A DNA stretch of 64,000 nucleotides from Candidatus Omnitrophota bacterium (GTDB lineage Bacteria; Omnitrophota; Gorgyraeia; Gygaellales; Profunditerraquicolaceae). Shown here piece after piece: positions 1 to 64,000 of the stretch. The position numbers and the translations under genes are program-made. The notes beneath the pieces were generated by a model. That model had not been told where the DNA came from. It was given only the letters and a program-made list of their open reading frames with translations, and did not search any database. The DNA lies in the NCBI GenBank assembly GCA_030693145.1, contig JAUYBI010000045.1, forward strand, positions 4,591 through 68,590. The letters are read 5' to 3'. Within the stretch, counting starts at the first letter, position 1, and every line of letters begins with the position of its first letter.

Positions 1-512
1 ATTATAAAATTGTTTTTTATTTTCCGCCGTAAAAATAATGCCTCCTTAGCCGAACAAACCACGCCATCTAACCCGCAGGCTAGCCCCTGTCTTGCTAACG
101 CCAGAACTTCTTCCGGCTTTGTTTTCTGACTGGTCAAAACTGTGACTCCAATCAATAAAGGCCTGGGCATTTTCAGAGTTTCTGCCTGACGCGTTGCTGA
201 CTCTACCGCGGCCTTGAGCATTTCTTGGCCGCCTAAAATATGCAAAGTAAGCATTTTCACCTTGAGCCTTACCGCTGCGGCTACCGCGCCGGCAACGGTA
301 TTGGGAATATCAAAATATTTAAGATCCAAAAAAACCTCAGCGCATTTTTTATGCAACCGTTCAACAATCTTCGGTCCGTAAGCAGTAAAAAGGCGGCTGC
401 CAACCTTAAAGATCTTTATCTTGGGGTAAAGCTTATCCACAAAACCTTCAGCCTCTTGGAGCGTATCTACATCTAAAGCCAGAATGATCTGGGGATTGCT
501 TAATCTTGGCAC
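1..512 (-). CDS. pyrF: Orotidine 5'-phosphate decarboxylase (partial; the C-terminus runs off the window edge)
   Basis: The minus-strand translation from a GTG at 512 reads VPRLSNPQIILALDVD...FLDLKYFDIPNT...LIGVTVLTSQ, which matches the OMP decarboxylase active-site motifs. The start codon is uncertain and overlaps the pyrD 3' end. Confidence 0.6.
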   Translation of the reverse strand, partial: MPRLSNPQIILALDVDTLQEAEGFVDKLYPKIKIFKVGSRLFTAYGPKIVERLHKKCAEVFLDLKYFDIPNTVAGAVAAAVRLKVKMLTLHILGGQEMLKAAVESATRQAETLKMPRPLLIGVTVLTSQKTKPEEVLALARQGLACGLDGVVCSAKEALFLRRKIKNNFI

Positions 513-1435
513 GCTCTTAATTTTCCGGTAAGCTGGCTTAAATTCTGTAGATTATTATCCAGCATATACTGCTCTAACCCAGCGATGATCTTCAGGCTTG
601 CTTGGGGGTCAATAAAATTTGCCGTTCCCACACTGACCGCCGCGGCTCCGGCGATAAAAAACTCTAAAGCACTTTCGGTATCCATTATACCACCCATACC
701 AATAATGGGAATCTGAATCTTATTATACGCCTCCCAAACCATCTTCACCGCCACCGGCCTGATTGCCGGCCCGCTTAAACCACCAACCCAGTTACCTAAT
801 TTAGGAATACGTTTATGCACATCTATACTCATACCGCCAAGCGTATTCACCAAAGCCAACGCATCCGTCCCTGCATTCTGCGCCGCCAGGGCGATTTCAG
901 TAATCGAAGCCACATTCGGCGACAACTTAGTAATTAAGCATTTTTCTGTAAGCTTGCGCGCCGCGCTGACTAATGCCAAGGTATCTGCGGCGTCCTGAGA
1001 AATTAGTTTATTCTTCTGCAAGTTCGGACAGGATATATTTAATTCGATTGCGGATACTTCGGGAATCCGGTCTAATCGTTTGACGAGAATGGCAAATTCA
1101 TCCGGGGTTTCTTCGGCGGCAATACTGACAATCACCGGAATGCCCAGCGACTTCAGAAAAGGAAGTTTCTCCTGGATAAACCTATCTATACCGGGATTTT
1201 CCAGGCCGATAGAATTAAGCATCCCGGCGGGGGTTTCACAGGTGCGCGGGGGGAGGTTTCCCTGACGCGCTTTCACCGTAATCGTTTTAGTAACAATTGC
1301 TCCCAATTTTCTTAAATCAATAAAATCCTCAAATTCCTGCGCGTAACCAAATGTCCCGGAGGCCACCATCACCGGATTTTTCAAATCCAGATTTCCTATT
1401 TTTACGCTTAAATTTGGCTGCTTTGGCTTTACCAT
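500..1435 (-). CDS. pyrD: Dihydroorotate dehydrogenase catalytic subunit (class 1B)
   Basis: The 311-aa protein MVKPKQPNLSVKIGNLDLKNPVMVASGTFGY... has the typical PyrD TIM-barrel motifs and overlaps pyrK by 7 nt. Confidence 0.9.
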   Translation of the reverse strand: MVKPKQPNLSVKIGNLDLKNPVMVASGTFGYAQEFEDFIDLRKLGAIVTKTITVKARQGNLPPRTCETPAGMLNSIGLENPGIDRFIQEKLPFLKSLGIPVIVSIAAEETPDEFAILVKRLDRIPEVSAIELNISCPNLQKNKLISQDAADTLALVSAARKLTEKCLITKLSPNVASITEIALAAQNAGTDALALVNTLGGMSIDVHKRIPKLGNWVGGLSGPAIRPVAVKMVWEAYNKIQIPIIGMGGIMDTESALEFFIAGAAAVSVGTANFIDPQASLKIIAGLEQYMLDNNLQNLSQLTGKLRACQD

Positions 1436-2205
1436 ATTAATTCCTCACCGGAGAAAACCGGGCCATCCTTACAAACAGTTTTATAACCGGCCTTGGTCGC
1501 AACCGCGCAGCCTAAACAAGCTCCCAATCCGCAAGCCATATGCTCCTCTAAAGAAAGCTGCGCGTTAATTTTATATTCATTAACAATCTCGGCAACAGCT
1601 TTTAACATCAAGTGCGGCCCACAGGAGAATACCTGCGTGGGCTTGGCCTGCTCTAAAATAATTTTGAACAAATCCGTAACCCTGCCCTTAAATCCCAGCG
1701 AACCGTCATCCGTAGCTAATTTCAATGCACAACCCAGCGCCTTAAATTCCCGGGTACACAGAATTTCTTTTTTTGTTCTGGCGCCGATTAAAACCAAAGG
1801 TTTGGTCTTTTTTAGTTTCTCGGCTAAAAAGGCCAGCGGCGCGACCCCTATCCCCCCGGCAATCAAAATATTTTTAACTCCCCTTGATTCCGCCGGGCGC
1901 GGATAAATAAAACCATTACCCAACGGGCCGATAACATCTAAAAATTCTCCGGGTTTTTTCCCGGACAAAGCCCGGGTACCTTCGCCGATAATTTCATAGA
2001 TAATCTTGACTTTGCCGGCTTTAGCTCCATGAATACTAATCGGCCTCCTCAATAAAGGCGCCGGCCCATCGGTTACTCTGATATTTACAAATTGGCCCGC
2101 AACCGCATACTTGGCAATCAGGCCGGATTCAAATTCTAAATGCCAATAATTCCCGCTCAGTCTTTGATTAGAAATTATTTTAGCTTTAATTTGCGCTGCT
2201 TTCAC
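1429..2205 (-). CDS. pyrK: Dihydroorotate dehydrogenase electron-transfer subunit (FAD/2Fe-2S)
   Basis: The 258-aa protein has a ferredoxin-reductase-like fold and a C-terminal CGLGACLGC cluster-binding cysteine motif, and sits immediately upstream of pyrD. Confidence 0.85.
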   Translation of the reverse strand: MKAAQIKAKIISNQRLSGNYWHLEFESGLIAKYAVAGQFVNIRVTDGPAPLLRRPISIHGAKAGKVKIIYEIIGEGTRALSGKKPGEFLDVIGPLGNGFIYPRPAESRGVKNILIAGGIGVAPLAFLAEKLKKTKPLVLIGARTKKEILCTREFKALGCALKLATDDGSLGFKGRVTDLFKIILEQAKPTQVFSCGPHLMLKAVAEIVNEYKINAQLSLEEHMACGLGACLGCAVATKAGYKTVCKDGPVFSGEELIW

Positions 2206-2242
2206 CCAGCCCTTCTTTCTTTATTTTCTCCAACCGTTCTTT

Positions 2243-2950
2243 TTATTTTTTAGAAGGGATGGGTTCATCTCTTTTGTTTATCCGCTTATTAAGTAAAATT
2301 ACAAAAATTATGAATAAAGCCAAGGTCAAAAATATCCACCTGGATTGTTGAAGATAGCCCCTAAATCCTACCTTGGCAATATCCTCCCAAGACTCTACCA
2401 GCAAAGTAAATAAAAGCAGCGTAAAGATCGCGCCAATTTCTTTTTTAAACCAGATTAGCCTGATCGGTAAATATTCAATGATGTCTAATTTGATTACGCT
2501 GGATAACGCGGGAAAAATCCGGGGGACTTTTTGGCAATATTCCGGATAGGCCTGCGGAAACATCGCGCCAAGCTTTTTTTCCTCCTTGTAAATAAGTAAA
2601 ATATAGCGCAAAATAAAAACTACAACAAAAACTGCTGCTGCCCACCACTTGAATATCGCCAAGATTACCCCCAGGCCGATCAAAAATATTCCCAGATACA
2701 TCGGATTGCGGACCACCTGATAAGGGCCGCCCTGGATTAACGCCTGGCTATCCCGGGAATGCTCGGCTTTATACCCCCGCGCTGAAACTCGAATGATTTG
2801 CCCCAAAAGAATAAGGGCAAAACCCAAAGCCTCTAAAATCTCTTCGCGGATACCTCCGGAATAAGCCCGCAAAAAAAATCTGGGGAAAAATGCAATCACC
2901 AAAGCAGTAAAAGTCATGATTATCCCATTAACCTTGAGGCGTTTTTTCAC
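2243..2950 (-). CDS. Isoprenylcysteine carboxyl methyltransferase (ICMT/PEMT)-family membrane methyltransferase
   Basis: The 235-aa polytopic membrane protein carries the VVRNPMYLG motif characteristic of the ICMT/PEMT methyltransferase family. Confidence 0.55.
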   Translation of the reverse strand: MKKRLKVNGIIMTFTALVIAFFPRFFLRAYSGGIREEILEALGFALILLGQIIRVSARGYKAEHSRDSQALIQGGPYQVVRNPMYLGIFLIGLGVILAIFKWWAAAVFVVVFILRYILLIYKEEKKLGAMFPQAYPEYCQKVPRIFPALSSVIKLDIIEYLPIRLIWFKKEIGAIFTLLLFTLLVESWEDIAKVGFRGYLQQSRWIFLTLALFIIFVILLNKRINKRDEPIPSKK

Positions 2951-3020
2951 TTTCCTCTTTCCTTTCCTGATCTAAATAAACACAAAAAATAATAGCGTAA
3001 CAAACCTTACTAATTTTCAG

Positions 3021-3050
3021 CAGTAGGGGAGGTTTAAACCTCCCCTACTG
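3021..3050. repeat. Palindromic hairpin element CAGTAGGGGAGGTTTAAACCTCCCCTACTG (family copy 1)
   Basis: A perfect inverted repeat with 10-bp arms around a TTTAAA centre lies between the fpg stop and the ICMT gene start. The same element recurs at 9 other sites in the window. Confidence 0.9.
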
Positions 3051-3067
3051 TAATTAATAACGTACTT

Positions 3068-3871
3068 CTAACGGGATTGACACTTGGGACAAAAATAAGT
3101 CCCTCTGCCCCCTTGAGCAATTCTTTCCACCGGACTTGAGCAAACAAAACAAGGCTTGCCGCTCCGCCCATAAACCCGATGAAAACGCGCATAGTCTCCA
3201 TTTTTCCCGGAAACCCGCACATAATCATCTACCGAGGAGCCCCCGTGTTTAATCGCGCTATTTAATACCTTGATCATTTCTTGATAGAGGGCACCCTGTT
3301 CTTTTTGGCTTAAACTTTGGGCCTGCCGCTGAGGATTAATTTTCGCCCGAAATAGAATTTCCGAAGCATAAATATTTCCGATGCCGGAAATAAATGACTG
3401 CTCCATCAACAGGGGTTTAATCCTAGTTTTTCTCTTAGCAAGCATATCTTTAAAATCAGCAGAAGTCAAATCAAATGGTTCCGGGCCAAGCCGCTGAACA
3501 AATTCCAGTTTTTTCCAATCGTTAACTAAACGCAGCTCCCCAAATAAGCGCTGATCATTAAAATCTAAAACCATGCCTCCATCCAGAACAAAAGCCACCC
3601 GGCTGTTTTTAGATCCTCCGGGAGTCACCAGTTGTCCGGTCATTTTGAAGTGCATCGTCAAAAATTTACCGTGGGATAATTCTAAAATCAACAGTTTCCC
3701 TCGGCGGAAAACACGCTTAATCCTCAAGCCCTCCAGAGACCTCTTAAATACTGCCGGAGCAGGCTGGCGGATCACCTTGGGATTATGTATCAACACCCGG
3801 ACAATCTTCTTGCCACAGGCTATCTTCTGCAGATCAGTTTTAATTGTTTCGACTTCCGGCAGTTCCGGCAT
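3068..3871 (-). CDS. mutM: Formamidopyrimidine-DNA glycosylase
   Basis: The N-terminus MPELPEVE carries the catalytic Pro2/Glu3, and the C-terminus has the zinc finger CFVCSSPV...CPKCQ. Confidence 0.9.
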   Translation of the reverse strand: MPELPEVETIKTDLQKIACGKKIVRVLIHNPKVIRQPAPAVFKRSLEGLRIKRVFRRGKLLILELSHGKFLTMHFKMTGQLVTPGGSKNSRVAFVLDGGMVLDFNDQRLFGELRLVNDWKKLEFVQRLGPEPFDLTSADFKDMLAKRKTRIKPLLMEQSFISGIGNIYASEILFRAKINPQRQAQSLSQKEQGALYQEMIKVLNSAIKHGGSSVDDYVRVSGKNGDYARFHRVYGRSGKPCFVCSSPVERIAQGGRGTYFCPKCQSR

Positions 3872-3880
3872 AAACCTAAC

Positions 3881-6800
3881 CTATTTGACCTTCTTACACT
3901 TCATTTTATGGTACTCTTGTAATGATTTCACGCCTAAATCTTTTTTAATCAACATCTCAATACCGTTTACCGTTGCCTGCGCTCCAAAAATCGTGGTGGT
4001 ATAAGGTATGTTATAAAGAACAACCTGGGAGCGAATTTTTACTTCATCCTGCCGCGGTATCCTGCCGGAAGGAGTATTAATCACCATCTGAATCTTGCCG
4101 TCTTTCATCAAATCCAGGATATTTGGCCGGCCTTCGTTAATTTTAGGCAGGACTTTAGCGGGTATATTATTTTTCTCCAGAACCGAAGCTGTGCCGCTAG
4201 AGGCAAAAATATTAAACCCTAGATCTTTGAGTTTCTTCGCAATAAAGGCGATGTCTCTTTTATCCCGGTCATGCACTGAGATAAAAACATTGCCGCTTTT
4301 GGGAACTTTTTGTCCTGCGGCAATCTGGCTTTTAATATAAGCGCTGGCAAAATCCATATCAATTCCCAGCACCTCACCGGTTGATTTCATCTCCGGGCCG
4401 AGCATCACATCTACACCCGGAAAACGGTTAAAAGGAAATACGGATTCTTTCACCGCCACATACGGCGGGATTACTTCTTCGGTAAAGCCCAAATCCTTAA
4501 GTTTCTTACCTAACATAACTTTTGTGGCCAACTTGGCTAAAGGCACTCCAATAACTTTAGAAACTAAAGGCACGGTACGGGAAGCGCGCGGGTTTACCTC
4601 TAACACATAGACCTTAGCGTCTTTAACCGCGTACTGCACATTCATTAAACCAATAATATTCAACTCTTTGGCTAAGCGATAGGAAGCCTCTCTTAGTTTT
4701 TTCAAAATATCCGGGCCCAGTGTATGCGTAGGTAAGGACATCGCCGCATCCCCTGAATGCACTCCCGCCTGTTCAATATGTTCCAAAATCCCGCCGATCA
4801 CAAAGGTTTCGCCGTCTCCGATTAAATCCACATCCACCTCAATAGCATCTTCTAAAAATTTATCAATCAATATCGGATGTTCGCCAGAAACTTCAGCGGC
4901 TTCCTGAATAAATTTTTCCAACAACTCTTCCTCATAAACAATCTCCATTGCCCGGCCGCCTAAAACATAGGAGGGCCTGACTAATACCGGATAGCCAATA
5001 TCCCTGGCGACTTTCTGCGCCTCGGCGAAAGTAAAAACCGTTCCGCTATTTGGCTGCAGGAGCCCTAACTTATCAATCAATTGTTTAAAACGCTTGCGGT
5101 CTTCGGCAATATCAATGTTTTCGGAGCTGGTGCCTAAAATATTTACTCCTGCCGCACGTAAAGCCACCGCCAGATTAATCGGGGTTTGCCCTCCAAACTG
5201 CACAATGACACCTAAGGGTTTTTCTACCTCCAGAATATTCATGATATCTTCAAAAGTCAGCGGTTCAAAATAGAGCCGGTCAGAAGTATCATAGTCCGTA
5301 GAAACCGTCTCCGGGTTACAATTAACCATAACACTATCTACCCCTTCTTCTTTAAGCGCATAGGCAGCGTGGCAACAGCAATAATCAAACTCAATGCCTT
5401 GGCCAATCCTGTTCGGGCCTCCTCCTAAGATTACCACTTTCTTATTTTTGCTTGGCCTGGCCTCATCTTTGGTCTCTTGAGTTGAATAAAAATAGGGCTG
5501 CTTGGCATTAAATTCTCCGGCGCAAGTATCCACTAATTTATACGCGGGCTTGACGCTGCTTTTTTTGCGTAGCTGTTTCACCTTTGCCTCCTTGGTATTC
5601 AAAAGAAAAGCAAGTTGAATATCAGAAAACCCGTCGGCCTTGGCTTGCGTTAATAATTCGGCAGGCATTTTCGGTTCCTCATCTACCAACTCATTCCTAT
5701 ATTGTTTAATTTTCTCCTCCAGCTCTACCAGTTGTTTCATATTCTGCAAAAACCAGCGGTCGATGCGGCTAAGTGCAAAAATTTCATCTATACTTAAACC
5801 TGCCTTTAACGCGTACCTTAAATAGAATAGCCTTTCATCATTGGGAATCCGGATCTTATCTTCAATCTGCTTAAATAAGAGCGCGTCCGGATTTTTAAGC
5901 ATGGCGTCGGTAATTTTATCTTTACCGTCTGCGCCAAAGCCAAAGCGTTTAATTTCCAGCGAGCGTATTCCTTTTTGCAAGGCCTCTTTAAAATTTCTAC
6001 CAATCGACATTGCTTCTCCTACCGCCTTCATGGAAGTATTCAAGGCCCTTTCGGCATGAGGGAATTTTTCGAAAGTAAACCGGCAAATTTTAAACACGCA
6101 ATAATCTATTGTCGGCTCAAAAAAGGAGGTAGTTTTACCGGTAACCTGGTTCATTACTTCCGGTAAAGTTAAACCTACGGCTAATTTGGTCGCTACCCGG
6201 GCAATCGGGAATCCCGTGGCTTTAGAGGCCAGGGCTGAAGAACGCGAAAGCCTGGGATTAACTTCGATAATCACAATCTTTCCGTTGTCCGGGTTCTGGC
6301 CAAACTGAATATTGGCTCCACCACCGGAAATACCAATCTTACGAATAATCTTTTTGCAAAGATAAACAAAGTCCGTGTACTCCTGAAGAGTAAGCGTCTG
6401 GGCAGGGGCCACCACAATGCTGTCTCCGGTATGCACCCCCATCGGATCAATATTTTCCATAGAGGTGATCATAATTACATTATCCACGCAATCGCGCATA
6501 ACCTCAAATTCAATCTCTTTCCAGCCTAAAACTGATTGCTCAACTAATACCTGATGTACCGGGCTGGTCTGGATTCCTTTGGATAACAGCGTCTCCAGCT
6601 CTTCTTGATTGTAAGCGATCCCCCCTCCGCTGCCGCCCAAACAATAAGCCGGCCGCAAGATTAAAGGAAAGCCAATCTCTAAACCTATTTTCATTCCTTC
6701 TTTAACCGATCTGGCAATACCGCTTTTAGGCATATCCACGCCGATCTCCTGCATGGCTTGCTTAAAAAGGTCCCGATCCTCAGCACAGGCAATCGCCTCT

Positions 6801-7159
6801 ACCGATGCGCCGATAGATTCTACTTTGTATTTTTTCAACACCCCTTGTTTCATCAGAAAAAATGCCAAGTTTAATGCTGTTTGTCCGCCGAGAGTAGGCA
6901 AGAGCGCATCCGGCCTTTCCTTGGCGATGATCTTGGTTAAAATATCAACATTCAAGGGCTCGATATAAGTCACATCCGCCATCCCCGGATCAGTCATAAT
7001 GGTTGCCGGATTAGAATTTACCAGGATGGTAAAATAACCTTCCTCTCTCAAGGCTTTGCAGGCTTGGCTTCCGGAATAATCAAATTCACATGCCTGGCCG
7101 ATAACTATGGGCCCGGAACCAATCATTAAAACCTTTTTAAAATCTTTGCGCCTGGGCAT
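3881..7159 (-). CDS. carB: Carbamoyl-phosphate synthase large subunit
   Basis: The 1092-aa protein has duplicated ATP-grasp halves and an N-terminal [25 protein letters not shown]. Confidence 0.95.
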
Positions 7160-7161
7160 CT

Positions 7162-8256
7162 TTATCTCCTTGCCTGCCTGCCCTTAGGCAGGCCTAATAG
7201 TTTGCTAAATTTTATTAATATCGCGCTGGCTTGATTAAAACCCGCGCTTACGGGATTATACGCAACCGCGATCATCTTTAATTTTTTGCTTTCAATTTCC
7301 TCTATCGTATGATCATTTAAATTATAGGCCGTGACTTTTATTTCTTTTATTTTATGCAATGAATTATTATCCAGGACATACGCGTGATTCTGAACAGTAA
7401 TTTCGCCTTTAAAGGTGCCTGGCCTGGCGATCGGATAATTTACTCCTCGATGCCCAAACTTTAAACGGATTAGTTGTACGCCTAAAGCCTTGGCTAAAAC
7501 CTGGCCTCCGGTAGCCACTCCCAACAAAGGCAGCTTTCCGATCAGGGGTTTTATATTCTGCGCTACTGTTTCTAAACCGCAATCATTTTCCGGGCCGCTG
7601 GATAGCACTAAACCTTTAGGCTTAGAGCCTAAAATTTGCTTGGCGCTGGCATTATAAGGAAACACCGTCAGAGAGAAGCCTAATGTTTCTAATTGCCTCA
7701 TCAGGCCGGAAGTTACTCCTAAATCTAAAACCGCAATTTTGGCGCCTCTGGCTTTACCTAAAGAATACAACTTTTGCACGGATACCTCTGCCAGCTTGGT
7801 TTTTATGGGTTGCTGCTTAAATTTGTTTATCTTATCCAATAATTTCTGGGGATCAAACTCCAGCGTAGAAATAATTCCAATTAATGGCCCCTTCTCCCGC
7901 AAGTACACAGTCAGGGTACGCGTATCGAGATTATAAATTGCTGGTTTTTTATGCGCTTTGAGAAAATCATCTAAACTGGATTCAGCCTGCCAGTTAGAAT
8001 ACATTTTACTTTTTTCCTTCATCACCAAACCGCTTACCCAAACTTTTGTTGATTCACTGAATTTGGGAGCACACCCGTAATTGCCAATTAAGGGATAAGT
8101 AAATACCAAAATTTTCCCGGCGTTAGCCGGATCCGTAATCATCTCCTGGTATCCAACTACCGCCGTATTAATAATTACTTCTCCAAAGCACTCTGCCTCA
8201 AGGTCGCTCTCAGCATTAAAACTTTTACCATCCTCTAAGCATAAGATTGCTTTCAT
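7162..8256 (-). CDS. carA: Carbamoyl-phosphate synthase small (glutaminase) subunit
   Basis: The 364-aa protein has the CarA N-domain ([20 protein letters not shown]) followed by a class I glutamine amidotransferase domain, and lies directly upstream of carB. Confidence 0.93.
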
Positions 8257-8415
8257 AAGTAAATTACTCCTGTTTTTAAGGTGCTGGTTGTAACCTTTGC
8301 TCCACTTTTACCTTTTTTAAGCCTGTAAAAATTGATACTTGCACCACTTTACTTGATTTTATGCCTAAATTGTGGGTTTATTGCCTACTTCCGTTATTAT
8401 GAGCTACCCACAACC

Positions 8416-8441
8416 GTAGGGGAGGTTTAAACCTCCCCTAC
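8416..8441. repeat. Palindromic hairpin element GTAGGGGAGGTTTAAACCTCCCCTAC (family copy 2)
   Basis: A perfect 26-bp palindrome lies between tRNA-Arg and the carA start. Confidence 0.9.
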
Positions 8442-8456
8442 TGGCTGCTTTATTAC

Positions 8457-8528
8457 TGCCCCTGACAGGAGTCGAACCTGTACCACTAGCTCCGGAGGCT
8501 AATGCGCTATCCATTGCGCTACAGGGGC
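8457..8528 (-). tRNA. tRNA-Arg (anticodon CCG)
   Basis: The minus-strand sequence GCCCCTGTAGCGCAATGGATAGCGCATTAGCCTCCGGAGCTAGTGGTACAGGTTCGACTCCTGTCAGGGGCA folds as a cloverleaf with a GTTCGA T-loop and the anticodon loop CTCCGGA. CCA is not encoded. Confidence 0.8.
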
Positions 8529-8581
8529 ATTTCGATTATATTCAATTCCCCTACCCTGAGCTTGTCGAAGGGCAGGGGGCG

Positions 8582-9823
8582 TTAAAATAAACTTAGCTGC
8601 TGCTCGCTTTTTTTCTGCTGCTCATTGTCGTCAAATATAGAGATTATTCCGTATTCACCGTCAAATCCCGCTTTAATATTAACCTTGCCTGCGCGCATGC
8701 GCAAAACACCCTCGACAACTTTGGGAGGCAGGTTCCTAAGCAGCTCCTCTTTTGAAACTTTAAGCAGAACATCAAACTCTGTTTTAAATTTAGTTAAATA
8801 ACTGTGGTAGTCTCTTTCTACATTTATAGAAGCTTTGCCCACACCCCTGGCTTCAGCGATTATCTCGGCAAATGGAATTAAATTCTTAAAAGGAATTGCG
8901 TTATCCGGTTTAAATCCTTCCGGGCGATCGGCCAATTTCTCCACCCGATTAAGCACGCCGACAGTAACCGGTTTGCCGCACTTAGGGCATTTTCCATTAT
9001 GATCTTTAGTCTCTTGGGGCGACCAGCGAAGGCCACAGAGGCGGTGCCCGTCAAAATGGTATTTACCTTCTTCGGGAAAAAATTCAATCGTAGATAAGAA
9101 TCTTTTCTTATCTTTGGTTTTCAAAACCTCGCGGATAGTTTTATAATCCAACTCGCAATTAAAAACATTGGCCTCCCGGCCGATTTTCTGCGGCGAATGC
9201 GCATCGCTGTTAGAAATCAGCGTAAACCTGTCCAAAGCGCTGAGCCTCCAATTCATGGCCGGATCGCTGGATAACCCGGTCTCTAAGGCGAATATTTTTG
9301 ATGTTTGTTCTTCAAAGCAATCTTCAATCTTATCAAATCCGGACATCGAACCAAACAAGCTAAACCAGGGTGTCCAAATATGCCCCGGGACAATCAGGCA
9401 ATTCTCATCAATATCAAATACAATCCGCGCAAGCTCCGCGGCAGGCAGGCCGATGATTGGCCGGCCGTCGCTGGATAAATTTGCTCCGCGCCGGGAGAGT
9501 GCATTATTAATTTTATCCACGACCGCGAAAGAAGGAGCAAAAATGAGGTTATGAATACGGTAGCCTTTTCCCCCTTTAGAATAAATACTGCTGATTTCCG
9601 CGGTAAGCATAAAATAAACATCAGCGTGTTTAAACAAACCGTTTCCGCAATCTTCCAATGTATGCTTTAACTCTTCTAACCACAAATGATGGGTAAAATC
9701 ACCGGTACCCATTAAGGTTATGCCTTTTAATTTTGCCCACTGCGCCAAATGTGTAACATCCATATCGCGGCTGGTGGCCCGGGAGTATTTAGAGTGAATA
9801 TGAAAATCAGCAATAAATTCCAT
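8582..9823 (-). CDS. PHP-domain nuclease, endonuclease Q-like (TIGR00375-type)
   Basis: The N-terminus has the PHP histidine motif (FIADFHIHSKYSRATS), and the C-terminal part has a zinc ribbon (GKCPKCGKP). The length (about 413-424 aa) matches the EndoQ family. The start is taken at the internal ATG at 9823, which immediately follows the PHP motif, because the track start at 9856 overlaps pyrC. Confidence 0.5.
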   Translation of the reverse strand: MEFIADFHIHSKYSRATSRDMDVTHLAQWAKLKGITLMGTGDFTHHLWLEELKHTLEDCGNGLFKHADVYFMLTAEISSIYSKGGKGYRIHNLIFAPSFAVVDKINNALSRRGANLSSDGRPIIGLPAAELARIVFDIDENCLIVPGHIWTPWFSLFGSMSGFDKIEDCFEEQTSKIFALETGLSSDPAMNWRLSALDRFTLISNSDAHSPQKIGREANVFNCELDYKTIREVLKTKDKKRFLSTIEFFPEEGKYHFDGHRLCGLRWSPQETKDHNGKCPKCGKPVTVGVLNRVEKLADRPEGFKPDNAIPFKNLIPFAEIIAEARGVGKASINVERDYHSYLTKFKTEFDVLLKVSKEELLRNLPPKVVEGVLRMRAGKVNIKAGFDGEYGIISIFDDNEQQKKSEQQLSLF

Positions 9824-9825
9824 GT

Positions 9826-11100
9826 TTACCTTTGATAGGCTATTATTCCATTGCAAATTGTGTAATCCACCAATCCCTTTAAGCAGCTCCCCAAAAATGG
9901 AGAATTCTTGGATTTAGAAACCAGCGCTGGTTTATCTACTATCCAGGATTGTTGATCTGAAATTATCACCACATCCGCAAAGCTGCCCGCGGTTAATCTT
10001 CCCCTGTCTAGCCCTAATATCCGCGCAGGATTTAAACAGAACCTGGTGATTAACCCCGGCCAATCCAGGACCTGCTTATTTATTAATTCCGTTATGCTCA
10101 CGGAAAGCTCGGTTTCCAACCCCACTACGCCAAACTCTGCGCGTTCAAACTCAATATCTTTTTCATTCTCGGTATGCGGAGCATGATCCGAAGCGATAGC
10201 ATCAATACTGCCATCCTTTAATCCCTGTTTTATCGCGATAAGATCCTCTTTGCTTCTTAAGGGCGGATTCATTTTCATATTCGTGTCGTATCCTAAAAGC
10301 GCGTCTTCAGTAAGCGTAAAATAGTGGGGGGCTGTTTCACAAGTTACCTGAACACCTGTTTTTTTAGCTTTAGCGATTATCTCAACCGACTCCCGGCAAC
10401 TAACATGAGCAATATGCACCGCGGCTGCGGAATTCTTGGCTAACTCGATATCTCTGCGGACGCGCTTATACTCTGATTCATTAGATATGCCGCGCAAACC
10501 CAAACGCGTAGAATTAAAACCCAAATTGATTACCCCTTTGCCTGAAAGTTTTTTATCCTCAGCGTGGCAGATCGTTAAAAGGCCGGCTTGTTTTGCTTTT
10601 TTGAGCGCCTCCAACATCAACTCATCGCTATCCACCGAGCATCCATCATCTGATATAGCGTAAACCCCGCTTTTCTTCAGCGCGGCGATATCGCTTAACT
10701 CTTGACCTAAACGGCCCTTAGTGATTGTTCCGCAAATAAGCACATTCACTTTCGCGTCTTTACGAATTATTTCCTGCAACAACCTGACGCTCTCCGGGCA
10801 ATCCATCGCCGGCTGGGTATTGGGCATGGCTAAAACAGTAGTTACTCCGCCCTTGGCAGCAGCCAGCGTAGCCGTGGCTACTGTTTCCTTATCTTCTCTG
10901 CCGGGTTCCCGTAAATGCACATGCATATCCACAATGCCCGGAGCAACAATTTTATTGCTGGCATCAATTACAGTATCGGCACTAGAATTAATATTCTTAG
11001 CTACTTTGGATATTTTATTATTCTCAATTAAAACATCCAAGATAGCATCAATTTTATTTTCCGGGTCAATTACCCTGCCGCCTTTGATCAGTATGCTCAT
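9826..11100 (-). CDS. pyrC: Dihydroorotase
   Basis: The 424-aa amidohydrolase has the metal-binding motif DMHVHLREPG and sits between pyrB and the carA/carB genes. Confidence 0.9.
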   Translation of the reverse strand: MSILIKGGRVIDPENKIDAILDVLIENNKISKVAKNINSSADTVIDASNKIVAPGIVDMHVHLREPGREDKETVATATLAAAKGGVTTVLAMPNTQPAMDCPESVRLLQEIIRKDAKVNVLICGTITKGRLGQELSDIAALKKSGVYAISDDGCSVDSDELMLEALKKAKQAGLLTICHAEDKKLSGKGVINLGFNSTRLGLRGISNESEYKRVRRDIELAKNSAAAVHIAHVSCRESVEIIAKAKKTGVQVTCETAPHYFTLTEDALLGYDTNMKMNPPLRSKEDLIAIKQGLKDGSIDAIASDHAPHTENEKDIEFERAEFGVVGLETELSVSITELINKQVLDWPGLITRFCLNPARILGLDRGRLTAGSFADVVIISDQQSWIVDKPALVSKSKNSPFLGSCLKGLVDYTICNGIIAYQR

Positions 11101-12029
11101 TTTTTTGCTTCCCTGGCCTGGCTGATTAAAAATAAAACCGCCATTCTTACGGCAATACCATTGGTTACCTGCTCTAAGATCACTGAATTTTTCCCATCGG
11201 CTACTTCGCTAGACATCTCAATTCCCCGGTTAATCGGGCCCGGATGCATCACCACAATATCTTTTTTGGCTTTAGCTAATCTTTCTTCGGTAATCCCAAA
11301 CTTCTTAAAATAATCCAACTGCTCGGGAAATGCCGTGCCTTCATCGCGCTCAAACTGCATTCTTAAAACATTCACCGCGTCAGCTTTTTTTAAAACTTCA
11401 TCGATATTGCTGGAAGTTTTTGCTCCGGTTAGCTCGATTCCCACCGGAAGCAGCATCTCCGGCGCGCAGAGCGTAACGTTAGCTCCTAATTTAGTCAGGC
11501 CCCAGATATTTGAACGGGCAACCCGGGAATGGGCGATGTCACCGACAATGGCAACGTTTAAACCTTTTATTTTTCCCAGTTTTTCTTTTAAGGTAAAAAT
11601 ATCCAGCAGGGCCTGGGTAGGATGCTCATGCCAGCCGTCTCCGGCATTGACCACGCTGATATCTAAAGCGCGGGCAAGCATATTGGCTGCGCCTGAATAA
11701 TTATGCCGCATAATAATTATGTCGGCTTTCAGCGCCTGGATGTTTTTGCCCGTATCGATTAAAGTTTCGCCTTTGCGCACGCTGGAAGTTTCGGTGGCGA
11801 TATTGATCACATCGGCAGAAAGCCTTTTGGCGGCGACCTCAAAAGATACGCGGGTGCGCGTGGACGGCTCATAAAAAAGATTTACCGCGGTTTTGCCGCG
11901 TAAGGCGGGAACTTTTTTGATCTCCCGCGTGGAAACTTCTTTAAAAGATTCAGCGGTATCTAAAATAAGCTCGATCTCTTCCGGCGTTAAATATTCCAGG
12001 CCCAAAAGGTCCTTCTTGGTCCAACCCAT
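11097..12029 (-). CDS. pyrB: Aspartate carbamoyltransferase catalytic subunit
   Basis: The 310-aa protein has the carbamoyl-phosphate binding motif STRTR and an HPxQ motif. Confidence 0.95.
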   Translation of the reverse strand: MGWTKKDLLGLEYLTPEEIELILDTAESFKEVSTREIKKVPALRGKTAVNLFYEPSTRTRVSFEVAAKRLSADVINIATETSSVRKGETLIDTGKNIQALKADIIIMRHNYSGAANMLARALDISVVNAGDGWHEHPTQALLDIFTLKEKLGKIKGLNVAIVGDIAHSRVARSNIWGLTKLGANVTLCAPEMLLPVGIELTGAKTSSNIDEVLKKADAVNVLRMQFERDEGTAFPEQLDYFKKFGITEERLAKAKKDIVVMHPGPINRGIEMSSEVADGKNSVILEQVTNGIAVRMAVLFLISQAREAKK

Positions 12030-12031
12030 AG

Positions 12032-12680
<649 letters not shown>

Positions 12681-13071
12681 CCGCGATTTTATACATTTTA
12701 TTTACCTTGCCAGCTTCTCTGAGCCGGGCTTAAAGGTTAACTTTATTTAAGTATAGCATCTGCTCTCTCTTTGTCAAGGCTAAATTACAGGCTTGTTATT
12801 GCAAGACTATCCACACGGGATTTGGCTAAAGATGCGCCGCAATCTGCCTGCTCAATTAGCAATTTTACGCCAGATAAACGAAGGGAAGCGATCGCAAAAG
12901 AATCGTTCAAAGATTAAGAGATAAAAAGATAACTGGGTGAGATTTAGGTAGTTGCCCAAACTGGACGCCAGACGAACTTCATATCGTCAAGAAATCTTGC
13001 TACTTGTGAAACTTTATGTCCGCCGTGGCAAAGGCAGCTTTATCCAATTGGACTAATAACTTCTTAATCTT

Positions 13072-13461
13072 TTACTTTAAAGCTTCCCTTGTTTCCAGAC
13101 TGATGATAATTATAGCAATCCAAAGGGTAATGCCAATAAAAAAACCAAATAAAATAAGCATGAAATAGAGGATAAAATATTTTGCATGTTTCTGATAGGC
13201 GAACTTTGTTACTTTTTTTAAAGCAATGATACATACTATCACGCTGAATATGCCCATTAAAGTCAAAATAATTGCTATCGTCTTACCAAAAGGTAGGCTC
13301 ATTAGCTCCATATTAGGGATACGATTAGGATAAAAAAAAGCCTGATAGATATTTGTACACGCCAGGAGTCCTAAAAGGGCCCAAAAGAATTTCCTTCTTT
13401 CCTTTATAATCTTAAGCTTATCATTTGCAGAAATCTCTCTAAATCTCTTTTTTTGCATCAT
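13072..13461 (-). CDS. Hypothetical small membrane protein (3 predicted TM helices)
   Basis: A 129-aa ORF in an AT-rich islet contains long hydrophobic segments and has no recognisable family. Confidence 0.35.
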   Translation of the reverse strand: MMQKKRFREISANDKLKIIKERRKFFWALLGLLACTNIYQAFFYPNRIPNMELMSLPFGKTIAIILTLMGIFSVIVCIIALKKVTKFAYQKHAKYFILYFMLILFGFFIGITLWIAIIIISLETREALK

Positions 13462-13575
13462 TCACCTCAAACCTATAATAAGTTTCAATAAAGACCGTAA
13501 AAATAGGCACATAAATTTAAATGACAACTTTTTTGTTTTAGTTTCTGATAAAGACAGTTATCACTAACACAGAAA

Positions 13576-14064
13576 TCAGCTGTTTTCATTTAATTTTTCA
13601 TATTCTTCTATTATCTCATCTGGGAGAAACCCCATACCAAAGGTCAAAATAACTTCTTCGTCACCAGGTTTCTGTATTGTCCACAGGGGTAAAACTTCTT
13701 TCACTACAATTTCTTTTATTCCAAGTGCTTTCGCTCTTTCTCTATTAATAGTTACCACGTATTGTTTTCCTACGGGGGAAGATAAGGCATAGGCAATAGC
13801 AACTTCTTTCCTTGTAGATGTTTAAACGCCGGATGTTGGCTGGCCCTTAATTTGGCTTGAGACGGCTAGCTGGGGCCTTAAATTTTCAAAACCATAAACC
13901 CCTGAAGGCTTAACAACGACCAATCTTAGGTCTTCGAAAGTTTGTATCCCTTTTGGAATAAGCTTGATACCTATATAAACTTCTTCTGTGCGAAGACCAC
14001 GATATAGGTATTTACTACCTGCATTATCTAGTATTCCATGTTCGGCAAGTTTATCCCAAATCAT
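13576..14064 (-). pseudogene. Hypothetical ORF interrupted by a single in-frame TAA (the track ORFs 13822..14064 and 13576..13758 share one frame)
   Basis: Both track ORFs lie in the same reading frame and are separated only by the TAA at 13822-13824. The 21 codons between them carry no further stop. The product is unrecognised (it has a weak GIY-YIG-like YLYRG...VYIG pattern). Confidence 0.3.
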
Positions 14065-14343
14065 TTATTTCTGCCCTAACGTTTTAATCGCCCAAAAAAT
14101 AAATCTAATAAGAATATAAAAAGGGTATCCTAAAATAATCATCATTCGCCCAAAACCATCTAAGGAATTAAAAGGAGTTACGTCTACCCATTCAGCGAAA
14201 GGATACCCGCTTGTTCCTATTATTCTAAAAGCAAATCCAGCGCCTACAATAGTCAACAAAATAAGCCCTTCCCTCGCTATATTTTTTTTATTTATTGTCA
14301 TTGCCTGCCTCCTTCTAATAAACTTAATAATCCTTTCGCGCAA
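14065..14343 (-). CDS. Hypothetical small membrane protein (2 TM)
   Basis: A 92-aa ORF with a basic N-terminus and two hydrophobic helices, ending directly upstream of the interrupted ORF at 13576-14064 (its stop abuts that ORF's start at 14064). Confidence 0.3.
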   Translation of the reverse strand: MRERIIKFIRRRQAMTINKKNIAREGLILLTIVGAGFAFRIIGTSGYPFAEWVDVTPFNSLDGFGRMMIILGYPFYILIRFIFWAIKTLGQK

Positions 14344-14420
14344 TAAACCTTGATAGCATTTTATGGCTTATTCTAAATCCACGAGTAAACTTTTACAGTA
14401 ATCACTCAGTTTATTTAAAA

Positions 14421-14828
14421 CTACACCCTGATTATCCCGCTTCCCCATTGATAAATCCTTGTCGTTACCTTGACCATTTCATCGGCATCGGCTTTATGCA
14501 CGCTGCGGCATTCATACTGAACGAGATTTTTACGGGCGATGACTTTACGTAACTGTCTGGATCTTTCCTGCGCGCCTTCAAGCGGCAAACTGGCCACCAG
14601 ATCGCAAACATCCAGATGATCCTGCGATACTGAACGAACACCTTTCTCGTAGACGCAAATCGCATCTGCCGATGAGATCGCGCACTGAACAGCCAATGTC
14701 GCTGCCGCATTCCAGTTTAACGCATTAAAAGCAGTTAACATCTGCTCGTAATTATCAGCTGCTTTTTTCAAATAATCCACTGCTACAGACCTCTCCTCCT
14801 GCCTGATTTTCATCTCGCGAGCAGCCAT
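14421..14828 (-). CDS. HEPN-like protein, the putative toxin partner of the upstream nucleotidyltransferase
   Basis: A 135-aa all-helical ORF lies 3 nt downstream of the MNT gene, in the typical MNT-HEPN order. The R-x4-6-H motif is not clearly intact (RKNLVQY). Confidence 0.4.
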   Translation of the reverse strand: MAAREMKIRQEERSVAVDYLKKAADNYEQMLTAFNALNWNAAATLAVQCAISSADAICVYEKGVRSVSQDHLDVCDLVASLPLEGAQERSRQLRKVIARKNLVQYECRSVHKADADEMVKVTTRIYQWGSGIIRV

Positions 14829-14830
14829 AT

Positions 14831-15460
14831 CTACACCTCTAAAGGTTCTTTACCATACAAGACAGAGTAAGATTTCATCAGTGTTGAAACCGGCGGCTTA
14901 TTCTTTTTAAGCCGCTTCTTAAATTCATCCGCTGACTTAATATAAGGATCAACTTGAACCCCGAAATATGCCTTGAATCGAGGGATTACTTCGAAGGAGA
15001 AGACATTCTCGACTGATCGAAGATCCGAAACGCGGGATACTACTACGGCGACATCAACATCACTTCCCTTTTTTGCTTTCTCGGTTTGCACGCTTCCATA
15101 AAGAATTAAAGACGCTATTTTCGCCTTAATCTTATTTTTCTTTAATTCATTTAAAAGAAAATCCCGGATCTCATTCTTAAAATTACTCTCAGCGGCAAAC
15201 ATGGGACGAATGATTTTTTGCACAATTCGATCCTCTTCATTCAAGGCATAAATATGTTGCTTGCCTATAATGTCTAATTTTAAGATGTTACGTTCATGTA
15301 GATTCTTTAATGAATCGTGCGTAGAAGGGGCGGAATAGCCCACAAGTTTGGCAATTTGGCGCCCTGTGGCTTTGAGTCCTCTGCGAGAAGCAAAAACTCG
15401 CAGAATGGCCAGTTTGGATGGGGAATCAACAATGTCTTCGACTTGGAATGTAGCAACCAT
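14831..15460 (-). CDS. Minimal nucleotidyltransferase (MNT) with an N-terminal winged-helix domain; putative antitoxin
   Basis: The NTase signature YGSVQTEKAKKGSDVDVAVVV (GS...DxD) follows an N-terminal HTH-like segment (SRRGLKATGRQIAKLVGYS). Confidence 0.6.
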   Translation of the reverse strand: MVATFQVEDIVDSPSKLAILRVFASRRGLKATGRQIAKLVGYSAPSTHDSLKNLHERNILKLDIIGKQHIYALNEEDRIVQKIIRPMFAAESNFKNEIRDFLLNELKKNKIKAKIASLILYGSVQTEKAKKGSDVDVAVVVSRVSDLRSVENVFSFEVIPRFKAYFGVQVDPYIKSADEFKKRLKKNKPPVSTLMKSYSVLYGKEPLEV

Positions 15461-15476
15461 AAATTAAACCTAACAT

Positions 15477-15526
15477 ATGTAAGGTTAACCTTACATGGAG
15501 TATAACATTTCCCAAGAAATTGTCAA
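15477..15526 (-). promoter_or_regulatory. Sigma70-like promoter plus a perfect 20-bp palindromic operator for the MNT-HEPN operon
   Basis: On the minus strand, TTGACA (15526-15521) is followed by a 16-nt spacer and TATACT (15504-15499). Three nt downstream is the perfect palindrome ATGTAAGGTTAACCTTACAT (15477-15496), 16 nt before the MNT ATG. Confidence 0.55.
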
Positions 15527-15539
15527 CTGAAAAAATAAG

Positions 15540-16223
15540 CTAAATTACAATTACAAACTCACCCCGAGGCTTATTTACGCTCAGTTTTTCTTGAATGATC
15601 TTAGGATTAGCGCGCAGAATTTCCTCAAATTTCTTGGTTAACTCCCGGGCTACCGTAATTTCTTTATCCCCAAAGACCAAACCAATATCCTCCAGGCTAG
15701 CTAAAATCCTGTGGCAGGATTCATAAAAAACCAAGGTACAGCCGAGCTTTTTAAGTTTTTCCAGCTGATTTTTGCGCGCTCCGGTGCGGTTAGGTAAAAA
15801 CCCGGCAAAATAAAATTCATGGGCCGGTTTCCCCGATAATACGAGCGCATTTACAAAAGCCGCAGCCCCGGGAATAAACGTCATCGCCAAATTGTTTTGT
15901 ATCGCCAGGTTAATTAAATTATACCCGGGGTCAAGAATTCCCGGGGTGCCGGCATCCGAAACCAAGGCAATATTTTTTCCCGCTTTTAGCAAGCCGACTA
16001 AATACTCGCCTTTGGTAAACCTATTATGCTGAAAAAAACTGGTGGTGGGAGTTTTAATTTCGTAATGCGTAAGTAAAATTTTAGTGTGCCGCGTATCTTC
16101 ACAGGCAATTAAATCAACGCTTTTGAGGACTTCGATCGCCCGAAAAGTTATGTCTTTTAGGTTACCGATTGGGGTTGCAACAATGTAGAGCATAAGATTG
16201 CTTCGCCGCTGCGCTCCTCGCAA
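15540..16223 (-). CDS. rsmI: 16S rRNA (cytidine1402-2'-O)-methyltransferase
   Basis: The N-terminus has the RsmI signature LYIVATPIGNLKDITFRAIEVLKSVDLIACEDTRHT. The start is a TTG. Confidence 0.88.
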   Translation of the reverse strand: MRGAQRRSNLMLYIVATPIGNLKDITFRAIEVLKSVDLIACEDTRHTKILLTHYEIKTPTTSFFQHNRFTKGEYLVGLLKAGKNIALVSDAGTPGILDPGYNLINLAIQNNLAMTFIPGAAAFVNALVLSGKPAHEFYFAGFLPNRTGARKNQLEKLKKLGCTLVFYESCHRILASLEDIGLVFGDKEITVARELTKKFEEILRANPKIIQEKLSVNKPRGEFVIVI

Positions 16224-16234
16224 TGACGCCCTTG

Positions 16235-18073
16235 TTATTCTACAGTTACGGACTTGGCTAAATTGCGCGGCTGGTCCACATCGCAGCCTCGCTTGACGGC
16301 AATATGATACGCCAACAACTGCAGCGGCAAAACTACTAAAAGCGGAGAAAAAATTTCCTCTATTTTGGGGATATAAATTACTTCCCGGGTTAATTCTTTA
16401 ATCTCCTGGTCTCCTGCGGTGGCAATGGCAATAACTTTTCCTTTACGGGAACGAATCTCCTGAATATTAGAAATCATCTTTTCATAAACCTTGGAGCTGG
16501 GTGTAATACAAACCACCGCCCGATATTCATCGATTAAAGCAATCGGCCCATGCTTCATCTCTCCGGCCGCATAACCTTCGGCCGGAATATAGGAAATCTC
16601 TTTTAGTTTCAAGGCCCCTTCTAAAGCCGAAGGGTAATTTACGTTCCTGCCTAGATACAAAAACGACCCTAAGTGCGAATGCTTACGGGCTAAAGCAGCA
16701 ATGGGCTTCTGTTGCTTTAGAATCTGAGCTTGATACTCGGGAACTTTACATAACTCCGTTAATAATTTATTAATCCTGGCGCCGGATAAAACTCCTTTGA
16801 TCCGTGCCAGATAAAAAGCAAATAAATACAGCGCCGTCAGTTGAGCGGTGTAAGCTTTGGTCGAGGCAACTCCGATCTCCGGGCCGGCATGAATATAAAT
16901 TACGCCGTCAGATTCACGCGTCAGCGTTGAACCTAAAACATTACATATAGAAATTACAGTACAGCCATGCCGTTTAGCCTCCCGGATACCGGCTAAAGTA
17001 TCCGCTGTCTCCCCGGACTGGCTGATGGCAATTACCAATGTTTCCGGGCCAATCAAAAGGTCCCGATACCTGAATTCACTGGAAACATCGATTTGCGCAG
17101 GGACATGGCAAAGTGATTCCAGCACATATTTAGCGACCATGCCGGCATGATAGGCTGTGCCGCAAGCAACAATAAAAATATTTTTTATATCTTTAAGCTT
17201 AGTTTCTGAAATATTCTGCTCTTTGAAAAATAGCTTACCGGTCTCCTTATCTATACGGGAATTAATTAGGTTTTCTAATATCTTGGGCTGCTCATTAATT
17301 TCTTTGAGCATAAAATGAGCAAACCCTGATTTTTCTGCTTGATCCACATCCCAATTAATATGCGTGGTTGCCTTAAAAATAGCTTTTCCCCCAAGGCTGC
17401 TGATTTTAAAATGGTCTTTCTCTAAAACGACAATTTCATTTTCGTCAAGAAAAACAACTTCTTTGGTAAAACCCAGGACTGCCGGAACATCCGAAGCCAG
17501 AAAATTTTCCCCTTTGCCCACCCCGACAATTAAGGGGCTGCCCAAGCGCGCCCCCACTAATTTATTTGGCTCATTAACTGAAATTACTCCGATCGCAAAT
17601 GAACCTACTAAGAGCTTGAGCGCCAAGGCTACGGCTTTTTCCAGAGGAATGTTTTTATAAAATTTTTCAATTAGGTGGACGATTACTTCCGTGTCCGTCT
17701 GGCTGCGGAAGATATGCCCCTCTTTAATCAATTGTTTTTTAAGCGCTTCATGATTTTCAATAATTCCGTTGTGTACGACAGCGATTTGCCCGGCACAATC
17801 ATGATGCGGATGAGCATTGGCCTGCGTAGGAGCTCCATGCGTTGCCCAGCGCGTGTGCGCAATGCCGGCCATCCCGCAGAGAGGCTTGTTTTTCACTAAC
17901 TTTTCCAATACGCTTATTTTTCCGGGAGCTTTTCTTATTCCGATATTTTTTTTATGAGGCAGGATTAATGCTATACCGCTGGAATCATAGCCGCGGTATT
18001 CCAGGCGCTTTAAACTGGCTAAAAGTATGGGCTGTGCTTCTCTTACACCGATATATCCGACTATTCCGCACAC
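16235..18073 (-). CDS. glmS: Glutamine--fructose-6-phosphate aminotransferase
   Basis: The 612-aa protein begins with a GTG start followed directly by the catalytic Cys (MCGIVGYIG). It has an N-terminal glutaminase domain and two SIS domains. Confidence 0.93.
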   Translation of the reverse strand: MCGIVGYIGVREAQPILLASLKRLEYRGYDSSGIALILPHKKNIGIRKAPGKISVLEKLVKNKPLCGMAGIAHTRWATHGAPTQANAHPHHDCAGQIAVVHNGIIENHEALKKQLIKEGHIFRSQTDTEVIVHLIEKFYKNIPLEKAVALALKLLVGSFAIGVISVNEPNKLVGARLGSPLIVGVGKGENFLASDVPAVLGFTKEVVFLDENEIVVLEKDHFKISSLGGKAIFKATTHINWDVDQAEKSGFAHFMLKEINEQPKILENLINSRIDKETGKLFFKEQNISETKLKDIKNIFIVACGTAYHAGMVAKYVLESLCHVPAQIDVSSEFRYRDLLIGPETLVIAISQSGETADTLAGIREAKRHGCTVISICNVLGSTLTRESDGVIYIHAGPEIGVASTKAYTAQLTALYLFAFYLARIKGVLSGARINKLLTELCKVPEYQAQILKQQKPIAALARKHSHLGSFLYLGRNVNYPSALEGALKLKEISYIPAEGYAAGEMKHGPIALIDEYRAVVCITPSSKVYEKMISNIQEIRSRKGKVIAIATAGDQEIKELTREVIYIPKIEEIFSPLLVVLPLQLLAYHIAVKRGCDVDQPRNLAKSVTVE

Positions 18074-18092
18074 ATGAGCACCTTAAATTTAA

Positions 18093-18167
18093 TGACCCCA
18101 ACGGGATTTGAACCCGTGTCGAGAGCTTGAAAAGCTCTTGTCCTGGACCAGGCTAGACGATGGGGTC
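18093..18167 (-). tRNA. tRNA-Glu (anticodon TTC)
   Basis: The minus-strand sequence GACCCCATCGTCTAGCCTGGTCCAGGACAAGAGCTTTTCAAGCTCTCGACACGGGTTCAAATCCCGTTGGGGTCA has a Glu-type D-arm and the anticodon loop TTTTCAA. Confidence 0.8.
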
Positions 18168-18172
18168 GAGTT

Positions 18173-21100
18173 TTATGCTTCCTCTTCCGCGATTACCGGA
18201 GCGACACAGGAAACCCGGTCTTTGTCCTGCAACTTAATTAAGCGTACACCCTGAGACGAGCGGCCGGTTTCACGGATATCTTTGATCGCGCAGCGTAAAA
18301 ATATTCCATTCTGGGTAATAACCATCAGCTCATCTTTATCATTTACGGTTTTTAGATTTACTGCCTGGCCGTTTTTATCGGTAACCTTAATATTGATTAC
18401 CCCTTTACCTCCGCGGCTGGTTAACCGGTATTCATCGATGGTCGTGCGTTTTGCAAAACCTAACTCCGTAACCGTCAAGATAGTTGAAGCCTTTTGCGGA
18501 ACCACCATATCAATAACTTCATCTTTTTTAGCCAAAGATATCGCGCGCACGCCACGGGCGCCTCTGCCCATTTCCCGCACTTTTTCTTCAGAGAATCTTA
18601 TGGCCTTGCCCTGTTTGGTCCCAATAAGTAATTCCTGTTTTCCATCAGTCATCTCTACGCCAATTAATGCATCATCCTTATCTAAAGTAATCCCGATAAT
18701 GCCGCCTTTACGCGGATTACCGTAGGCTTCAAGTTTAGTTTTTTTGATCTGGCCTAACTTAGTGACCATGACCAAATATTTATCCGCGGAAAATTCTTTT
18801 ACCGGAATAGTCGAACTCACCTTAGCTGACTGCTCCATCTGCACCAGATTAACAATAGCTTTGCCCTTAGATATGCGGCTGGCCTGAGGAATTTCATAAA
18901 CCTTTAACCAGTGCACCTGTCCTTTATCCGTAAAAATAAGCAGGTAATCTTTGGTTGAAGCAACAAAAAGATGCTCGCTAAAATCTTCTTCTTTTAATTC
19001 CGCCCCCATTGCCCCGGTTCCTCCGCGCTTTTGTTTACGATAAGAGCTTACCGGCAAACGCTTAATATAACCACCGTGGCTGATGGTAACCACCACATCC
19101 TCGTCGGCAATTAAATCTTCCACTTCCAGCTCTTCTGCCTCTCCCACAATATCTGTGCGGCGGGAATCCCCATATTTTTTCATTAACCCCTGTAGCTCTT
19201 CTTTAATAATTGTTTCAATCTTTTTAAGTGAGCCAAGAATTGCCCGGCATTCTTCAATTTTCTTTAAAAGTTCCGCATACTCGGCATCAAGTTTATCACG
19301 CTCAAGAGCGGTTAAACGCTGTAACTGCATTTCCAGGATCGCCTGAGATTGAATCTCAGAAAGCTCAAACTCCTTCATTAAATTTAGCTTGGCTGCTTCC
19401 ACGCTCTTGGAAGTCTTAATTACCTGAATAATCCGGTCAATAAATTTGAGCGCGATTTTTAAGCCTTCTAAAATATGCGCGCGCTTTAAAGCTTTATCTA
19501 ATTCAAACTGCATGCGCCTGCGGATAACTACCCGGCGATGTTCGATAAAACAGTCTAATACCTGACGTAAATTTAAAACTTTTGGCCGGTTATCCACCAA
19601 GGCCAGCATAATAATCCCAAAGGTATTTTCTAATTGCGTATGCTTAAAAAGCTGATTTAAAACAATCTGGGATTCAATGTCGCGCTTAAGCTCAACGACA
19701 ATGCGCATACCTTCTTTATCGGATTCATCGCGAATATCGGATATACCTTCGATTTTTTTATCATCCACTAAATTGGCAATGGCCTCAATCAGTCCGGACT
19801 TTTGAACCTGATAAGGAATCTCAGTAAAGATAATCAGATCTTTGCCGTTCTTCTGGTGCTCCACAGTTGCCCGGGAGCGCACCAGAAGCTTGCCTCTTCC
19901 GGTGGTATATGCATCTTTAATTCCACCCTTGCCGCAAATTAAACCACCGGTAGGAAAATCCGGCCCTTTAATATAACGCATCAAATCTTTAATTTCTGCT
20001 TCAGGATTATCGAGCAAATAAATGATTGCATCGCAGACTTCGCTTAAATTATGCGGCGGTATATTTGTAGCCATACCGACGGCAATACCGCTGGAACCAT
20101 TAACCAAAAGATTAGGCAGAGTCGCCGGTAAAAGCAGAGGTTCTTTTAAAGAAGAATCAAAGTTTGGCCCAAAATTAACTGTTTCCTTGTCAATATCACC
20201 CAACATCTCGTCGCTAACCGCGGCCAGACGGGCCTCGGTATTATGACTTATAAATCCATTGGATACAAATGAGTGGCATGGACTATCCACTTTGATTGAA
20301 TAGACTCTCTTCTTACCGGCATCTTCTATCGAAACAATTTTATCAAAGATATATTTATTTTTTATCAAACTCTCAAATAAACAAATATCGTTTTTATCAA
20401 GAACTCTTCTTAGCCTAGGCCAGTATTTTTCTATTTTTGGATACCTATCAATGTTGTGTTTTTTTAGCCATTCTATGTTCCCCCAATATTTTCTCATGCA
20501 CCGAATGCTTTTTTTACGAATATAGTCGGCGATGTAGGGAATAAAATCTGTCTTAGACATAACCCAATCAGTTTTATTGCGATTACAAATATCTATTAGC
20601 CTTTCACGACTTTTCTTGGTAGCGAAATTTATTTGATTTTTAAATAAATCGAGATTATTGCGGCCCCTAATAAACAACCTAAAATAGTTTTTTTGCTTAT
20701 GGAATCTATACGATGAATCAATGCCAAACATTAGCAAAAAAACTTGTAAACCTTGAATCAATTTTCCACTGGTGGATATCAAGCTAACATCGGGGTTTCT
20801 TTTGCCAACACAAATACTACCATCTCCCTCCGCATAACCTTTTATAAATGCGGCGACTGATTTTTTCGAAGAAGAAAAAATTATATCTGGAATGGTTTTA
20901 TCATAAGCTCGCAATTGACGTAACCCTAGATTTTTCAAAAAATCTATAACATGCCTTGAATGAATTTCTAAATAAGTGCACTTCTTTTTCCCATAACCCA
21001 ATGGTTTTCTTACAAATTCATGCAGCCTGCAATCGGGGAATGCTCGCTGGAAACACAATTTAAAATCCCGCAGAAACTCTTTATCCCCATTACAGAATCC

Positions 21101-21928
21101 AATCTGTTCTTTGCTTATAGAACCTTCTGCAATTAGCGCTCCCAAAATAAAAGCCAGATCTGTATTCATAGCGCGAGGGAATTTATGATCCTGCCTTCTA
21201 TTTCGAAGTTCTGGATAAAATTTCTTTAATAAAGGTTCTCTTGAAGGGAATAACGAACCGCTTCTGCTGACTACGACAAAATCGCCATTTTCTATATTAT
21301 TTAATAGTTTCCAAACTAATTTTGGCTTTGTTCCATTACGTTGCCACGTTAAAATAGGATGATTCATGCTCCCGCATAAGTTAAAACCTCTAAAAGTAGT
21401 AATTTTTTTAGTTAAATGCTCTCCGGAATCAAACCATTTTGAAACATGATTTATCTTATTATTTAATGAAAGTACTCGAAAACCTGTTTTGGAATGACGA
21501 GACAGCTCGTCTATTCTTTGTAGCCCTTTATCTGTAACAATCAGAGTATCTCCGGTGACGCAATATCTCATCGCGGCAGCTGCATCCCCGTCGACCGATC
21601 CAAAATTTCCTTGGCCATCAACCAGCGGATAGCGCAAAGAAAAATCCTGCGCCATTCTTACCAGAGTGTCATAAATAGCAACATCGCCGTGCGGATGATA
21701 TTTGCCCATCGTTTCCCCGACGATGCGGGCGCATTTTTTATAGGGCTTGGAATGTTCCAGATTAAGTTCCCGCATGGCGTAAAGAATCCTCCGGTGCACG
21801 GGCTTTAAGCCATCGCGCACATCGGGCAGGGCGCGGCCAACAATTACGCTCATGGCATAATTTAGGTAGGAGTCCTTAACTTCATCCTCAATGTAAACCT
21901 GAATTATTTTTTCGTTGCGCGTGTACAT
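18173..21928 (-). CDS. gyrA: DNA gyrase subunit A with an in-frame intein
   Basis: The 1251-aa ORF has GyrA sequence (AAAAMRY...) through residue 122. It is then interrupted at the active-site Tyr by a 441-aa insert that begins CVTGDTLIV and ends FISHN, followed by [12 protein letters not shown]... The flanking halves sum to a normal GyrA of about 810 aa. Confidence 0.9.
20240..21562 (-). mobile_element. GyrA intein with a LAGLIDADG homing-endonuclease domain
   Basis: Splicing blocks are present: an N-terminal Cys (CVTGDTLIV), block B (NHPILT), and the C-terminal HN followed by a Thr +1 residue. Two LAGLIDADG-type motifs are present ([14 protein letters not shown] and [14 protein letters not shown]). 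The insert is AT-rich relative to the extein. Confidence 0.85.
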
Positions 21929-21930
21929 GA

Positions 21931-24411
<2,481 letters not shown>

Positions 24412-24472
24412 CTAGTCGACACTTCGACTTTGCTCAGTGTCGATGGTGAGCCAAGTCGAACCATCGAATGGG

Positions 24473-24760
24473 TCATGAAACTTCTCCGATACGGAAATTG
24501 ATATTTTTTAATTCCGGATTGTCTTTTTTTAGCTCCTTAAGCAGCTCTTCTTTTTTTAAACTTAAAATATATAACCAAGCCGAGGAATCCACACTTAAAC
24601 CCAGAATCCCCTTGCTGAAATATTTAACTCTTATATGCCCCAACTCCTTATTTGTCAAGGCTTTTTTTAACCACTGTTGGGGGCCGGCATCTTGAAGAAC
24701 GGTTTTTTTAGCGCCCAACTGACGCATCACTTCATCTAGTGTGTTTTTTAAAAGTTCCAT
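24473..24760 (-). CDS. DUF721-family protein associated with dnaN/recF
   Basis: A 95-aa ORF lies directly downstream of dnaN, with the typical DUF721 size and position. Confidence 0.5.
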   Translation of the reverse strand: MELLKNTLDEVMRQLGAKKTVLQDAGPQQWLKKALTNKELGHIRVKYFSKGILGLSVDSSAWLYILSLKKEELLKELKKDNPELKNINFRIGEVS

Positions 24761-24764
24761 GCTC

Positions 24765-25856
24765 TTAATTAAGGCGCATCGGTAAAACTATGTAGACATA
24801 ACCGCTAATACGGATAACCCCGGGTTTCTCTCCATCAGTCAACTCTAAATTAATTGTTTCTTCATTCAGGTTTTTTAAAATATCCATTAAATAAACAGGG
24901 TTAAAACCCACCACCAATTCTCTGCCTTGGTATTCTACCGCTAATTCTTCATGGAACTCCCCCACATCCGGCGTAGATTTAGAAATTACTAATTTATTCT
25001 TAAAAACTTCCAGTTTAACCGCCTGGTAATCCGGCGTAGCCAGGAGCGCTGCTCTTTTGACCGCTAATAATAACTGACTACGCACTATCTTCACTTTATT
25101 TTCTGAAGGCGCGGGGACAACTTGTTTATAATCCGGAAACTCTCCTTCAATTAAACGCGAAACAATTCCCACGTTACCCAGATCAAAAAGCGCCTGATTA
25201 CTACTCACCACCAACGATAACTCCCCCTCATCTTTAAGATTACGATTTAATTCTTGAATTGTTTTAAGCGGCACAATCATGCTCACATCTACATCTGATT
25301 CTAGGGTTAATTTCCTCTCCGCCATGGCCAGTCTTTTACCATCAGTAGATACTAAAGTTAACAGGTTTTTATTAATTTTAAAAAGGATGCCGTTTAAAAC
25401 ATAGCGTGTTTCATCCAAAGATACCGCAAAAGCAGTTAAAGATAACAATTGTTTTAAAACCCCTTGTTCGATCTTAATCGCTTTTTTATCTACAAACTCG
25501 GGTAATTTAGGAAACTCTTCTTTCATTAACCCCATAATTTTAAATTGGCACATATCTGAATCAATGGTTACCTGGTTATTTTTCCTGGTAGTAATACTAA
25601 TAACCTCTAAAGGAAATTCTTTAATAATGTCACTAAATCTTTTGGCGGGAAGAGTAATGGCGCCCGTTTCTTGAATATCCACAGGAATTACACAAGTTAT
25701 CCCAATATCTAAATCTGTAGCTGTTAACTTTAAAGTATTTGTTTGAGCTTCAATTAAGATATTAGAAAGAATAGGTAAGGCGGATTTTGTAGTAATAACA
25801 TTTTGTACGGTTTGAATGGCGCTAATTAAATTAACTTTTTCTGCTTTAAACTTCAT
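24765..25856 (-). CDS. dnaN: DNA polymerase III beta sliding clamp
   Basis: The 363-aa three-domain clamp begins MKFKAEKVNLISAIQTVQNV... Confidence 0.92.
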   Translation of the reverse strand: MKFKAEKVNLISAIQTVQNVITTKSALPILSNILIEAQTNTLKLTATDLDIGITCVIPVDIQETGAITLPAKRFSDIIKEFPLEVISITTRKNNQVTIDSDMCQFKIMGLMKEEFPKLPEFVDKKAIKIEQGVLKQLLSLTAFAVSLDETRYVLNGILFKINKNLLTLVSTDGKRLAMAERKLTLESDVDVSMIVPLKTIQELNRNLKDEGELSLVVSSNQALFDLGNVGIVSRLIEGEFPDYKQVVPAPSENKVKIVRSQLLLAVKRAALLATPDYQAVKLEVFKNKLVISKSTPDVGEFHEELAVEYQGRELVVGFNPVYLMDILKNLNEETINLELTDGEKPGVIRISGYVYIVLPMRLN

Positions 25857-26042
25857 TTTATTTTCTCCTTTAGGGACATAATACTGGCGTAATTCCGCTT
25901 AGCCCCGGGTGCCTATTATTTATATATATTTAAAAACTTAAAATAGTAATCATCATAGTGTGGCGTAATTCTTGTGTATAAGCATGTAACCCCTTAGATT
26001 TAAAAAAGTTGCAACAAAAAACACGCAAGGATAACCTGGGTA

Positions 26043-27380
26043 TCATTGTTTAATAACTTTAATAACTTTTTCCACCCGTTCTTTTAATTCCGGATTATTA
26101 CAGATACTTTCTTTGATTTTTTTATAAGAGTGTAAAACTGTAGTATGGTCTTTACCGTTAAAAAGTTCCCCGATTTCAGGCAATGATAATTCTGTTAATT
26201 CCCTGCTTAAATACATGGCGATTTGTCGCGGGAACACCACTTGTTTATTGCGCCGTTTCGTTTTTAGATCTTGCAAGGAAATTCCAAACTCTTCCACTAC
26301 GCAACGCTGAATAAAATCTACAGTGATTAGTTTAGTCGGTTCCTTAACCAGGTCTTTTAGTACTTCTTTAGTAAGTTGTAGCGTAACTGGAGACTCTTCT
26401 AATAATGAATAGGCAATCGTTCGGATTAATGCTCCTTCTAATTCGCGGATATTCGTTTTAATTAATTGCGCAATAAAAAAAATTACTTCATCAGGAACAT
26501 TAACCGGTTCGCGCTCAATTTTTTTCTTGAGAATGGCCACCCGGGTTTCTAAATCCGGAGGTTGAATGTCCGTGGCTAATCCCCAACCAAACCGCGAAAC
26601 CAATCTCTCTTGTAAATTAGTAATTTCTTTAGGCGGCCGGTCTGAAGAAAATACAATCTGTTTATGAGCGTCATACAAGGTGTTAAAAGTGTGGAAAAAT
26701 TCTTCCTGGGTGGATTCTTTACCGGCGATAAAATGGATATCATCAATGACTAAAACATCAAGATTGCGGTATTTTTGGCGGAAAGCTGAAGTGGATCGAT
26801 GCACGATAGCATCAATCAGTTCGTTAGTAAATTTCTCGCTGGAAACATAACATATTTTTACTCCCGGGGAGGAGAAGTTTTTAATTTGGTGACAAATAGC
26901 CTGGATAAGATGAGTTTTACCTAAGCCCACCCCACCGTAAATAAATAGGGGGTTATATGTTTTGGCCGGGGCATTCGCTACTGCCAGTGAATAAGCATGA
27001 GCATGACGGTTTGCTCCGCCTACCACAAAGTTTTCAAATGTATAACGCGAGTTCAGGTTAATAAAACCCGCTCCGGGTAAACTCTTGATACTGGCTTCAG
27101 GTGGAGTATTGAGGATAGCGGGATTTCCCGGAGTACTGCTGACAACCAATTTTACCAATAAATTATCCAAACCCTTTAGCCTTAAGGTTTCCTGGATAAT
27201 TCCCAGGTAGTGTTTTTCAACCCAGTCTTTAAAAAATTGATCCGGCGCCTCCAGGTCTATACTTTGGCCATCTTGACTAGAGAACTTAAGCGGTAATATC
27301 CAGGTAGCGTAGCTAGTTTCTCCCAGTTTCATCTTTAAATCCATTAGCGCTGCTTCCCAGTTTTTGGTTAACTCCAGCAT
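26043..27380 (-). CDS. dnaA: Chromosomal replication initiator protein DnaA
   Basis: The protein has an AAA+ Walker A motif (GGVGLGKTHL) and a C-terminal DnaA-box-binding domain. The start is taken at the ATG at 27380, which is preceded by GGGAG. The track's TTG at 27392 is an alternative. Confidence 0.92.
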   Translation of the reverse strand: MLELTKNWEAALMDLKMKLGETSYATWILPLKFSSQDGQSIDLEAPDQFFKDWVEKHYLGIIQETLRLKGLDNLLVKLVVSSTPGNPAILNTPPEASIKSLPGAGFINLNSRYTFENFVVGGANRHAHAYSLAVANAPAKTYNPLFIYGGVGLGKTHLIQAICHQIKNFSSPGVKICYVSSEKFTNELIDAIVHRSTSAFRQKYRNLDVLVIDDIHFIAGKESTQEEFFHTFNTLYDAHKQIVFSSDRPPKEITNLQERLVSRFGWGLATDIQPPDLETRVAILKKKIEREPVNVPDEVIFFIAQLIKTNIRELEGALIRTIAYSLLEESPVTLQLTKEVLKDLVKEPTKLITVDFIQRCVVEEFGISLQDLKTKRRNKQVVFPRQIAMYLSRELTELSLPEIGELFNGKDHTTVLHSYKKIKESICNNPELKERVEKVIKVIKQ

Positions 27381-27392
27381 TTTTACTCCCAA

Positions 27393-27958
27393 AATTAAAT
27401 AATCAATCCCCCAAAAGCCCCTTTATCTCGATGGAGTTTATCCTATGAGCAGCATATAAATAGACAAAACTGAGCCGGGGATATACCGTGAATCACAGGA
27501 TTAACAGTTTATGCACAGCTTGTATAAATCTGTGGATAAAGCTCTGAACATGATTTCCCCAAAAACAAATATTATAACCAAGGCCAAAACCTTACCAACC
27601 TTGTTAGTTACGTGCCTATAGAATATCATAAGCTATCTACCGGGGCAAGTAAAAAAGATGAACGTTAGTTATTATGCAATAATATTCACAGGCCAACCCG
27701 GTTAGAAACAATTAAACCAAAGCAGTATAGCACAGTTTCTAATGGGGTCAATAAAAAACTTGACCACCATATAAATGTGTGTTACAATTCACAAAATCAA
27801 TCCTCTGACTTTGCTCAGGATTGCTACACCAGCGGCGCCTTTTGTGGGCACCGCCGGATGTATCAAGAAAATCATCTTCATAAACTGTAGTTGATTTTCG
27901 CTTTCTCCTGGCTTGCTTTCGTAGAAAAACCTCAGGGGCAAAAAAGGGAGATCTGGAA
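27393..27958. other. Candidate oriC between dnaA and rpmH: an AT-rich region carrying DnaA boxes
   Basis: A perfect DnaA box TGTGGATAA lies at 27531-27539. Near-consensus boxes are TTATGCACA (27509-27517), TTATCCTAT (27439-27447) and ATATTCACA (27682-27690). An AT-rich stretch spans 27560-27580. Confidence 0.55.
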
Positions 27959-28096
27959 ATGAAAAAAAATTTAAAGACGCCATCAAATATTGTGGGTAAG
28001 AGGCGCCACGGATTCCGCAGTAAAATGGCTACTAAGTCCGGGCGCAAACTTCTGGCGCGTCGACGGTTGAAGGGTAGAAAAAAGCTTTGCGTTTGA
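27959..28096 (+). CDS. rpmH: 50S ribosomal protein L34
   Basis: The 45-aa product [45 protein letters not shown] falls below the size cutoff of the supplied ORF track. Confidence 0.9.
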
Positions 28097-28311
28097 CCCC
28101 GGTAAACTTAGCGTTTAAACTGATCGCGGCATATCAGAAATATTTAAGTCCGAGTATTGCGGCAGGTTGCCGTTTCGAACCGGGATGTTCTGAATATACA
28201 AAACAAGCAATTTTTAAATACGGATTAATTAAAGGAGTATTTAAGGGGCTAATTAGAATATTACAGTGTCACCCGTTTTCTGGTAAGTCCGGTTATGACC
28301 CCTTAGTATAA
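28087..28311 (+). CDS. yidD: Membrane protein insertion efficiency factor YidD
   Basis: The 74-aa protein has the conserved YQKYLSP...[10 protein letters not shown] motif. It starts with TTG and overlaps the rpmH 3' end. Confidence 0.85.
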
Positions 28312-28316
28312 AATCC

Positions 28317-29846
28317 ATGGAAAAACGTTTAGTTTTAGCGATTGCCTTGTCACTTTTAGTACTCTTAAGTTGGTCCGCTTTAGCCCCAAAACCGCAACTT
28401 GTTGATAACAAAGTGGTTATAACAAATAAATCCCAATTAATAACATCTCCACAGGACATATCTTCTGCTGTAATTCCTTCAGCAGCACTGTCGCCGTCTG
28501 CAGATTTTGCCAGGGAGACGGTTAAATTTACTCAAGATAGTCGAGAAATAATTTTTAATTCAGCGACGGCGGCGATGGAGGATATAGTTTTTAAAGACGG
28601 TCCCGAACATCGTTTGCCACTTAAAGTAGGTTTTCTTATTGATGGCAACTCAGCTTTTAAGCAGCAAAACATAACCAAAGATTCCATTTCATTTATTTAT
28701 GAAGATCAAAATAAACGCGTCATTAAGAAATTTATTATTCCTAACAATAGTTATGTCATAGAGTTAGAGATACTGGTTAAAAATTTATCCTCCTCTTCTT
28801 TAGCACTCAAGCCACAATTAGTTTTAGGCCGGATGGACTTATCCCCAAAAAATACGCAATCGCGTTATCAGGATATTTTTCTTAGTAATAAAGAAAAAAC
28901 TATGCATCTTTCTGCGGGAAAGGATTTTAGTAGTTCGGATGTAAAGTTTATTGGCCTGCGTGATCAGTATTTTTGCACTATTGTTGAACCCGCCAATATG
29001 GCGGCCAGCGCTTACATCAAGAAAATTTCGCCCCAAGAATCTGAAGTAGGTTTATTTATGAATGAAACGACTTTGAAGCCCGGTGCTCAGATTGGACATT
29101 CATTTCGTATTTATTTGGGACCTCAAGATTTAAAGTCAATAAATAATGCTAAACCAGAATGGACATCAATTATATATTTTGGTACCTTTGATTTTATTGC
29201 GCAGATACTTTTACAATTATTGGGATTTTTCTATAGTTTAGTGCATAATTGGGGATCAGCAATTATTATATTAAGTATTGCGGTATATTTTATGCTTTTC
29301 CCTCTTTCCATAAAGCAAATGCGCTCAATGAAAGAAATGCAGCTTTTACAACCAAAAATTGAGGCTTTGCGCAAAGAACTCAAAGATAATCCGCAAAAAT
29401 TAAATAAAGAAATAATGGAACTGTATAAGGAGCACAAGGTTAATCCACTCGGTGGTTGTTTGCCGCTTTTATTGCAGATGCCTATATTTTTTGCTCTTTA
29501 TCAGGCATTAATCCGTTCAGTTGCTTTAAGAGGAGCGCATTTCCTGTGGATTAAAGATCTTTCTTCGCCGGATAAAGCCTTTGTTTTCAAAAACTCAATA
29601 CCATTTTTGGGTAATCAGGTAAATATTTTGCCAATTTTAATGGCTATCGGTATGTTTGTGCAGCAAAAGATTTCTATGGCAAAAGCAACCGGGGAAGCTG
29701 CTCAACAGCAAAAGATGATGTCGATTATCATGCCGATTATGTTTGGGGTAATCTTTTATCAGATGCCATCAGGGTTAGTGCTCTATTGGTTTGTTAATAG
29801 CTTGCTCATGCTCTGCTACCAATTTCGTATCAATGTCCAAAAATGA
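28317..29846 (+). CDS. yidC: Membrane protein insertase YidC
   Basis: The 509-aa protein has an N-terminal TM helix, a periplasmic domain and a conserved C-terminal 5-TM core. Confidence 0.9.
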   Translation: MEKRLVLAIALSLLVLLSWSALAPKPQLVDNKVVITNKSQLITSPQDISSAVIPSAALSPSADFARETVKFTQDSREIIFNSATAAMEDIVFKDGPEHRLPLKVGFLIDGNSAFKQQNITKDSISFIYEDQNKRVIKKFIIPNNSYVIELEILVKNLSSSSLALKPQLVLGRMDLSPKNTQSRYQDIFLSNKEKTMHLSAGKDFSSSDVKFIGLRDQYFCTIVEPANMAASAYIKKISPQESEVGLFMNETTLKPGAQIGHSFRIYLGPQDLKSINNAKPEWTSIIYFGTFDFIAQILLQLLGFFYSLVHNWGSAIIILSIAVYFMLFPLSIKQMRSMKEMQLLQPKIEALRKELKDNPQKLNKEIMELYKEHKVNPLGGCLPLLLQMPIFFALYQALIRSVALRGAHFLWIKDLSSPDKAFVFKNSIPFLGNQVNILPILMAIGMFVQQKISMAKATGEAAQQQKMMSIIMPIMFGVIFYQMPSGLVLYWFVNSLLMLCYQFRINVQK

Positions 29847-30034
29847 AAAAAGTAAAATATGTAGAAGTAGAGGGTAAGACAGTGGAAGAGGCTATTGAAA
29901 AGGCGTTGCAAGAACTAAAACTTCCCCGCAATCGCGTAAAGATAGAGAGTTTGTCTGAGGAGAAAAAGGGGCTTTTTGGCATGGCTGGAGCTAAGCCAGC
30001 TAAGGTGCGCGTAAGCGCGATCGGGGGCAAATAA
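29843..30034 (+). CDS. Jag_N-domain-only protein (truncated jag/khpB)
   Basis: A 63-aa ORF directly after yidC resembles the Jag N-terminal domain. No KH or R3H portion follows it. Confidence 0.45.
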   Translation: MKKVKYVEVEGKTVEEAIEKALQELKLPRNRVKIESLSEEKKGLFGMAGAKPAKVRVSAIGGK

Positions 30035-30038
30035 TTGC

Positions 30039-30067
30039 TTGACAAAAAGGCATAACTTAAGATAATA
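30039..30067 (+). promoter_or_regulatory. Near-consensus sigma70 promoter upstream of the free-standing LAGLIDADG gene
   Basis: TTGACA (30039-30044) is followed by a 16-17-nt spacer and GATAAT/ATAATA (30061-30067), about 60 nt upstream of the ATG at 30131. Confidence 0.5.
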
Positions 30068-30130
30068 GGATTTAGAAAGCGACAATGTTCCGCGTGAAAA
30101 AGTTACAGATAGAACACTTAAGAAAAAAAT

Positions 30131-30592
30131 ATGCTGGATCCGTGGTACGTAACAGGATTTGCTGATGGAGAAGCGGCTTTTACTTACTCTAGGGCAGGAG
30201 GTTCATTCGGTATATATTTTGCAATTAAGCAAAGGGAAGATAATCGACAGATAGTTGAAGAAATACATAATTTTTTCGGTGGCGTTGGATACATATATAG
30301 GGGCAAAGAGTCAAACGGTGCCCCTAAAAGCGGATTCTCAAAACCATATGCATATTACAGGGTAACTAAGAGTTCCGAACTACAAAAGATCGTCGAACAC
30401 TTTGACAAATATCCATTACAGAGCCAAAAGAAACACGAAGCTTATCAAGTCTGGCGCGAAATGGTTATCCATAAAAGAGACAACTATCGAAATATAGATT
30501 ATAATCGTCTTAGTGAGTTAGCAGGAAAGCTTTCTATTTTAAACTTACAAAGCCGAGCTTTTAAAATACACAAAAAAAGATGGGTAAAATAA
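30131..30592 (+). CDS. Free-standing LAGLIDADG-family homing endonuclease (single-motif, I-CreI-like)
   Basis: The 153-aa protein has an N-terminal LAGLIDADG motif (YVTGFADGEAAFTYS). It is inserted between the Jag_N ORF and parA, has its own promoter, and overlaps the parA start. Confidence 0.65.
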   Translation: MLDPWYVTGFADGEAAFTYSRAGGSFGIYFAIKQREDNRQIVEEIHNFFGGVGYIYRGKESNGAPKSGFSKPYAYYRVTKSSELQKIVEHFDKYPLQSQKKHEAYQVWREMVIHKRDNYRNIDYNRLSELAGKLSILNLQSRAFKIHKKRWVK

Positions 30593-31371
30593 TTGCAATT
30601 TGCAATCAGAAGGGGGGAGTAGGTAAAACTACTACCTCAATTAATCTTGCAGCTTACCTGGCTATGGCAGGTAAGAAGGTTATGCTCGTTGATTTAGATC
30701 CTCAGGCTAACGCTACTAGCGGTATTGGAGTCAATAAACACGACATCCAAAAAAGTACTTATCATATTCTACTCGAAGAAGCAAAGCTTATCGATATTTT
30801 ACAGAAAACCGAGATTGATAATCTTATGCTTGCTCCTTCTAATCTGGATTTAACCGGAGCTGAGGTGGAGTTGGTTGGAGCACTAGGCCGAGAGTATAGG
30901 TTAAAAAGGGCTTTACAACCTGAAAAAGATAATTATGATTTTATAATTATCGATTCCCCGCCATCATTGGGGTTACTCACTATTAATGGTTTATGTGCGG
31001 CTGATTCGGTAATTATACCTGTTCAGTGTGAATATTATGCCTTAGAGGGATTAACGCAACTGCATAATACTATTAGACTTGTGAAGGAAAACCTCAATCC
31101 ATCTTTAACCATCGAGGGTATACTGTTAACTATGGCAGATTTTCGTACCAATTTGACTAAAGAAGTGATCCAAGAGGCGCGGAACCATTTTCATGATAAG
31201 GTTTATATTACAGTAATTCCGAGAAATATCCGTTTAACTGAAGCTCCGAGTTTTGGCAAATCCATAGCTTCATACGATCGAGATTCTCTCGGAGCGCAGA
31301 AATATGAAGAGCTTAGTCGGGAAATATTAGGTTTACCTCTGAATTCAAAAATTGCAAAAGGAGCGCATTAA
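30580..31371 (+). CDS. parA: Chromosome partitioning ATPase ParA/Soj
   Basis: The 263-aa protein has the deviant Walker A motif KGGVGKTT. Confidence 0.92.
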   Translation: MGKIIAICNQKGGVGKTTTSINLAAYLAMAGKKVMLVDLDPQANATSGIGVNKHDIQKSTYHILLEEAKLIDILQKTEIDNLMLAPSNLDLTGAEVELVGALGREYRLKRALQPEKDNYDFIIIDSPPSLGLLTINGLCAADSVIIPVQCEYYALEGLTQLHNTIRLVKENLNPSLTIEGILLTMADFRTNLTKEVIQEARNHFHDKVYITVIPRNIRLTEAPSFGKSIASYDRDSLGAQKYEELSREILGLPLNSKIAKGAH

Positions 31372-32237
31372 TGGAAAGAAAAGCTTTAGGTAAAGGTCTC
31401 GGCGCATTAATTCCCGAAATAGCAGTTGATAGTACAAACCGTAGAAAAGAGGAGATTATTTATGTCCAATCTGAACAGATAAAACCCAACCCCTTTCAGC
31501 CGCGTGAAGATTTTGATCAGCAGAGCATTGAGGAACTAGCACAATCTATTAAAGAAAAAGGGGTTATTCAACCACTTTTGGTTAGACATCAAGGTGATAA
31601 CTATGAATTAATTGCCGGGGAAAGAAGACTTCGTGCAGCTAAAATCATGGGGCTCAAAGAGATACCAATTATTGTGCGAGATGTAAGCGACCAGGATTCA
31701 TTAGAACTAGCCTTAATTGAAAATGTCCAAAGAGAAGGATTAAATCCTATTGAAGAAGCGCATGCTTATCAACATCTGGTGGATAAGTTCCAGGTTACCC
31801 AGGAAAAGATAAGTGAGGTTTTAGGAAAATCCCGCGTTTCGATTACCAATACTTTGCGCCTGCTTAAGCTGCCGCATGAGATTCAAGGTGAAATGAAAAA
31901 AGGGCGCATTAGTTTTGCCCATGGCCGGGCTTTACTTGAAATCGAAGACGCCAATCATCAGCGCAGGCTTGCTCAAGACGTTATTTCCAAGGGGCTTTCG
32001 GTGCGCGAGTTAGAAAACTTGATTAAAAGTGTGCGGCCTAAATCTATAAAGCGCAATATCGGCCAGGGGCAACGTGAGCCGCTAGTGGCAATTTTAGAGG
32101 AGCAATTGCAACATGCCTTAGCCACTAAGGTGCGGATCAGCAAGAGAAAAAAACGCGGGCACATTAATATTGAATTTTATTCGCCCGAAGATCTGCAACG
32201 CATAGTTAACGTTATTAAAGGGACACCCCGCGCTTAG
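31371..32237 (+). CDS. parB: Chromosome partitioning protein ParB/Spo0J
   Basis: The 288-aa protein has a ParB N-domain (GERRLRAAK), an HTH and a C-terminal dimerisation domain. Confidence 0.92.
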   Translation: MERKALGKGLGALIPEIAVDSTNRRKEEIIYVQSEQIKPNPFQPREDFDQQSIEELAQSIKEKGVIQPLLVRHQGDNYELIAGERRLRAAKIMGLKEIPIIVRDVSDQDSLELALIENVQREGLNPIEEAHAYQHLVDKFQVTQEKISEVLGKSRVSITNTLRLLKLPHEIQGEMKKGRISFAHGRALLEIEDANHQRRLAQDVISKGLSVRELENLIKSVRPKSIKRNIGQGQREPLVAILEEQLQHALATKVRISKRKKRGHINIEFYSPEDLQRIVNVIKGTPRA

Positions 32238-32314
32238 CAGAATTGCGCGGGTGTTATCTAAGTAAGCAAGGGACACCCCGCGCTATTTGGTATTGCGCGG
32301 GTGTTATCTAAGTA
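32220..32314. repeat. Two tandem copies of a hairpin element with conserved stems and variable loops
   Basis: Copy 1 is GGGACACCCCGCGC-ttagcagaatt-GCGCGGGTGT-TATCTAAGTA (32220-32264). Copy 2 is GGGACACCCCGCGC-tatttggtatt-GCGCGGGTGT-TATCTAAGTA (32270-32314). The first copy overlaps the parB stop. Confidence 0.8.
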
Positions 32315-32334
32315 GATAAGGAGAAAAATAAAAA

Positions 32335-32844
32335 ATGGGACAGGCAGTTTTAATTTTAATTAAACCCGATGGGTTAAAAAAATCACTAACCGGCAACATC
32401 CTTACGCGCTTATCTGAGACCAAGCTGGAAATTGTAGCGGCAAAAATGGTGCGCGTATCTAAGGCCTTAGCCGAAGAACATTATAAGCATTTAAAAGATA
32501 AGCCCTTCTTTGGGGAAATTATTAAATATTTGCAGGGGGATTTACATGACCGTAAGAAAGTGATGGCTTTGGTCTATTGGGGAAAGGATGCCATAACTAA
32601 ATGCCGGGACTTAGCCGGAGCCACCAACCCTGAGGAGGCGGAATCGACCTCGATCCGGGGTTCTTATGGCCGGATTACCACCAGTGGCGTTTATGAAAAT
32701 GTGGTCCATGTTTCATCTAATGCTTCGGAAGCGGAAAGAGAGATTAAACTTTGGTTTGCGCCCGATGAAATTATCGTTGATCTTTACGCGACAAAAAATA
32801 TAGTGCAAAAGGAATTTCCTAGTCAGGTTTGGGGGGATAAATGA
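32335..32844 (+). CDS. ndk: Nucleoside diphosphate kinase-like protein
   Basis: A 169-aa NDK fold with ILIKPDG...GATNP...IRGSYG motifs. It is divergent (the catalytic His context reads VVHVS). Confidence 0.7.
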   Translation: MGQAVLILIKPDGLKKSLTGNILTRLSETKLEIVAAKMVRVSKALAEEHYKHLKDKPFFGEIIKYLQGDLHDRKKVMALVYWGKDAITKCRDLAGATNPEEAESTSIRGSYGRITTSGVYENVVHVSSNASEAEREIKLWFAPDEIIVDLYATKNIVQKEFPSQVWGDK

Positions 32845-33677
32845 AAAACGTAATTAATAGTATGACGGGTTTTGGTTGTCAGGAGACAGAAGTTAATTCT
32901 ATCGGCAGGATTAGCGTGGAGTTAAGATGCACCAACCATAAGTTTTTAGAAACGGTTTTGCACTTACCGGAAGGCCTGCTTTCATTAGAGGATAAGCTGA
33001 AGAAAGAAATTGAGGGCAGAATCAAAAGAGGAAGAATTTATTGCGCGATAAACATCAAAGGGCAGCTTGCCCAGGGGATTTTTGTTAACCGCAAGCTGCT
33101 GAAGAATTATTTACATGAGTTAAATAGCGTTAAGAAAGAGTTTAATCTTCATGATGGTTTAACTCTGGATTCATTAATTCGCTTGCCGGGTATTTTGTCA
33201 CTTAAGGAAGATAAGCCGGTAGGCGAACATATTTGGGAACAGCTTAAACCTGTTTTCTTGCAGGCACTTACGAGTTTATTAATTGCCCGGCAGAAAGAAG
33301 GTAAGGCCCTGGTAGGTTTGTTAAAAAAAAGAAGTGTTCTCCTGAAGAAAGATTTAGTTTTTATTAAACGGCGTTTTGTGGTGGCGGTAAAAGATAGGCT
33401 TAAAAAGATTCAAGCGGAGGAGGAGCGTGTGGCTTTTTTAAAAGGTGCAGATGTTGCTGAGGAAACAGACCGCCTGCATTTTCATATTAATAATTTTCAG
33501 CATAAGCTTGCCCAAGGCGGGGCGGTGGGGAAAGAGCTGGATTTTATTACTCAGGAGATGCAGCGGGAGGCCAATACTTTGGCCGCCAAGTCGTTTGACT
33601 TGATTATTTCAGGCCGCGCCGTAGAAATGAAAAGCCAGATTGAGAAGATCCGCGAACAGGTGCAGAATATCGAGTAG
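32841..33677 (+). CDS. yicC: YicC-family stress-induced protein
   Basis: The 278-aa protein has YicC_N and DUF1732 architecture, with an N-terminus MTGFG. Confidence 0.8.
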   Translation: MKNVINSMTGFGCQETEVNSIGRISVELRCTNHKFLETVLHLPEGLLSLEDKLKKEIEGRIKRGRIYCAINIKGQLAQGIFVNRKLLKNYLHELNSVKKEFNLHDGLTLDSLIRLPGILSLKEDKPVGEHIWEQLKPVFLQALTSLLIARQKEGKALVGLLKKRSVLLKKDLVFIKRRFVVAVKDRLKKIQAEEERVAFLKGADVAEETDRLHFHINNFQHKLAQGGAVGKELDFITQEMQREANTLAAKSFDLIISGRAVEMKSQIEKIREQVQNIE

Positions 33678-34276
33678 TGAAAGCCCCCAACAGACAAAAT
33701 AAACCAGCTAAAATTTTTGTGATCAGTGGGCCATCGGGTTCAGGCAAAACCACCCTTTTGACCAGCTTAATTCAAGATAAGCAAATCGGGAAATTATTAG
33801 TAAAATCCTGCTCGATTACTACGCGGCCAAAGCGTTCGAAAGAAAGAGAGGGCAAGGAGTATTTTTTTGTCGCGCCCAAGGAGTTTAGGCGCCTGTTAAA
33901 AGCGAAAAAAATTCTTGAATGGACCAGGTATTTGGGCTATTATTACGGAACACCTAAGGAGCCCCTGGAAAAACAGCTTCAAGGCCGAAAGAACGTGGGT
34001 TTATGCCTGGACCTTAAGGGTGCCAGGATTCTTAAAAAAATATATCCTCAGAATACAGTAACGATTTTTGTTTTACCGCCTTCACTGAGCGTGCTTAAGG
34101 AGAGGATCCAAAAGCGTTGCCGGCACACCAATCCGCAGGAGGTGGCGCAGCGTTTGCTGCTTGCGCGTAGAGAGCTTCAGGCAGCCGGGAAATTTGACTA
34201 CTGTATTTTAAATCAGAATTTGTCAGCAGCATTTAGAGAATTAAAAAGTATTTTTCTGCAGGAAAGCAGCGCTTAA
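33677..34276 (+). CDS. gmk: Guanylate kinase
   Basis: The 199-aa protein has a P-loop (GPSGSGKTT) and sits in the canonical yicC-gmk-rpoZ arrangement. Confidence 0.9.
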   Translation: MKAPNRQNKPAKIFVISGPSGSGKTTLLTSLIQDKQIGKLLVKSCSITTRPKRSKEREGKEYFFVAPKEFRRLLKAKKILEWTRYLGYYYGTPKEPLEKQLQGRKNVGLCLDLKGARILKKIYPQNTVTIFVLPPSLSVLKERIQKRCRHTNPQEVAQRLLLARRELQAAGKFDYCILNQNLSAAFRELKSIFLQESSA

Positions 34277-34298
34277 CATATTACACCGGGGGTAAAAG

Positions 34299-34508
34299 AT
34301 GGATTATCAGGGAAGAGAAAAACTTTTAGACAAGAGTATGGGGTCAATTTATAAGCTGGTAATTTTGGCTTCTAAAAGGGCTTTAGAGATTGCCGAAGGC
34401 CAGCCGAAATTAGTGGCAGACGATGCTTCGGTAAAACCCTCGACCGTAGCCTTACATGAAATTGCTGCCGGTAAGATTGAGGCCAGGAAAATCAAGACAA
34501 AAGAGTAA
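34299..34508 (+). CDS. rpoZ: DNA-directed RNA polymerase subunit omega
   Basis: A 69-aa ORF following gmk with a conserved N-terminal RpoZ fold (GSIYKLVILASKRALEI). Confidence 0.8.
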   Translation: MDYQGREKLLDKSMGSIYKLVILASKRALEIAEGQPKLVADDASVKPSTVALHEIAAGKIEARKIKTKE

Positions 34509-35056
34509 TGGAAAAAGCCGAAAAAAATATCATCTTAGGCGTAACTGCCGGCATTGCTATTTACAAGTCCTGCGGCCTTATCCACAAGCTTAGAGCATGC
34601 GGGTTGGCAGTGCATGTGGTGATGACTAAAGAGGCGCAGGAATTAATTAAGCCGATTGTTTTTCAGAGCTTAAGCGGTAACCGGGTTTATGGCGGAGGCA
34701 TATTTGATGCGCCGGATACCTGGGATATTGAACATGTTGCTTTGGCGGCCAAAGCGGATTTAATTTTAATTGCTCCGGCAACGGCTAATATTATCGCCAA
34801 ACTTGCCGCCGGCATCTGCGATGATCTTTTAAGCTGTACGGTTTGCGCGAGTAAGGCTAAGGTCTTAATTGCACCGGCGATGAATGAAAATATGTATCAA
34901 AATAAAATAACGCAGAGTAATATCGCAAAATTAAAGAGTTGTGGTTATAAATTTATTCTACCACGTAAAGGCTTGCTGGCTTGCGGGGTGGTGGGGGTAG
35001 GTTGTTTAGCAGAGACTGAAGAGATTGTCAAGGAATCCAAGAAAATTTTAGAATAA
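34508..35056 (+). CDS. coaC: Phosphopantothenoylcysteine decarboxylase (CoaC flavoprotein domain only)
   Basis: A 182-aa flavoprotein fold (NIILGVTAGIAIYKS...) with no fused CoaB domain. Confidence 0.8.
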   Translation: MEKAEKNIILGVTAGIAIYKSCGLIHKLRACGLAVHVVMTKEAQELIKPIVFQSLSGNRVYGGGIFDAPDTWDIEHVALAAKADLILIAPATANIIAKLAAGICDDLLSCTVCASKAKVLIAPAMNENMYQNKITQSNIAKLKSCGYKFILPRKGLLACGVVGVGCLAETEEIVKESKKILE

Positions 35057-35278
35057 ATGGGTATTAAATATGCAGTAAATAGGGATTTTTTTAAAACATG
35101 GACTTCTGAAATGGCTTATGTTCTAGGTTTTATCGCTGCTGATGGTAGCCTAGAAAATACGCCTTATATGAGAGGTAAATATATAAGTATTTGTAGTGAA
35201 GATGGATTATATTTAGAGCGGAAATATAACAAATTTTTAGACTTTTTTGGATTATATCCTAAGTGGCAGGAATACAAT
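35057..35278 (+). pseudogene. Remnant of a LAGLIDADG homing endonuclease
   Basis: The ORF starts at the ATG abutting the coaC stop, encodes a LAGLIDADG block (AYVLGFIAADGSL), and runs into tRNA-Cys after about 73 codons. This is too short for a functional LAGLIDADG domain. Confidence 0.45.
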
Positions 35279-35351
35279 GGCGTGGTACCCAAGCGGTTAA
35301 GGGAGTTGTCTGCAAAACAACTATTCACCGGTTCGAGTCCGGTCCACGCCT
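35279..35351 (+). tRNA. tRNA-Cys (anticodon GCA)
   Basis: The sequence GGCGTGGTACCCAAGCGGTTAAGGGAGTTGTCTGCAAAACAACTATTCACCGGTTCGAGTCCGGTCCACGCCT has a perfect 7-bp acceptor stem, the anticodon loop CTGCAAA and a U73 discriminator. Confidence 0.85.
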
Positions 35352-35386
35352 TAAATTAGCGTTGAACGATAACCAAAGGTTAGATT

Positions 35387-35470
35387 GCCGGGGTGTCGAA
35401 ATTGGTATACGATGCGGACTTAAAATCCGCCGTCCGCAAGGGCATGAGGGTTCGATTCCCTCCTCCGGCA
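35387..35470 (+). tRNA. tRNA-Leu (anticodon TAA), class II with a long variable arm
   Basis: The sequence GCCGGGGTGTCGAAATTGGTATACGATGCGGACTTAAAATCCGCCGTCCGCAAGGGCATGAGGGTTCGATTCCCTCCTCCGGCA has the anticodon loop CTTAAAA and carries no intron. Confidence 0.8.
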
Positions 35471-35482
35471 CTTAAAAATTTT

Positions 35483-35556
35483 GGGCTCATAGCTCAGTTG
35501 GTTAGAGCGTTTCCTTGACATGGAAAAGGCCGGGGGTCCGAATCCTCCTGGGCCCA
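35483..35556 (+). tRNA. tRNA-Val (anticodon GAC)
   Basis: The sequence GGGCTCATAGCTCAGTTGGTTAGAGCGTTTCCTTGACATGGAAAAGGCCGGGGGTCCGAATCCTCCTGGGCCCA has the anticodon loop TTGACAT. Confidence 0.85.
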
Positions 35557-35603
35557 TTTTGGTTTATTAGTTTGATAATCAGAGAACTCAGAAACTAACA
35601 ATT

Positions 35604-37322
35604 ATGGATCTAGATACTCTAAGACATTCATGTTCACATGTTCTGGCTGAGGCGGTAAAAAAACTTTGGCCGGAGGCAAAATTAGCAATCGGGCCGGCAA
35701 TTGAAGACGGCTTTTACTATGATTTTGACAAAAAAGAGCCGTTTAGCAACGAAGATTTGCTGAATATTGAACAGGAGATGCGGAACATTATCACCCGGGA
35801 TGATCCGTTTTTGCGTGAGGAGCTGGATAAAATAAAAGCAATCGAGCTATTTAAGAAATTAAATGAAGATTATAAGGTCCAGCTTATCGAAGCTTTACCG
35901 GAGCAGGCAATTTCTATTTATAAAACCGGGAAAGTTTTTTTAGATCTTTGCCGTGGGCCGCATATCCCATCCACCGGTCAAATCAAGGCTTTTAAGTTGT
36001 TATCTGTTGCCGGAGCTTATTGGCATGGGATCGAAACTAATCCTATGCTGCAAAGGATTTACGGGACCTGTTTTGAGACCCAAAAAGAATTAGATGAATA
36101 TTTAAAAAATATAGAGGAAGCCAAACTACGCGACCATAGAAAACTAGGGCCGCAGCTGGAGTTCTTTGATATTTATCATGAGCAGGCAGGGGCAGGGCTG
36201 GTATTTTATCATCCTAAGGGCGCGCTGTTACGCACGATCATCGAGGATTATGAAAAAAAAGAGCATTTAAAACGCGGCTATGATATGGTGATTACTCCGC
36301 ATATTATGGATGTTGCCCTCTGGAAAACCAGCGGACATTATGATTATTACCGAGAGAATATGTATATCTTCCAGGCCGAAGATAAAGATTTTGTTTTAAA
36401 GCCGATGAATTGCCCGGGGCATATTTTAATTTATAAATCCAAAACCCGAAGCTATAAAGATTTGCCCATCCGTTATTTTGAGCTGGGTACGGTTTATCGT
36501 CGGGAAAAAGCCGGTGTTTTGCACGGGCTGTTGCGGGTGCGCGGGTTTACCCAGGATGACGCGCATGTATTTTGTTTACCGGAACAATTGTCTCAAGAAA
36601 TCAAAGCGATTATTGATTTTGTATTTGATACCATGAAAGTTTTCGGGTTTGAGTCAGTGGGGATCGAACTGAGCACCCGTCCGGAAAAATCCATTGGTTC
36701 GGATGAAGATTGGCAGCTAGCCACGGAAGCTTTAGAAACGGTATTAAAAGAAAAAGGTTTAAAATATGATGTCAATGTAGGAGACGGTGCATTCTACGGC
36801 CCGAAAATTGATATCAAATTAAAAGATGCGCTTAAAAGGACCTGGCAGTGCGCGACTATTCAGTGCGATTTTGCTCTTCCCAAAAGATTTAATTTAGCTT
36901 ATATTGATGATACGGGTAAAGAAAGGCAGCCGGTTATGCTGCATCGGGTTTTGTTGGGCAGCCTGGAGCGTTTTATCGGCGCCCTAATTGAACATTATAA
37001 AGGAGAGCTTCCTCTATGGTTAAGCCCGACGCAAGTTTTAATAATTCCGCTCAAAGAAACGGTGCGCGTTTATGCTCAAGATGTAAAGAATACCTTAGAA
37101 AGCCGAAATATTCGCGTGGATATGGATCTGCGTAATGAAACTTTAGATAAAAAGATTCGTAATGCCGAGATAAATAAAATCCCTTATTGTTTGATTTTAG
37201 GGGATCGAGAAGCTCAGCAGGGCACGGTGAGTGTGCGTAAAAAGGGAAGTGGAGATCAAGGGGTGATTGCCTTAGAGGAGTTTATGAGGAATTTAATTAA
37301 CCAGATTCAGGAACATAAGTAA
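35604..37322 (+). CDS. thrS: Threonine--tRNA ligase (lacks the N-terminal TGS extension)
   Basis: The 572-aa protein has an editing domain, a class II catalytic core and an anticodon-binding domain. Confidence 0.92.
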   Translation: MDLDTLRHSCSHVLAEAVKKLWPEAKLAIGPAIEDGFYYDFDKKEPFSNEDLLNIEQEMRNIITRDDPFLREELDKIKAIELFKKLNEDYKVQLIEALPEQAISIYKTGKVFLDLCRGPHIPSTGQIKAFKLLSVAGAYWHGIETNPMLQRIYGTCFETQKELDEYLKNIEEAKLRDHRKLGPQLEFFDIYHEQAGAGLVFYHPKGALLRTIIEDYEKKEHLKRGYDMVITPHIMDVALWKTSGHYDYYRENMYIFQAEDKDFVLKPMNCPGHILIYKSKTRSYKDLPIRYFELGTVYRREKAGVLHGLLRVRGFTQDDAHVFCLPEQLSQEIKAIIDFVFDTMKVFGFESVGIELSTRPEKSIGSDEDWQLATEALETVLKEKGLKYDVNVGDGAFYGPKIDIKLKDALKRTWQCATIQCDFALPKRFNLAYIDDTGKERQPVMLHRVLLGSLERFIGALIEHYKGELPLWLSPTQVLIIPLKETVRVYAQDVKNTLESRNIRVDMDLRNETLDKKIRNAEINKIPYCLILGDREAQQGTVSVRKKGSGDQGVIALEEFMRNLINQIQEHK

Positions 37323-37337
37323 AAGAGGGAGGAAGCT

Positions 37338-37844
37338 ATAAAAAAGTTCACGCGTATTAACGACAGAATTAGCGCACCGCAAGTTCGGGTAATTGGTCAT
37401 GATGAAAGTCAATTAGGAGTAATGTCTGTACAGCGGGCCTTAGAAATTGCTAATCAGCAGGAGTTAGATTTAGTGGAGGTTGCTCCCGCGGCTACGCCAC
37501 CGGTTTGCCGGATTATTGAATATAGTAAATTTAAATATGACTTGGAGAAAAAAGATCGGGAAGCTAAGAAACACCAGAAACAGGGCCGCCTCAAAGAAAT
37601 TCGACTTAAACCTAATATTGATGAACATGATTTTGAAACCAAGGTTAAGCAGGTAAGAAGTTTTTTAAAGAAAAAAGACAAAGTTAAAGTTAATCTTTTT
37701 TTCCGAGGCCGGCAGATGGAGCATTTAGATTTAGGGAGAAAAGTTTTAGATAAATTTATTCTGGATACACAGAATGATGGGCAGGTAGAAAAAACACCCT
37801 CACTTGAGGGTAGGATTATGTCCTTTGTAATTGCCCCAAAGTGA
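37338..37844 (+). CDS. infC: Translation initiation factor IF-3 with a non-canonical ATA start
   Basis: The reading frame is open from the thrS stop. The RBS AAGAGGGAGG sits 6 nt before ATA(37338)-AAA-AAG. The translated N-terminus IKKFTRINDRISAPQVRVIGHDESQLGVM matches the IF3 N-domain, and the ORF track's ATG at 37422 would truncate that domain. Confidence 0.75.
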   Translation: MKKFTRINDRISAPQVRVIGHDESQLGVMSVQRALEIANQQELDLVEVAPAATPPVCRIIEYSKFKYDLEKKDREAKKHQKQGRLKEIRLKPNIDEHDFETKVKQVRSFLKKKDKVKVNLFFRGRQMEHLDLGRKVLDKFILDTQNDGQVEKTPSLEGRIMSFVIAPK

Positions 37845-37888
37845 AGTATAATAACAGACAGTGTAATAAATCTTGCTGACTTTCAATA

Positions 37889-37914
37889 GTAGGGGAGGTT
37901 TAAACCTCCCCTAC
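37889..37914. repeat. Palindromic hairpin element GTAGGGGAGGTTTAAACCTCCCCTAC (family copy 3)
   Basis: A perfect 26-bp palindrome lies between infC and rpmI. It shares an extended left flank (GACAGTGTAAYAAAYCTTGYTGACTTTCAATA) with the copy at 63487. Confidence 0.9.
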
Positions 37915-37979
37915 GGCAATTAATAATTGGAAAAGTACGCAGAGTTTATTATAGCATCTAACAATATGGAGAAAGAAAA

Positions 37980-38180
37980 ATGGGAAAGTTAAAAACAAAA
38001 CGCGGGGTAGCTAAGCGTTTTAAAATTACCAAAAAAGGTAAAGTTAAGTATTCACCCGGCGGAAAAAGCCACTTAGCTTCGTCTAAGAGAACAAAAAAAA
38101 TTAGAAATTTAAGGAGACGCAGGACACTGGCGGGTAAAAAAGAAGTAAGATTTATCAAATCTATGCTACCTTATGGGTAG
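37980..38180 (+). CDS. rpmI: 50S ribosomal protein L35
   Basis: The 66-aa product begins MGKLKTKRGVAKRFKITKKGKVK... Confidence 0.9.
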   Translation: MGKLKTKRGVAKRFKITKKGKVKYSPGGKSHLASSKRTKKIRNLRRRRTLAGKKEVRFIKSMLPYG

Positions 38181-38200
38181 ATTTTATGTAAAATAACATT

Positions 38201-38318
38201 TCCCCCTCGCGGGAGCTCGGGGTCATTTTTCCCCAAGCGCCGGAGGCTGGGGAAAAATTCTCCCCCTCGCGGGAGCTCGGGGTCATTTTTCCCCAAGCGC
38301 CGGAGGCTGGGGAAAAAT
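38201..38318 (+). repeat. Two tandem copies of a 58-nt structured repeat in the rplT 5' leader
   Basis: The unit is TCCCCCTCGCGGGAGCTCGGGGTCATTTTTCCCCAAGCGCCGGAGGCTGGGGAAAAAT, at 38201-38258 and 38261-38318. It contains a 10-bp perfect stem (TTTTTCCCCA/TGGGGAAAAA) with a 12-nt loop AGCGCCGGAGGC. A third copy lies at 51203-51260. Confidence 0.9.
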
Positions 38319-38331
38319 GAGGAGAAATGTA

Positions 38332-38679
38332 ATGGCAAAGGCTAAACATAGTGTAGCAACTCGTAAAAGAAAGAAGAAGGTTTTAAAACAAGCTAAAGGG
38401 TTCTGGGGTGATCGGAGTAAGCAATATCAGCAGGCCAAAAGAGTATTGGTGCACGCGCTCAGATATGCTTACCGGGATCGCCGGAATAAGAAGCGTGAAT
38501 TCCGCAGTCTCTGGATTGCCCGGATTAACGCGGCTTGCCGAGAGGTTGGGATTTCCTATAGCGTATTTATGAACGGGCTCAAGAAATCTAAGATTACTCT
38601 AGACCGTAAGATTTTGGCGGATTTAGCAGTAAGAGACAATCTTGCTTTTAAAAAACTAGTGGAGATAATCAAGAAATAA
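38332..38679 (+). CDS. rplT: 50S ribosomal protein L20
   Basis: [37 protein letters not shown]... The start is taken at the ATG at 38332, which is preceded by GAGGAG. The track's earlier ATG lies inside the repeat. Confidence 0.88.
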
Positions 38680-38733
38680 AATCCTCCCCCCGTTCCTCTG
38701 GAAAGGATTGGGTGGAAGGCTAAGGGGTTATCC

Positions 38734-39378
38734 ATGTATGTAATTATTGTCGGTTGTGGGAGAGTGGGCTCAGAGCTGGCTAAGCTTTTATCCGGAGAGG
38801 GCCATGATGTAGTGGTTATTGATAAAACTCAGGAGGCATTTAAGCGCCTGGGGGATACTTTTAATGGCCTGACTATGGTCGGTAATGGTTTTGACCTGGC
38901 GCTTCTAAAACAGGTAGGCATTGAAAAAGCGGATGCTTTTTGCGCGGTAACTGATGGAGATAATACTAATTTAATTAGTGCCCAGGTGGCTAAAAAGATT
39001 TTTTCCGTGCCCAAAGTTTTTGCCCGGGTTTATGATCCGCAGCGCGCGCATATTTACGCGGCTCTGGGTTTGGATATTATCAGCGGCACAATGCTTTTTT
39101 CCGCTATGCTCAGAGATAAAATTATTGAAAGCAGATTTTCTAGCTATTTAATTGAATCCAAGGATTTAGGGGTTATTGAAATTGAAGCCAAGAATGACCT
39201 GGTCGGTAAAACCATTCAGGATATAAATATCCCGGGAGATTTTATTGTCGTGGCCTTACGTAGAATGCAGGGGGTAGTGATCCCGGAGCCTAAAACCGTT
39301 TTAAAAAATAAAGATATCTTAATGGGGGTAGTAAAAGTTTCCAGCCTCCGGGCGGTCAGGGAGAAGTTTCATTTATAA
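38734..39378 (+). CDS. K+ transport regulatory subunit, KtrA/TrkA-type (RCK_N + RCK_C)
   Basis: The 214-aa protein has the NAD-binding motif IIVGCGRVGSELA. Confidence 0.85.
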   Translation: MYVIIVGCGRVGSELAKLLSGEGHDVVVIDKTQEAFKRLGDTFNGLTMVGNGFDLALLKQVGIEKADAFCAVTDGDNTNLISAQVAKKIFSVPKVFARVYDPQRAHIYAALGLDIISGTMLFSAMLRDKIIESRFSSYLIESKDLGVIEIEAKNDLVGKTIQDINIPGDFIVVALRRMQGVVIPEPKTVLKNKDILMGVVKVSSLRAVREKFHL

Positions 39379-39384
39379 CTTTGG

Positions 39385-39418
39385 GATCGTAGCGGAGGTT
39401 TAAACCTCCGCTACGATC
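39385..39418. repeat. Palindromic hairpin element, variant GATCGTAGCGGAGGTTTAAACCTCCGCTACGATC (family copy 4)
   Basis: A perfect 34-bp palindrome whose arm variant (G to C at one arm position) is compensated on the other arm. It lies between the two ktrA/trkA paralogs. Confidence 0.85.
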
Positions 39419-39448
39419 TGACGGGAAAAATCGGAGGTTTGTAACGGG

Positions 39449-40111
39449 ATGTATATTTTAATTGTCGGCGCAGGTAAGGTGGGTTATTTTCTGGCCAGGA
39501 GGCTTTGCCAGGGTAAGCACACGGTAAGTGTCGTAGATAAAGACCGCCAGATTTGTGAAGAGTTGGCCAAGGAATTAGATGCCCTGGTAGTGAACGGCGA
39601 TGCCTGCGACCCAAAAATATTGGAGGAAGCCGGAATTTCGCGGGCTGATGTTTTAGCCGCGGTCACCGGTGATGATGAAGATAACCTGATTATTTGTCAG
39701 TTAGCTAAAGAAAAATTTAACCTGCGGCGTACTGTGGGCCGGGTAAATAATCCGGATAATGAACATACCTTTAATGAGCTAGGTATTGATGTGCCGGTTG
39801 ATTCCACCAAGATCATTGCTAAAATTATTGAAGAAGAAGTTTCTTTTTCGGATTTTGTAAATCTAATGAGTTTTAAGCGCGGCAAGCTGGCGATTGTGCG
39901 CGTGGATCTTCCGGATGATGCTCCCGTGATTAACCGGCAAGTAAAAGATATCGCTTTACCCAAAGACGCGGTATTGGTTTCCATTGTCCGGGGAGAAGAG
40001 GTTATTCTTCCCAAGGGCGATACGGTGCTTAAAACCGGAGATGATGTCATCGCGCTTACTTTAATCGGTAATGAGCCGCAACTCTTAAGCCTTTTAGCCG
40101 GGAAGCTTTAA
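39449..40111 (+). CDS. Second KtrA/TrkA-type K+ transport regulatory subunit
   Basis: The 220-aa protein has the NAD-binding motif ILIVGAGKVGYFLA. Confidence 0.85.
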   Translation: MYILIVGAGKVGYFLARRLCQGKHTVSVVDKDRQICEELAKELDALVVNGDACDPKILEEAGISRADVLAAVTGDDEDNLIICQLAKEKFNLRRTVGRVNNPDNEHTFNELGIDVPVDSTKIIAKIIEEEVSFSDFVNLMSFKRGKLAIVRVDLPDDAPVINRQVKDIALPKDAVLVSIVRGEEVILPKGDTVLKTGDDVIALTLIGNEPQLLSLLAGKL

Positions 40112-40116
40112 AATAC

Positions 40117-40233
40117 ATGAGATTTAAACCTGCCTTAAATATTATCTTCGGGATAACCACAGAAATTTTCTATGTGTTTTTTATCATGCTGGCAGCGTTT
40201 TTGATCTGCTGGGCAATATATTTTAAGCTATGA
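40117..40233 (+). CDS. Putative 38-aa hydrophobic peptide translationally coupled to trkH
   Basis: An unlisted small ORF, MRFKPALNIIFGITTEIFYVFFIMLAAFLICWAIYFKL, forms a single TM helix. Its TGA overlaps the trkH ATG (ATGA). The RBS is weak. Confidence 0.3.
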   Translation: MRFKPALNIIFGITTEIFYVFFIMLAAFLICWAIYFKL

Positions 40234-41735
40234 TTCTTAGGCCCCGCCTTGAAGATTTAAAGATCATTGGTTTTTACCTGGGGAAAATAATTTTGGGATT
40301 AGCCTTGACCATGGTTATTCCTATTTTAATTGCTTTGTGTTTTGGAGAGATAAACCCCGCCCTGGATTTTTTCATTAGCATCGAAATATCTGCTTTATTG
40401 GGACTACTCTTAATTAAAATCTGCCAGACGAACAAGGATTTAAATTGGATGCAGGGTATGATTGTCGTTAGCTTATCCTGGGTGGTGGCCATGATTTTAG
40501 GGGCGATTCCGTTATATCTAAGCGGCCACTGGAAATCTTTTTTAGATGCATGTTTTGATGCCATGAGCGGGTTTGCTACCACCGGCTTGACCTTGGTTCA
40601 GGATTTGGATCATCTTTCTTATACGCACAACCTTTGGCGGCATTTGATTATGTTTTTGGGAGGCCAGGGGATTGTGGTGATTGCGCTTTCTTTTTTTGTG
40701 CGCGGGTCCTCCGGTGCATTTAAAATGTATGTGGGTGAGGCCCGGGATGAGAAGATTATGCCCAACGTCATTAATACCTCCAGGTTTATTTGGATGGTAA
40801 GCATTGTTTATCTGATTCTAGGTACCCTGGCCTTAGGCCTCACCGGGATATTTAACGGGATGAAGCCGCTTAATTCATTTTTTCATGGCGCCTGTATCTT
40901 TATGGCGGCTTTTGATACCGGAGGATTCAGCCCGCAATCACAAAACATACTTTATTACCATAGCTTTGCTTATGAGGTGATTACCGTGATCCTGATGGTT
41001 CTGGGGGCGCTTAATTTTAAACTGCATTACCATTTATGGATGGGGAATCGTAAGGAGATAATTAAAAATATCGAAACGCGGACCCTTTTGGTCACCATTA
41101 TTGCTACTTTTTCTGTGGTGGCCGTAGGTTTAGCGCAGACGGGAATTTATCCGGCGGCGGCAATGCTTTTCCGTAAAGGATTTTATCAGCTTATCTCCGG
41201 CCACACCGGGACAGGATTTCAGACTATTTATGCCCAGCAGTTTGGCGCGGATTGGAACCCATTGGCACTGGTAGGAGTAATTTTAGCTATGGCTCTAGGC
41301 GGGGCAGTCTGTTCGACTACCGGGGCAATTAAGATGTTGCGCATCGGAATTATTTTTAAAGCTTTTAAAGAGGATCTCAAAAGGATCATTATGCCGGAGA
41401 GGGCAATTGTTATTGAGAAATTTCACCATATCCGGGAGGTGTTTTTAGAGGATAAGTTGGTGAGGGGAGCTTTAATGATTACCCTGGCTTATATAATTTT
41501 ATATGGCTTAGGCGCACTGGTCGGGATGTTTTATGGTTATCCTTTTTTAGAAGCACTCTTTGAGTCTACCTCTGCCGCCGCTAATGTGGGCTTATCTTGC
41601 GGTATTACCAATATTGATATGCCGGCTATGCTCAAGGTTACTTATATACTGCAGATGTGGGCTGGACGCTTAGAGTTTATGTCCGTATTTACCATTCTTG
41701 GATTTTTATTTGCCAGCATTAAAGGGAAACGATGA
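40230..41735 (+). CDS. trkH: TrkH/KtrB-family K+ transporter membrane subunit
   Basis: The 501-aa polytopic protein has the TrkH selectivity-filter-like GG motifs (TGGFS). Confidence 0.88.
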   Translation: MILRPRLEDLKIIGFYLGKIILGLALTMVIPILIALCFGEINPALDFFISIEISALLGLLLIKICQTNKDLNWMQGMIVVSLSWVVAMILGAIPLYLSGHWKSFLDACFDAMSGFATTGLTLVQDLDHLSYTHNLWRHLIMFLGGQGIVVIALSFFVRGSSGAFKMYVGEARDEKIMPNVINTSRFIWMVSIVYLILGTLALGLTGIFNGMKPLNSFFHGACIFMAAFDTGGFSPQSQNILYYHSFAYEVITVILMVLGALNFKLHYHLWMGNRKEIIKNIETRTLLVTIIATFSVVAVGLAQTGIYPAAAMLFRKGFYQLISGHTGTGFQTIYAQQFGADWNPLALVGVILAMALGGAVCSTTGAIKMLRIGIIFKAFKEDLKRIIMPERAIVIEKFHHIREVFLEDKLVRGALMITLAYIILYGLGALVGMFYGYPFLEALFESTSAAANVGLSCGITNIDMPAMLKVTYILQMWAGRLEFMSVFTILGFLFASIKGKR

Positions 41736-42223
41736 GACGGAGAAATCAGAAAATAAGGATCTGCCTTCTGTCCTCTGTCCTCTGCCTTCTGTCCTCTGTC
41801 TGTTTTGCTCAAACTCTTTCCAGTACGGAATTAATCAACAATGCTAAACAATATGACGGAAAGTTAATTACTTATTCCGGAGAAGTCATCGGGGATGTAA
41901 TGTCACGGGGTGAATTTGCCTGGGTAAATATAAATGACGGCCAGAATGCACTGGGCGTTTGGATAAGCTCTGCTTTAGCGCAAGAAATAAAATTTACGGG
42001 AAATTATAAATCTCGAGGCGATCGCCTGGAGATCGTGGGTGAATTTCACCACGCTTGCCCTGAGCATGGCGGAGATTTAGATATTCACGGGCGCTTATTG
42101 CGCAAGATTGCCAGCGGAAGAATGGTTAAAGAGAAGTTGAATTTTGATAAAGCGAGTTTAAGTTTTATTTTATTAGGGGCATTATTCTTAATATGGATAT
42201 TAACTCTATTCAAACGCAAATAG
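41732..42223 (+). CDS. Hypothetical exported protein with a C-terminal TM anchor, translationally coupled to trkH
   Basis: The 163-aa protein has a signal-peptide-like N-terminus encoded by a heptamer repeat tract, a middle HHACPEHGGDLDIHG motif, and a C-terminal hydrophobic helix. Confidence 0.4.
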   Translation: MRRRNQKIRICLLSSVLCLLSSVCFAQTLSSTELINNAKQYDGKLITYSGEVIGDVMSRGEFAWVNINDGQNALGVWISSALAQEIKFTGNYKSRGDRLEIVGEFHHACPEHGGDLDIHGRLLRKIASGRMVKEKLNFDKASLSFILLGALFLIWILTLFKRK

Positions 42224-43206
42224 AAGGTGATTTAGCCGGGGTTGTTTCTGTGCAGGCCCTAGAAGAGGCGCGGATTAAATATCTGGGCAGAAAGGGCATG
42301 ATCGCAGAGTTGACCAGCTCTATCCCCGGACTAGCCGCTGAGCAAAGGGGGATCTTTGGTCAACAGGTCAATGCTTTAAAAAATAAATTACTGGGATTGT
42401 TTGAAGAAAAAGAAAAAACCTTAAAAACTCAAAGTAGTGTTTTAAAGAAGAGCAATTTAGATGTAGGGATGCCGGGAATTGTTCAGGAGCTCGGGCATAT
42501 CCATCCGATTACTCAGATTATTGATGAAATCTGCACCGTGTTTAATCGTATGGGTTTTTCAGTAGTCCAGGGCCCGGAGGTGGAAACAGAATACAATAAT
42601 TTCACCGGTTTAAATATTCCATTAGAACATCCTTCGCGCGATGCCTTCGATACCTTTTATTTAAAAGATTATTCTAAGCTGCTCTTGCGCAGCCACACCT
42701 CTCCGGTGCAGGTGCGCGTCATGAAAACACAAAAGCCCCCTTTGGCCATGGTGGTGCCGGGAAGGGTGTATCGTCCGGACGCGGTGGACGCCAGCCATCT
42801 TTTTATGTTCCACCAGATTGAAGGTTTTTTAGTCGATGAAAATATCAGGTTTTCCGATTTAAAGGGGATTCTGGAACTGTTTGCCAAGAATGTTTTTGGG
42901 CGGGATATCAGCATGCGTTTCCGGCCGCATTTTTTCCCTTTTACTGAACCTTCCGTGGAAGTGGATATCTCTTGTATTATTTGTAAAGGCCGGGGATGCT
43001 CGGTTTGCGGCAGGAAAGGCTGGCTGGAGATCCTGGGTGCGGGTATGATCCACCCGAATGTTTTTAAACAGGTGGGGTATGCTCCAGGCATTTACACGGG
43101 TTTTGCTTTTGGCATGGGGGTAGAGAGAATCACGATGTTAAAATACGGAATCAACGATATTCGTTTATTTTTTGAGAATGATTTAAGATTTTTGAGGCAA
43201 TTTTAG
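42193..43206 (+). CDS. pheS: Phenylalanine--tRNA ligase alpha subunit
   Basis: A 337-aa class II core with motif 2/3 (FRPHFFPFTEPS). Confidence 0.93.
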   Translation: MDINSIQTQIEGDLAGVVSVQALEEARIKYLGRKGMIAELTSSIPGLAAEQRGIFGQQVNALKNKLLGLFEEKEKTLKTQSSVLKKSNLDVGMPGIVQELGHIHPITQIIDEICTVFNRMGFSVVQGPEVETEYNNFTGLNIPLEHPSRDAFDTFYLKDYSKLLLRSHTSPVQVRVMKTQKPPLAMVVPGRVYRPDAVDASHLFMFHQIEGFLVDENIRFSDLKGILELFAKNVFGRDISMRFRPHFFPFTEPSVEVDISCIICKGRGCSVCGRKGWLEILGAGMIHPNVFKQVGYAPGIYTGFAFGMGVERITMLKYGINDIRLFFENDLRFLRQF

Positions 43207-43209
43207 ACG

Positions 43210-45240
43210 ATGAAAGTTACCTATAGTTGGTTAAAAAAATTTGTAGACATAATAATTTCTCCTCAGGAATTGGCAGAGAAGCTGACCATGTCCGGGCTGG
43301 AGGTAGTTTCCTTGGAAAAGAGAGGAGAAAATTTTGTTTTGGAGATTGAGATAACCTCGAATCGGCCCGATTGGTTAAGTGTCCTGGGAATTGCCCGGGA
43401 AGTAAGCGCAATTACCGGATCAAAACTTAAAACCATCAATTTTCAAGAACCGAAGATAAAACGCAAAAATCTTCGGCCGCTAAAAATTTCGGTAGCCAAT
43501 AAACAAGACTGTTCATTTTATAGCGCCCGGATAATTTCTGATGTTCGGGTCAGCCCGTCTCCAGAGTGGCTTAAAGACAGGCTGGAGTCTTTAGGCTGCC
43601 GGAGTGTCAATAATATCGTGGATATCACTAACTATTGTTTATTTGAGTTAGGCCAACCGCTGCATGCCTTTGATTTAGATAAATTGAGTCAAAATGAAAT
43701 TAGAGTGCGCCGGGCTAATGCGAATGAAAAGATTATTACTATTGATGGGGCAACCAAGTTATTGGGCCCGGAAATTTTAGTTATTGCCGACGCCCATCAT
43801 CCGATAGCCATCGCCGGGATTATGGGAGGCAAAGAAACCGAAGTTACGTTTAAGACGCGTAACATATTACTGGAATCAGCGGTATTTAATCCCCTGCTCG
43901 TGCGGCTGGCCAAACAGAGATTAGGGTTGCAATCCGAATCAGCCTATCGATTTGAAAGAGGAGTAGATTCAGAAGCGGTCAGGAACGCTTCTTTGGCAGC
44001 GCAGGAATTAATTTTAAAATTAGCTTCAGGCACTCCTTCCGGGTTCAGGAGACTGGGCGTGTCTAAAGTAACTCACCCCGTGATTAATCTGGATGTCGCT
44101 TATTTAAATAAACTTTTGGGTACAGCCATTCCCGTTTTTAAGGTTAAACAAATTTTAAACAGGTTAGGCTTTCATCTAAAAACTAAAAGCAGAAATATTC
44201 TCGCCGTTAAAGTGCCTGGTTTCCGTCAGGATTTAAAGCTGCCGGTAGATTTGGTGGAGGAGGTTGCGCGTATCTATGGTTATGCTCAAATCTCCCCAAC
44301 CCTTCCGGCGGTAAAGCCGGGCCGAAAAGTTTTAGATAAAAGAGATGTCATTGGCAATATAAAAAATATCTTATGGGGTTTAGGTTTAGATGAGGTAATT
44401 ACCTATAGTTTGGTGGATCGTGGCCTGCTTAATAAATCCGGGATTAATACCGATGCGGGGTTAATTGAAATTTTGAATCCTTTAAGCAAGGAGCAGGAGG
44501 TTTTACGTCCCGCGCTTTACCCCAGCCTTATTCGCGCTCTGGCCTATAATTTAGATCAGCAGCAGGAACGGGTAAGTATTTTTGAGGTCGCCAATGTTTT
44601 TTCCGGACGCCTAAATGCTGTCGCAGAAGACTCTTTACTGGGCATAGCTTTATGCGGGGACAGTGCCTTTTTTACCAAGCAGGGACTGGTTAGAGAAGAG
44701 ATTACTCTGCTGCATTTAAAAGGTATTTTAGAGACCCTGTTGAATCGACTTGGGGTTAAGGGTTTTGATTTCCTCCGCCAAGAAGATAATAAAATAAATA
44801 TTATCATTAATCAAAAGCAGGTGGGTTTTATGCTGGATTTAGCTCCGCAAACCTTAGGCGCTTTTGATATTAAGAACCGGCAAGTTGTCCTGGCCCAGGT
44901 TAATTTAGAGCAATTATCCGGCAGTATAAATTTAGAGAAAAAGTTTTTGAATATTCCTAAATATCCGGCAATTACCCGGAATATAAGTTTCGCGATTAAT
45001 GAGGATATCCCGGTGAAGGGGCTGTTGATGGCGGTAGAGGCAAAAGGTGCGCCGCTATTAGCTCAGGCCAAAATCGTAGATTATTATCAGGGTAAGCAAA
45101 TCCCAGTTGGGTTTAAGGGGTTAACCCTATCTTGCATCTACCGGGTGGATGACCGTACGTTGACTGAAGGGGAAATTGCTCCACTGCATCAGGACATTTG
45201 TTCTTTATTGGAAGAGCGCTTTGGCGTAAAACTGCGCTAA
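43210..45240 (+). CDS. pheT: Phenylalanine--tRNA ligase beta subunit (short form)
   Basis: The 676-aa protein has B3/B4 and B5 domains and an N-terminus MKVTYSWLKKFVDI. Confidence 0.9.
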   Translation: MKVTYSWLKKFVDIIISPQELAEKLTMSGLEVVSLEKRGENFVLEIEITSNRPDWLSVLGIAREVSAITGSKLKTINFQEPKIKRKNLRPLKISVANKQDCSFYSARIISDVRVSPSPEWLKDRLESLGCRSVNNIVDITNYCLFELGQPLHAFDLDKLSQNEIRVRRANANEKIITIDGATKLLGPEILVIADAHHPIAIAGIMGGKETEVTFKTRNILLESAVFNPLLVRLAKQRLGLQSESAYRFERGVDSEAVRNASLAAQELILKLASGTPSGFRRLGVSKVTHPVINLDVAYLNKLLGTAIPVFKVKQILNRLGFHLKTKSRNILAVKVPGFRQDLKLPVDLVEEVARIYGYAQISPTLPAVKPGRKVLDKRDVIGNIKNILWGLGLDEVITYSLVDRGLLNKSGINTDAGLIEILNPLSKEQEVLRPALYPSLIRALAYNLDQQQERVSIFEVANVFSGRLNAVAEDSLLGIALCGDSAFFTKQGLVREEITLLHLKGILETLLNRLGVKGFDFLRQEDNKINIIINQKQVGFMLDLAPQTLGAFDIKNRQVVLAQVNLEQLSGSINLEKKFLNIPKYPAITRNISFAINEDIPVKGLLMAVEAKGAPLLAQAKIVDYYQGKQIPVGFKGLTLSCIYRVDDRTLTEGEIAPLHQDICSLLEERFGVKLR

Positions 45241-45461
45241 GATTGATTCCGTTATAAATATGTGCTATACTTTTTTTGGAATCAAAGAGCTCTTTAAAGA
45301 TATCCCTGCGGTGCGCGTTGGAAATTTGATAATTGTTGAACCAACACCATATTCACGGGAGCCCCATTATTCTTTAGGCACTTGTGCCCAAAGATAGGGC
45401 ACCCATCTGAAACCAAATCGGTTCAGACTATCAGTCCAACGGCACTCTTGCGGGGATTTTT

Positions 45462-45513
45462 TTATCCGCCACAATACTTTGGCGGATAATCCGCCATGCT
45501 TTGTGGCGGATAA
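45462..45513. promoter_or_regulatory. Nested dyad-symmetry array of GGCGGATAA half-sites; a candidate operator
   Basis: TTATCCGCCACAA (45462-45474), TGGCGGATaATCCGCCA (45480-45496) and TTGTGGCGGATAA (45501-45513) together give four GGCGGATAA/TTATCCGCC half-sites in alternating orientation, 12 nt upstream of the rarA-remnant ATG. Confidence 0.45.
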
Positions 45514-45525
45514 CCCATCAATCGT

Positions 45526-45720
45526 ATGGACCTATTCACTCAAGAATCCCGGATTTCTGATAAAAACCTTCCTTTAGCAGTACGCCTGCGGCCAACCACG
45601 CTTGATCAGCTATTTGGCCAGGAGCATATCTTAGGTAAAAATAAATTACTACGCCGCGCCTCCTCTGCCCCGGGTAAAAAAACCTGTGGGGATATACGAG
45701 AAAAGGATAAGTTAAAATGA
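45526..45720 (+). pseudogene. Remnant of rarA/mgsA (recombination-associated AAA+ ATPase), N-terminal 45 aa only
   Basis: PLAVRLRPTTLDQLFGQEHILGKNKLLRRA aligns with the RarA N-terminus ([30 protein letters not shown]). The frame then degenerates (SSAPGKKTCGDIREK versus GPPGTGKTT) and stops at 64 aa. Confidence 0.55.
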
Positions 45721-46487
45721 TTTTCATTTTGCAAATATTAGTAGCCTTGGGCGCGGGTGTAGTTATCTATGCTGTTTTTGAGTTATTTGCATCCGGTAAG
45801 CCTGAAGCTCCGGCAAAGCAAAAAATCCAGGAACAGCCATTTCCTGCGGCAGATCCTGGTAAAGAGCAAAAAATTCAGCGTTTACAAAGCCAGGTCGCCA
45901 AGTTAGAAAACCAGTTAGAGGCGGCCAAGGTTGTCTCCGTAGGGAAAAAATCCGAATTCCTGGCAGTTAAAGAAAAAGAGGCGGAATTTTCTATAGAGTT
46001 AAAGCGTAGAGAAGAATGGGTGGCTAAAGCGGAGGTAGAGCTAGCCAAGATCAAAGCAGAAAATTTAGATTTAAATAATAAGTTTATTACTAAGGAAAAT
46101 GAGTTGCAGGGGGAGTTTACCAAAAATGTAAATTTAACCCGTCAGATGCAGGAAATAAAAGCCGCCTTGGAAGCAAAAGAGATGGCCTGCCGGCTTAAAG
46201 AAGATCAGTTGCAGGCGCAGAAACATCAAATCGCCAGCCAGTTTAAAAGCATTAATGAACATTTAGCGGTGATTGCCGAGTTTAATCGTAAAGAAAAAAT
46301 CAGCGAGTGGGTGCCCAAATTAGAGTTTAATAAATTAAATGAAGAGTACACAAAATTAGAGAAAGATTTAGAAGCCAGTCAAGAAAGATTAAAAAGTTTT
46401 GCCGTTGAGATTGCGCATTTGCGCCAAAAGGTTGATAAGAAAGCCCCGCTGGCAGAAGAGATTAAGGCTGTAGAAGAGCAAAAATAA
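45717..46487 (+). CDS. Hypothetical coiled-coil protein with an N-terminal TM helix
   Basis: The 256-aa protein has a hydrophobic N-terminus and then heptad-rich K/E/L/Q sequence. Confidence 0.4.
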   Translation: MIFILQILVALGAGVVIYAVFELFASGKPEAPAKQKIQEQPFPAADPGKEQKIQRLQSQVAKLENQLEAAKVVSVGKKSEFLAVKEKEAEFSIELKRREEWVAKAEVELAKIKAENLDLNNKFITKENELQGEFTKNVNLTRQMQEIKAALEAKEMACRLKEDQLQAQKHQIASQFKSINEHLAVIAEFNRKEKISEWVPKLEFNKLNEEYTKLEKDLEASQERLKSFAVEIAHLRQKVDKKAPLAEEIKAVEEQK

Positions 46488-46497
46488 AAGTTAATTA

Positions 46498-46527
46498 CAG
46501 TAGGGGAGGTTTAAACCTCCCCTACTG
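46498..46527. repeat. Palindromic hairpin element CAGTAGGGGAGGTTTAAACCTCCCCTACTG (family copy 5)
   Basis: A perfect palindrome 11 nt after the stop of the coiled-coil ORF. Confidence 0.9.
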
Positions 46528-46551
46528 TTAAAGTAAACAAGGTTTATTACA

Positions 46552-47130
46552 TTGTCAAAGAAAGGAAAAATAATGACTATGAAAATGAAAATATTTATGG
46601 CATTATTAGTATTCAGTTTAACCTTTTTTTACGGAGGGATTTTCGCGATGAATGAAACAATTGTGGTTCTAGAAACCAATCAAGGTAATATCGAGATTAA
46701 GCTGAAAGAAGATATTGCACCTCAGGCCTGTGAGAATTTTATCAAACTAATAGAGAAGGGTTATTACAATGGTTTGATTTTTCACCGGGTGATTAAGGGT
46801 TTTATGCTCCAGGGAGGAGACCCTGCGGGAACCGGAACAGGGGGTACGTCGATTTGGGGTAAGCCTTTTGAAGATGAAGTAACCCCGGTAGCTAAGTTTG
46901 ATGCCGCGGGTATTTTGGCGATGGCCAATAGCGGGCCGAATACCAATGGCAGCCAGTTTTTTATTACCTGCGCTAAAACACCTTGGTTAAATATGCGCCA
47001 CACTATTTTTGGCGAGGTTGTTTCTGGCTTAGAAGTAGTGCAAAAAATCGAAAATACTCCGGTGGATGCTGATGACCGGCCGGTTGTCCAACAGAAGATC
47101 AACCGAGCGTATATAAAACCTAACGCTTAA
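46552..47130 (+). CDS. Cyclophilin-type peptidyl-prolyl cis-trans isomerase, secreted
   Basis: The protein has a signal peptide followed by FHRVIKGFMLQGGDPAGTGTGG and SQFFIT motifs. Confidence 0.88.
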   Translation: MSKKGKIMTMKMKIFMALLVFSLTFFYGGIFAMNETIVVLETNQGNIEIKLKEDIAPQACENFIKLIEKGYYNGLIFHRVIKGFMLQGGDPAGTGTGGTSIWGKPFEDEVTPVAKFDAAGILAMANSGPNTNGSQFFITCAKTPWLNMRHTIFGEVVSGLEVVQKIENTPVDADDRPVVQQKINRAYIKPNA

Positions 47131-47160
47131 AATATCCCGACAAAAAGATATGAATCTCAA

Positions 47161-47190
47161 CAGTAGGGGAGGTTTAAACCTCCCCTACTG
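47161..47190. repeat. Palindromic hairpin element (family copy 6) with the conserved right flank TAATTGATAATTAATAAAA
   Basis: A perfect palindrome between the PPIase and uvrD. Its right flank is shared with the copies at 63526 and 3021. Confidence 0.9.
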
Positions 47191-47218
47191 TAATTGATAA
47201 TTAATAAAATAATTACTC

Positions 47219-49249
47219 ATGGAAAAAATAAATTATCGCCGGGAATTAAATCCCGCGCAGCTTAAAGCCGTAGAGTCTATCCACGGCCCGCATCTGGTTA
47301 TCGCCGGGGCCGGGAGTGGTAAGACGCGGGTTTTAGTGCATCGGGTTGCCTATCTGGTGGAACAAGGTATAGCTCCGGAGCAGATTCTCCTGCTTACTTT
47401 TACGCGTCGTTCAGCCGAGGAGATGCTGCGCCGGGCCAGCCTCCTGTTGGATGAGCGCTGCCGGAATGTTTCCGGAGGCACTTTTCATTCCTTTGCCAAT
47501 ATGATCTTAAGAAAATACGCCAAGCTTTTAGAGATTAACAATAACTTTACTATTCTTGATCAGGCGGATGCCGAGGATGTGGTAAATTTAATACGCACGC
47601 AGTTAAATTTTCATAAATCTAAAAAAACGTTTCCGCGTAAACATGCTATTTTAGAGGTAATCTCTAAAAGTGTGAATAAATCCGAAGAGATCTCCGGGGT
47701 GCTGCTGGATGAATATCCGCAGTTTATTGAATTTGCCGAAGAGATTAAAAAAATACGCGATGCCTATAACAAATATAAACGCCAAAAATCGCTCCTGGAT
47801 TATGATGACCTGTTAGTTTTTCTAAAAAATCTGCTCGCCAAGCATGAAGCTGTGCGCGCCAGCCTCGGCGCTAAATACAAATACATTATGGTTGATGAGT
47901 ATCAGGATACCAATAAGCTTCAGGCGCACATTGCCTGCCTGCTGGCCGCGGATCATGCCAACATCATGGTGGTGGGCGATGATGCCCAAAGCATCTATTC
48001 TTTTCGGGGGGCAAATTTTAAAAACATCATTGATTTTCCCAAGATATTTAAAGGCGCCAAGGTTATTACGCTGGAAGAGAATTACCGTTCTACTCAACCG
48101 ATCCTGAATTTGACGAATGCGGTTATCGCGCAAGCCAAAGAAAAATTCGAGAAGAATCTTTATACCCGGAAGAAGGGGGGAGACATCCCGGTTTTTATCG
48201 ATTGCCCGGATGAAAATTCGCAATCCGTTTTTGTGGCCGAAAAAATCCTGGAATTAAGAGAAGAGGGGGTAGTTTTAAAAGATATGGCCGTGCTTTTTCG
48301 TTCCGGATGGCACTCCAATGATTTAGAGGTGGAGTTAGCCGGCCGGAATATTCCTTTTGCCAAATACGGCGGGCAAAAATTTGTGGAAGCCGCGCACATC
48401 AAAGACCTGGTGAGCTATTTACGCATTGCCTACAATGTGCTTGATCAGGTCAGCTGGTTGCGCGCTCTGGAATTGATTCCCAGGATCGGCCCTAAAACCG
48501 CGGCTAAAATTATCGAGGCAATTCCAGATCAGGCCAAATTAGAGCAGTTGTGGCAGAAGAACGATGAACTTAAAGAACTGTTTGCATTATTGAAAAACAT
48601 AGACCTCAAGCGTGACAGCCCCGCGGAGATCATCGCCAGGTTCCTGGGTTATTATCAGCCATTATTAAAGATCAAATATGATGATTTTAACAAGCGTTTA
48701 AATGACCTGGATTCACTGTTAAGAATCGCCCAGCGCTATAAAACAACCGAGCAATTTTTAGTGGATATGGCTTTGGAACCTCCGGAAAGGATGCTGGTTG
48801 AGCCGGCCAGGCTAAATAAAGATGATACTCCGCTTACCCTCTCCACGATACATTCGGCCAAGGGGTTGGAATGGCATACGGTATTTTTAATCTATGTTGC
48901 CGAGGGGCACCTGCCTTCCTATTTATCTTTAGAGACAGAGGAAAAAATTGAAGAGGAGCGCCGCCTGTTTTATGTTGCCGCTACCCGGGCTAAAGTAAAT
49001 TTATTTTTATTAAAACCGCATATTGATCGTTCTCCCCGGAGTTTTATGGACGGTGGCGGCTCAGTGTTTACCCAGGTTTCCCGTTTCCTGGAGCAGGGTG
49101 GCTTGCTCGGGGAGTTTGTAGATGTACAGAGCGCCGGTATTCCGGATGAACTGGATGATTTAGAATTAGAAGATATTATTGGGGGAAAAAGAAATAAGAG
49201 TAAGGTATTTTTTGAAACCATGGAGGAGTATTTCCGGGATGAGAAATAG
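47219..49249 (+). CDS. UvrD/PcrA/Rep-family ATP-dependent DNA helicase
   Basis: The 676-aa protein has Walker A (GAGSGKT) and the full SF1 helicase motif I-VI set (TFTRRSAEEM, VDEYQDTN). Confidence 0.88.
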   Translation: MEKINYRRELNPAQLKAVESIHGPHLVIAGAGSGKTRVLVHRVAYLVEQGIAPEQILLLTFTRRSAEEMLRRASLLLDERCRNVSGGTFHSFANMILRKYAKLLEINNNFTILDQADAEDVVNLIRTQLNFHKSKKTFPRKHAILEVISKSVNKSEEISGVLLDEYPQFIEFAEEIKKIRDAYNKYKRQKSLLDYDDLLVFLKNLLAKHEAVRASLGAKYKYIMVDEYQDTNKLQAHIACLLAADHANIMVVGDDAQSIYSFRGANFKNIIDFPKIFKGAKVITLEENYRSTQPILNLTNAVIAQAKEKFEKNLYTRKKGGDIPVFIDCPDENSQSVFVAEKILELREEGVVLKDMAVLFRSGWHSNDLEVELAGRNIPFAKYGGQKFVEAAHIKDLVSYLRIAYNVLDQVSWLRALELIPRIGPKTAAKIIEAIPDQAKLEQLWQKNDELKELFALLKNIDLKRDSPAEIIARFLGYYQPLLKIKYDDFNKRLNDLDSLLRIAQRYKTTEQFLVDMALEPPERMLVEPARLNKDDTPLTLSTIHSAKGLEWHTVFLIYVAEGHLPSYLSLETEEKIEEERRLFYVAATRAKVNLFLLKPHIDRSPRSFMDGGGSVFTQVSRFLEQGGLLGEFVDVQSAGIPDELDDLELEDIIGGKRNKSKVFFETMEEYFRDEK

Positions 49250-49267
49250 TCAAACTAGGTAAAACTA

Positions 49268-49347
49268 GGGGACGGTTCTGTTTTTCTTTCAACAGTAGGA
49301 GAGGTTTAAACCTCTCCTACTCTAATGAAAAAAACAGAACCGTCCTC
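49268..49347. terminator. Composite hairpin: a 16-bp outer stem enclosing a variant palindromic element (family copy 7)
   Basis: The outer stem is GGACGGTTCTGTTTTT (49270-49285) paired with AAAAACAGAACCGTCC (49330-49345). The inner element is GTAGGAGAGGTTTAAACCTCTCCTAC (49295-49320), a compensated arm variant. A-runs and T-runs are internal to the stem. It lies directly after the uvrD stop. Confidence 0.6.
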
Positions 49348-49405
49348 TTGAAAACCTCTTCTTTTTACCTTGAGCTGGGAATAAAAGTATGTTAAAATTT
49401 CTAAT

Positions 49406-50056
49406 ATGATTATCAGCCAGCAAAAGCCCCTGGAGGATGTGTTACTCAGCCTTGCAGGGTATAACAAAATATTCTTAATGGGTTGTGGTGAGTGCGCAAC
49501 TGCTTGTAAGAGCGGGGGCCAGCCGGAGATTGCAAAAATACAACAGGCGCTGGAGGCGGCGGGTAAAGTGATTACCGGTTCATGCATTCCGTCTGCGCCT
49601 TGCGTAGCCGCGAAACTTAAAACGGAGCTAGCCAAAAATATAAAGGCTTTACGCCAATCAGAGGCAGCTTTGATTTTGGCCTGCGGTTTAGGGGTGCAGT
49701 CATTTAAAGATAATGACCGCCTGGATTTAGCGGTTTTGCCTGCTTGCGATACCCTATTTGGCGCGGTGATGGACGCGCAAGGTAATTTCTATGAAAAATG
49801 TTCTATGTGCGGAGAATGTGTTTTGGATGCTACCGCGGGGATCTGTCCGTTAACCCTTTGTCCTAAGAGCCTGCTTAATGGCCCTTGCGGCGGAGTGAGC
49901 CAAGGTAAATGTGAAGTAGACAACCAGAAGGATTGCGCCTGGATTTTAATCTATAAGGAATTAGATAAAAAGAAAAAATTAGCATCATTAAAAGAAATTC
50001 GCAAACCTAAAGATTTTAAGAAATCAGCCAGGCCGCATAAATTGATTATAACCTAA
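49406..50056 (+). CDS. Cysteine-rich MTHFR_C-like (MetV-like) protein
   Basis: The 216-aa protein has cysteine clusters GCGECATAC, CSMCGECV and CPLTLCPKSLLNGPCGG that resemble the methylene-THF reductase C-terminal domain family. The gene neighbours a folate gene (5-FCL). Confidence 0.4.
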   Translation: MIISQQKPLEDVLLSLAGYNKIFLMGCGECATACKSGGQPEIAKIQQALEAAGKVITGSCIPSAPCVAAKLKTELAKNIKALRQSEAALILACGLGVQSFKDNDRLDLAVLPACDTLFGAVMDAQGNFYEKCSMCGECVLDATAGICPLTLCPKSLLNGPCGGVSQGKCEVDNQKDCAWILIYKELDKKKKLASLKEIRKPKDFKKSARPHKLIIT

Positions 50057-50057
50057 T

Positions 50058-50495
50058 ATGGCAGAACAGTTTCCTTATAGCGAAAAAGTCATGGACCATT
50101 TTATGAATCCCCGCAATGTCGGGGAGATTCCCGACGCCAGTGGTATCGGCACGGTGGGTAATCCTGTTTGTGGGGATGTAATGAAGATGTATTTAAAAAT
50201 AGAAAATGAAATAATTGTAGATGCAAAATTTAAAACCTTTGGCTGTGGTGCTGCCGTCGCCACCAGTTCTATGGTCACGGAGATGGTTAAAGGGAAAAGT
50301 ATTTCCGAAGCATTAACAATTACTAACAAAACAGTAGCGCAAGCATTGGGAGGGCTGCCCGCGATTAAAATGCATTGTTCGGTTTTAGCGGAGGAGGCCT
50401 TGCGTTCCGCGTTAAAAGATTATTATAAAAAGCAGGGTAAAGAAACTCCATTTGAAGATAAGGGCCATACCCATGAAGGGGAGAGTTGTTTATAG
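50058..50495 (+). CDS. iscU: Fe-S cluster assembly scaffold IscU/NifU-like
   Basis: The 145-aa protein has conserved cysteines (GNPVCGDVMK, GCGAAVATSS, HCSVLAEEA). Confidence 0.88.
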   Translation: MAEQFPYSEKVMDHFMNPRNVGEIPDASGIGTVGNPVCGDVMKMYLKIENEIIVDAKFKTFGCGAAVATSSMVTEMVKGKSISEALTITNKTVAQALGGLPAIKMHCSVLAEEALRSALKDYYKKQGKETPFEDKGHTHEGESCL

Positions 50496-50600
50496 GCTGG
50501 TTATGTTGACCGGGCAGCTTTTTATATTAAAGAGAGTAAAAGTATTGATAGACTAAAGGATATGGATAAAGATGTGCATAAAATAAAAGGTGCGGGGTCA

Positions 50601-51164
50601 ATGGTGAGCAAAGTCGAACCATTGACAAAAGCTCAAATACGTAGTAAAATTCTTTTAAGATTAAAAACACAGAAGGAGGAAGACCGAAGCCGAAAAAGTA
50701 AGCTGATTACAGATAAACTTTTAAGGAATAAGGTTTTTAAAAAGGCCAAGATAGTGATGTTTTACATCGCTTTTGGTGGGGAAGTAGATACTGAAGAAAT
50801 GATTAGGGAAGCTAAAAAAATAGGCAAGCTTATATGCGTGCCAGTTTGCAGAAAAGATAAAGAGACTATGCAGCCAGCCATATTAGAAGATCACGCTAAA
50901 TTGAAAAAAGGCCCCTATGGTGTCTTAGAGCCTGTGGCGCTCACTCAGGTTAAACCAGAGGACCTGGATCTTATTATTGTTCCCGGCCTAGCTTTTGATA
51001 AAAAGGGTAATCGTCTGGGCCGCGGTAAAGGTTGCTACGATCGTTTCTTATGTACGCTTTCTGAAGACACACCTTCCATAGGTTTGGCTTTTGATTTCCA
51101 AATCTTACCCCTAGTCCCCACCACCTGCTATGATGTAAGCGTCAAGAAAATTATCTTTTCCTAG
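50601..51164 (+). CDS. 5-formyltetrahydrofolate cyclo-ligase
   Basis: The protein has the motifs LIIVPGLAFDKKGNRLGRGKGCYDRFL. The start is taken at 50601 with RBS AAAGGTGCGGGG. The track start at 50562 is an alternative. Confidence 0.8.
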   Translation: MVSKVEPLTKAQIRSKILLRLKTQKEEDRSRKSKLITDKLLRNKVFKKAKIVMFYIAFGGEVDTEEMIREAKKIGKLICVPVCRKDKETMQPAILEDHAKLKKGPYGVLEPVALTQVKPEDLDLIIVPGLAFDKKGNRLGRGKGCYDRFLCTLSEDTPSIGLAFDFQILPLVPTTCYDVSVKKIIFS

Positions 51165-51202
51165 AACTCCTAAAAAAGCTTAAAACTAAGTAAAGTAATG
51201 TT

Positions 51203-51260
51203 TCCCCCTCGCGGGAGCTCGGGGTCATTTTTCCCCAAGCGCCGGAGGCTGGGGAAAAAT
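51203..51260 (+). repeat. Third copy of the 58-nt structured 5'-leader repeat, upstream of rny
   Basis: Identical to the units at 38201 and 38261, and it ends 8 nt before the GAGGGAGG SD of rny. Confidence 0.9.
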
Positions 51261-51275
51261 GAGGGAGGAAGAGAA

Positions 51276-52832
51276 ATGATTTTTAACATAGTGGTGCCCA
51301 TCTTTGTTGCCCTGGTCGCCGCATATTGCGGCTATTTCCTAAGAAAGTATATCGCAGAGAAAAGAGTAAAAAGTGCCGAACTGCAAGCTGAGCATATCCT
51401 GGAGGTAGCCAAAAAAGATGTTTTGGATAAGCGCCGGGAAGCAGAGTTAGAAGCCAAGGATCTTTTGTATCGTATGCGCCAGGATTTTGAGCGCGAGATT
51501 AAAGATCGCAGGCTGGAGATTGTTAATCTTGAAAGAAGATTAACCCAGAAAGAAGAAAATATCGACCGCCGGATCGATCTGGTTGAGAAAAAAGAAAAAG
51601 AGACCGAGGTGCGCAATGATAATCTTAAGAAGCAGGAAGAATCTTTAAAGTCAAAAGAGAACCAATTGCAGGCTTTGATTGCCGAAGAAAAAGAGCGCCT
51701 GCAGAAGATTTCCTCTTTATCCGCGGAAGAAGCAAAGCAAATTCTTCTGGGCCGTTTGAATGAAGAATTAAATAATGAAAAGGCGGTATTTATTCGGCGC
51801 CAAGAAGAAGAGGTGCGCAGTATCGCGGATAAGAAGGCCCGCGAAATTTTAAGTTTAGCTATTCAACGCTGCGCAGCAGAGCATACCGTAGAATCAACTG
51901 TCAGCGTGGTGACCTTGCCTAATGATGAGATGAAGGGCCGGATCATCGGCCGGGAAGGAAGAAATATCCGGGCATTAGAGATGGCCACCGGGGTAGATGT
52001 GATTATTGATGATACGCCCGGAGCGGTTACTTTGTCCGGGTTTGATGCTGTGCGGCGGGAGATTGCCCGCCTGAGTTTAGAGAAACTTATTTCTGATGGA
52101 AGAATTCATCCCGGACGGATTGAAGAAATTGTGGAAAAGACCAAGAAAGAAATGGATGAGAAGATCCGCGAGGAGGGGGAGCGAGCTGCTTTTGAGGCAG
52201 GGGTTAATGGCTTGCATCCGGAGATAATCAAGCTTTTAGGCCGGCTTAAGTATCGCACCAGCTATGGCCAGAATGCTTTGCAACATTCCAAAGAAGTTTC
52301 TTTTTTATTGGGAATTATGGCTTCAGAGTTAGGCCTGGATTTTAAGCTTGGCCGGAGAATCGGGCTCCTGCATGATATTGGTAAAGCCGTGGATCATCAG
52401 GTCGAAGGTACGCATGCTAAACTGGGTGCGGATTTGGCTAAGAAATATAATGAAAGCGCTGAGGTGGTCGCTGCGGTTGAATCGCATCATGAAGAGTCGC
52501 CTGCGCAGAGTATGTACGCGGTTTTAGCCATTGCTGCTGATGCGGTGAGCGCCGCCCGCCCCGGGGCCAGAAGGGAAACACTGGAGATATATGTTAAGCG
52601 CTTGGATAAACTGGAATCTATTGCTAATCTTTTTAAGGGAGTAGAAAAATCTTTTGCCATTCAGGCCGGTCGAGAGATCCGGGTAATTGTGCAGCCGGAG
52701 AAAATAAACGATTCTGAAGCAGTGACCATGTGCAGGGATATACGTAAGAAGATTGAAGAGGGGATGGAGTATCCCGGACAGATCAAGGTTACAGTCATCC
52801 GTGAGATGCGTACGATTGAGTATGCTAAGTAA
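51276..52832 (+). CDS. rny: Ribonuclease Y
   Basis: The protein has an N-terminal TM helix ([21 protein letters not shown]), a coiled coil, KH and HD domains ([11 protein letters not shown]). The start is at 51276, after the SD. Confidence 0.9.
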
Positions 52833-52895
52833 ATTCCCGCTTGCGCGGGAATGACGAATATAAGCATAGGTATCTTTAAATATACGAGGTCAACT

Positions 52896-53681
52896 ATGAA
52901 AATACTTTTTATCGGAGATATTGTCGGCAGCCCGGGCAGAGAGGCAATGCAAAGGCTGGTTGCCCCTCTTAAACAGGAATTAGGAATTGATTTTGTAATT
53001 GCTAATGCCGAAAATGCCTCCGGCGGCTCAGGGATTACTTCTAAGGTGGCAGATGAACTTTTTGTTTCCGGAGCGGATGTGCTTACTTCCGGAGATCATA
53101 TCTGGAAGAAACCTGAGATTTTCGAGCTGATTAACCGGGAAGAAAGAATTTTACGGCCGTTAAACTTTCCCAGCGGGGCACCGGGCCGCGGCGCAAGCGT
53201 GTTTATTGCCCAAAATGGAGTTAAGGTAGGAGTGATTAATATTAATGGCCGGGTTTTTATGGAGGCGCTGGATTGTCCTTTTAAAGCCGCGCTTAAGGCT
53301 GCCGGGGAATTGGCAGTAGAAACTAAAGTAATTATCGTAGATATACATGCGGAAGCTACCTCTGAAAAAATAGCTTTAGGAAGGTATTTGGACGGTAAAG
53401 TTTCCGCTATTTTTGGTACACATACGCATATTCAGACTGCTGATGAAAAGATCCTCCCCCAAGGTACTGCCTATATAACCGATGTGGGGATGACTGGCCC
53501 TTATGATTCGGTGATTGGCAGAAGGGTAGAGGATGTGCTTACCCGTTTTTTAAGCTCTATTCCGGTTAGATTCCAAGTTGCCGAAGGAGATATCCAATTA
53601 CATGGTGCGCTTGTAGAAATAGACGAAGTTACCGGTAAGGCGCGCTCGATTTTAAGAATTCAGAAAAAATTAGATGATTAA
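52896..53681 (+). CDS. ymdB: 2',3'-cyclic-nucleotide 2'-phosphodiesterase YmdB (TIGR00282 metallophosphoesterase)
   Basis: MKILFIGDIVGSPGR...ANAENASGG, in the canonical position downstream of rny. Confidence 0.85.
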   Translation: MKILFIGDIVGSPGREAMQRLVAPLKQELGIDFVIANAENASGGSGITSKVADELFVSGADVLTSGDHIWKKPEIFELINREERILRPLNFPSGAPGRGASVFIAQNGVKVGVININGRVFMEALDCPFKAALKAAGELAVETKVIIVDIHAEATSEKIALGRYLDGKVSAIFGTHTHIQTADEKILPQGTAYITDVGMTGPYDSVIGRRVEDVLTRFLSSIPVRFQVAEGDIQLHGALVEIDEVTGKARSILRIQKKLDD

Positions 53682-55485
53682 AAAACTGCCGGTTATCTTA
53701 GGTGGGGTTTTGTTATGTTTAGTCTTTTTTTTGTCCTTTTCTCTGGCAGCTTCTTTTGCTCAGATCCCGGAAGAGTTAGAGTTTAGTCTAGACCTGAATT
53801 CTCCTGTAGTCAGCCTTCCGCATATATATAAATCTAGTGTGGATTTAAGCGGCCGGGGCAAGCAACGTGATTTAACCTCCCCGCAAACACTGGCTTCCGG
53901 CGATGCCTTGGCTGCCTGGCAGGCGGATTTAGGTTTCCGTAATTTCTACCGTATTCAATACAATCTTTGGGAGATCCAGCGGCTAGTTAACGACCAAGCC
54001 TCCTACCAGAAACTCCTGAGTAACTATGAAGAGATAATCAAAAAAATAAGTGACAGCGGAGGGACGGTAATTTTAGATTTATTCGGCACTCCTGATGGTT
54101 TAGGCGCGGTGCTGGATAAAAATAGCGCTCCTCGCAATTTAAAAATATATAAAGAATTAGTTAAGAATACGATTCGTAAATTTAGTTGCGAGAAAAAATA
54201 TAATATTTGGTATGAAGTTTGGAATGCCCCGGATCTCGGAGATTTCTTTTTGGGGGGGCGGTCAGAGTATTTTAATCTTTATCGTGTCATCGGTGAAGCG
54301 GTAAACGAACTGCGCCGGGAAACAAAAATACATATACCTTTGGGCGGGCCTTCGGTAAGCGCCTGGTTTAGGAATATTGAGCCCAATAATATACTTTCGC
54401 CTGAACGCGGCTTAATCTATGAATTGATAAAATATTGTTATAGTTATCGGCTGCCGCTGGATTTTATCTCCTGGCACGCCTATTCCAGTGATCCGGCAGA
54501 AGAAAAGCAGGATACAATTTATAATAAACCTTTTGTTGAGCTTATCCGCGAGTGGTTGACTTATTTTAAATTCAATAGCAATATTCCATTGTTGGTTGAT
54601 GAATGGAGTTTTGACGGCTCCGCGAATATTTTAGCCGAAAGAGATAAATTTGCGCATATCTCTGCCAGCTATATTCCGGGGCGTCTTAAAAATATGTATG
54701 AAGCCGGAATAGATTATCAGACATATTTCTGTCTTGAGGATTTCGGAGATAATCAGGTTGGGGCAATCAGAAATTTAGGTATTTTTTCATTTGATCCGGC
54801 TCGTCCGGAAAATAAGGGATATGCTAAAGCTAATTATAATGTTTGGCGAATGTTCGGCGCGCTGGGCCAGGATTTGTTTACTGCCAAATTTAGCGATGAA
54901 TTTGTGGGAGTAATTTCTACTAAGTCGCGGGATTATTTTGCCGTACTTATTTACAACTATATTGATCCGCAAGCGGCCATGAATTATATCTCTCATAATA
55001 TAGTTTATTTAAATAGCGCGGAACAAAAGGCAATTTTAAGCATTGTTAAATCTGATCGCATGAAAAAGATTATCGCCGGCCAGCTAAACCTGGCTACTTT
55101 GCGGCTAAGCGTTAAAACTAAAGGGATGCTTGGCCGCGCCATAGAATTAAATAGTTTAGCCAATAAATTTTCGACAATGAATCGGAAGATCAAAGTTTCT
55201 TTAAAAGGCATTAAAGATATCTACGCCTTGAGCAAATATGTGATGGATAGTAACTGTAGCCGAAATTGCGAATTTAAACCCAGTGTTGAAAAAGACGTTA
55301 ATTTTAATCAAGATTATGTTGAGGCCATGGAATTAACTCCTTATTCAGTTCAGTTATTAATTTTTAAGAAGAAGCCTGCGGAGGTAAAACCCGTTGAAGT
55401 TAAGCCTGAAGAGAAGCCTGCGGAGGTAAAACCCGTTGAAGTTAAGCCTGCGATTAAAGAGACAAACAATGCAGAAAATAAATAA
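53674..55485 (+). CDS. Secreted putative glycoside hydrolase (clan GH-A TIM-barrel-like) with a C-terminal K/P/E/V tandem repeat
   Basis: The protein has a signal peptide and the acid/base-like and nucleophile-like motifs VWNAPD and VDEWSF. A 42-nt tandem duplication at 55372-55449 encodes (KPAEVKPVEVKPEE)x2. Confidence 0.35.
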   Translation: MIKKLPVILGGVLLCLVFFLSFSLAASFAQIPEELEFSLDLNSPVVSLPHIYKSSVDLSGRGKQRDLTSPQTLASGDALAAWQADLGFRNFYRIQYNLWEIQRLVNDQASYQKLLSNYEEIIKKISDSGGTVILDLFGTPDGLGAVLDKNSAPRNLKIYKELVKNTIRKFSCEKKYNIWYEVWNAPDLGDFFLGGRSEYFNLYRVIGEAVNELRRETKIHIPLGGPSVSAWFRNIEPNNILSPERGLIYELIKYCYSYRLPLDFISWHAYSSDPAEEKQDTIYNKPFVELIREWLTYFKFNSNIPLLVDEWSFDGSANILAERDKFAHISASYIPGRLKNMYEAGIDYQTYFCLEDFGDNQVGAIRNLGIFSFDPARPENKGYAKANYNVWRMFGALGQDLFTAKFSDEFVGVISTKSRDYFAVLIYNYIDPQAAMNYISHNIVYLNSAEQKAILSIVKSDRMKKIIAGQLNLATLRLSVKTKGMLGRAIELNSLANKFSTMNRKIKVSLKGIKDIYALSKYVMDSNCSRNCEFKPSVEKDVNFNQDYVEAMELTPYSVQLLIFKKKPAEVKPVEVKPEEKPAEVKPVEVKPAIKETNNAENK

Positions 55486-56692
55486 ACATATTTACACTGT
55501 TTCTGAAATTACTCAAGTGATTAAGGGTTTACTTGAGGAGAAGGTTGGCGAGATTTGGCTGGAAGGTGAAATCTCTAACTTTAAAGCTGCTACCAGCGGG
55601 CATTTTTATTTCTCACTTAAAGATCAAGGAGCGCTTATTCTGGGGGCGATGTTTGCTCACGCTAATAAAGGATTAAAATTTAAGCTGGAGGATGGCCTAA
55701 AGGTTATTTGTTTTGGTAAGGTTGATGTTTATGGGCCGCGCGGACAATATCAGATTATTGTCGAGAGAATTCAACCCCAAGGAGTCGGCGCGCAACAATT
55801 AGCCTTTGAACAATTAAAGAAAAAATTAGATCAAGAAGGCCTGTTTGATGCCAGCCGTAAAAAGCCGCTGCCTCAAATGCCTTTTGCGGTGGGGATAGTT
55901 ACTTCTAGCCGGGGAGCGGCAGTTCGTGATATTCTGCAGATTCTTAAAAAAGGCGCATCTGGTGTGGATGTGATCTTGCGTTCTGTGCGCGTGCAGGGCG
56001 AGCAGGCAGCCGGTGAAATCGCCCAGGCTATAGCGGACCTGAATAATCTTAAAAATTTAGATTTAATTATTGTCAGCCGGGGGGGAGGCAGTACCGAGGA
56101 CCTCTGGTCATTTAATGAGGAGATTGTGGCGCGGGCAATTTATAATTCCAGGCTTCCGGTTATCTCCGCGGTAGGCCATCAGATTAATACCACTTTATCG
56201 GATTTAGTGGCGGATGTTTTCGTAGAGACGCCATCCGCGGCAGCGAAGATGATTGTGGATAAAAAGAATGCTTTATTGGCCCAGTTGGCCGGGTTTAGGT
56301 ATGAGCTGGATCTTTCCATTAACAATACAATCAGTGGTTTAAAAAATAAGCTTACTGCTTTTACGCATATGCTTAAAAGCCCGCAAGATCATTTATATGA
56401 AAAACAGCAGCAAATAGATGAATTATTTTCCGGATTAAATTACAATATGCGGCATGCTTTAGAGCTGGCGGCCCAGCGCTCCAGCGCCTTAATTCAAAGG
56501 CTGGAAGCATTGAGCCCGCTATCGATTTTATCCCGTGGCTATAGTTTAAGCGTGCTAATGAGCCAAGGCGCAATCGTCAAAGACGCCTGCATGATAAAAT
56601 CGGGAGATAAACTAAAAACAGTTTTACATAAAGGCGCTTTTACCAGCGCCGTTTTGGAGGTATTCGGCGATGAAAGAAAAAACTTTATTTGA
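55469..56692 (+). CDS. xseA: Exodeoxyribonuclease VII large subunit
   Basis: The protein has an OB-fold N-terminus (YTVSEITQVIKGLLEE...WLEGEISNF) and lies directly upstream of xseB. The start is taken at the internal ATG at 55469. Confidence 0.88.
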   Translation: MQKINKHIYTVSEITQVIKGLLEEKVGEIWLEGEISNFKAATSGHFYFSLKDQGALILGAMFAHANKGLKFKLEDGLKVICFGKVDVYGPRGQYQIIVERIQPQGVGAQQLAFEQLKKKLDQEGLFDASRKKPLPQMPFAVGIVTSSRGAAVRDILQILKKGASGVDVILRSVRVQGEQAAGEIAQAIADLNNLKNLDLIIVSRGGGSTEDLWSFNEEIVARAIYNSRLPVISAVGHQINTTLSDLVADVFVETPSAAAKMIVDKKNALLAQLAGFRYELDLSINNTISGLKNKLTAFTHMLKSPQDHLYEKQQQIDELFSGLNYNMRHALELAAQRSSALIQRLEALSPLSILSRGYSLSVLMSQGAIVKDACMIKSGDKLKTVLHKGAFTSAVLEVFGDERKNFI

Positions 56693-56909
56693 GGAAGATT
56701 TAAAAAAATTGCAGAAGATTGTTGAGGAGCTCTCTAGCGGAAAAATTACTTTAGGCGAGTCGCTAAAAAAATATGAAGAAGGGGTTAAAATTGCGCAATC
56801 TTGTTCCGCGACCTTAGCGGAGGCGCAACGCAAAGTAGAGCTGTTGATGAAAAAAGACGGTAAAATTTCTTTAGAAAAATTTGACGACGCCGATACGGAA
56901 GAGAAATAA
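56670..56909 (+). CDS. xseB: Exodeoxyribonuclease VII small subunit
   Basis: A 79-aa helical protein that overlaps the xseA end. Confidence 0.85.
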   Translation: MKEKTLFEEDLKKLQKIVEELSSGKITLGESLKKYEEGVKIAQSCSATLAEAQRKVELLMKKDGKISLEKFDDADTEEK

Positions 56910-56912
56910 AAT

Positions 56913-58778
56913 ATGTTTTTAGAAAAAATAAATTCACCTCTGGATTTAAAAAAATTAAGTTTAGAACAGCTGGGTTGCCTGAGCGCGGAGATTCGCCAGA
57001 GGCTAATCGAGGTTGTTTCTCAAACCGGCGGGCATTTGGCTTCCAGCCTGGGGGCTGTCGAGTTAATCATAGCTTTGCACTATTGCCTGGATACCCCCAA
57101 AGATAAAATTATTTTTGATGTGGGGCATCAGGCTTACGCGCATAAAATAATCACCGGACGCAACCACAATTTTTCCACACTTAGGCAGTATCAGGGATTA
57201 AGCGGTTTTCCTTCAAAAGATGAGTCCGTTTATGATCCCTTTACTTCCGGCCACAGCTCGAGCGCCGTTTCTTTAGGCTTAGGGCTTGCCTGCGCCAGGG
57301 ATTTTTTACCTAAAGCGGAGCAATTTAAGGTTGTCTGTGTGATTGGGGATGGATCTTTAAGCGGCGGCCTTTGTTTTGAAGGCCTAAACAATACCGGACA
57401 TTTGAAAAAAGACATTTTAGTGGTTTTAAACACCAATGAATTAAGTATCGCTCCGAATGTGGGGGCGATTAGTAATTATTTGAATAAAATCATTTCTTTG
57501 CCGGTGTATAACCGTTTTCATGATAATGTGGAGAATTTTTTAAAAACCCGTGTTCCGCGCGGCAGCCGCCTGATAAAACTTATGAATAAGTTTGAAGAAG
57601 GATTAAAGGGGTTATTTGTCCCGGGTATGTTGTTCGAAGAACTGGGATTCCGCTATTTTGGCCCTATTGACGGGCACGATTTAAGCGCCTTAACTTCTAC
57701 GCTAAAAAATATCCTGGAAATTAAAGGCCCCCGCCTTTTGCATATCGTGACCAAAAAAGGCAAGGGCTGCTTGTTTGCTGAAAAAGATCCGGTAAAGTTC
57801 CATGGGATCAGCCACTTTGATATCCATACGGGTGAAGTGGTGATTAAGAAATCTTCACCGGGAGTAAAAAGCTATACGGATATATTTCGTGATAAAATAG
57901 CGCAGTTGGCCCAAAGCGATAAGCGGATTGTGGCGATTACTGCCGCCATGCCGGAGGGAACAGGTTTGGATAAATTCCGGGATTGTTTCCCGGAAAGATT
58001 TTTTGATTGCGGTATTGCTGAAGCCCATGCGGTCTGTTTTGCTGCCGGGCTGGCCAAGCAGGGGTTTAAGCCGGTAGTAGCGGTATATTCTACATTCCTG
58101 CAGCGCGCGTATGACCAGATTATTCAGGATGTCGCGTTACAAGGGTTACCGGTAATATTTGCCATTGACCGGGCGGGAATTGTGGGGGAAGATGGAGTTA
58201 CCCATCAAGGTATATTTGATATTGCTTATTTAAGGAGTATCCCGAATTTGGTCGTCATGGCTCCCGGGGATGGCCGGGAACTGGAGCAGATGCTAGAGCT
58301 TGCTTTGCAGTTAGATAAGCCGGTAGCCATAAGATATCCTCGCGCAGAGGTTTCTTTGGAAGGAGATCTTACATCCCCTTTGAAATTAGGGCAGGGGCAA
58401 CTAATTAAAGAGGGCAAGGATTTTACCGTTATTGCTTTAGGCAGCATGGTTGGCGAGGCCAAGAAAGCCTTGGAGATATTAAATCTGGAAGGGTTATCCG
58501 GAAGTCTAATCAACGCCCGGTTTGTCGCGCCGCTGGATATGGAATTAATTAAAAGAGTTTGCGGGGAGACAAAATTTATTTTTACCATTGAAGAAGGGAT
58601 AAGGGATGCGGGTTTTGGCAGTGCTGTTGCCGGGCAGTTAAACAAGCCGGTGGAACGTATCGGCCTGCCATTTGAATTTATCCCGCATGGCGCCAGAGGG
58701 TTACTTTTGGAAAAATATAAGCTTACGGCTAGCGGGATCGCCGCGAATATTCGCCAGGTGATAAAAAATAATGGCTAA
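56913..58778 (+). CDS. dxs: 1-deoxy-D-xylulose-5-phosphate synthase
   Basis: The 621-aa protein has a TPP motif (GDGSLSGG) and transketolase-like domains. Confidence 0.93.
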   Translation: MFLEKINSPLDLKKLSLEQLGCLSAEIRQRLIEVVSQTGGHLASSLGAVELIIALHYCLDTPKDKIIFDVGHQAYAHKIITGRNHNFSTLRQYQGLSGFPSKDESVYDPFTSGHSSSAVSLGLGLACARDFLPKAEQFKVVCVIGDGSLSGGLCFEGLNNTGHLKKDILVVLNTNELSIAPNVGAISNYLNKIISLPVYNRFHDNVENFLKTRVPRGSRLIKLMNKFEEGLKGLFVPGMLFEELGFRYFGPIDGHDLSALTSTLKNILEIKGPRLLHIVTKKGKGCLFAEKDPVKFHGISHFDIHTGEVVIKKSSPGVKSYTDIFRDKIAQLAQSDKRIVAITAAMPEGTGLDKFRDCFPERFFDCGIAEAHAVCFAAGLAKQGFKPVVAVYSTFLQRAYDQIIQDVALQGLPVIFAIDRAGIVGEDGVTHQGIFDIAYLRSIPNLVVMAPGDGRELEQMLELALQLDKPVAIRYPRAEVSLEGDLTSPLKLGQGQLIKEGKDFTVIALGSMVGEAKKALEILNLEGLSGSLINARFVAPLDMELIKRVCGETKFIFTIEEGIRDAGFGSAVAGQLNKPVERIGLPFEFIPHGARGLLLEKYKLTASGIAANIRQVIKNNG

Positions 58779-58974
58779 AATTATAATTAATCAGGATAGA
58801 TGCAAGGGTTGTTTTTTATGCGTAAATTTTTGTCCTAAGGGCTTGATTAAGAAAAGCGTAAAATTAAATAAACAGGGCTTGAATTTTGTGGAGTTTGATT
58901 CAAATGGTGAATGTATCGGCTGTATGCAGTGCGCGGTAATTTGTCCGGATTGTTGTATTGAGGTAGATAAATAA
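58771..58974 (+). CDS. 2-oxoacid:ferredoxin oxidoreductase delta subunit (2x[4Fe-4S] ferredoxin)
   Basis: A 67-aa protein with two CxxCxxCxxxCP motifs. Confidence 0.85.
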   Translation: MAKIIINQDRCKGCFLCVNFCPKGLIKKSVKLNKQGLNFVEFDSNGECIGCMQCAVICPDCCIEVDK

Positions 58975-58975
58975 A

Positions 58976-60033
<1,058 letters not shown>

Positions 60034-60037
<4 letters not shown>

Positions 60038-60762
60038 AAAAAACATTTAAACGTTGCCAATCCTTATATGATCTGCCTGCGCATTATTGTCCGGGTTGCG
60101 GACATGGCATTGCGCACCGGCTGGTGGCGGAGGTAGTCCAGGAGTTAGGGATTAGAGAGAAAACTATCGGTATTGCCCCGGTAGGTTGCGCGGTGATGGC
60201 TTATGATTACTGGAATTTTGATTGTTCAGAGGCAGCGCATGGCCGGGCGCTAGCGGTAGCTACTGCTATAAAGAGAGTGCATCCGCAGAATATCGTTTTT
60301 ACTTATCAGGGAGATGGGGATTTAGCGGCGATTGGCACCAACGAGACTATTCATGCGGCAAATCGCGGAGAAAATCTTTCCGTAGTTTTTATCAATAACG
60401 CGGTATATGGCATGACTGGAGGACAGCTTGCTCCCACTACGCTTTTGGGCCAGAAAACCTCTACCTCTATTGAGGGTAGAGAAAAAAAAGCTCACGGTTA
60501 TCCTTTAAAAATCTCTGAGATGCTGGCATTATTGCCGGGCGTCTGCTATATCGAGCGGGTTTCTTTACACAGCCCTCCGGAAGTGTTGAAAGCTAAACGC
60601 GCAATTAAGCAGGCATTTAAAAATCAAATCAACAATTTAGGGTTTTCTTTAGTGGAAATACTTTCTCCCTGCCCGACTTATTGGGGGTTGGCCCCTAAGG
60701 AATCATTGGATTGGATTAGGGATGTTATGCAGAAAGAATTTCCCTTGGGAAGGATTAAATGA
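60034..60762 (+). CDS. 2-oxoacid:ferredoxin oxidoreductase beta subunit (TPP-binding)
   Basis: The 242-aa protein has a Cys motif and the TPP-binding motif GDGD. Confidence 0.88.
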
Positions 60763-61295
60763 TTGAGCGTATAATTATCGCAGGTTCCGGCGGCCAGGGA
60801 GTAATGCTTTTGGGTAAGGTTTTAGCGCAAACCGCTATGCTTGAAGGTAGGCAGGTTAGTTGGTTTCCGGCTTATGGCCCGGAGGTACGCGGAGGGGCCA
60901 GCTACTGTATGGTGACTATTTCTGATTCCGAGATTGGTTCACCTTATATCACCGGAGCGGATACACTTATAATTTTAAATCACCCTTCTTTAGAAAAATT
61001 TATAGGTAAACTCAAAGGAGGAGGGCTGTTGATTCTTAATTCTTCTTTAGCTAAAATTAACGCGCAGGCTAAGATAAAGGTATTAGAATTTCCGTTTACG
61101 GATATTGCCATAAAATTAGGTAACATTAAAGTTGCCAATATGGCAGCATTGGGTTGTTTTGCCGCGGCCAAGAAAATTATAAAGGTTAAAAATATTTTAA
61201 AAGTGTTTAAATCTATCGCTCCCGCCGGTAATTTAAAAATTTTAGAGGTTAATCAGCAGGCCTTAGCAGAAGGGCAGAGATTAAATCATGGTTAG
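60759..61295 (+). CDS. 2-oxoacid:ferredoxin oxidoreductase gamma subunit
   Basis: The 178-aa protein has the motif IAGSGGQGV. Confidence 0.85.
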   Translation: MIERIIIAGSGGQGVMLLGKVLAQTAMLEGRQVSWFPAYGPEVRGGASYCMVTISDSEIGSPYITGADTLIILNHPSLEKFIGKLKGGGLLILNSSLAKINAQAKIKVLEFPFTDIAIKLGNIKVANMAALGCFAAAKKIIKVKNILKVFKSIAPAGNLKILEVNQQALAEGQRLNHG

Positions 61296-62580
61296 GGTTA
61301 GATTTGCACCGAGTCCCACGGGAAATTTGCATATTGGCGGAGGACGTACTGCGTTGTTTAATTGGCTTTTTTCTCAGTCGCAACAAGGCAAGTTCATCTT
61401 AAGGATTGAAGACACGGACAGGGAACGCTCTAAGCAAGAATTCGTCGATGAAATACTCTTGAGCCTTAAGTGGTTGGGTTTTAATTGGGATGAGCTCTAT
61501 TATCAGAGTGAGCGTTTTGGCCGTTATCAACTGCACGCGGATAAATTACTTAAAGCCGGTTTAGCTTATATTGAAAGATCTGAAGGTGGTAAAGAAGCGA
61601 TAATTTATAAGGTTCCCCAGCAAAAGATCCTGGTCAAGGATTTAATCCGCGGACAGATCGAATTTGATTCCTCCTTGATTAAAGATCAGGTTTTAATTAA
61701 ATCCGACGGAACTCCTACCTATAATTTTGCCTGCGTGGTGGATGATGCTGAGATGAATATTACGCATATTATTCGCGGAGATGACCATATCTCTAACACG
61801 CCAAAGCAAGTTCTGCTCTATGAAGCCTTAAAGTTTGAGTTGCCGAAATTTGCGCACCTTCCTTTGATTATGGGGGTGGATGGGGGTAGGCTTTCCAAGA
61901 GGACAGGCGCAACGGCGATTAGTGATTATCGTAAAATGGGATATCTGCCCGAGGCGCTGCTAAATTATCTGTTACTGCTTAGTTGGGCTCCGGGTGAAAA
62001 TCGTGAGCTGGTGAACATCCAAGAGGCAATAAAATTATTTGATATAAAAAACGTGAATAAAACTTCCGCTACCTTTGATTTAAAGAAATTGGATTGGATA
62101 AATAACCAGTATCTTAAAGGTGCTGATCCGGAAAAGCTGGCCGATGAACTTATCCCGCTGCTTGAGGCAAAGAATTATATTCATAAGGATAGCTTTGATC
62201 GCGGGTATCTGTTAGTTTTAATAAAATTATTTCAAGCCAGGCTGCCCCGGCTTAATGATTTTGTAGAATGGGCGGATTTTTTCTTTCTGGATGAACCGGT
62301 AATCGAGCCGGCGGCGAAAGAAAAATATTTAACCGGCGATTTATCCCGGGAATTTAGCCTGTTTGCTCAAAGATTGGATAAGCTGGCCAGTTTTGAGATT
62401 ATTAATATTGAAGACAGCTTTCGGCAGTTAGTGGCAGAGCTGGGTATTGAGGCCAAAAAATTAATTCATCCTATACGCGTTGCTCTTACCGGTAAGACTA
62501 TCGGTCCGGGATTATTTGAGGTAATTTATTACCTGGGAAAAGAGCGCAGCCGCAGGAGGTTATTAAAGTGGGTAAAATAA
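61288..62580 (+). CDS. gltX: Glutamate--tRNA ligase (short form)
   Basis: The class I HIGH motif is represented by RFAPSPTGNLHIGG, and KLSKR is present. Confidence 0.9.
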   Translation: MVRVRFAPSPTGNLHIGGGRTALFNWLFSQSQQGKFILRIEDTDRERSKQEFVDEILLSLKWLGFNWDELYYQSERFGRYQLHADKLLKAGLAYIERSEGGKEAIIYKVPQQKILVKDLIRGQIEFDSSLIKDQVLIKSDGTPTYNFACVVDDAEMNITHIIRGDDHISNTPKQVLLYEALKFELPKFAHLPLIMGVDGGRLSKRTGATAISDYRKMGYLPEALLNYLLLLSWAPGENRELVNIQEAIKLFDIKNVNKTSATFDLKKLDWINNQYLKGADPEKLADELIPLLEAKNYIHKDSFDRGYLLVLIKLFQARLPRLNDFVEWADFFFLDEPVIEPAAKEKYLTGDLSREFSLFAQRLDKLASFEIINIEDSFRQLVAELGIEAKKLIHPIRVALTGKTIGPGLFEVIYYLGKERSRRRLLKWVK

Positions 62581-62667
62581 ATCCAGATTTGGCTTAAAAA
62601 ATATTTTCCGATCACCTTGATATCGTATTTAATTTGTGTTATATTTAATTAGAAATGATAGTTAAAG

Positions 62668-62746
62668 GCAAGGGGTAAACTACCAGCGGGCAGGCAATGC
62701 CCAGAAATAAAGGCCAAGAGAATTTCCCCTTGCTTTTATTTTTTTC
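62668..62746 (+). terminator. Structured 3' element after gltX with a T-run
   Basis: GCAAGGGG (62668-62675) pairs with CCCCTTGC (62726-62733), an internal hairpin GGGCAGGCAATGCCC lies between them, and the run TTTTATTTTTTT follows. The loop is atypically large for an intrinsic terminator. Confidence 0.35.
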
Positions 62747-62929
62747 TATCTGCCAAAGGGCGTTTCTATTCTCTGGAGTGATCAGGAGAACGGAGACGGC
62801 CTTTTTTATGGGCCATTAATTTTTACAGGAAAGCTTGATAAATTATTAGAATCTGGTAATATGGTACTAGATCCTAATAATATGTAAGTAAAATAATAAT
62901 TTGAGTTTAAGCAAAAAAAAGGGGGAATA

Positions 62930-63142
62930 ATGGTTAAAAAGTCTTTTTTATTGGCCATGCTTTTTGTTTTTATGTTTTTAGCCAGTGGTTGCCTTACCGT
63001 AAATGTGGACGGGTGTTGTCCGGATAAACAGCCGAACCAGTGTATTAAGAAAGAAACCAAGAAAGAAACCAAGAAAGAATCCAAAGAAGGCCCGGGTATA
63101 GTGAAGAAGGCTGACGATTGGGTAAGAGAAAACCTCTGGTGA
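62930..63142 (+). CDS. Small lipoprotein with KKET repeats
   Basis: The 70-aa protein has a signal peptide with the lipobox LASGC. The 12-nt repeats AAGAAAGAAACC x3 encode KKETKKETKKESKE, and the RBS is AGGGGGA. Confidence 0.5.
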   Translation: MVKKSFLLAMLFVFMFLASGCLTVNVDGCCPDKQPNQCIKKETKKETKKESKEGPGIVKKADDWVRENLW

Positions 63143-63191
63143 TATTTGAGAATAAATTAATATCTAATTAGTTTTTGGGTTGGTTATAAAA

Positions 63192-63216
63192 AGCCGGGGA
63201 AAACCCGGTTTTTTAT
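63192..63216 (+). terminator. Rho-independent terminator
   Basis: GCCGGGG-AAAA-CCCGG followed by TTTTTT, 50 nt after the lipoprotein stop. Confidence 0.7.
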
Positions 63217-63486
63217 TTACAGAATATAAACAAAAATTAGTATCTATCTAAAAAAGAGGCAAGTCGTGAGGCCGTCTTCCTATTTCCTCCAGCTCCTCAC
63301 TCTTGCCCAACAAAAGGTTAGTCAACTTTAGTTGCCACTTTTACCCTTCGCTTAAGTATACACTGTTTTGGCATTAATTTACAAGGGGGGTAAAGATTAA
63401 ATAATTCCCCGGATTCAGTAGGTATTTCTACCCTCCCGATCACTGACAGTGTAACAAACCTTGTTGACTTTCAATAGTAGGGGAGG

Positions 63487-63555
63487 TTTAAACCTCCCCT
63501 GTAGCTTATTCACAACAGTAGGGTGGGTTTAAACCCACCCTACTGTATTTGATAA
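63487..63555. repeat. Two adjacent palindromic hairpin elements (family copies 8 and 9; the second is the variant GTAGGGTGGGTTTAAACCCACCCTAC)
   Basis: The first core spans 63489-63510 (its outer base pair is altered to GT/AG). The second, 63528-63553, is a perfect palindrome with a compensated arm change. Both conserved flanks are present. Confidence 0.85.
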
Positions 63556-63686
63556 TTAATAAAAGTCAGCAGAGTTTAATATAATGTCCGATCACTAAAT
63601 TGCTTGCAATTTTAGGATTTATGATAAAATATATGAGACAATTTATAAAGCATAAAGAGAAATTAAAGTTTAAATGAGGACTTATT

Positions 63687-64000
63687 ATGAATAATAAAAG
63701 AAATTATCGGAGATTAAGTTTAGATAATAATATTATTTTGAAATTTGAGAGTAATTTGGATAGAGTAATCGAAGGTAGATTATTAGATATTAGTTTTGTG
63801 GGGATATGTGTTTTTTTGAATGAAAGTGTTAATATCGACAAAATAGTTCAGGAAATTGTTCAGTTTGATATTGCTGGCTTTACAGAGCAGAATTTTATCG
63901 GCCGAGGCAAGATTGTTTATGTTAAACTGGATCGAATATATGCGAAAAAAGGCTTTAGAGTAGGACTGATGTTTATAGAGGCGGATAAGGGATTTGTGCT
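63687..64000 (+). CDS. PilZ-domain-like protein (partial; continues past the window)
   Basis: An RxxxR-like (RNYRR) and a DxSxxG-like (DISFVG) motif are present, and the RBS is GAGGA. Confidence 0.4.
   Translation, partial: MNNKRNYRRLSLDNNIILKFESNLDRVIEGRLLDISFVGICVFLNESVNIDKIVQEIVQFDIAGFTEQNFIGRGKIVYVKLDRIYAKKGFRVGLMFIEADKGFV

Follow-up and report, generated by a model that had tools for sequence, protein, structure and literature searches.

The gyrA gene in this DNA of Candidatus Omnitrophota bacterium is interrupted by an in-frame insert between Tyr122 and Thr of GyrA. We interpret this insert as a full-length class-1 intein that belongs to the GyrA Tyr122/Thr123 allele group and has a LAGLIDADG homing endonuclease set within its HINT splicing domain. 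We give this reading a probability of roughly 0.8, and in it protein splicing and homing are inferred from sequence. The window analysed here is the whole 64-kb stretch of DNA, and the coordinates given for gyrA, its parts and gyrB are on its minus strand.

The gyrA precursor and the intein domains

The gyrA precursor (18173..21928, 1251 aa) was called as a single ORF that contains the N-extein, the intein and the C-extein. Pfam found DNA_topoisoIV (538.8 bits) and six DNA_gyraseA_C repeats in it, and it scored above the cut-offs of the gyrA equivalog models NF004043 and TIGR01063. The gene is in a gyrB-gyrA operon context, downstream of dnaA-dnaN. The gyrB gene (21931..24372, 813 aa) is immediately upstream of gyrA and is intein-free, and no intein domains were found in the ten other largest window ORFs, gyrB included. 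The N-extein is GyrA residues 1-122 (21563..21928) and its last codon is that of Tyr122 (21563..21565). The C-extein (18173..20239) has 688 aa and a stop codon, and its first residue is the predicted +1 nucleophile Thr (codon 20237..20239). Between them is the intein, residues 123-563 of the precursor (20240..21562; 441 aa, 1323 nt), which starts with the Cys1 codon (21560..21562) and ends with the Asn441 codon (20240..20242). The first-pass annotation had described a 441-aa insert directly after AAAAMRY at these positions, and its coordinates and junctions agreed with ours base for base. When the exteins were joined without the insert they gave the 810-aa GyrA that had been proposed, and this protein aligned without gaps to an intein-free orthologue of 97% identity. 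The N-terminus of the spliced GyrA also aligned gap-free and in register with E. coli GyrA (3nuh, residues 7-220 to 7-220), in which residue 122 is the catalytic tyrosine (Tyr122).

The intein begins with CVTGDTLIV on the N side and reads NGFISHN/TEARLAAV at the C side (slashes mark splice junctions). The N-terminal splicing (HINT) region is intein residues 1-105 (21248..21562), with Cys1 as block A and S65-M-N-H68 as block B (His68 codon 21359..21361), and NHPILT is residues 67-72. Residues 28-102 of this region aligned to residues 36-110 of the Mycobacterium xenopi (Mxe) GyrA intein, and the region is all-beta to residue 98 in the structural model. The C-terminal splicing region is residues 394-441 (20240..20383), which aligned to Mxe residues 152-199 and contains block F (VDSPCHSF, 425-432) and block G (NGFISHN, 435-441). 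The initial Cys, the NHPILT block B and the terminal FISHN followed by Thr had all been recognised earlier, and each could be located at its residue.

Residue conservation was scored over 23 same-site inteins. C1, H68, E146, D247, H430, H440, and N441 were invariant in all 23, as were the C-terminal His-Asn and the first C-extein residue Thr, and the junctions ...[MQ]RY/C...HN/TE were common to all of the homologues. Position 65 of block B is Ser in 17 of the 23 inteins and Thr in six; the window intein has Ser instead of the canonical Thr. Asp426 of block F is variable over the same-site family, and the window intein has Asp. With a Cys1 nucleophile, a T/S-x-x-H block B, a C-terminal His-Asn and a +1 Thr, the insert has the residues of a class-1 intein. 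The splice-junction residues, on which the first-pass annotation had made the intein reading depend, are thus all present.

The family and fold matches agreed with this. The intein scored 45.6 bits with Pfam Intein_splicing (cut-off 35.8) and 71 bits with LAGLIDADG_3 in two stretches (cut-off 22.5), and the isolated intein scored 25.4 bits with TIGR01445 (threshold 24.5). The top PDB sequence match was the Mxe GyrA intein (phmmer E = 9e-19), with V-ATPase inteins next, and the endonuclease core was matched at 4e-13. An AlphaFold model of the intein (pLDDT 89.4, pTM 0.91) matched the TliVMA intein in Foldseek (E = 8e-24, TM 0.70) and then PI-PfuI, PI-PkoII, and PI-SceI, and the Mxe GyrA intein 1am2 matched the model with TM 0.78 normalised by target. 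Judged from the two Pfam scores, the insert is not a chance feature.

Intein residues 106-393 (20384..21247) form the LAGLIDADG homing-endonuclease domain and the helical region that follows it. Motif 1 (residues 136-147, 21122..21157) has the core LGALIAEG (140-147), opposite LGYLIADG in the alignment to the 7qsu intein, and its putative catalytic residue is Glu146. Motif 2 (residues 236-248, 20819..20857) has the core KGYAEGDG (241-248) with the putative catalytic Asp247, an invariant column. Both motifs therefore end in an acidic residue of the metal-binding type. In the PDB sequence search, residues 109-306 aligned to the V-ATPase intein 7qsu. DSSP on the model gave alpha-beta-beta-alpha-beta-beta-alpha elements over 134-328 and helices over 344-402. 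The fold is that of a pseudo-dimeric LAGLIDADG protein, and I-DmoI and I-Tsp061I were matched by Foldseek with TM about 0.7 normalised by target. Pfam, the PDB search and the model thus bear out the two LAGLIDADG-type motifs that had been noted in the insert. Moreover, dN/dS was 0.10 in the endonuclease domain (residues 106-385), compared with 0.21-0.29 in the splicing regions and 0.155 over the whole intein. By this codon-based measure, purifying selection acts on the endonuclease domain.

Relation to known inteins

The NCBIfam model NF038098 ('intein-containing DNA gyrase subunit A') aligned end to end, with the insert on profile positions 117-537. Since the window GyrA scored 1205 bits, far short of the model's curated cut-off (1850 bits), it is outside the mycobacterial subfamily. 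The register of this alignment and the Mxe GyrA intein as top PDB match support the earlier proposal that the insertion point is the gyrA-a site of mycobacterial GyrA inteins. The native mycobacterial junction, which we take to be MRY/C...HN/TEA, has the same form. Mycobacterial GyrA inteins (Mxe, 1am2 and 4oz6) share with the window intein the host protein, the insertion point between the catalytic Tyr and Thr-Glu-Ala, and the Cys1...His-Asn/Thr chemistry, and the Mxe splicing domain is homologous (about 33% identity over 190 aligned positions, an approximate value). However, the Mxe intein has 198 aa, no endonuclease and a block B Thr, while the window intein has a complete LAGLIDADG domain and a block B Ser, and the host phylum (Omnitrophota) is different. 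The GyrA intein of M. leprae is given as 420 aa (Fsihi et al. 1996, as cited in PMC8861304).

The archaeal VMA intein, PI-PfuI, PI-PkoII, and the yeast PI-SceI (7qss, 1dq3, 2cw7, 1vde) have the same two-domain layout of HINT and two-motif LAGLIDADG endonuclease, but they are in other host genes and at other sites, and their structural alignments had only 9-21% identity. A survey by Novikova et al. 2016 (PMC4760082) reported 50 GyrA inteins in Actinobacteria, Aquificae, Chloroflexi, and Proteobacteria and described a bias of intein distribution toward replisome and topoisomerase proteins. The window intein is in the same host protein as those GyrA inteins and the sporadic spread of its family over many phyla fits that bias, although Omnitrophota and CPR are absent from the survey's list. 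Among the papers covered by a literature search, none linked inteins to GyrA of Omnitrophota or Omnitrophica.

Intein-free relatives and probable movement of the intein

The closest GyrA orthologue (P0034, locus L008) has 810 aa, is 97% identical and is intein-free, and among the 120 best orthologues (86-97% identity), 113 have no intein at all. The intein-free alleles that were to be sought in relatives thus exist, up to 97% identity. Locus L008 is syntenic (dnaN-dciA-gyrB-gyrA-glmS), and its gyrA and the spliced window gene, both 2433 nt long, could be aligned codon by codon. Its empty site reads ...GACGCCGCAGCGGCCATGCGTTAT/ACCGAGGCTCGCCTGGCCGCA... The insert is therefore in frame and absent from orthologues, with colinear exteins. 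If it were a lineage-specific GyrA domain, intein-free 810-aa orthologues would not be expected at up to 97% identity, and if it were an artefact of assembly or annotation, the identical in-frame architecture would not be expected in independent assemblies (NCBI, JGI, ENA). Together with the complete set of junction residues and the HINT and LAGLIDADG folds predicted with high confidence, this leaves either explanation with a vanishingly small probability, and we rejected both.

The base composition of the intein differs from that of the exteins. GC and GC3 were 0.342 and 0.295 in the intein, 0.495 and 0.541 in the N-extein, and 0.433 and 0.431 in the C-extein, which verifies the earlier observation that the insert is more AT-rich than the flanking gyrA. 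The intein is the lowest-GC coding stretch among 46 window ORFs (z = -3.2 for GC and -2.8 for GC3), and none of 246 in-frame 1323-nt windows from other ORFs was as low in GC. Elsewhere in the window, comparable AT-richness is reached by a few 1323-nt stretches (near 25200 in dnaN, near 13100 and near 62550), and thus composition alone is not diagnostic of foreign origin. Intein GC was about 0.35-0.37 in all hosts, whatever the GC of the extein (C-extein 0.375 to 0.52). We regard composition as supportive evidence only for a foreign origin of the intein.

Comparison of the intein with its exteins was more informative about its age. Between the window and a Candidatus Omnitrophota MAG (L001), the intein was 94.5% identical in nucleotides and 89.8% identical at third positions (dS 0.18), whereas the exteins were 83-84% and 57-58% identical (dS 1.4-1.6; Fisher p = 9e-35). 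Between L064 and L001, dS was 0.004 in the intein and 0.20-0.28 in the exteins. Identity in the flanks drops to 80-87% within about 100 nt of the intein, and the high identity is confined to the intein. In addition, one host (P0056/L009) has exteins that are 92% identical, yet its same-site intein is only 47% identical. In three 'Clostridia' MAGs (L004-L006) the intein was 60-61% identical and the C-extein only 55-57%. Judged from these substitution levels, the intein is much younger than the host gene, and the data favour recent horizontal homing between lineages. The first-pass annotation had left horizontal homing and ancient acquisition open, and the dS contrasts in the two pairs speak for the former.

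The intein might instead have been acquired once, in the ancestor of the clade or earlier, inherited vertically and lost in most descendants, with an endonuclease that is now irrelevant. In the near relatives L001-L003, the identities of intein and extein run roughly in parallel (94 and 93%, 71 and 85%, and 63 and 66%), and the GyrA intein site is occupied in several phyla, as such a history would predict. Against it, two independent pairs each have a dS that is 7- to 50-fold lower in the intein than in the exteins next to it, the nearest extein relative is intein-free, and P0056/L009, with exteins of 92% identity, has an intein of only 47% identity at this site. The purifying selection on the endonuclease domain also does not fit an irrelevant endonuclease. 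We therefore rejected ancient vertical inheritance as very improbable, on the dS contrast and the intein-free closest relative.

It is also conceivable, though unlikely, that the intein splices with an inactive endonuclease, that it persists only because precise loss is difficult, and that homologous recombination of the ordinary kind, or gene conversion, among co-occurring strains accounts for the low dS. Many full-length inteins carry decayed endonucleases in the homing cycle. General homologous recombination at gyrA could in principle yield low intein dS without an endonuclease, and no convincing co-conversion tract was found in the extein flanks beyond a few tens of nucleotides, in comparisons of the window with L001 and L008. 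However, all 23 same-site inteins have both E146 and D247, dN/dS is lowest in the endonuclease domain, and high identity limited to the intein is the pattern expected of endonuclease-driven homing with short conversion tracts. Endonuclease-driven homing is thus the reading that we prefer. No phage vector with a close copy was found by tblastn in 50,697 phage records or by a pattern scan of IMG/VR, and the viral relatives of the intein are only 24-30% identical and are in terminase or helicase genes.

Predicted splicing and homing and their significance

Translation of gyrA would yield a 1251-aa precursor, with the intein standing between the catalytic Tyr122 and the remaining DNA-cleavage core. 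Splicing would start with an N-S acyl shift at Cys1, helped by the block B His68, and the thioester would then be attacked by the +1 Thr in a trans-esterification. Cyclisation of Asn441, assisted by His440, would release the intein, and an O-N shift would give the mature 810-aa GyrA. As a site-specific endonuclease, the freed intein would cut gyrA alleles without an intein at the ...ATGMGNTAT/ACCGAGGC... junction, and repair from the intein-bearing copy would insert the element into the cut allele (homing). Both protein splicing and DNA cleavage by the window intein are predictions from its residues and domains. Since gyrase is essential and the precursor would be unable to cleave DNA before the intein leaves, splicing is presumably obligatory for the host, provided that the genome has no further gyrA beyond the 64-kb window.

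The intein might also have been co-opted as a post-translational switch, in which redox- or metal-sensitive splicing via Cys1 and cysteines such as Cys429 (block F) gates the formation of active gyrase. An intein at the catalytic tyrosine necessarily makes the precursor inactive, and in the alignment most same-site family members have a cysteine directly before the block F His430. Published work (PMC6195587, PMC7360933) documents conditional splicing in inteins of other replication proteins, for example the mycobacterial DnaB inteins. Against a switch stands the sporadic spread of the element: 113 of 120 close relatives have no intein, which argues for a host that can do without it. We consider such a switch quite improbable.

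In hosts with exteins of 86-97% identity, inteins are present at three GyrA sites within about 50 codons (RIVGE/C, GQGNFG/C, and MRY/C), and the MRY site holds two unrelated intein lineages. There is perhaps a little less than an even chance that GyrA of this Omnitrophota clade is a live arena of intein traffic, and that the window element belongs to an active homing population that crosses to CPR, Acidobacteriota, 'Clostridia' MAGs, and Aquificota. If so, it would offer a natural bacterial system in which to watch the homing cycle and the interference between neighbouring inteins, and a source of new LAGLIDADG specificities for gyrase active-site codons.

The window intein is a selfish element of a well-known kind; it is a well-documented example with no new mechanism, and knowledge of inteins is unchanged by it. 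With it, the host range of the classical GyrA intein allele extends to Omnitrophota and, by homology, to CPR and further uncultured phyla. The difference in dS between intein and exteins (0.18 and about 1.5 in one pair, 0.004 and about 0.25 in the other) is a clear sign, read from sequence only, of what would be ongoing homing in uncultured bacteria. Furthermore, the intact predicted endonuclease and the known empty site of L008 form a directly testable pair of enzyme and target.

An intein after the catalytic tyrosine of GyrA

The gyrA gene, a single long minus-strand ORF of 1251 aa at 18173..21928, immediately follows gyrB (21931..24372, minus strand). By translating this ORF and locating the strings reported in the first-pass annotation, we placed the intein at 20240..21562 on the minus strand (1323 nt, 441 aa, GyrA residues 123-563), with the junctions ...|CVTGDTLIV on the N side and NGFISHN|TEARLAAV on the C side. 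The N- and C-exteins sum to 810 aa, and the coordinates and lengths of insert and exteins in that annotation were all exact. Its claim that the insertion lies directly after the catalytic tyrosine also held. The spliced N-terminus aligned with E. coli GyrA (3nuh) gap-free and in register (residues 7-220 to 7-220), and thus the residue preceding the intein is the equivalent of E. coli Tyr122, which we take to be the catalytic tyrosine.

In Pfam, the exteins matched DNA_topoisoIV and six GyrA C-terminal repeats, and the insert scored 71 bits against LAGLIDADG_3 and 45.6 bits against Intein_splicing, exceeding both cut-offs. The NCBIfam model NF038098 (intein-containing DNA gyrase subunit A) aligned end to end with the whole precursor, the insert occupying profile positions 117-537, with a score of 1205 bits that is below the model cut-off of 1850 bits; the ordinary gyrA equivalogs matched in two pieces, above their cut-offs. 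The best PDB sequence match of the insert was the Mycobacterium xenopi GyrA intein (1am2, E = 9e-19), in two blocks on either side of the endonuclease (query 28-102 and 394-441), and the middle (residues 109-306) matched HE-associated V-ATPase inteins. AlphaFold2, run on an alignment of 22 sequences, gave a confident model (pLDDT 89.4, pTM 0.91). Its N-terminal part is rich in beta structure up to residue 98; an alpha/beta core spans 134-328, helices cover 344-402, and strands form the C-terminal end (405-440). When this model was searched against the PDB with Foldseek, it matched the TliVMA intein (E = 8e-24, TM 0.70), PI-PfuI, PI-PkoII, PhoVMA, PI-SceI, and the Mxe GyrA intein (TM 0.78, normalised by target), and its endonuclease core was matched by I-DmoI and I-Tsp061I. 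Domain, sequence, and structure searches thus agree with the original description of an intein with a LAGLIDADG domain, and the NF038098 alignment and the 1am2 match bear out the proposal that it shares the insertion site of mycobacterial GyrA inteins.

We aligned 23 inteins at the same ...[MQ]RY|C...HN|TE... site, taken from protein matches and loci. Cys1, block B His68, block F His430, His440, and Asn441 were invariant in all 23, as were Glu146 in the first LAGLIDADG motif (LGALIAEG) and Asp247 in the second (KGYAEGDG). The +1 residue was always Thr, and at the block B 'Thr' position 17 inteins have Ser and 6 have Thr. Judged by sequence, the intein has every residue predicted to be needed for canonical class-1 splicing and for the two-metal active site of a LAGLIDADG enzyme. 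The precursor has Tyr122 split from the rest of the DNA-cleavage core and should be inactive. Standard four-step splicing, with Cys1, His68, the +1 Thr, and His440-Asn441 as the acting residues, would yield the 810-aa GyrA, and gyrase would depend on splicing, provided that the genome has no other gyrA. The excised intein would cut an intein-free gyrA at its junction sequence, after which repair would copy the intein in.

Alleles with and without the intein

When the spliced 810-aa extein was used as the query, the closest match was P0034, an intein-free protein of 810 aa with 97% identity, and 113 of the best 120 matches had no intein (86-97% identity; the named ones mostly Omnitrophota). Intein-free relatives, which the first-pass annotation had suggested looking for, therefore exist. 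The P0034 locus, L008, has the gene order of the window (dnaN-dciA-gyrB-gyrA-glmS). Its gyrA (2433 nt) equals the spliced window gyrA in length and aligns codon for codon at 85.0% nucleotide identity, with 297 synonymous and 30 non-synonymous codon differences. The empty site reads ...GCCATGCGTTAT|ACCGAGGCTCGC.... A lineage-wide GyrA domain as the identity of the insert, which the first-pass annotation had named as grounds for refutation, is ruled out by these intein-free orthologues.

When GTDB species were scanned, each by one genome, three Candidatus Omnitrophota MAGs proved to carry the same intein (L001, 94% identity; L002, 71%; L003, 61%), as did three Clostridia-labelled MAGs (L004-L006, 59-61%) and a Hydrogenothermaceae MAG (L007, 42%). 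With the intein as query, a protein search added further copies in GyrA, under the labels Omnitrophota, Woesebacteria, Acidobacteriota, and Nanoarchaeota. Distant inteins (28-29% identity) were present in two proteins that lack a GyrA domain (P0032, P0033), and others in phage terminase (H1, H12) and helicase (H2-H8) genes. The phage and P0032/P0033 inteins share the HINT and LAGLIDADG layout of the window intein, are 24-30% identical to it, and are distant members of its family in mobile-element hosts. No close copy was found in the phage records and viral sequences searched.

Four Omnitrophota GyrA proteins (P0048, P0124, P0035, P0039), with exteins 86-94% identical to those of the window, carry their inteins elsewhere in the protein, at two sites. 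The first, RIVGE|C...SHN|, holds a LAGLIDADG intein of about 460 aa. The other is GQGNFG|C...VHN|SVDGD, with a 391-aa intein that has an Intein_splicing match, no LAGLIDADG match, and, by eye, an HNH-like HH..N..H string. On the window gyrA these sites fall at about residues 72/73 and 110/111 (window ~21711 and ~21597), and the GyrA of one Omnitrophota clade has three intein sites within ~50 codons. P0023, a metagenomic GyrA fragment, has two inteins, a mini-intein (GQGNFG|C...VHN|SIDGD) and a LAGLIDADG intein (MRY|C). At L009, the gyrB (1-1499, at least 1036 aa) upstream of the P0056 gyrA also has an Intein_splicing domain, and inteins thus interrupt both subunits of gyrase in this relative. 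The window gyrB (813 aa) has no intein domain.

Homing versus ancient acquisition

The first-pass annotation had offered horizontal homing and ancient acquisition as alternatives. The window and L001 share 94.5% identity in intein DNA (89.8% at third codon positions) but 84.4% and 82.8% in N- and C-extein DNA (57-58% at third positions; Fisher p = 9e-35), and dS (Nei-Gojobori) is 0.18 for the intein versus 1.58 and 1.36 for the exteins. Between L064, a related locus (JGI), and L001, dS is 0.004 for the intein versus 0.28 and 0.20 for the exteins. Since intein dS is far below extein dS in both pairs, the common ancestor of the intein copies is far more recent than that of the carrier genes. Three other findings point the same way. 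The exteins of the window are nearest to an intein-free lineage (85.0% nucleotide identity to L008 versus ~83% to L001). P0056 has exteins 92% identical to those of the window, yet its same-site intein is only 47% identical. In the 'Clostridia' MAGs, the intein is 60-61% identical to that of the window and the C-extein 55-57%. No clear co-conversion tract was visible in the extein flanks. The dN/dS ratio of the whole intein was 0.155; it was lowest in the endonuclease (0.10, residues 106-385) and higher in the splicing parts (N-terminal 0.29, C-terminal 0.21), a pattern that would be expected if endonuclease function is under selection. Spread by recent horizontal homing is thus the favoured reading of these sequence comparisons; the dS contrast in two pairs speaks for homing and against ancient acquisition.

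The reported AT-richness of the insert was confirmed, with a GC of 0.342 (GC3 0.295) versus 0.495 (0.541) in the N-extein and 0.433 (0.431) in the C-extein. Of the coding stretches in 46 window ORFs, it has the lowest GC (z = -3.2 for GC, -2.8 for GC3), and none of 246 in-frame 1323-nt windows of other ORFs was as low. Similarly AT-rich stretches occur near 25200, 13100, and 62550. Intein GC was 0.35-0.37 in every host (L001-L007), with C-extein GC from 0.375 to 0.52; the intein lineage retains its own base composition whatever the host.

Genomic setting and known GyrA inteins

Upstream of gyrB are a dciA-like ORF (24473..24760), dnaN (24765..25856), and dnaA (26043..27392), all on the minus strand. 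Gene orientation switches across the intergenic 27393-28316, beyond which the plus strand carries yidC (from 28317), and DnaA boxes were matched at 27509, 27531 (a perfect match), and 27991. The region 24473..28316 probably holds the chromosomal origin. A 6S/SsrS RNA is at 45300..45460 on the plus strand (64.3 bits; gathering score 46.4). The minus-strand stretch 12611..15460 contains low-GC small ORFs (GC ~0.34 near 13100), including adjacent ORFs at 14421..14828 and 14831..15460 with a HEPN/nucleotidyltransferase (toxin-antitoxin-like) look by eye alone.

GyrA inteins of mycobacteria have been known since the 1990s, and a dedicated NCBI HMM exists (NF038098). A table in PMC8861304 lists the M. 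leprae GyrA intein as 420 aa with an endonuclease and that of M. xenopi as 198 aa without one. A 2016 survey counted 50 GyrA inteins, from Actinobacteria, Aquificae, Chloroflexi, and Proteobacteria (PMC4760082). Our search for inteins in Omnitrophota found no paper in the literature collection covered. The window intein shares host protein, site, chemistry, and a homologous splicing domain with the mycobacterial GyrA inteins, but it is in a different phylum and its endonuclease is intact. It is a textbook intein, and its added value lies in a clear mobility signature and in the empty site of L008, a ready target for biochemistry.

Follow-up and report, generated by a model that had tools for sequence, protein, structure and literature searches.

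A free-standing LAGLIDADG homing-endonuclease gene at the head of an Omnitrophota parAB operon, and its probable homing into the chromosomal parS site

In the window analyzed here, a 64-kb stretch of DNA from a Candidatus Omnitrophota genome, the parAB operon opens with an endonuclease gene. This open reading frame (ORF; 30131–30592, plus strand, ATG to TAA) encodes a single-motif LAGLIDADG protein of 153 amino acids (aa). It is followed on the same strand by parA (30580–31371; from the ORF list, with Pfam matches to AAA_31, CbiA, and ParA) and by parB (31371–32237; from the ORF list), which encodes the expected parS-binding protein and whose orthologs at loci L013 and L014 contain ParB_N and HTH_ParB domains. 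Upstream lies jagN (29843–30034, plus strand), a stand-alone gene for a 63-aa Jag_N protein (Pfam PF14804, 74.9 bits), and between the two is a putative sigma-70-type promoter of the endonuclease–parA–parB operon (30039–30066, plus strand), in which a –35 TTGACA (30039–30044) and a –10 GATAAT (30061–30066) are separated by 16 nt. The parA ATG at 30580 precedes the endonuclease stop codon at 30590–30592, which puts the overlap with the parA start, already recognized in the initial annotation, at 13 nt and makes translational coupling probable. As this ORF lies directly before the parA start codon, it would be transcribed from the parAB promoter and probably be coupled in translation to parA. 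The order dnaA/yidD–yidC–jagN–endonuclease–parA–parB is common to nine species-level genomes.

The sequence identifies the ORF as a genuine and intact LAGLIDADG homing-endonuclease gene. Its Pfam match, to LAGLIDADG_1 (PF00961), scores 54.7 bits (E = 2e-14; cut-off 23.1) and covers profile positions 2–101 of 102; the motif, YVTGFADGEAAF, occupies residues 6–17. The best 120 homologs have G9, D12, G13, E14, Q34, and K101 without exception and K100 in 98% of cases. Alignment preserves rather than erodes the motif (GF[ACS]DGEA), with D12-G13-E14 kept in 120/120 homologs and in 25/25 loci that carry the gene, and E14 falls on the catalytic Glu when aligned to I-OnuI-family structures. The AF2 model (pLDDT 73.5) has the LAGLIDADG fold, an alpha-beta-beta-alpha-beta-beta-alpha core made up of H4–8, E15–22, E25–33, H36–48, E54–57, E74–78, and H81–93. 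A Foldseek search of the PDB with this model returned 125 matches at E ≤ 1e-3; LAGLIDADG enzymes account for 50/50 of the matches listed, the best being I-OnuI, I-AabMI, I-GzeII, and the 170-residue I-TnaI. The reading frame is intact in 22/22 complete orthologous copies at Omnitrophota loci, no degenerate copy was seen among these 22 loci, and dN/dS is 0.04–0.09, similar to that of dnaA, parA, and parB.

The gene is free-standing, i.e., neither intron- nor intein-borne, as had been claimed at the outset. Specifically, it has its own start and stop codons, an Rfam search of 29700–30800 at E ≤ 1 gave no match to an intron around it, and, because LAGLIDADG_1 is the sole Pfam family matched at E ≤ 1, the ORF holds no intein domain (the intein-type LAGLIDADG_3, PF14528, was sought by the same Pfam search and is absent). 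The same Rfam result led us to reject a riboswitch or other structured RNA in the leader, and a read-through fusion of jagN and endonuclease was rejected since the two share a frame but are separated by five stop codons. The initial annotation had further counted three LAGLIDADG elements within 15 kb. One of these, an intein in gyrA (18173–21928, minus strand), is upheld: residues 129–562 contain Intein_splicing (PF14890) and two stretches of LAGLIDADG_3 (PF14528), which place it outside LAGLIDADG_1. The other, a supposed LAGLIDADG remnant at 35057, has been discarded, as this ORF has no Pfam match even at E ≤ 10, aligns with the endonuclease family at an hhalign probability of 0.2%, and overlaps tRNA-Cys (35279–35351) with its 3′ third; all that speaks for it is a match to the I-MsoI motif region at E = 0.04.

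The gene upstream was first read as a truncated jag, with the cassette inserted into its 3′ part or replacing it. The domain content behind this reading stands: the 63-aa product is Jag_N only, KH and R3H domains are absent in Pfam and NCBIfam searches, and the score against NF041568 (Jag_EloR), 58.8, is far under the cut-off of 145. The truncation, however, does not, as Jag_N homologs are stand-alone proteins of 60–73 aa in 120/120 cases (the best 120 of 470 clusters), likewise with no KH or R3H domain, and the same short gene occurs in alleles that have no endonuclease. A Jag_N-only gene is evidently the clade-wide norm in these Omnitrophota, endonuclease present or not, and since empty alleles share it, the idea that the endonuclease substitutes for missing Jag KH and R3H domains is ruled out. 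A similar correction applies to the near-consensus promoter described as the endonuclease's own. The promoter-like match (11/12) is the best in a 9-kb scan, and TTGACA-N16-GATAAT is kept in 22/23 filled and 51/59 empty orthologous leaders; because it is conserved in both, the match is more than chance. Its presence in empty alleles makes this putative promoter the resident one of parAB, not one that belongs to the endonuclease gene.

Comparison of the jagN–parA junction among relatives, proposed with the initial annotation, yielded abundant empty alleles. Among 92 related loci—drawn from metagenomic contigs that may be strain consensus sequences—25 are “filled” and 67 “empty” (73% without the endonuclease), which is not the everywhere-filled site, devoid of empty alleles, that would have spoken against the initial annotation. 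Both states are represented in certain samples, e.g., those of the Ga0247841 and Ga0265297 series. On the yidC+parA tree the two states are intermingled, and the minimum of 15 state changes on 57 taxa equals the random-label expectation (15.0), and one empty allele (L016) shares 86–91% nucleotide identity in its flanks with the window and L001, as close as the window is to L001. The gene and host trees also conflict with high bootstrap support: the host tree unites L001, L024, and the window (100%), whereas the L024 endonuclease gene falls outside the crown (92.5%), and it pairs L050 with L058 (100%), whereas the endonuclease gene tree groups L050 with L002 and L068 (100%). Sliding-window identity (L050 against L058 and L002; L024 against the window and L001) mapped a transferred tract in L050 (–190 to +460, counted from the endonuclease ATG), with 94–99% identity between non-sister hosts, and a divergent block in L024 (–150 to +450) that stops at the parA ATG. 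These comparisons indicate that a block of ~600 bp, leader plus ORF, moved between lineages. Placed on the window by homology from L050 and L024, the exchanged cassette spans ~29980–30579 (plus strand) and takes in the jagN 3′ end, the promoter, the leader, and the endonuclease ORF; its right edge is the parA ATG and its left edge is variable, ~150–190 nt upstream of the endonuclease ATG. As the endonuclease gene tree follows the host tree at deep levels (r = 0.91), transfer is seemingly confined to relatives. A phage or plasmid vector was considered and rejected (no phage match, one plasmid match of 33%, and viral contigs at 28% only).

These patterns bear on whether the gene might instead be an old resident that entered the clade a single time at its base, was passed on vertically and deleted many times, and is no longer mobile. 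Such a history would fit the gene order conserved in nine species-level genomes, the gene distances that track host distances overall (r = 0.89–0.94), and locus L030, which has no endonuclease but a leader of the filled type and possibly reflects a precise loss. Yet it would require ~15 independent losses on 57 taxa, and it is at odds with the well-supported conflicts between gene and host trees and with a 650-bp tract that is 94–99% identical between non-sister hosts. Deletion would moreover leave crippled parS sites behind (sites A and B, below), whereas perfect parS palindromes are present in empty alleles that branch among filled ones. We regard long residence by descent as very unlikely. 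Old residence or domestication as the main reading, for which nine-species synteny and housekeeping-like dN/dS speak, was dropped for the empty alleles, the random distribution, and the tree conflicts.

The main point of this analysis, and one absent from the initial annotation, is the presence of parS-like sites in the parA leader. A parS site is a short palindromic centromere common to most bacterial chromosomes, taken here as the 16-bp palindrome tGTT(T/C)CnCGnG(A/G)AACa near parAB and the origin. Site A (30086–30101; TGTTCCGCGTGAAAAA) is a crippled parS in which the left arm and CG center are intact while the right arm reads GAAAAA, not GGAACA. Site B (30101–30116) abuts site A and is a parS-derived palindrome, AGTTAC-AGAT-AGAACA, with recognizable arms and the central CG lost. 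Because site A matches parS at 14/16 positions and site B has no CG center, both fall short of the full consensus, which is found at the empty-allele sites only (putative ParB-binding sites). The consensus TGTTCCnCGTG[AG]AAA[AT] for site A fits all filled alleles; the arms of site B are conserved and its centers free to vary, with a CG center in 0/22 filled leaders, and in GC-rich relatives the site B element reads AAAATGTTCC-(C/T)ATG-G(G/A)AACATTTT. A parS split by a 15-nt insertion (TGTTC-N21-GAACA) had been a candidate and was replaced by the abutting sites A and B after 22 filled leaders were aligned with the GC-rich relatives. Site B may, we propose, serve as an operator or represent a version of the target that the enzyme cannot cut.

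Empty alleles carry an intact parS at the position of site A. Their core, TGTTCCnCGnGGAACA, forms perfect or near-perfect palindromes in the parA leader, and is exact in 39/59 distinct empty leaders vs. 0/23 filled ones (Fisher p = 7.5e-9, uncorrected for common descent of the cassette leaders) and matches with at most one mismatch in 57/59 distinct empty leaders. The sites of empty loci L016 or L014, for example, read AAATGTTCCACGTGGAACATTT (site 1) and GGAATGTTCCCCGGGGAACAATTT (site 2). Perfect 16-mers include TGTTCCCCGGGGAACA and TGTTCCACGTGGAACA, the latter identical in sequence to parS2 and parS3 of P. aeruginosa, which are experimentally studied chromosomal parS sites (PMC4368675).

In Omnitrophota, the ORF is not inside a parS; it starts 14 nt past the end of site B, taking the place of ~40 nt. 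This offset invites a second explanation, i.e., that the gene is mobile but that its target is the junction of the parA leader and the parA 5′ end, split by the ORF, with the parS changes hitch-hiking on the cassette. The geometry of the insertion is in keeping with such a target, given that the ORF sits exactly at the parA ATG, where the exchanged block has its sharp right edge, that homing endonucleases usually split their own target, and that the parA 5′ end (Walker A motif) is highly conserved. However, filled and empty loci do not differ consistently over the first 30 nt of parA, and the junction is no palindrome, although near-palindromes are what a single-motif enzyme should prefer.

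Relatives of the endonuclease in Kofleriaceae (Myxococcota) speak to the same choice, as they lie between bioD and the UDG gene with no parA near, and parS is the sole feature common to both kinds of empty site. In the empty Kofleriaceae alleles (L099 and L100), the bioD–UDG spacer is 30–38 bp long and contains an intact parS, CGTTCCACGGGGAACA or CGTTCCACGGGAAACA; in the filled ones (L010, L096, and L102), the same A/B leader is present and is followed by the endonuclease gene. Here, then, the parS occupied by the endonuclease is unlinked to parAB, and parS occupation extends to two unrelated loci in two phyla. Dead-center parS-like palindromes also adjoin the endonuclease ORF in three more contexts (L103, L105, and L106), which again counts against a leader/parA junction target, and we consider that explanation unlikely. 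In the context of L103 and L104 the gene lies between parA and rsmG, and in that of L106 it has a GH63 neighbor. Two of the four filled Kofleriaceae copies look inactive, with the catalytic Glu changed to Gln in L096 and an internal deletion in the gene of L010; such decay after invasion is as expected for a selfish endonuclease gene.

The remaining alternative is that the LAGLIDADG protein has been domesticated for a role in ParABS or at the origin (e.g., as a site B regulator or a parS-proximal nuclease), is selected by the host, and owes its polymorphism to ordinary recombination and loss. Constraint on the gene (dN/dS 0.04–0.09, no pseudogenes among 22 loci) exceeds what the classical cycle of invasion, decay, and loss predicts and could mean a host-level role, a view with which the place of the gene at the head of the parAB operon, its stop/start overlap, and the conservation of sites A and B even in GC-rich hosts would agree, and for which WhiA, a LAGLIDADG-derived regulator, provides a precedent (PMC3781837). 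A host-selected function is nonetheless difficult to square with a gene that is missing from 73% of related loci, is distributed on the host tree in a random-like manner, and is exchanged horizontally as a discrete block, or with Kofleriaceae copies that decay at a parS unlinked to parAB. The catalytic Glu, moreover, is invariant in Omnitrophota, unlike in domesticated proteins of the WhiA type. Domestication therefore strikes us as improbable.

The explanation that we favor, and consider reasonably likely, is that chromosomal parS is the target of a homing-endonuclease cassette that is still active or was so until very recently. Judged from gene position only, parS is probably the target, because the gene sits where genomes without the endonuclease carry an intact parS, and does so in two phyla. 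Under this model, the endonuclease would work as a homodimer, as do other LAGLIDADG enzymes with a single motif, and would recognize the palindromic parS of cassette-free genomes (TGTTCCnCGnGGAACA, probably with a few flanking bases) and cut it at its center. Repair of the break from a cassette-bearing copy would then swap the intact parS for site A (dead right arm), site B (dead center), and the endonuclease ORF. We infer the route of DNA entry as well as homodimerization, parS recognition, cleavage, and the immunity of the two cassette sites. An enzyme able to cut every parS would be compatible only with cassette-bearing genomes in which no intact parS is left; in the 64-kb window, which is the scope examined, no parS-like sites were found besides sites A and B. 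A bolder form of the parS-homing model, which we hold to be doubtful, is that these endonucleases parasitize the centromere: they would cut parS and convert it to a self-immune variant, ride the parAB promoter, and destroy incoming or competing replicons that bear host-type parS (relatives' DNA, plasmids, phages), thereby combining gene drive with incompatibility or defense, with ParB occupancy possibly controlling access.

The closest known systems share some, but not all, of these features. LAGLIDADG homing endonucleases make site-specific double-strand cuts that leave 4-nt 3′ overhangs, and those of the single-motif class are homodimers that prefer near-palindromic targets of ~22 bp and cut at the central 4 bp. 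Among the latter, the enzymes of rRNA group I introns (I-CreI, I-MsoI, I-CeuI, I-TnaI) resemble the present protein in having one motif, ~150–170 aa, and the same fold (Foldseek vs. I-TnaI, 5gkk: TM 0.70 on target), and the nearest non-orthologous relatives are 23S rRNA intron ORFs of Omnitrophota and Parcubacteria, with the N-terminus MLDPWYVTG in common. In contrast to these, the present gene is not in an intron but is the first cistron of a host operon, and it presumably targets a protein-binding site in non-coding DNA, parS, rather than rRNA or protein-coding sequence. The I-OnuI family (I-OnuI, I-LtrI, I-SmaMI, I-GzeII, I-CpaMI, I-AabMI) provides the best PDB sequence and structure matches; its N-terminal domain aligns with the endonuclease at E about 1e-12 and the catalytic motif Glu is shared, yet its members are enzymes of ~300 aa, encoded in fungal mitochondrial introns, that act as two-domain monomers on asymmetric targets, such that the present protein corresponds to one half.

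Further likenesses lie outside these two groups. Seg and Mob genes of T-even phages sit between conserved genes, are polymorphic, co-convert their flanks, and have the carrier's site protected by sequence differences. This “intronless homing” is alike in placement, polymorphism, co-conversion, and (presumably, in the present case) own-site protection; the Seg and Mob enzymes are, however, GIY-YIG or HNH proteins of phage genomes that cut within coding genes, whereas here the enzyme is of the LAGLIDADG type, the genome a bacterial chromosome, and the site a centromere. WhiA proteins have two degenerate LAGLIDADG domains and a helix-turn-helix, lack catalytic acidic residues, and are universally and vertically inherited in their clades. 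As a LAGLIDADG-derived transcription factor of Gram-positive bacteria with targets that include chromosome-segregation genes (PMC3781837), WhiA is likewise a bacterial chromosomal protein of LAGLIDADG ancestry tied to chromosome segregation, but the present endonuclease has one domain, an invariant catalytic Glu, and a patchy, horizontally exchanged distribution. Jag/KhpB (EloR) resembles the upstream gene in its Jag_N domain and in normally following yidC, but throughout the clade the upstream gene has neither KH nor R3H.

To our knowledge, the sequences invaded by homing endonucleases described so far are conserved coding or rRNA ones, and in the literature searched no paper connects either parS or Omnitrophota with a homing endonuclease. 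For annotation, the consequence is that the “jag truncated” idea gives way to a Jag_N-only gene found clade-wide in these Omnitrophota. If the model is correct, a compact homodimeric meganuclease of ~150 aa, with a site that most bacterial chromosomes carry in one or a few copies near the origin, would have practical value as a tool, and two questions would follow—how ParB loads after parS is converted to crippled variants, and whether ParB binding acts as a shield against cleavage. A parS-homing family would represent a new target class for homing endonucleases, and a near-universal parS target would explain how one family crosses between phyla. If so, a cis-acting segregation site of the bacterial chromosome would itself be open to parasitism.

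A free-standing LAGLIDADG gene heads the parAB operon of the window, in an origin-proximal cluster ordered dnaA (minus strand), yidD, yidC, a Jag_N gene (29843–30034, 63 aa), the endonuclease ORF (30131–30592, plus strand, 153 aa), parA (30580–31371), parB (31371–32237), ndk and yicC. The protein matches Pfam LAGLIDADG_1 at 54.7 bits (cut-off, 23.1 bits), the parA start overlaps the endonuclease stop by 13 nt, and a promoter-like TTGACA-N16-GATAAT (30039–30066) was the top match of a 9-kb scan; the primary observation of the initial annotation, which had reported this ORF, promoter and overlap, is therefore correct. An identical protein is present in NCBI ([quoted passage not shown]) on a 74-kb contig.

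The annotation had also counted two further LAGLIDADG elements nearby, one of which is real. The gyrA gene (18173–21928, minus strand; 1250 aa) carries an intein at residues 129–562, with Intein_splicing (PF14890) and two LAGLIDADG_3 (PF14528) stretches, which places it in another LAGLIDADG family than the parA-leader gene. The other, a 100-aa ORF at 35057–35359 (plus strand) with a LAGLIDADG-like motif (YVLGFIAADGSL), has no significant similarity to LAGLIDADG families, and over its 3′ third it runs into tRNA-Cys, with which a Cys-Leu-Val tRNA cluster begins (35279–35557); it is probably no real gene, and at best a heavily decayed relic. The flavoprotein gene before it (CoaC-type, PF02441; 34508–35056, plus strand) stands alone as a 182-aa ORF and is not part of a CoaBC fusion, with a 181-aa equivalent on one related contig.

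By sequence and model, the parA-leader protein looks like a working enzyme. Its 120 best homologues share 62–100% identity with it, are nearly all 149 or 153 aa long, and hold G9, D12, G13, E14, Q34 and K101 invariant (K100, 98%). In I-OnuI-family structures, which match best by sequence in the PDB (E about 1e-12), the residue aligned with E14 is the catalytic Glu. The AlphaFold model (pLDDT 73.5) shows the core fold of LAGLIDADG proteins, with structural matches to I-OnuI, I-AabMI, I-GzeII and the 170-residue I-TnaI. Orthologue dN/dS is 0.04–0.09, matching the values of dnaA, parA and parB; all 22 complete orthologous ORFs recovered are intact, with no pseudogene copy found in Omnitrophota. 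Beyond the orthologous group, the nearest relatives are ORFs within 23S rRNA introns in Omnitrophota and Parcubacteria, some of them starting with MLDPWYVTG as the parA-leader protein does. Two Omnitrophota contigs have LAGLIDADG ORFs with this N-terminus in their 23S rRNA genes (L011, 1–2718; L012, 2975–7433, with two LAGLIDADG ORFs and one Rfam group I intron match at 5013–5712), and the free-standing family may plausibly descend from such ORFs. Searches of phages and plasmids found no relatives.

Truncation of jag by the inserted cassette, as first proposed, is not borne out: empty genomes (i.e., those with the jagN–parA locus but no endonuclease gene) carry the same short Jag_N gene. A query with the 63-aa protein returned 470 clusters, the best 120 of which are all Jag_N-only Omnitrophota proteins of 60–73 aa; this form, lacking KH and R3H domains, is universal in the clade (loci L001–L095). 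Nor does the gene own its predicted promoter: this is the resident parAB promoter, found in 22 of 23 filled leaders and also in 51 of the 59 empty ones.

Nine species-level genomes share identical synteny, and their gene distances follow host distances, which at first suggested a long-resident gene. This reading fell to wider sampling, which brought empty loci, interleaved states and conflicting trees. Specifically, Jag_N homologues on long contigs yielded yidC-jagN-parA-parB loci without the endonuclease gene, and scanning metagenomes with an alignment of Jag_N raised the totals to 25 filled loci and 67 empty ones. On a 57-locus yidC+parA tree, filled and empty loci intermingle throughout, with a minimum of 15 state changes (shuffled labels average 15.0). 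The flanks of one empty locus (L016) are 86–91% identical to those of the window and of filled locus L001, as near as these filled two are to each other. The host tree groups L001, L024 and the window (100%), whereas the gene tree places L024 outside the crown group (92.5%) and joins the L032 gene to L001 and the window (94%). Likewise, the host tree pairs L050 with L058 (100%), whereas the gene tree unites L002, L050 and L068 (100%), and L002 and L050 differ by 0.027 in the gene against 0.149 in the host.

Sliding-window identity places the exchanged DNA in L050 at about −190 to +460 from the endonuclease ATG; in L024, a block at about −150 to +450 has 55–75% identity to host sisters between flanks of 88–95%, and stops exactly at the parA ATG. 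These boundaries define a mobile unit of about 600 bp comprising the jagN end, promoter, leader and ORF. We are highly confident that the gene is a mobile free-standing homing-endonuclease cassette. Two filled alleles (L075, leader about 214 nt; L101, 2160–2400) have additional GC-rich insertions, hairpin-like and about 100–200 nt long, in the jagN–endonuclease spacer (e.g., ctgcctgcccgccatctggcaggcgggcctgccggcaggcagg in L101), which may be small mobile repeats.

Filled and empty leaders differ in parS. Empty leaders hold one to three parS palindromes between promoter and parA ATG, many of them perfect 16-mers such as TGTTCCCCGGGGAACA and TGTTCCACGTGGAACA, the latter identical to Pseudomonas aeruginosa parS2 and parS3 (PMC4368675). 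The exact core GTT[CT]CnCGnG[GA]AAC occurs in 39 of 59 distinct empty leaders (57 with at most one mismatch) and in 0 of 23 distinct filled ones (Fisher’s exact p = 7.5e-9, leaders counted regardless of shared ancestry). Filled leaders share one architecture: site A (30086–30101; TGTTCCnCGTG[AG]AAA[AT]), with left arm and centre intact and right arm destroyed; abutting it, site B (30101–30116; AGTTAC-AGAT-AGAACA in the window), with recognisable arms; and the ORF, starting at least 14 nt downstream of site B. The four central bases of site B vary freely, with nCGn in 0 of 22 filled leaders. No other parS-like site lies within the 64-kb window. In the close pair L016/L001, the ORF stands in place of the promoter-distal parS and of the 22 nt that, in the empty allele, lead up to the parA ATG. 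In one empty allele (L030, 965–1055), the sole parS-like site has a filled-type right arm (TGTTCCACGTGGAAAT) and the leader end (...AAAATATG) resembles the endonuclease start; this may be a precise ORF deletion, presumably resistant to cleavage.

An independent locus also points to parS. A genome scan found an internally deleted relative on a high-GC Kofleriaceae contig (Myxococcota; L010), preceded by the same A/B leader (TGTTCCCCGTG-AAAAAGTGCTTGCC-GGAACA) and lying between bioD and a UDG-family gene, with no yidC, jag or parA nearby. A search with its BioD, followed through to the closest homologues, recovered both allelic states. Filled loci (L096–L098) run from bioD (230 aa) through a LAGLIDADG_1 gene of 140 aa to UDG, the ORF of the filled allele being preceded by the A/B leader; in empty ones (L099, L100), bioD (215–218 aa) is followed directly by UDG across a 30–38 bp spacer with an intact parS (CGTTCCACGGGGAACA and CGTTCCACGGGAAACA, respectively). 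A further filled locus (L102) has site A 18 nt from the bioD stop, the same distance as the native parS in L100. The L096 copy has its catalytic Glu replaced by Gln and the L010 copy has lost residues 13–75 or so, the kind of decay that a selfish endonuclease gene is expected to undergo once fixed. L099 (3140–3165) and L100 (3145–3170) also have a second imperfect inverted repeat, of the GGTTCC-N8-GGAACC type, which lies directly upstream of the intact parS and extends over the stop codon of bioD.

Other relatives (41–48% identity to the window protein) occupy three further contexts: bioD-endonuclease-rsmG (L105), parA/endonuclease/rsmG (L103, L104), and beside a GH63 glycosidase gene (L106, L107). 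In each, dead-centre parS-derived palindromes adjoin the ORF (e.g., AAAATGTTCC-TATG-GGAACATTTT, TGTTTC-AATT-GGAACA, TGTTCC-ACAT-GGAACG). Several database proteins of this subgroup start with GTFS or ETFS, the translation of GGAACATTTTC (the site B right arm), and the site B element therefore precedes those genes too. In soil contig L103 (828–1604, minus strand), the parA beside the gene is called as two fragments (66 and 148 aa), which suggests a frameshift or an assembly error beside the cassette.

The common feature across loci and two phyla is a parS-type palindrome, intact in the recovered empty alleles. Homology in the flanks cannot have guided the first integration across phyla. Homing endonuclease genes integrate into or beside the sequence cut by their own product, and their carriers are protected through changes in that target. 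Single-motif LAGLIDADG proteins are expected to act as homodimers on a near-palindrome, sensitive to its central four base pairs. From these sequence patterns, we favour, with more reserve than for mobility itself, a mobile cassette whose target is parS: the endonuclease would cut parS in empty alleles, and site A (dead arm) and site B (dead centre) would be immune copies. Nothing in the searchable literature connects parS with homing endonucleases; WhiA, a degenerate LAGLIDADG-derived regulator, comes nearest.

The arms of site B are conserved even in 66–69% GC genomes while its centre drifts, which suggests that something still binds it; this could be the endonuclease itself, in an operator role, or ParB. 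Constraint on the gene is unusually strong, and as the first cistron of parAB it may have a role at the level of the host.

Follow-up and report, generated by a model that had tools for sequence, protein, structure and literature searches.

Does a 58-nt unit that lies immediately upstream of both rplT and rny mark a common control of ribosomal protein L20 and RNase Y, or does it belong to something broader? In the window (the whole 64,000-nucleotide stretch of Candidatus Omnitrophota DNA analyzed here), an exact-match scan with the unit TCCCCCTCGCGGGAGCTCGGGGTCATTTTTCCCCAAGCGCCGGAGGCTGGGGAAAAAT returned exactly three matches, all on the + strand, versus none in shuffled-sequence controls. This confirms the three identical copies, two before rplT and one before rny, of a preliminary description that had presented them as a cis element shared by the two leaders. 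The features of both loci are the following:

37980–38180, + strand: rpmI (L35; NCBIfam TIGR00001), the cistron upstream of the array
38187–38200, + strand: AU-rich left arm TGTAAAATAACATT, 5' of the first unit of the rplT array
38201–38258, + strand: unit copy 1 (exact match, nhmmer and covariance model matches), upstream member of the two-copy rpmI–rplT array; hairpin 1 at about 38202–38222, 10-bp stem and loop of hairpin 2 at 38226–38257
38259–38260, + strand: TC linker between copies 1 and 2
38261–38318, + strand: unit copy 2, gene-proximal to rplT (exact match; covariance model score 100.7 bits); hairpin 1 at 38262–38282, hairpin 2 with a 13-bp stem at 38283–38320
38319–38324, + strand: Shine-Dalgarno (SD) sequence GAGGAG of rplT, adjoining unit copy 2
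38332–38679, + strand: rplT (L20; NCBIfam TIGR01032, 158.9 bits), ATG at 38332, served by the two-copy array
50562–51164: MTHFS gene (NCBIfam), upstream of the rny copy
51187–51202, + strand: AU-rich left arm TAAGTAAAGTAATGTT, 5' of unit copy 3
51203–51260, + strand: unit copy 3, single, 5' of rny (exact match; covariance model score 95.7 bits); hairpin 1 at 51204–51224, hairpin 2 with a 13-bp stem at 51225–51262
51261–51268, + strand: SD sequence GAGGGAGG of rny
51276–52832, + strand: rny (RNase Y; NCBIfam TIGR03319, 742 bits)

According to the NCBIfam identities, the gene orders are thrS–infC–rpmI–(two units)–rplT and MTHFS–(one unit)–rny–ymdB; the rplT array is thus intercistronic, rpmI being its upstream cistron. 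The TC linker between the 58-nt units gives the tandem array a 60-nt period, and across the family the internal array junctions read AAAAA(T/C)TCTCCCCC. The shared left flanks reported earlier, GTAAAATAACATT and GTAAAGTAATGTT, are both present. At its right end, the unit does not stop 4–9 nt short of the SD, as had been stated, but adjoins it (AAAAAT/GAGGAG at 38318/38319; AAAAAT/GAGGGAGG at 51260/51261), the gap of 7–8 nt being that between SD and ATG.

The predicted fold of the unit consists of two hairpins that leave the SD free. Hairpin 1 has a predicted stability of about −9 kcal/mol (−8.9). The core of hairpin 2 is, as described, a perfect 10-bp stem (TTTTTCCCCA/TGGGGAAAAA) closing a GGAGG-bearing loop, AGCGCCGGAGGC; in the gene-adjacent copy, this stem reaches 13 bp (UCAUUUUUCCCCA/UGGGGAAAAAUGA; about −21 kcal/mol), taking in the first two bases of GAGGAG. 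No sigma-70 promoter was found inside the unit.

The family was searched by pattern scans, a profile HMM (nhmmer) and a covariance model. In 887 kb from nine Omnitrophota MAGs and several metagenomes, nhmmer identified 162 full copies: 111 gene-proximal, 41 array-internal, a further 7 classed as nested variants or as upstream members of an array, and 3 located at the edges of contigs. The hairpin-2 pattern occurred at 55 loci in nine Omnitrophota species-level MAGs, besides six unrelated chance hairpins, and the hairpin-1 anchor at 44 loci in metagenomes. The 64 kb searched from relatives that share 85–92% identity in RNase Y contained no copy, nor did the viral contigs searched, and an Rfam search with the unit returned no matching family, in keeping with the initial impression that no named leader motif was recognizable. 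The unit is a member of a repeat family found in a narrow Omnitrophota group. The left arm lies 5' of the first unit in 49 of 97 arrays, versus 5 of 184 element-free SD sites.

The placement of the copies obeys a rule that is unusual among bacterial repeats: they abut SD sequences, in gene orientation. All 162 copies of the 887-kb census are in the sense orientation relative to the gene, with no antisense copy and none distant from a gene start, and each either lies 11–16 nt 5' of a start codon, directly against an (A)GGAG SD, or stands further upstream in a 60-nt-period array that does so, with one real exception. An ATG lies 7–20 nt downstream of the unit in 108 of the 111 gene-proximal copies, and at an offset of 11–16 nt in 98 of these 108; the exceptions are rsfS, which has an apparent ATA start, and one locus with a secondary 55-nt insert. 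A random scatter with respect to start codons and orientation is thereby excluded. The unit-to-ATG distance respects no fixed frame (30/20/12 modulo 3), indicating that the unit contains no coding or coupling ORF, and its variability places the ATG outside the unit. The genes served fall into 54 unrelated families, including those for r-proteins, rpoA, dnaK, eno, pilT, phoU and lipoproteins; Pfam-confirmed products are S3, S11, S20, L16, YebC, PilT-like, MlaD, PhoU, secretin, BioY, ExbB, enolase, Hsp70, YajC, NifU, RsfS and others. At some loci, canonical promoters lie just 5' of the element, which is thus part of the 5' UTR there; in r-protein operons, it lies between cistrons.

Comparison of orthologous gene starts reveals a pronounced turnover, the element being absent from 33 of 141. 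Filled and empty sites differ by neither a target-site duplication nor a scar, and the right boundary falls at the native SD. For instance, locus L005 reads CATTAA, then the element (AACTCTCCCCC...GGGGAAAAATG), then AGGAGGCG, versus CCTTAA followed directly by AGGAGGCG in L021. Further pairs are L002 versus L044 and the rny site of the window versus that of the relative L107, which has CATA followed by AGGAGGAAGAGAAATG at the corresponding position. Arrays comprise one (n=73), two (n=25) or three copies (n=7), and the number differs between orthologues, rplT orthologues having one or two. As the same gene in close relatives differs in both presence and copy number of the unit, a gene-specific role finds no support; the unit is no gene-specific regulator of rplT or rny. 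An identical 31-nt hairpin is nested in the hairpin 2 loop at four different loci. Finally, in three filled/empty pairs the element stands beside GAGGAG versus a weaker SD in the empty orthologue (GACAAG, GGGG, GGGGGG), suggesting that the element may supply or improve the SD.

The core itself is well conserved: it diverges by 4.4–4.8% between orthologous loci, versus 25% at third codon positions and 26–28% in the element's own flanks. Variation is concentrated at unpaired positions, the stems being invariant and the loops variable. Paired stem cells amount to 97.8%, with two compensatory pairs; such sparse covariation does not establish structure in RNA as opposed to DNA.

The reading that we favor, with slightly better than even confidence, is that of a lineage-specific, non-autonomous repeat homing to the 5' edge of SD sequences. 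The unit is best explained as a dispersed, non-coding element that has a core of about 60 nt and a capacity for tandem amplification, with or without an AU-rich left arm of about 35 nt. New copies would land, or survive, only immediately 5' of an (A)GGAG SD and in gene orientation. Insertion and loss are clean, with neither target-site duplications nor terminal inverted repeats, suggesting that a recombinase of the single-strand (HUH/Y1-type) or site-specific kind acts in trans, the probable target motif being the SD (CTCCT on the opposite strand). No mobilizing enzyme linked to the element was found in the genomes examined; one of the host genomes carries a Y1_Tnp (IS200/RAYT-like) gene, but the GTAG-tagged palindromes in these genomes are the more plausible substrate of this single transposase. 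Note that the GGAGG/CCTCC inside these abundant palindromes is never a target, so that a bare pentanucleotide rule is insufficient. By virtue of its position, the element would be included in the 5' UTR or intercistronic stretch of the transcript, where it is predicted to fold into two autonomous hairpins, and the SD core, being single-stranded, would allow translation initiation to be tolerated. A likely by-product would be a structured 5' block shielding the ribosome-binding site from the sequence 5' of it and impeding exonucleases. On the other hand, a function selected by the host would also account for the conservation, fivefold stronger than at neutral sites, and for the fact that several species retain the element at the same genes.

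Such a function is the substance of a second, less probable explanation, in which the unit is a portable 5'-UTR module selected by the host, the hairpins beside the SD forming a shared site of post-transcriptional control or processing. It would be read in trans by a hairpin-binding translational regulator, or cleaved by RNase III, Y or E and then act as a stabilizing 5' hairpin; the approximately 50 genes would be controlled together, in the manner proposed for Neisseria REP2/CREN, with copy number tuning output. The strictness with which the unit is positioned and oriented at start sites, the low divergence of the core (4–5% versus 25–28% for synonymous sites and flanks), the invariance of the stems relative to the loops and the stronger SD at some filled sites are all consistent with this proposal, as are the many housekeeping or highly expressed targets (six r-protein genes, rpoA, dnaK, clpP-like, eno, yajC). 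An AU-rich stretch followed by a stable hairpin is a known form of endonuclease entry site (RNase E/Y), which the left arm and hairpin may resemble. However, the genes served are functionally unrelated, the same gene in close relatives has or lacks the unit or carries one to three copies, the loop is unconserved in sequence and tolerates other hairpins nested in it, and the family is absent from relatives with an 85–92% identical RNase Y. Moreover, spread to more than 50 genes would still require a copying mechanism.

Two further explanations appear improbable. In the first, hairpin 1 and the UCAUUUUU that comes after it form a weak intrinsic terminator or pause site within leaders and operons, read-through being modulated by hairpin 2 formation and array length. 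The unit had been described as no terminator for want of a U-run; this holds for the unit as a whole, 3' of which there is no U-run, but not for hairpin 1 plus UCAUUUUU, since in each of the three copies of the window a simple scan gives CCTCGCGGGAGCTCGGGG+TCATTTTT a terminator-like score. Yet the hairpin 1 stem is short (−8.9 kcal/mol), its U-tract is broken by UCA, the fixed SD abutment is left unexplained, and the element occurs within essential r-protein operons and in up to three tandem copies, a situation in which real terminators would starve the downstream genes. In the second, equally doubtful, the perfect and conserved inverted repeat TTTTTCCCCA-N12-TGGGGAAAAA (10 bp, 12-bp spacer) acts as DNA, as the operator of a dimeric protein or a recombination site, with no RNA role. 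The sparse covariation is compatible with this, but strict gene co-orientation and SD abutment are landmarks of RNA and translation rather than of promoters, and many copies are intra-operonic, far from promoters. In addition, one-sided stem changes on the sense strand are mostly G-U-compatible (14 G-U-type versus 6 A-C-type cells), which argues weakly for pairing in RNA.

A leader motif restricted to rplT and rny (acting as an autoregulatory mimic of the L20 type, a site of RNase Y autoregulation, or a decoy for ribosomes or small RNAs), suggested by the presence of the unit beside both SDs and of GGAGG in the consensus loop, is very improbable: although the element is indeed tied to translation start sites, it serves at least 54 unrelated families with no special L20–RNase Y link, lacks any match to the Rfam L20_leader, sits between rpmI and rplT rather than 5' of infC or rpmI, is missing before rny in relatives with an 85–92% identical RNase Y, and has GGTGG, GGGGG, AGAGG or GAAGG in the loop of other copies, which weakens the decoy idea. 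Known L20 operators lie upstream of infC in B. subtilis and upstream of rpmI in E. coli.

Among described systems, the closest analogues are Neisseria REP2 and mycobacterial MIRU. REP2, the contact-regulated element, lies upstream of genes including pilC1 and crgA, and Borrelia plasmid IR sequences are similar to it (PMC3184786). Like REP2 and these IR sequences, the unit is dispersed in tens of copies per genome directly 5' of ORFs, gene-oriented, associated with the ribosome-binding site within the mRNA 5' UTR, and has two internal stem-loops (PMC3184786); no sequence relation was found. REP2, however, spans 120–150 bp, provides its own promoter, ribosome-binding site and ATG, and reportedly marks out a set of co-regulated virulence genes, whereas the 58–60-nt unit serves unrelated genes, excludes the ATG, mostly uses the gene's own SD, has separate upstream promoters or lies between cistrons, and forms tandem arrays. 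MIRU, according to the summary of Supply et al. (1997) in the same review (PMC3184786), are 40–100-bp units, intercistronic within operons, in a single orientation to transcription, present in tens per genome and variable in tandem number between strains, features that the unit shares; they differ in carrying small ORFs whose ends overlap the flanking stop and start codons, and in not being defined by SD abutment. Correia (CREE/NEMIS), ERIC, RUP/BOX and MITE-like repeats are likewise small, non-autonomous and co-transcribed with neighboring genes, as RNA hairpins able to change processing or stability, but have terminal inverted repeats, target-site duplications, both orientations and varied distances to genes, unlike the unit. 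With REP/REPIN (RAYT, Y1/HUH) and IS200/IS605-derived palindrome-associated elements, the unit shares a short GC-rich hairpin, the lack of target-site duplications and terminal inverted repeats, high within-genome identity, long-term persistence and a short conserved flank on one side, as expected of Y1 enzymes inserting 3' of a 4–5-nt motif; the Y1_Tnp gene of one host genome, which is no evident cognate, may extend this likeness. REPs bear a GTAG or CGTC tag (PMC3733652), which the unit lacks, and occur in both orientations, mainly at gene 3' ends or between convergent genes, in contrast to its 5', sense-only placement; the separate GTAG-tagged palindrome family of the same genomes is a better REP candidate.

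The 58-nt unit, with its two hairpins (HP1 and HP2), has three exact matches in the window, all on the forward strand, and none in the shuffled window sequence. The copies lie in two gene contexts, in which the genes were named with NCBIfam:

37980-38180, rpmI, preceded by thrS and infC
38201-38258, + strand, 58-nt unit, first copy of a tandem pair
38261-38318, + strand, 58-nt unit, second copy of the pair
38332-38679, rplT
50562-51164, 5-formyl-THF cyclo-ligase gene
51203-51260, + strand, 58-nt unit, single copy
51276-52832, rny, followed by ymdB

The three identical copies reported in the preliminary description, the 10-bp stem (TTTTTCCCCA/TGGGGAAAAA), its 12-nt loop and the left flanks of the form GTAAARTAAYRTT are all present in the sequence. 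The end of the unit, which had been placed 4–9 nt before the Shine-Dalgarno (SD) sequence, actually abuts it: the terminal …AAAAAT is directly followed by GAGGAG at rplT and by GAGGGAGG at rny. That no named leader motif is recognizable agrees with our Rfam search, in which no family matched the unit at gathering score, and relaxing the cutoff to E<=10 brought up just chance miRNA/CRE-like matches.

A scan with the stems of HP2 fixed and its loop free, using one genome per GTDB species, returned 61 loci, 55 of which come from nine Candidatus Omnitrophota MAGs (one labelled Planctomycetales); the hairpins at the remaining six are unrelated, as are their loops. With HP1 as the anchor, a scan of metagenomes provided 44 additional loci. 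Over the 887 kb of collected sequence, a census by nhmmer profile found 162 full copies: 111 are gene-proximal, 41 are internal to head-to-tail arrays with a period of 60, seven are upstream array members or variants bearing nested inserts, and three are cut off by contig ends. Partial copies are solely HP2-only stubs at the upstream ends of arrays. None of the 162 copies in these 887 kb is antisense, intragenic or away from a gene start; the search for further copies, proposed in the preliminary description, thus revealed a family that is not scattered. The host range of the family is a narrow clade. In three relatives with an RNase Y 85–92% identical, 64 kb of sequence contains no copy and nothing is inserted in the rny leaders, and no diverged members were found in more distant Omnitrophota. 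A phage origin was rejected, the viral contigs scanned containing no copy, and no description of the family was found in the Omnitrophota literature searched. Altogether, the element is a hairpin repeat that abuts the RBS, occurs genome-wide in a narrow clade of Omnitrophota and is more general than first thought, and the descriptive claims on the repeat family are secure. Note that an identical leader at two genes of one window may be a genome-wide repeat rather than the sign of a shared regulator.

All gene-proximal copies are followed by (T/A)GAGG… and then by a start codon. The ATG lies 7–20 nt past the unit in 108 of the 111 copies, and 11–16 nt past it in 98 of these 108. The three exceptions correspond to two loci: (i) rsfS (L081 6936-6960, equivalent to L105), where no ATG, GTG or TTG occurs at the expected spacing after the element and where the frame has an apparent ATA start 7 nt past GAGGAG; (ii) L099, where an insert of a further 55 nt separates an array of three copies from the native SD. 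The repeat pinpoints true start codons, the apparent ATA start of rsfS included. The unit-to-ATG offset modulo 3 (30/20/12) is not locked to a frame, so the unit is not a coding extension. An ORF (51198-52832) runs through the rny copy; a coding or N-terminal-extension reading of the MIRU/RPE kind was nevertheless rejected, because the ATG distance keeps no fixed frame and no conserved start codon was found in the left flank across copies.

The downstream genes checked by Pfam/NCBIfam encode r-proteins (S3, S11, S20, L16, L20 and L35), YebC, a PilT-like ATPase, MlaD, PhoU, secretin, BioY, ExbB/MotA, a SIS-domain isomerase, bactofilin, enolase, Hsp70, YajC, NifU, RsfS, CvpA, ketopantoate reductase and RNase Y; others, named from their N-termini alone, presumably encode L7/L12, S6, RpoA, ClpP, rubredoxin, MetK and PanD. 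In r-protein operons, the element is intercistronic (rpmI–rplT, rplV–rpsC and rpsC–rplP), which accounts for the 60–180-nt 'gaps' inside these operons in these Omnitrophota. At other loci (for example L012, L042, L005/L071 and the rpsT loci L009/L024/L041), a canonical TTGACA-17-TATAAT-type promoter lies from a few to ~25 nt 5' of the element, which consequently makes up most or all of the 5' UTR. Of the genes in the loci, 88% are on the element's strand, leaving little room to separate replication from gene orientation.

The element is absent from 33 of the 141 orthologous gene starts among the loci compared. In alignments of starts with (filled) and without (empty) the element, the right boundary of the insertion falls exactly at the gene's own SD:

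L005, filled: CATTAA, element AACTCTCCCCC…GGGGAAAAATG, then AGGAGGCGAAAGATG; L021, empty: CCTTAA directly followed by AGGAGGCGTAAGATG
L002, filled: TCTAGT, element CTCCCC…AAAAATGA, then GGAGGTC; L044, empty: TCTAAT directly followed by GGAGGTG
rny site of the window, filled; L107, empty: …CATA directly followed by AGGAGGAAGAGAAATG

Since the junction lies at the native SD, the ubiquitous TGAGGAG is mostly the TG of the element plus a native AGGAG. Six clean filled/empty comparisons displayed neither target-site duplication nor scar, and there is no inverted repeat between the ends of the unit (CTCTCCCCC… and …GGGGAAAAATG). In three pairs, the SD of the empty orthologue is weaker (GACAAG, GGGG and GGGGGG), suggesting that in some cases the element may bring, or select for, an improved SD. 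Copy number also varies: 73 arrays consist of a single copy, 25 of two and seven of three, with differences between orthologues at pilT (1 or 3), phoU (1–3) and rplT (1 or 2). The occurrence of 0, 1, 2 or 3 units at one gene across related genomes constitutes a natural experiment on SD-adjacent hairpins, translation and mRNA decay.

Several variants are common to copies at different loci, for example the loop GGTGGC, GGCAGGGG, and CTTGAGGG together with GATGAGGG. A 31-nt mini-hairpin (TCACGCCTGTGGCGGACTCCGCCAGAGGCGG) is inserted in the HP2 loop at the identical point CCGG^AGGC in L050 (3880-3915), L017, L033 and L012, yielding a composite of 94–102 nt at four different loci; this composite subfamily has itself spread. 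An optional AU-rich left arm (consensus GTAAAAGTTTCAARRAAATCTAWGYAAARTAATGTT) lies 5' of the first unit in 49 of 97 arrays, versus 5 of 184 SD sites lacking the element. The arm belongs to the inserted DNA in some filled/empty pairs (L011 versus L007, L001 versus L036) and is poorly kept between orthologues (28% divergence). A promoter in the arm was rejected in view of this divergence, of promoters lying farther upstream and of a simple scan that found no sigma-70-like site in the unit or the arm.

When orthologous loci from different genomes are compared, divergence is 4.4–4.8% in the 58-nt core, versus 25% at third codon positions, 6.2% at first and second positions of the downstream gene and 26–28% in the upstream flanks of the element. 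Something thus holds the sequence, which could be selection for a host function, or selection for copying competence combined with gene conversion. Variation is mostly found at unpaired positions (the GGA triloop and, in the internal loop, the 5' side) and at the top A-U pair. In CsrA-type leaders, which act with a CsrA protein, both a hairpin loop and the SD contain GGA; the loop of the unit has GGA in the consensus but commonly carries GGT, GGG or AGA. The stem halves T5/A5 and C4/G4 are near-invariant, also in copies retrieved via the anchor of the other hairpin, and standard pairs fill 97.8% of stem cells. Covariation was discarded as a proof of structure because variation is too low: compensatory pairs number 0 in alignment A2 (where RNAalifold reports no covariation) and two in the later alignment A3, and the yebC copies L092 and L095 display a double change from U-A to A-U at the base of the T-run. 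Among one-sided stem changes, 14 cells are G-U-compatible on the sense strand versus six A-C, an asymmetry that is only a hint of constraint at the RNA level.

The predicted HP1 (CCCC-CUC-GC-GGGA-GC-UC-GGGG) has an energy of -8.9 kcal/mol, and HP2, with a 13-bp stem, reaches -21.2 kcal/mol. Folded alone, the unit is predicted to form both hairpins and to leave the SD core unpaired; of GAGGAG, just the first two bases are engaged in the HP2 stem. The MFE fold of the rny leader is a three-way junction that sequesters the SD, but pairing of the SD core with the C-rich 5' end has a mean probability of 0.16 over 100 natural contexts, so this fold is not general. Sequestration by the C-rich 5' end, inconsistent over these contexts, was therefore rejected, as was an SD-sequestering RNA thermometer or riboregulator, the SD being free in the fold of the unit. 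When the element is deleted in silico, the SD becomes modestly more accessible (0.39 to 0.54), an effect to which the two SD bases in the HP2 stem contribute.

That more than 50 unrelated genes have been reached in a clade with ~0.25 synonymous divergence requires a copying mechanism. Clean, duplication-free junctions, hairpin ends, a single conserved flank and the lack of inverted termini argue against a DDE-type MITE and would be better explained by a recombinase that works in trans, of either the single-strand (Y1/HUH) or the site-specific kind. Other bacterial repeats persist elsewhere in intergenic DNA, where none of the 162 copies lies; selection alone is unlikely to be the reason, and we infer target specificity. 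Mobilization would thus involve such a recombinase, the target being the 5' edge of AGGAG (CTCCT on the opposite strand), and intragenic landings would be purged by selection. The 5' end of the unit, CTCCCCCTC, comes close to the reverse complement of the flanking GAGGAGG, a complementarity that recalls the guide–target pairing of IS200/IS605 elements. At the RNA level, the element would be a compact block of two hairpins next to an SD that stays available. Analogy with 5' stem-loop stabilizers and with REP hairpins in operons, both known precedents, makes it probable that this block shields the RBS from the sequence 5' of it and hinders exonucleases, and copy number could modify the effect.

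We consider homing to be, by a modest preference, the probable main explanation. A more complete version, less likely than not, is offered tentatively: mobile DNA would home to the RBS via the SD (CTCCT/AGGAG), perhaps through CTCCCCCTC and without duplication, and tandem copy number would act as a heritable dial of translation or mRNA stability. If true, bacterial mobile DNA would be using a kind of target site that is new in principle, and a phylum that has barely been studied would offer a natural 'portable 5'-UTR' system. If excision is single-stranded, a circular or junction form in which …AAAAATG is joined to CTCTCCCC… is expected.

A plausible, though less likely, alternative is that the unit is a regulon or processing module selected by the host, as strong core conservation and strict position would suggest. 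Presence and copy number are polymorphic, however, the genes served are functionally unrelated, the loop varies and nested inserts are tolerated, which argues against such a module as the main explanation. A transcription attenuator or intrinsic terminator is far less credible. The earlier argument that no U-run follows holds for the whole unit, after which nothing terminator-like is found, but not for HP1, which together with the following UCAUUUUU passes a simple terminator scan; HP1 is nevertheless weak, with its -8.9 kcal/mol. We regard a role as a DNA operator as equally improbable. Finally, the regulator shared by L20 and RNase Y that had been suggested can practically be dismissed, being contradicted by the distribution of copies, which precede 54 unrelated gene families; nor is the unit an autoregulatory leader of L20 or another r-protein, since it has no Rfam match at gathering score and is not confined to the operon of one binding protein.

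As a rule, the small repeats of bacteria (REP, MITE, Correia, ERIC) lie scattered through intergenic DNA and take either orientation. Sense-oriented placement at the SD combined with clean insertion and loss points either to a recombination system that reads the RBS or to very strong selection for a 5'-UTR function, and either cause would be new for such elements. Among known elements, the Neisseria REP2 repeats and the similar Borrelia IR sequences (PMC3184786) come closest, and MIRU is also close. REP2 repeats, 120–150 bp long, contain two stem-loops and an RBS directly upstream of ORFs, with their own promoter and ATG (PMC3184786). The unit likewise has two stem-loops, is RBS-associated and lies immediately 5' of ORFs, but it is 58–60 nt long, has no sigma-70-like promoter (promoters lie upstream) and its spacing to the ATG is variable. 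MIRUs are intercistronic and oriented, with a variable tandem number and overlapping small ORFs (PMC3184786). The unit is also intercistronic, oriented with the operon and present in 1–3 tandem copies; in contrast to the MIRU small ORF, which overlaps the flanking stop and start codons, it has no ORF.

REPs are extragenic imperfect palindromes of 20–40 bp, found in both orientations and with no fixed relation to gene starts, and the cognate RAYT gene of REP/REPIN systems is flanked by repeat copies. The GTAG or CGTC tag carried by REPs at one end (PMC3733652) is absent from the ends of the unit on either strand. Unlike REPs, all 162 unit copies are sense-oriented and at gene starts. MITEs derived from DDE transposases have terminal inverted repeats and a target-site duplication, whereas the unit has neither. 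IS200/IS605-type palindrome-associated elements have subterminal hairpins, lack inverted ends and duplication, and insert by a fixed 4–5-nt motif on one side; in the unit, we observed hairpins, insertion without duplication and, on the right, the constant flank (A)GGAG (CTCCT on the opposite strand). The family is thus an upstream RBS-associated dispersed repeat, distinguished by exact SD abutment, clean insertion and loss, and tandem amplification.

A search with a RAYT-like query found an IS200-like Y1_Tnp gene of the RAYT type in an element-bearing genome (L061:1-564, minus strand, JAHIKK010000009.1; Pfam, 63.9 bits); a search with an approximate IS200/IS605 TnpA sequence gave no match. The 130 nt upstream of this gene, the flank inspected, contain no copy of the element. 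The gene is a candidate mobilizer of hairpin repeats, most plausibly of a second family (D1), a GTAG-tagged perfect palindrome (GTAGGGGAGGTTTAAACCTCCCCTAC) with nine copies in the window:

3023-3048, GTAG palindrome, copy 1
8416-8441, copy 2
37889-37914, copy 3
39389-39414, copy 4
46500-46525, copy 5
47163-47188, copy 6
49295-49320, copy 7
63477-63502, copy 8
63518-63543, copy 9

Variants of this palindrome display compensatory stem changes (GTAGCGGAGG…CCTCCGCTAC, GTAGGAGAGG…CCTCTCCTAC and GTAGGGTGGG…CCCACCCTAC), some copies have longer conserved flanks in common, and one copy lies between infC and rpmI. The family looks like a classical REP and is a more natural partner of the Y1_Tnp gene than the 58-nt element. 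A third hairpin family (ACACCCCGCGC-loop-GCGCGGGTGT) occurs as a tandem pair in the window (32218-32317) and in L010, L007, L011, L085 and L008; in L010 it is nested within the element's HP2 loop. At many loci, members of a fourth family (GGGGACGGTTCT…AGAACCGTCCCC) lie downstream of genes, one of them at window position ~49266.

A few other features of the window deserve mention. The frame of infC (37323-37844) is open from just past the thrS stop (37322), its first ATG is at 37422 and the IF3 profile match begins only at profile position 30, indicating that the true start is an upstream non-ATG codon; non-ATG starts are usual for infC. A tRNA cluster (Cys, Leu, Val) occupies 35279-35557, and between the two loci that carry the element is a 6S RNA gene (45300-45460; Rfam RF00013, 64.3 bits). 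Finally, the long ORF 53674-55485 contains an exact 39-nt direct duplication with 42-nt spacing (55370-55450), which would encode an in-frame 14-residue protein repeat.
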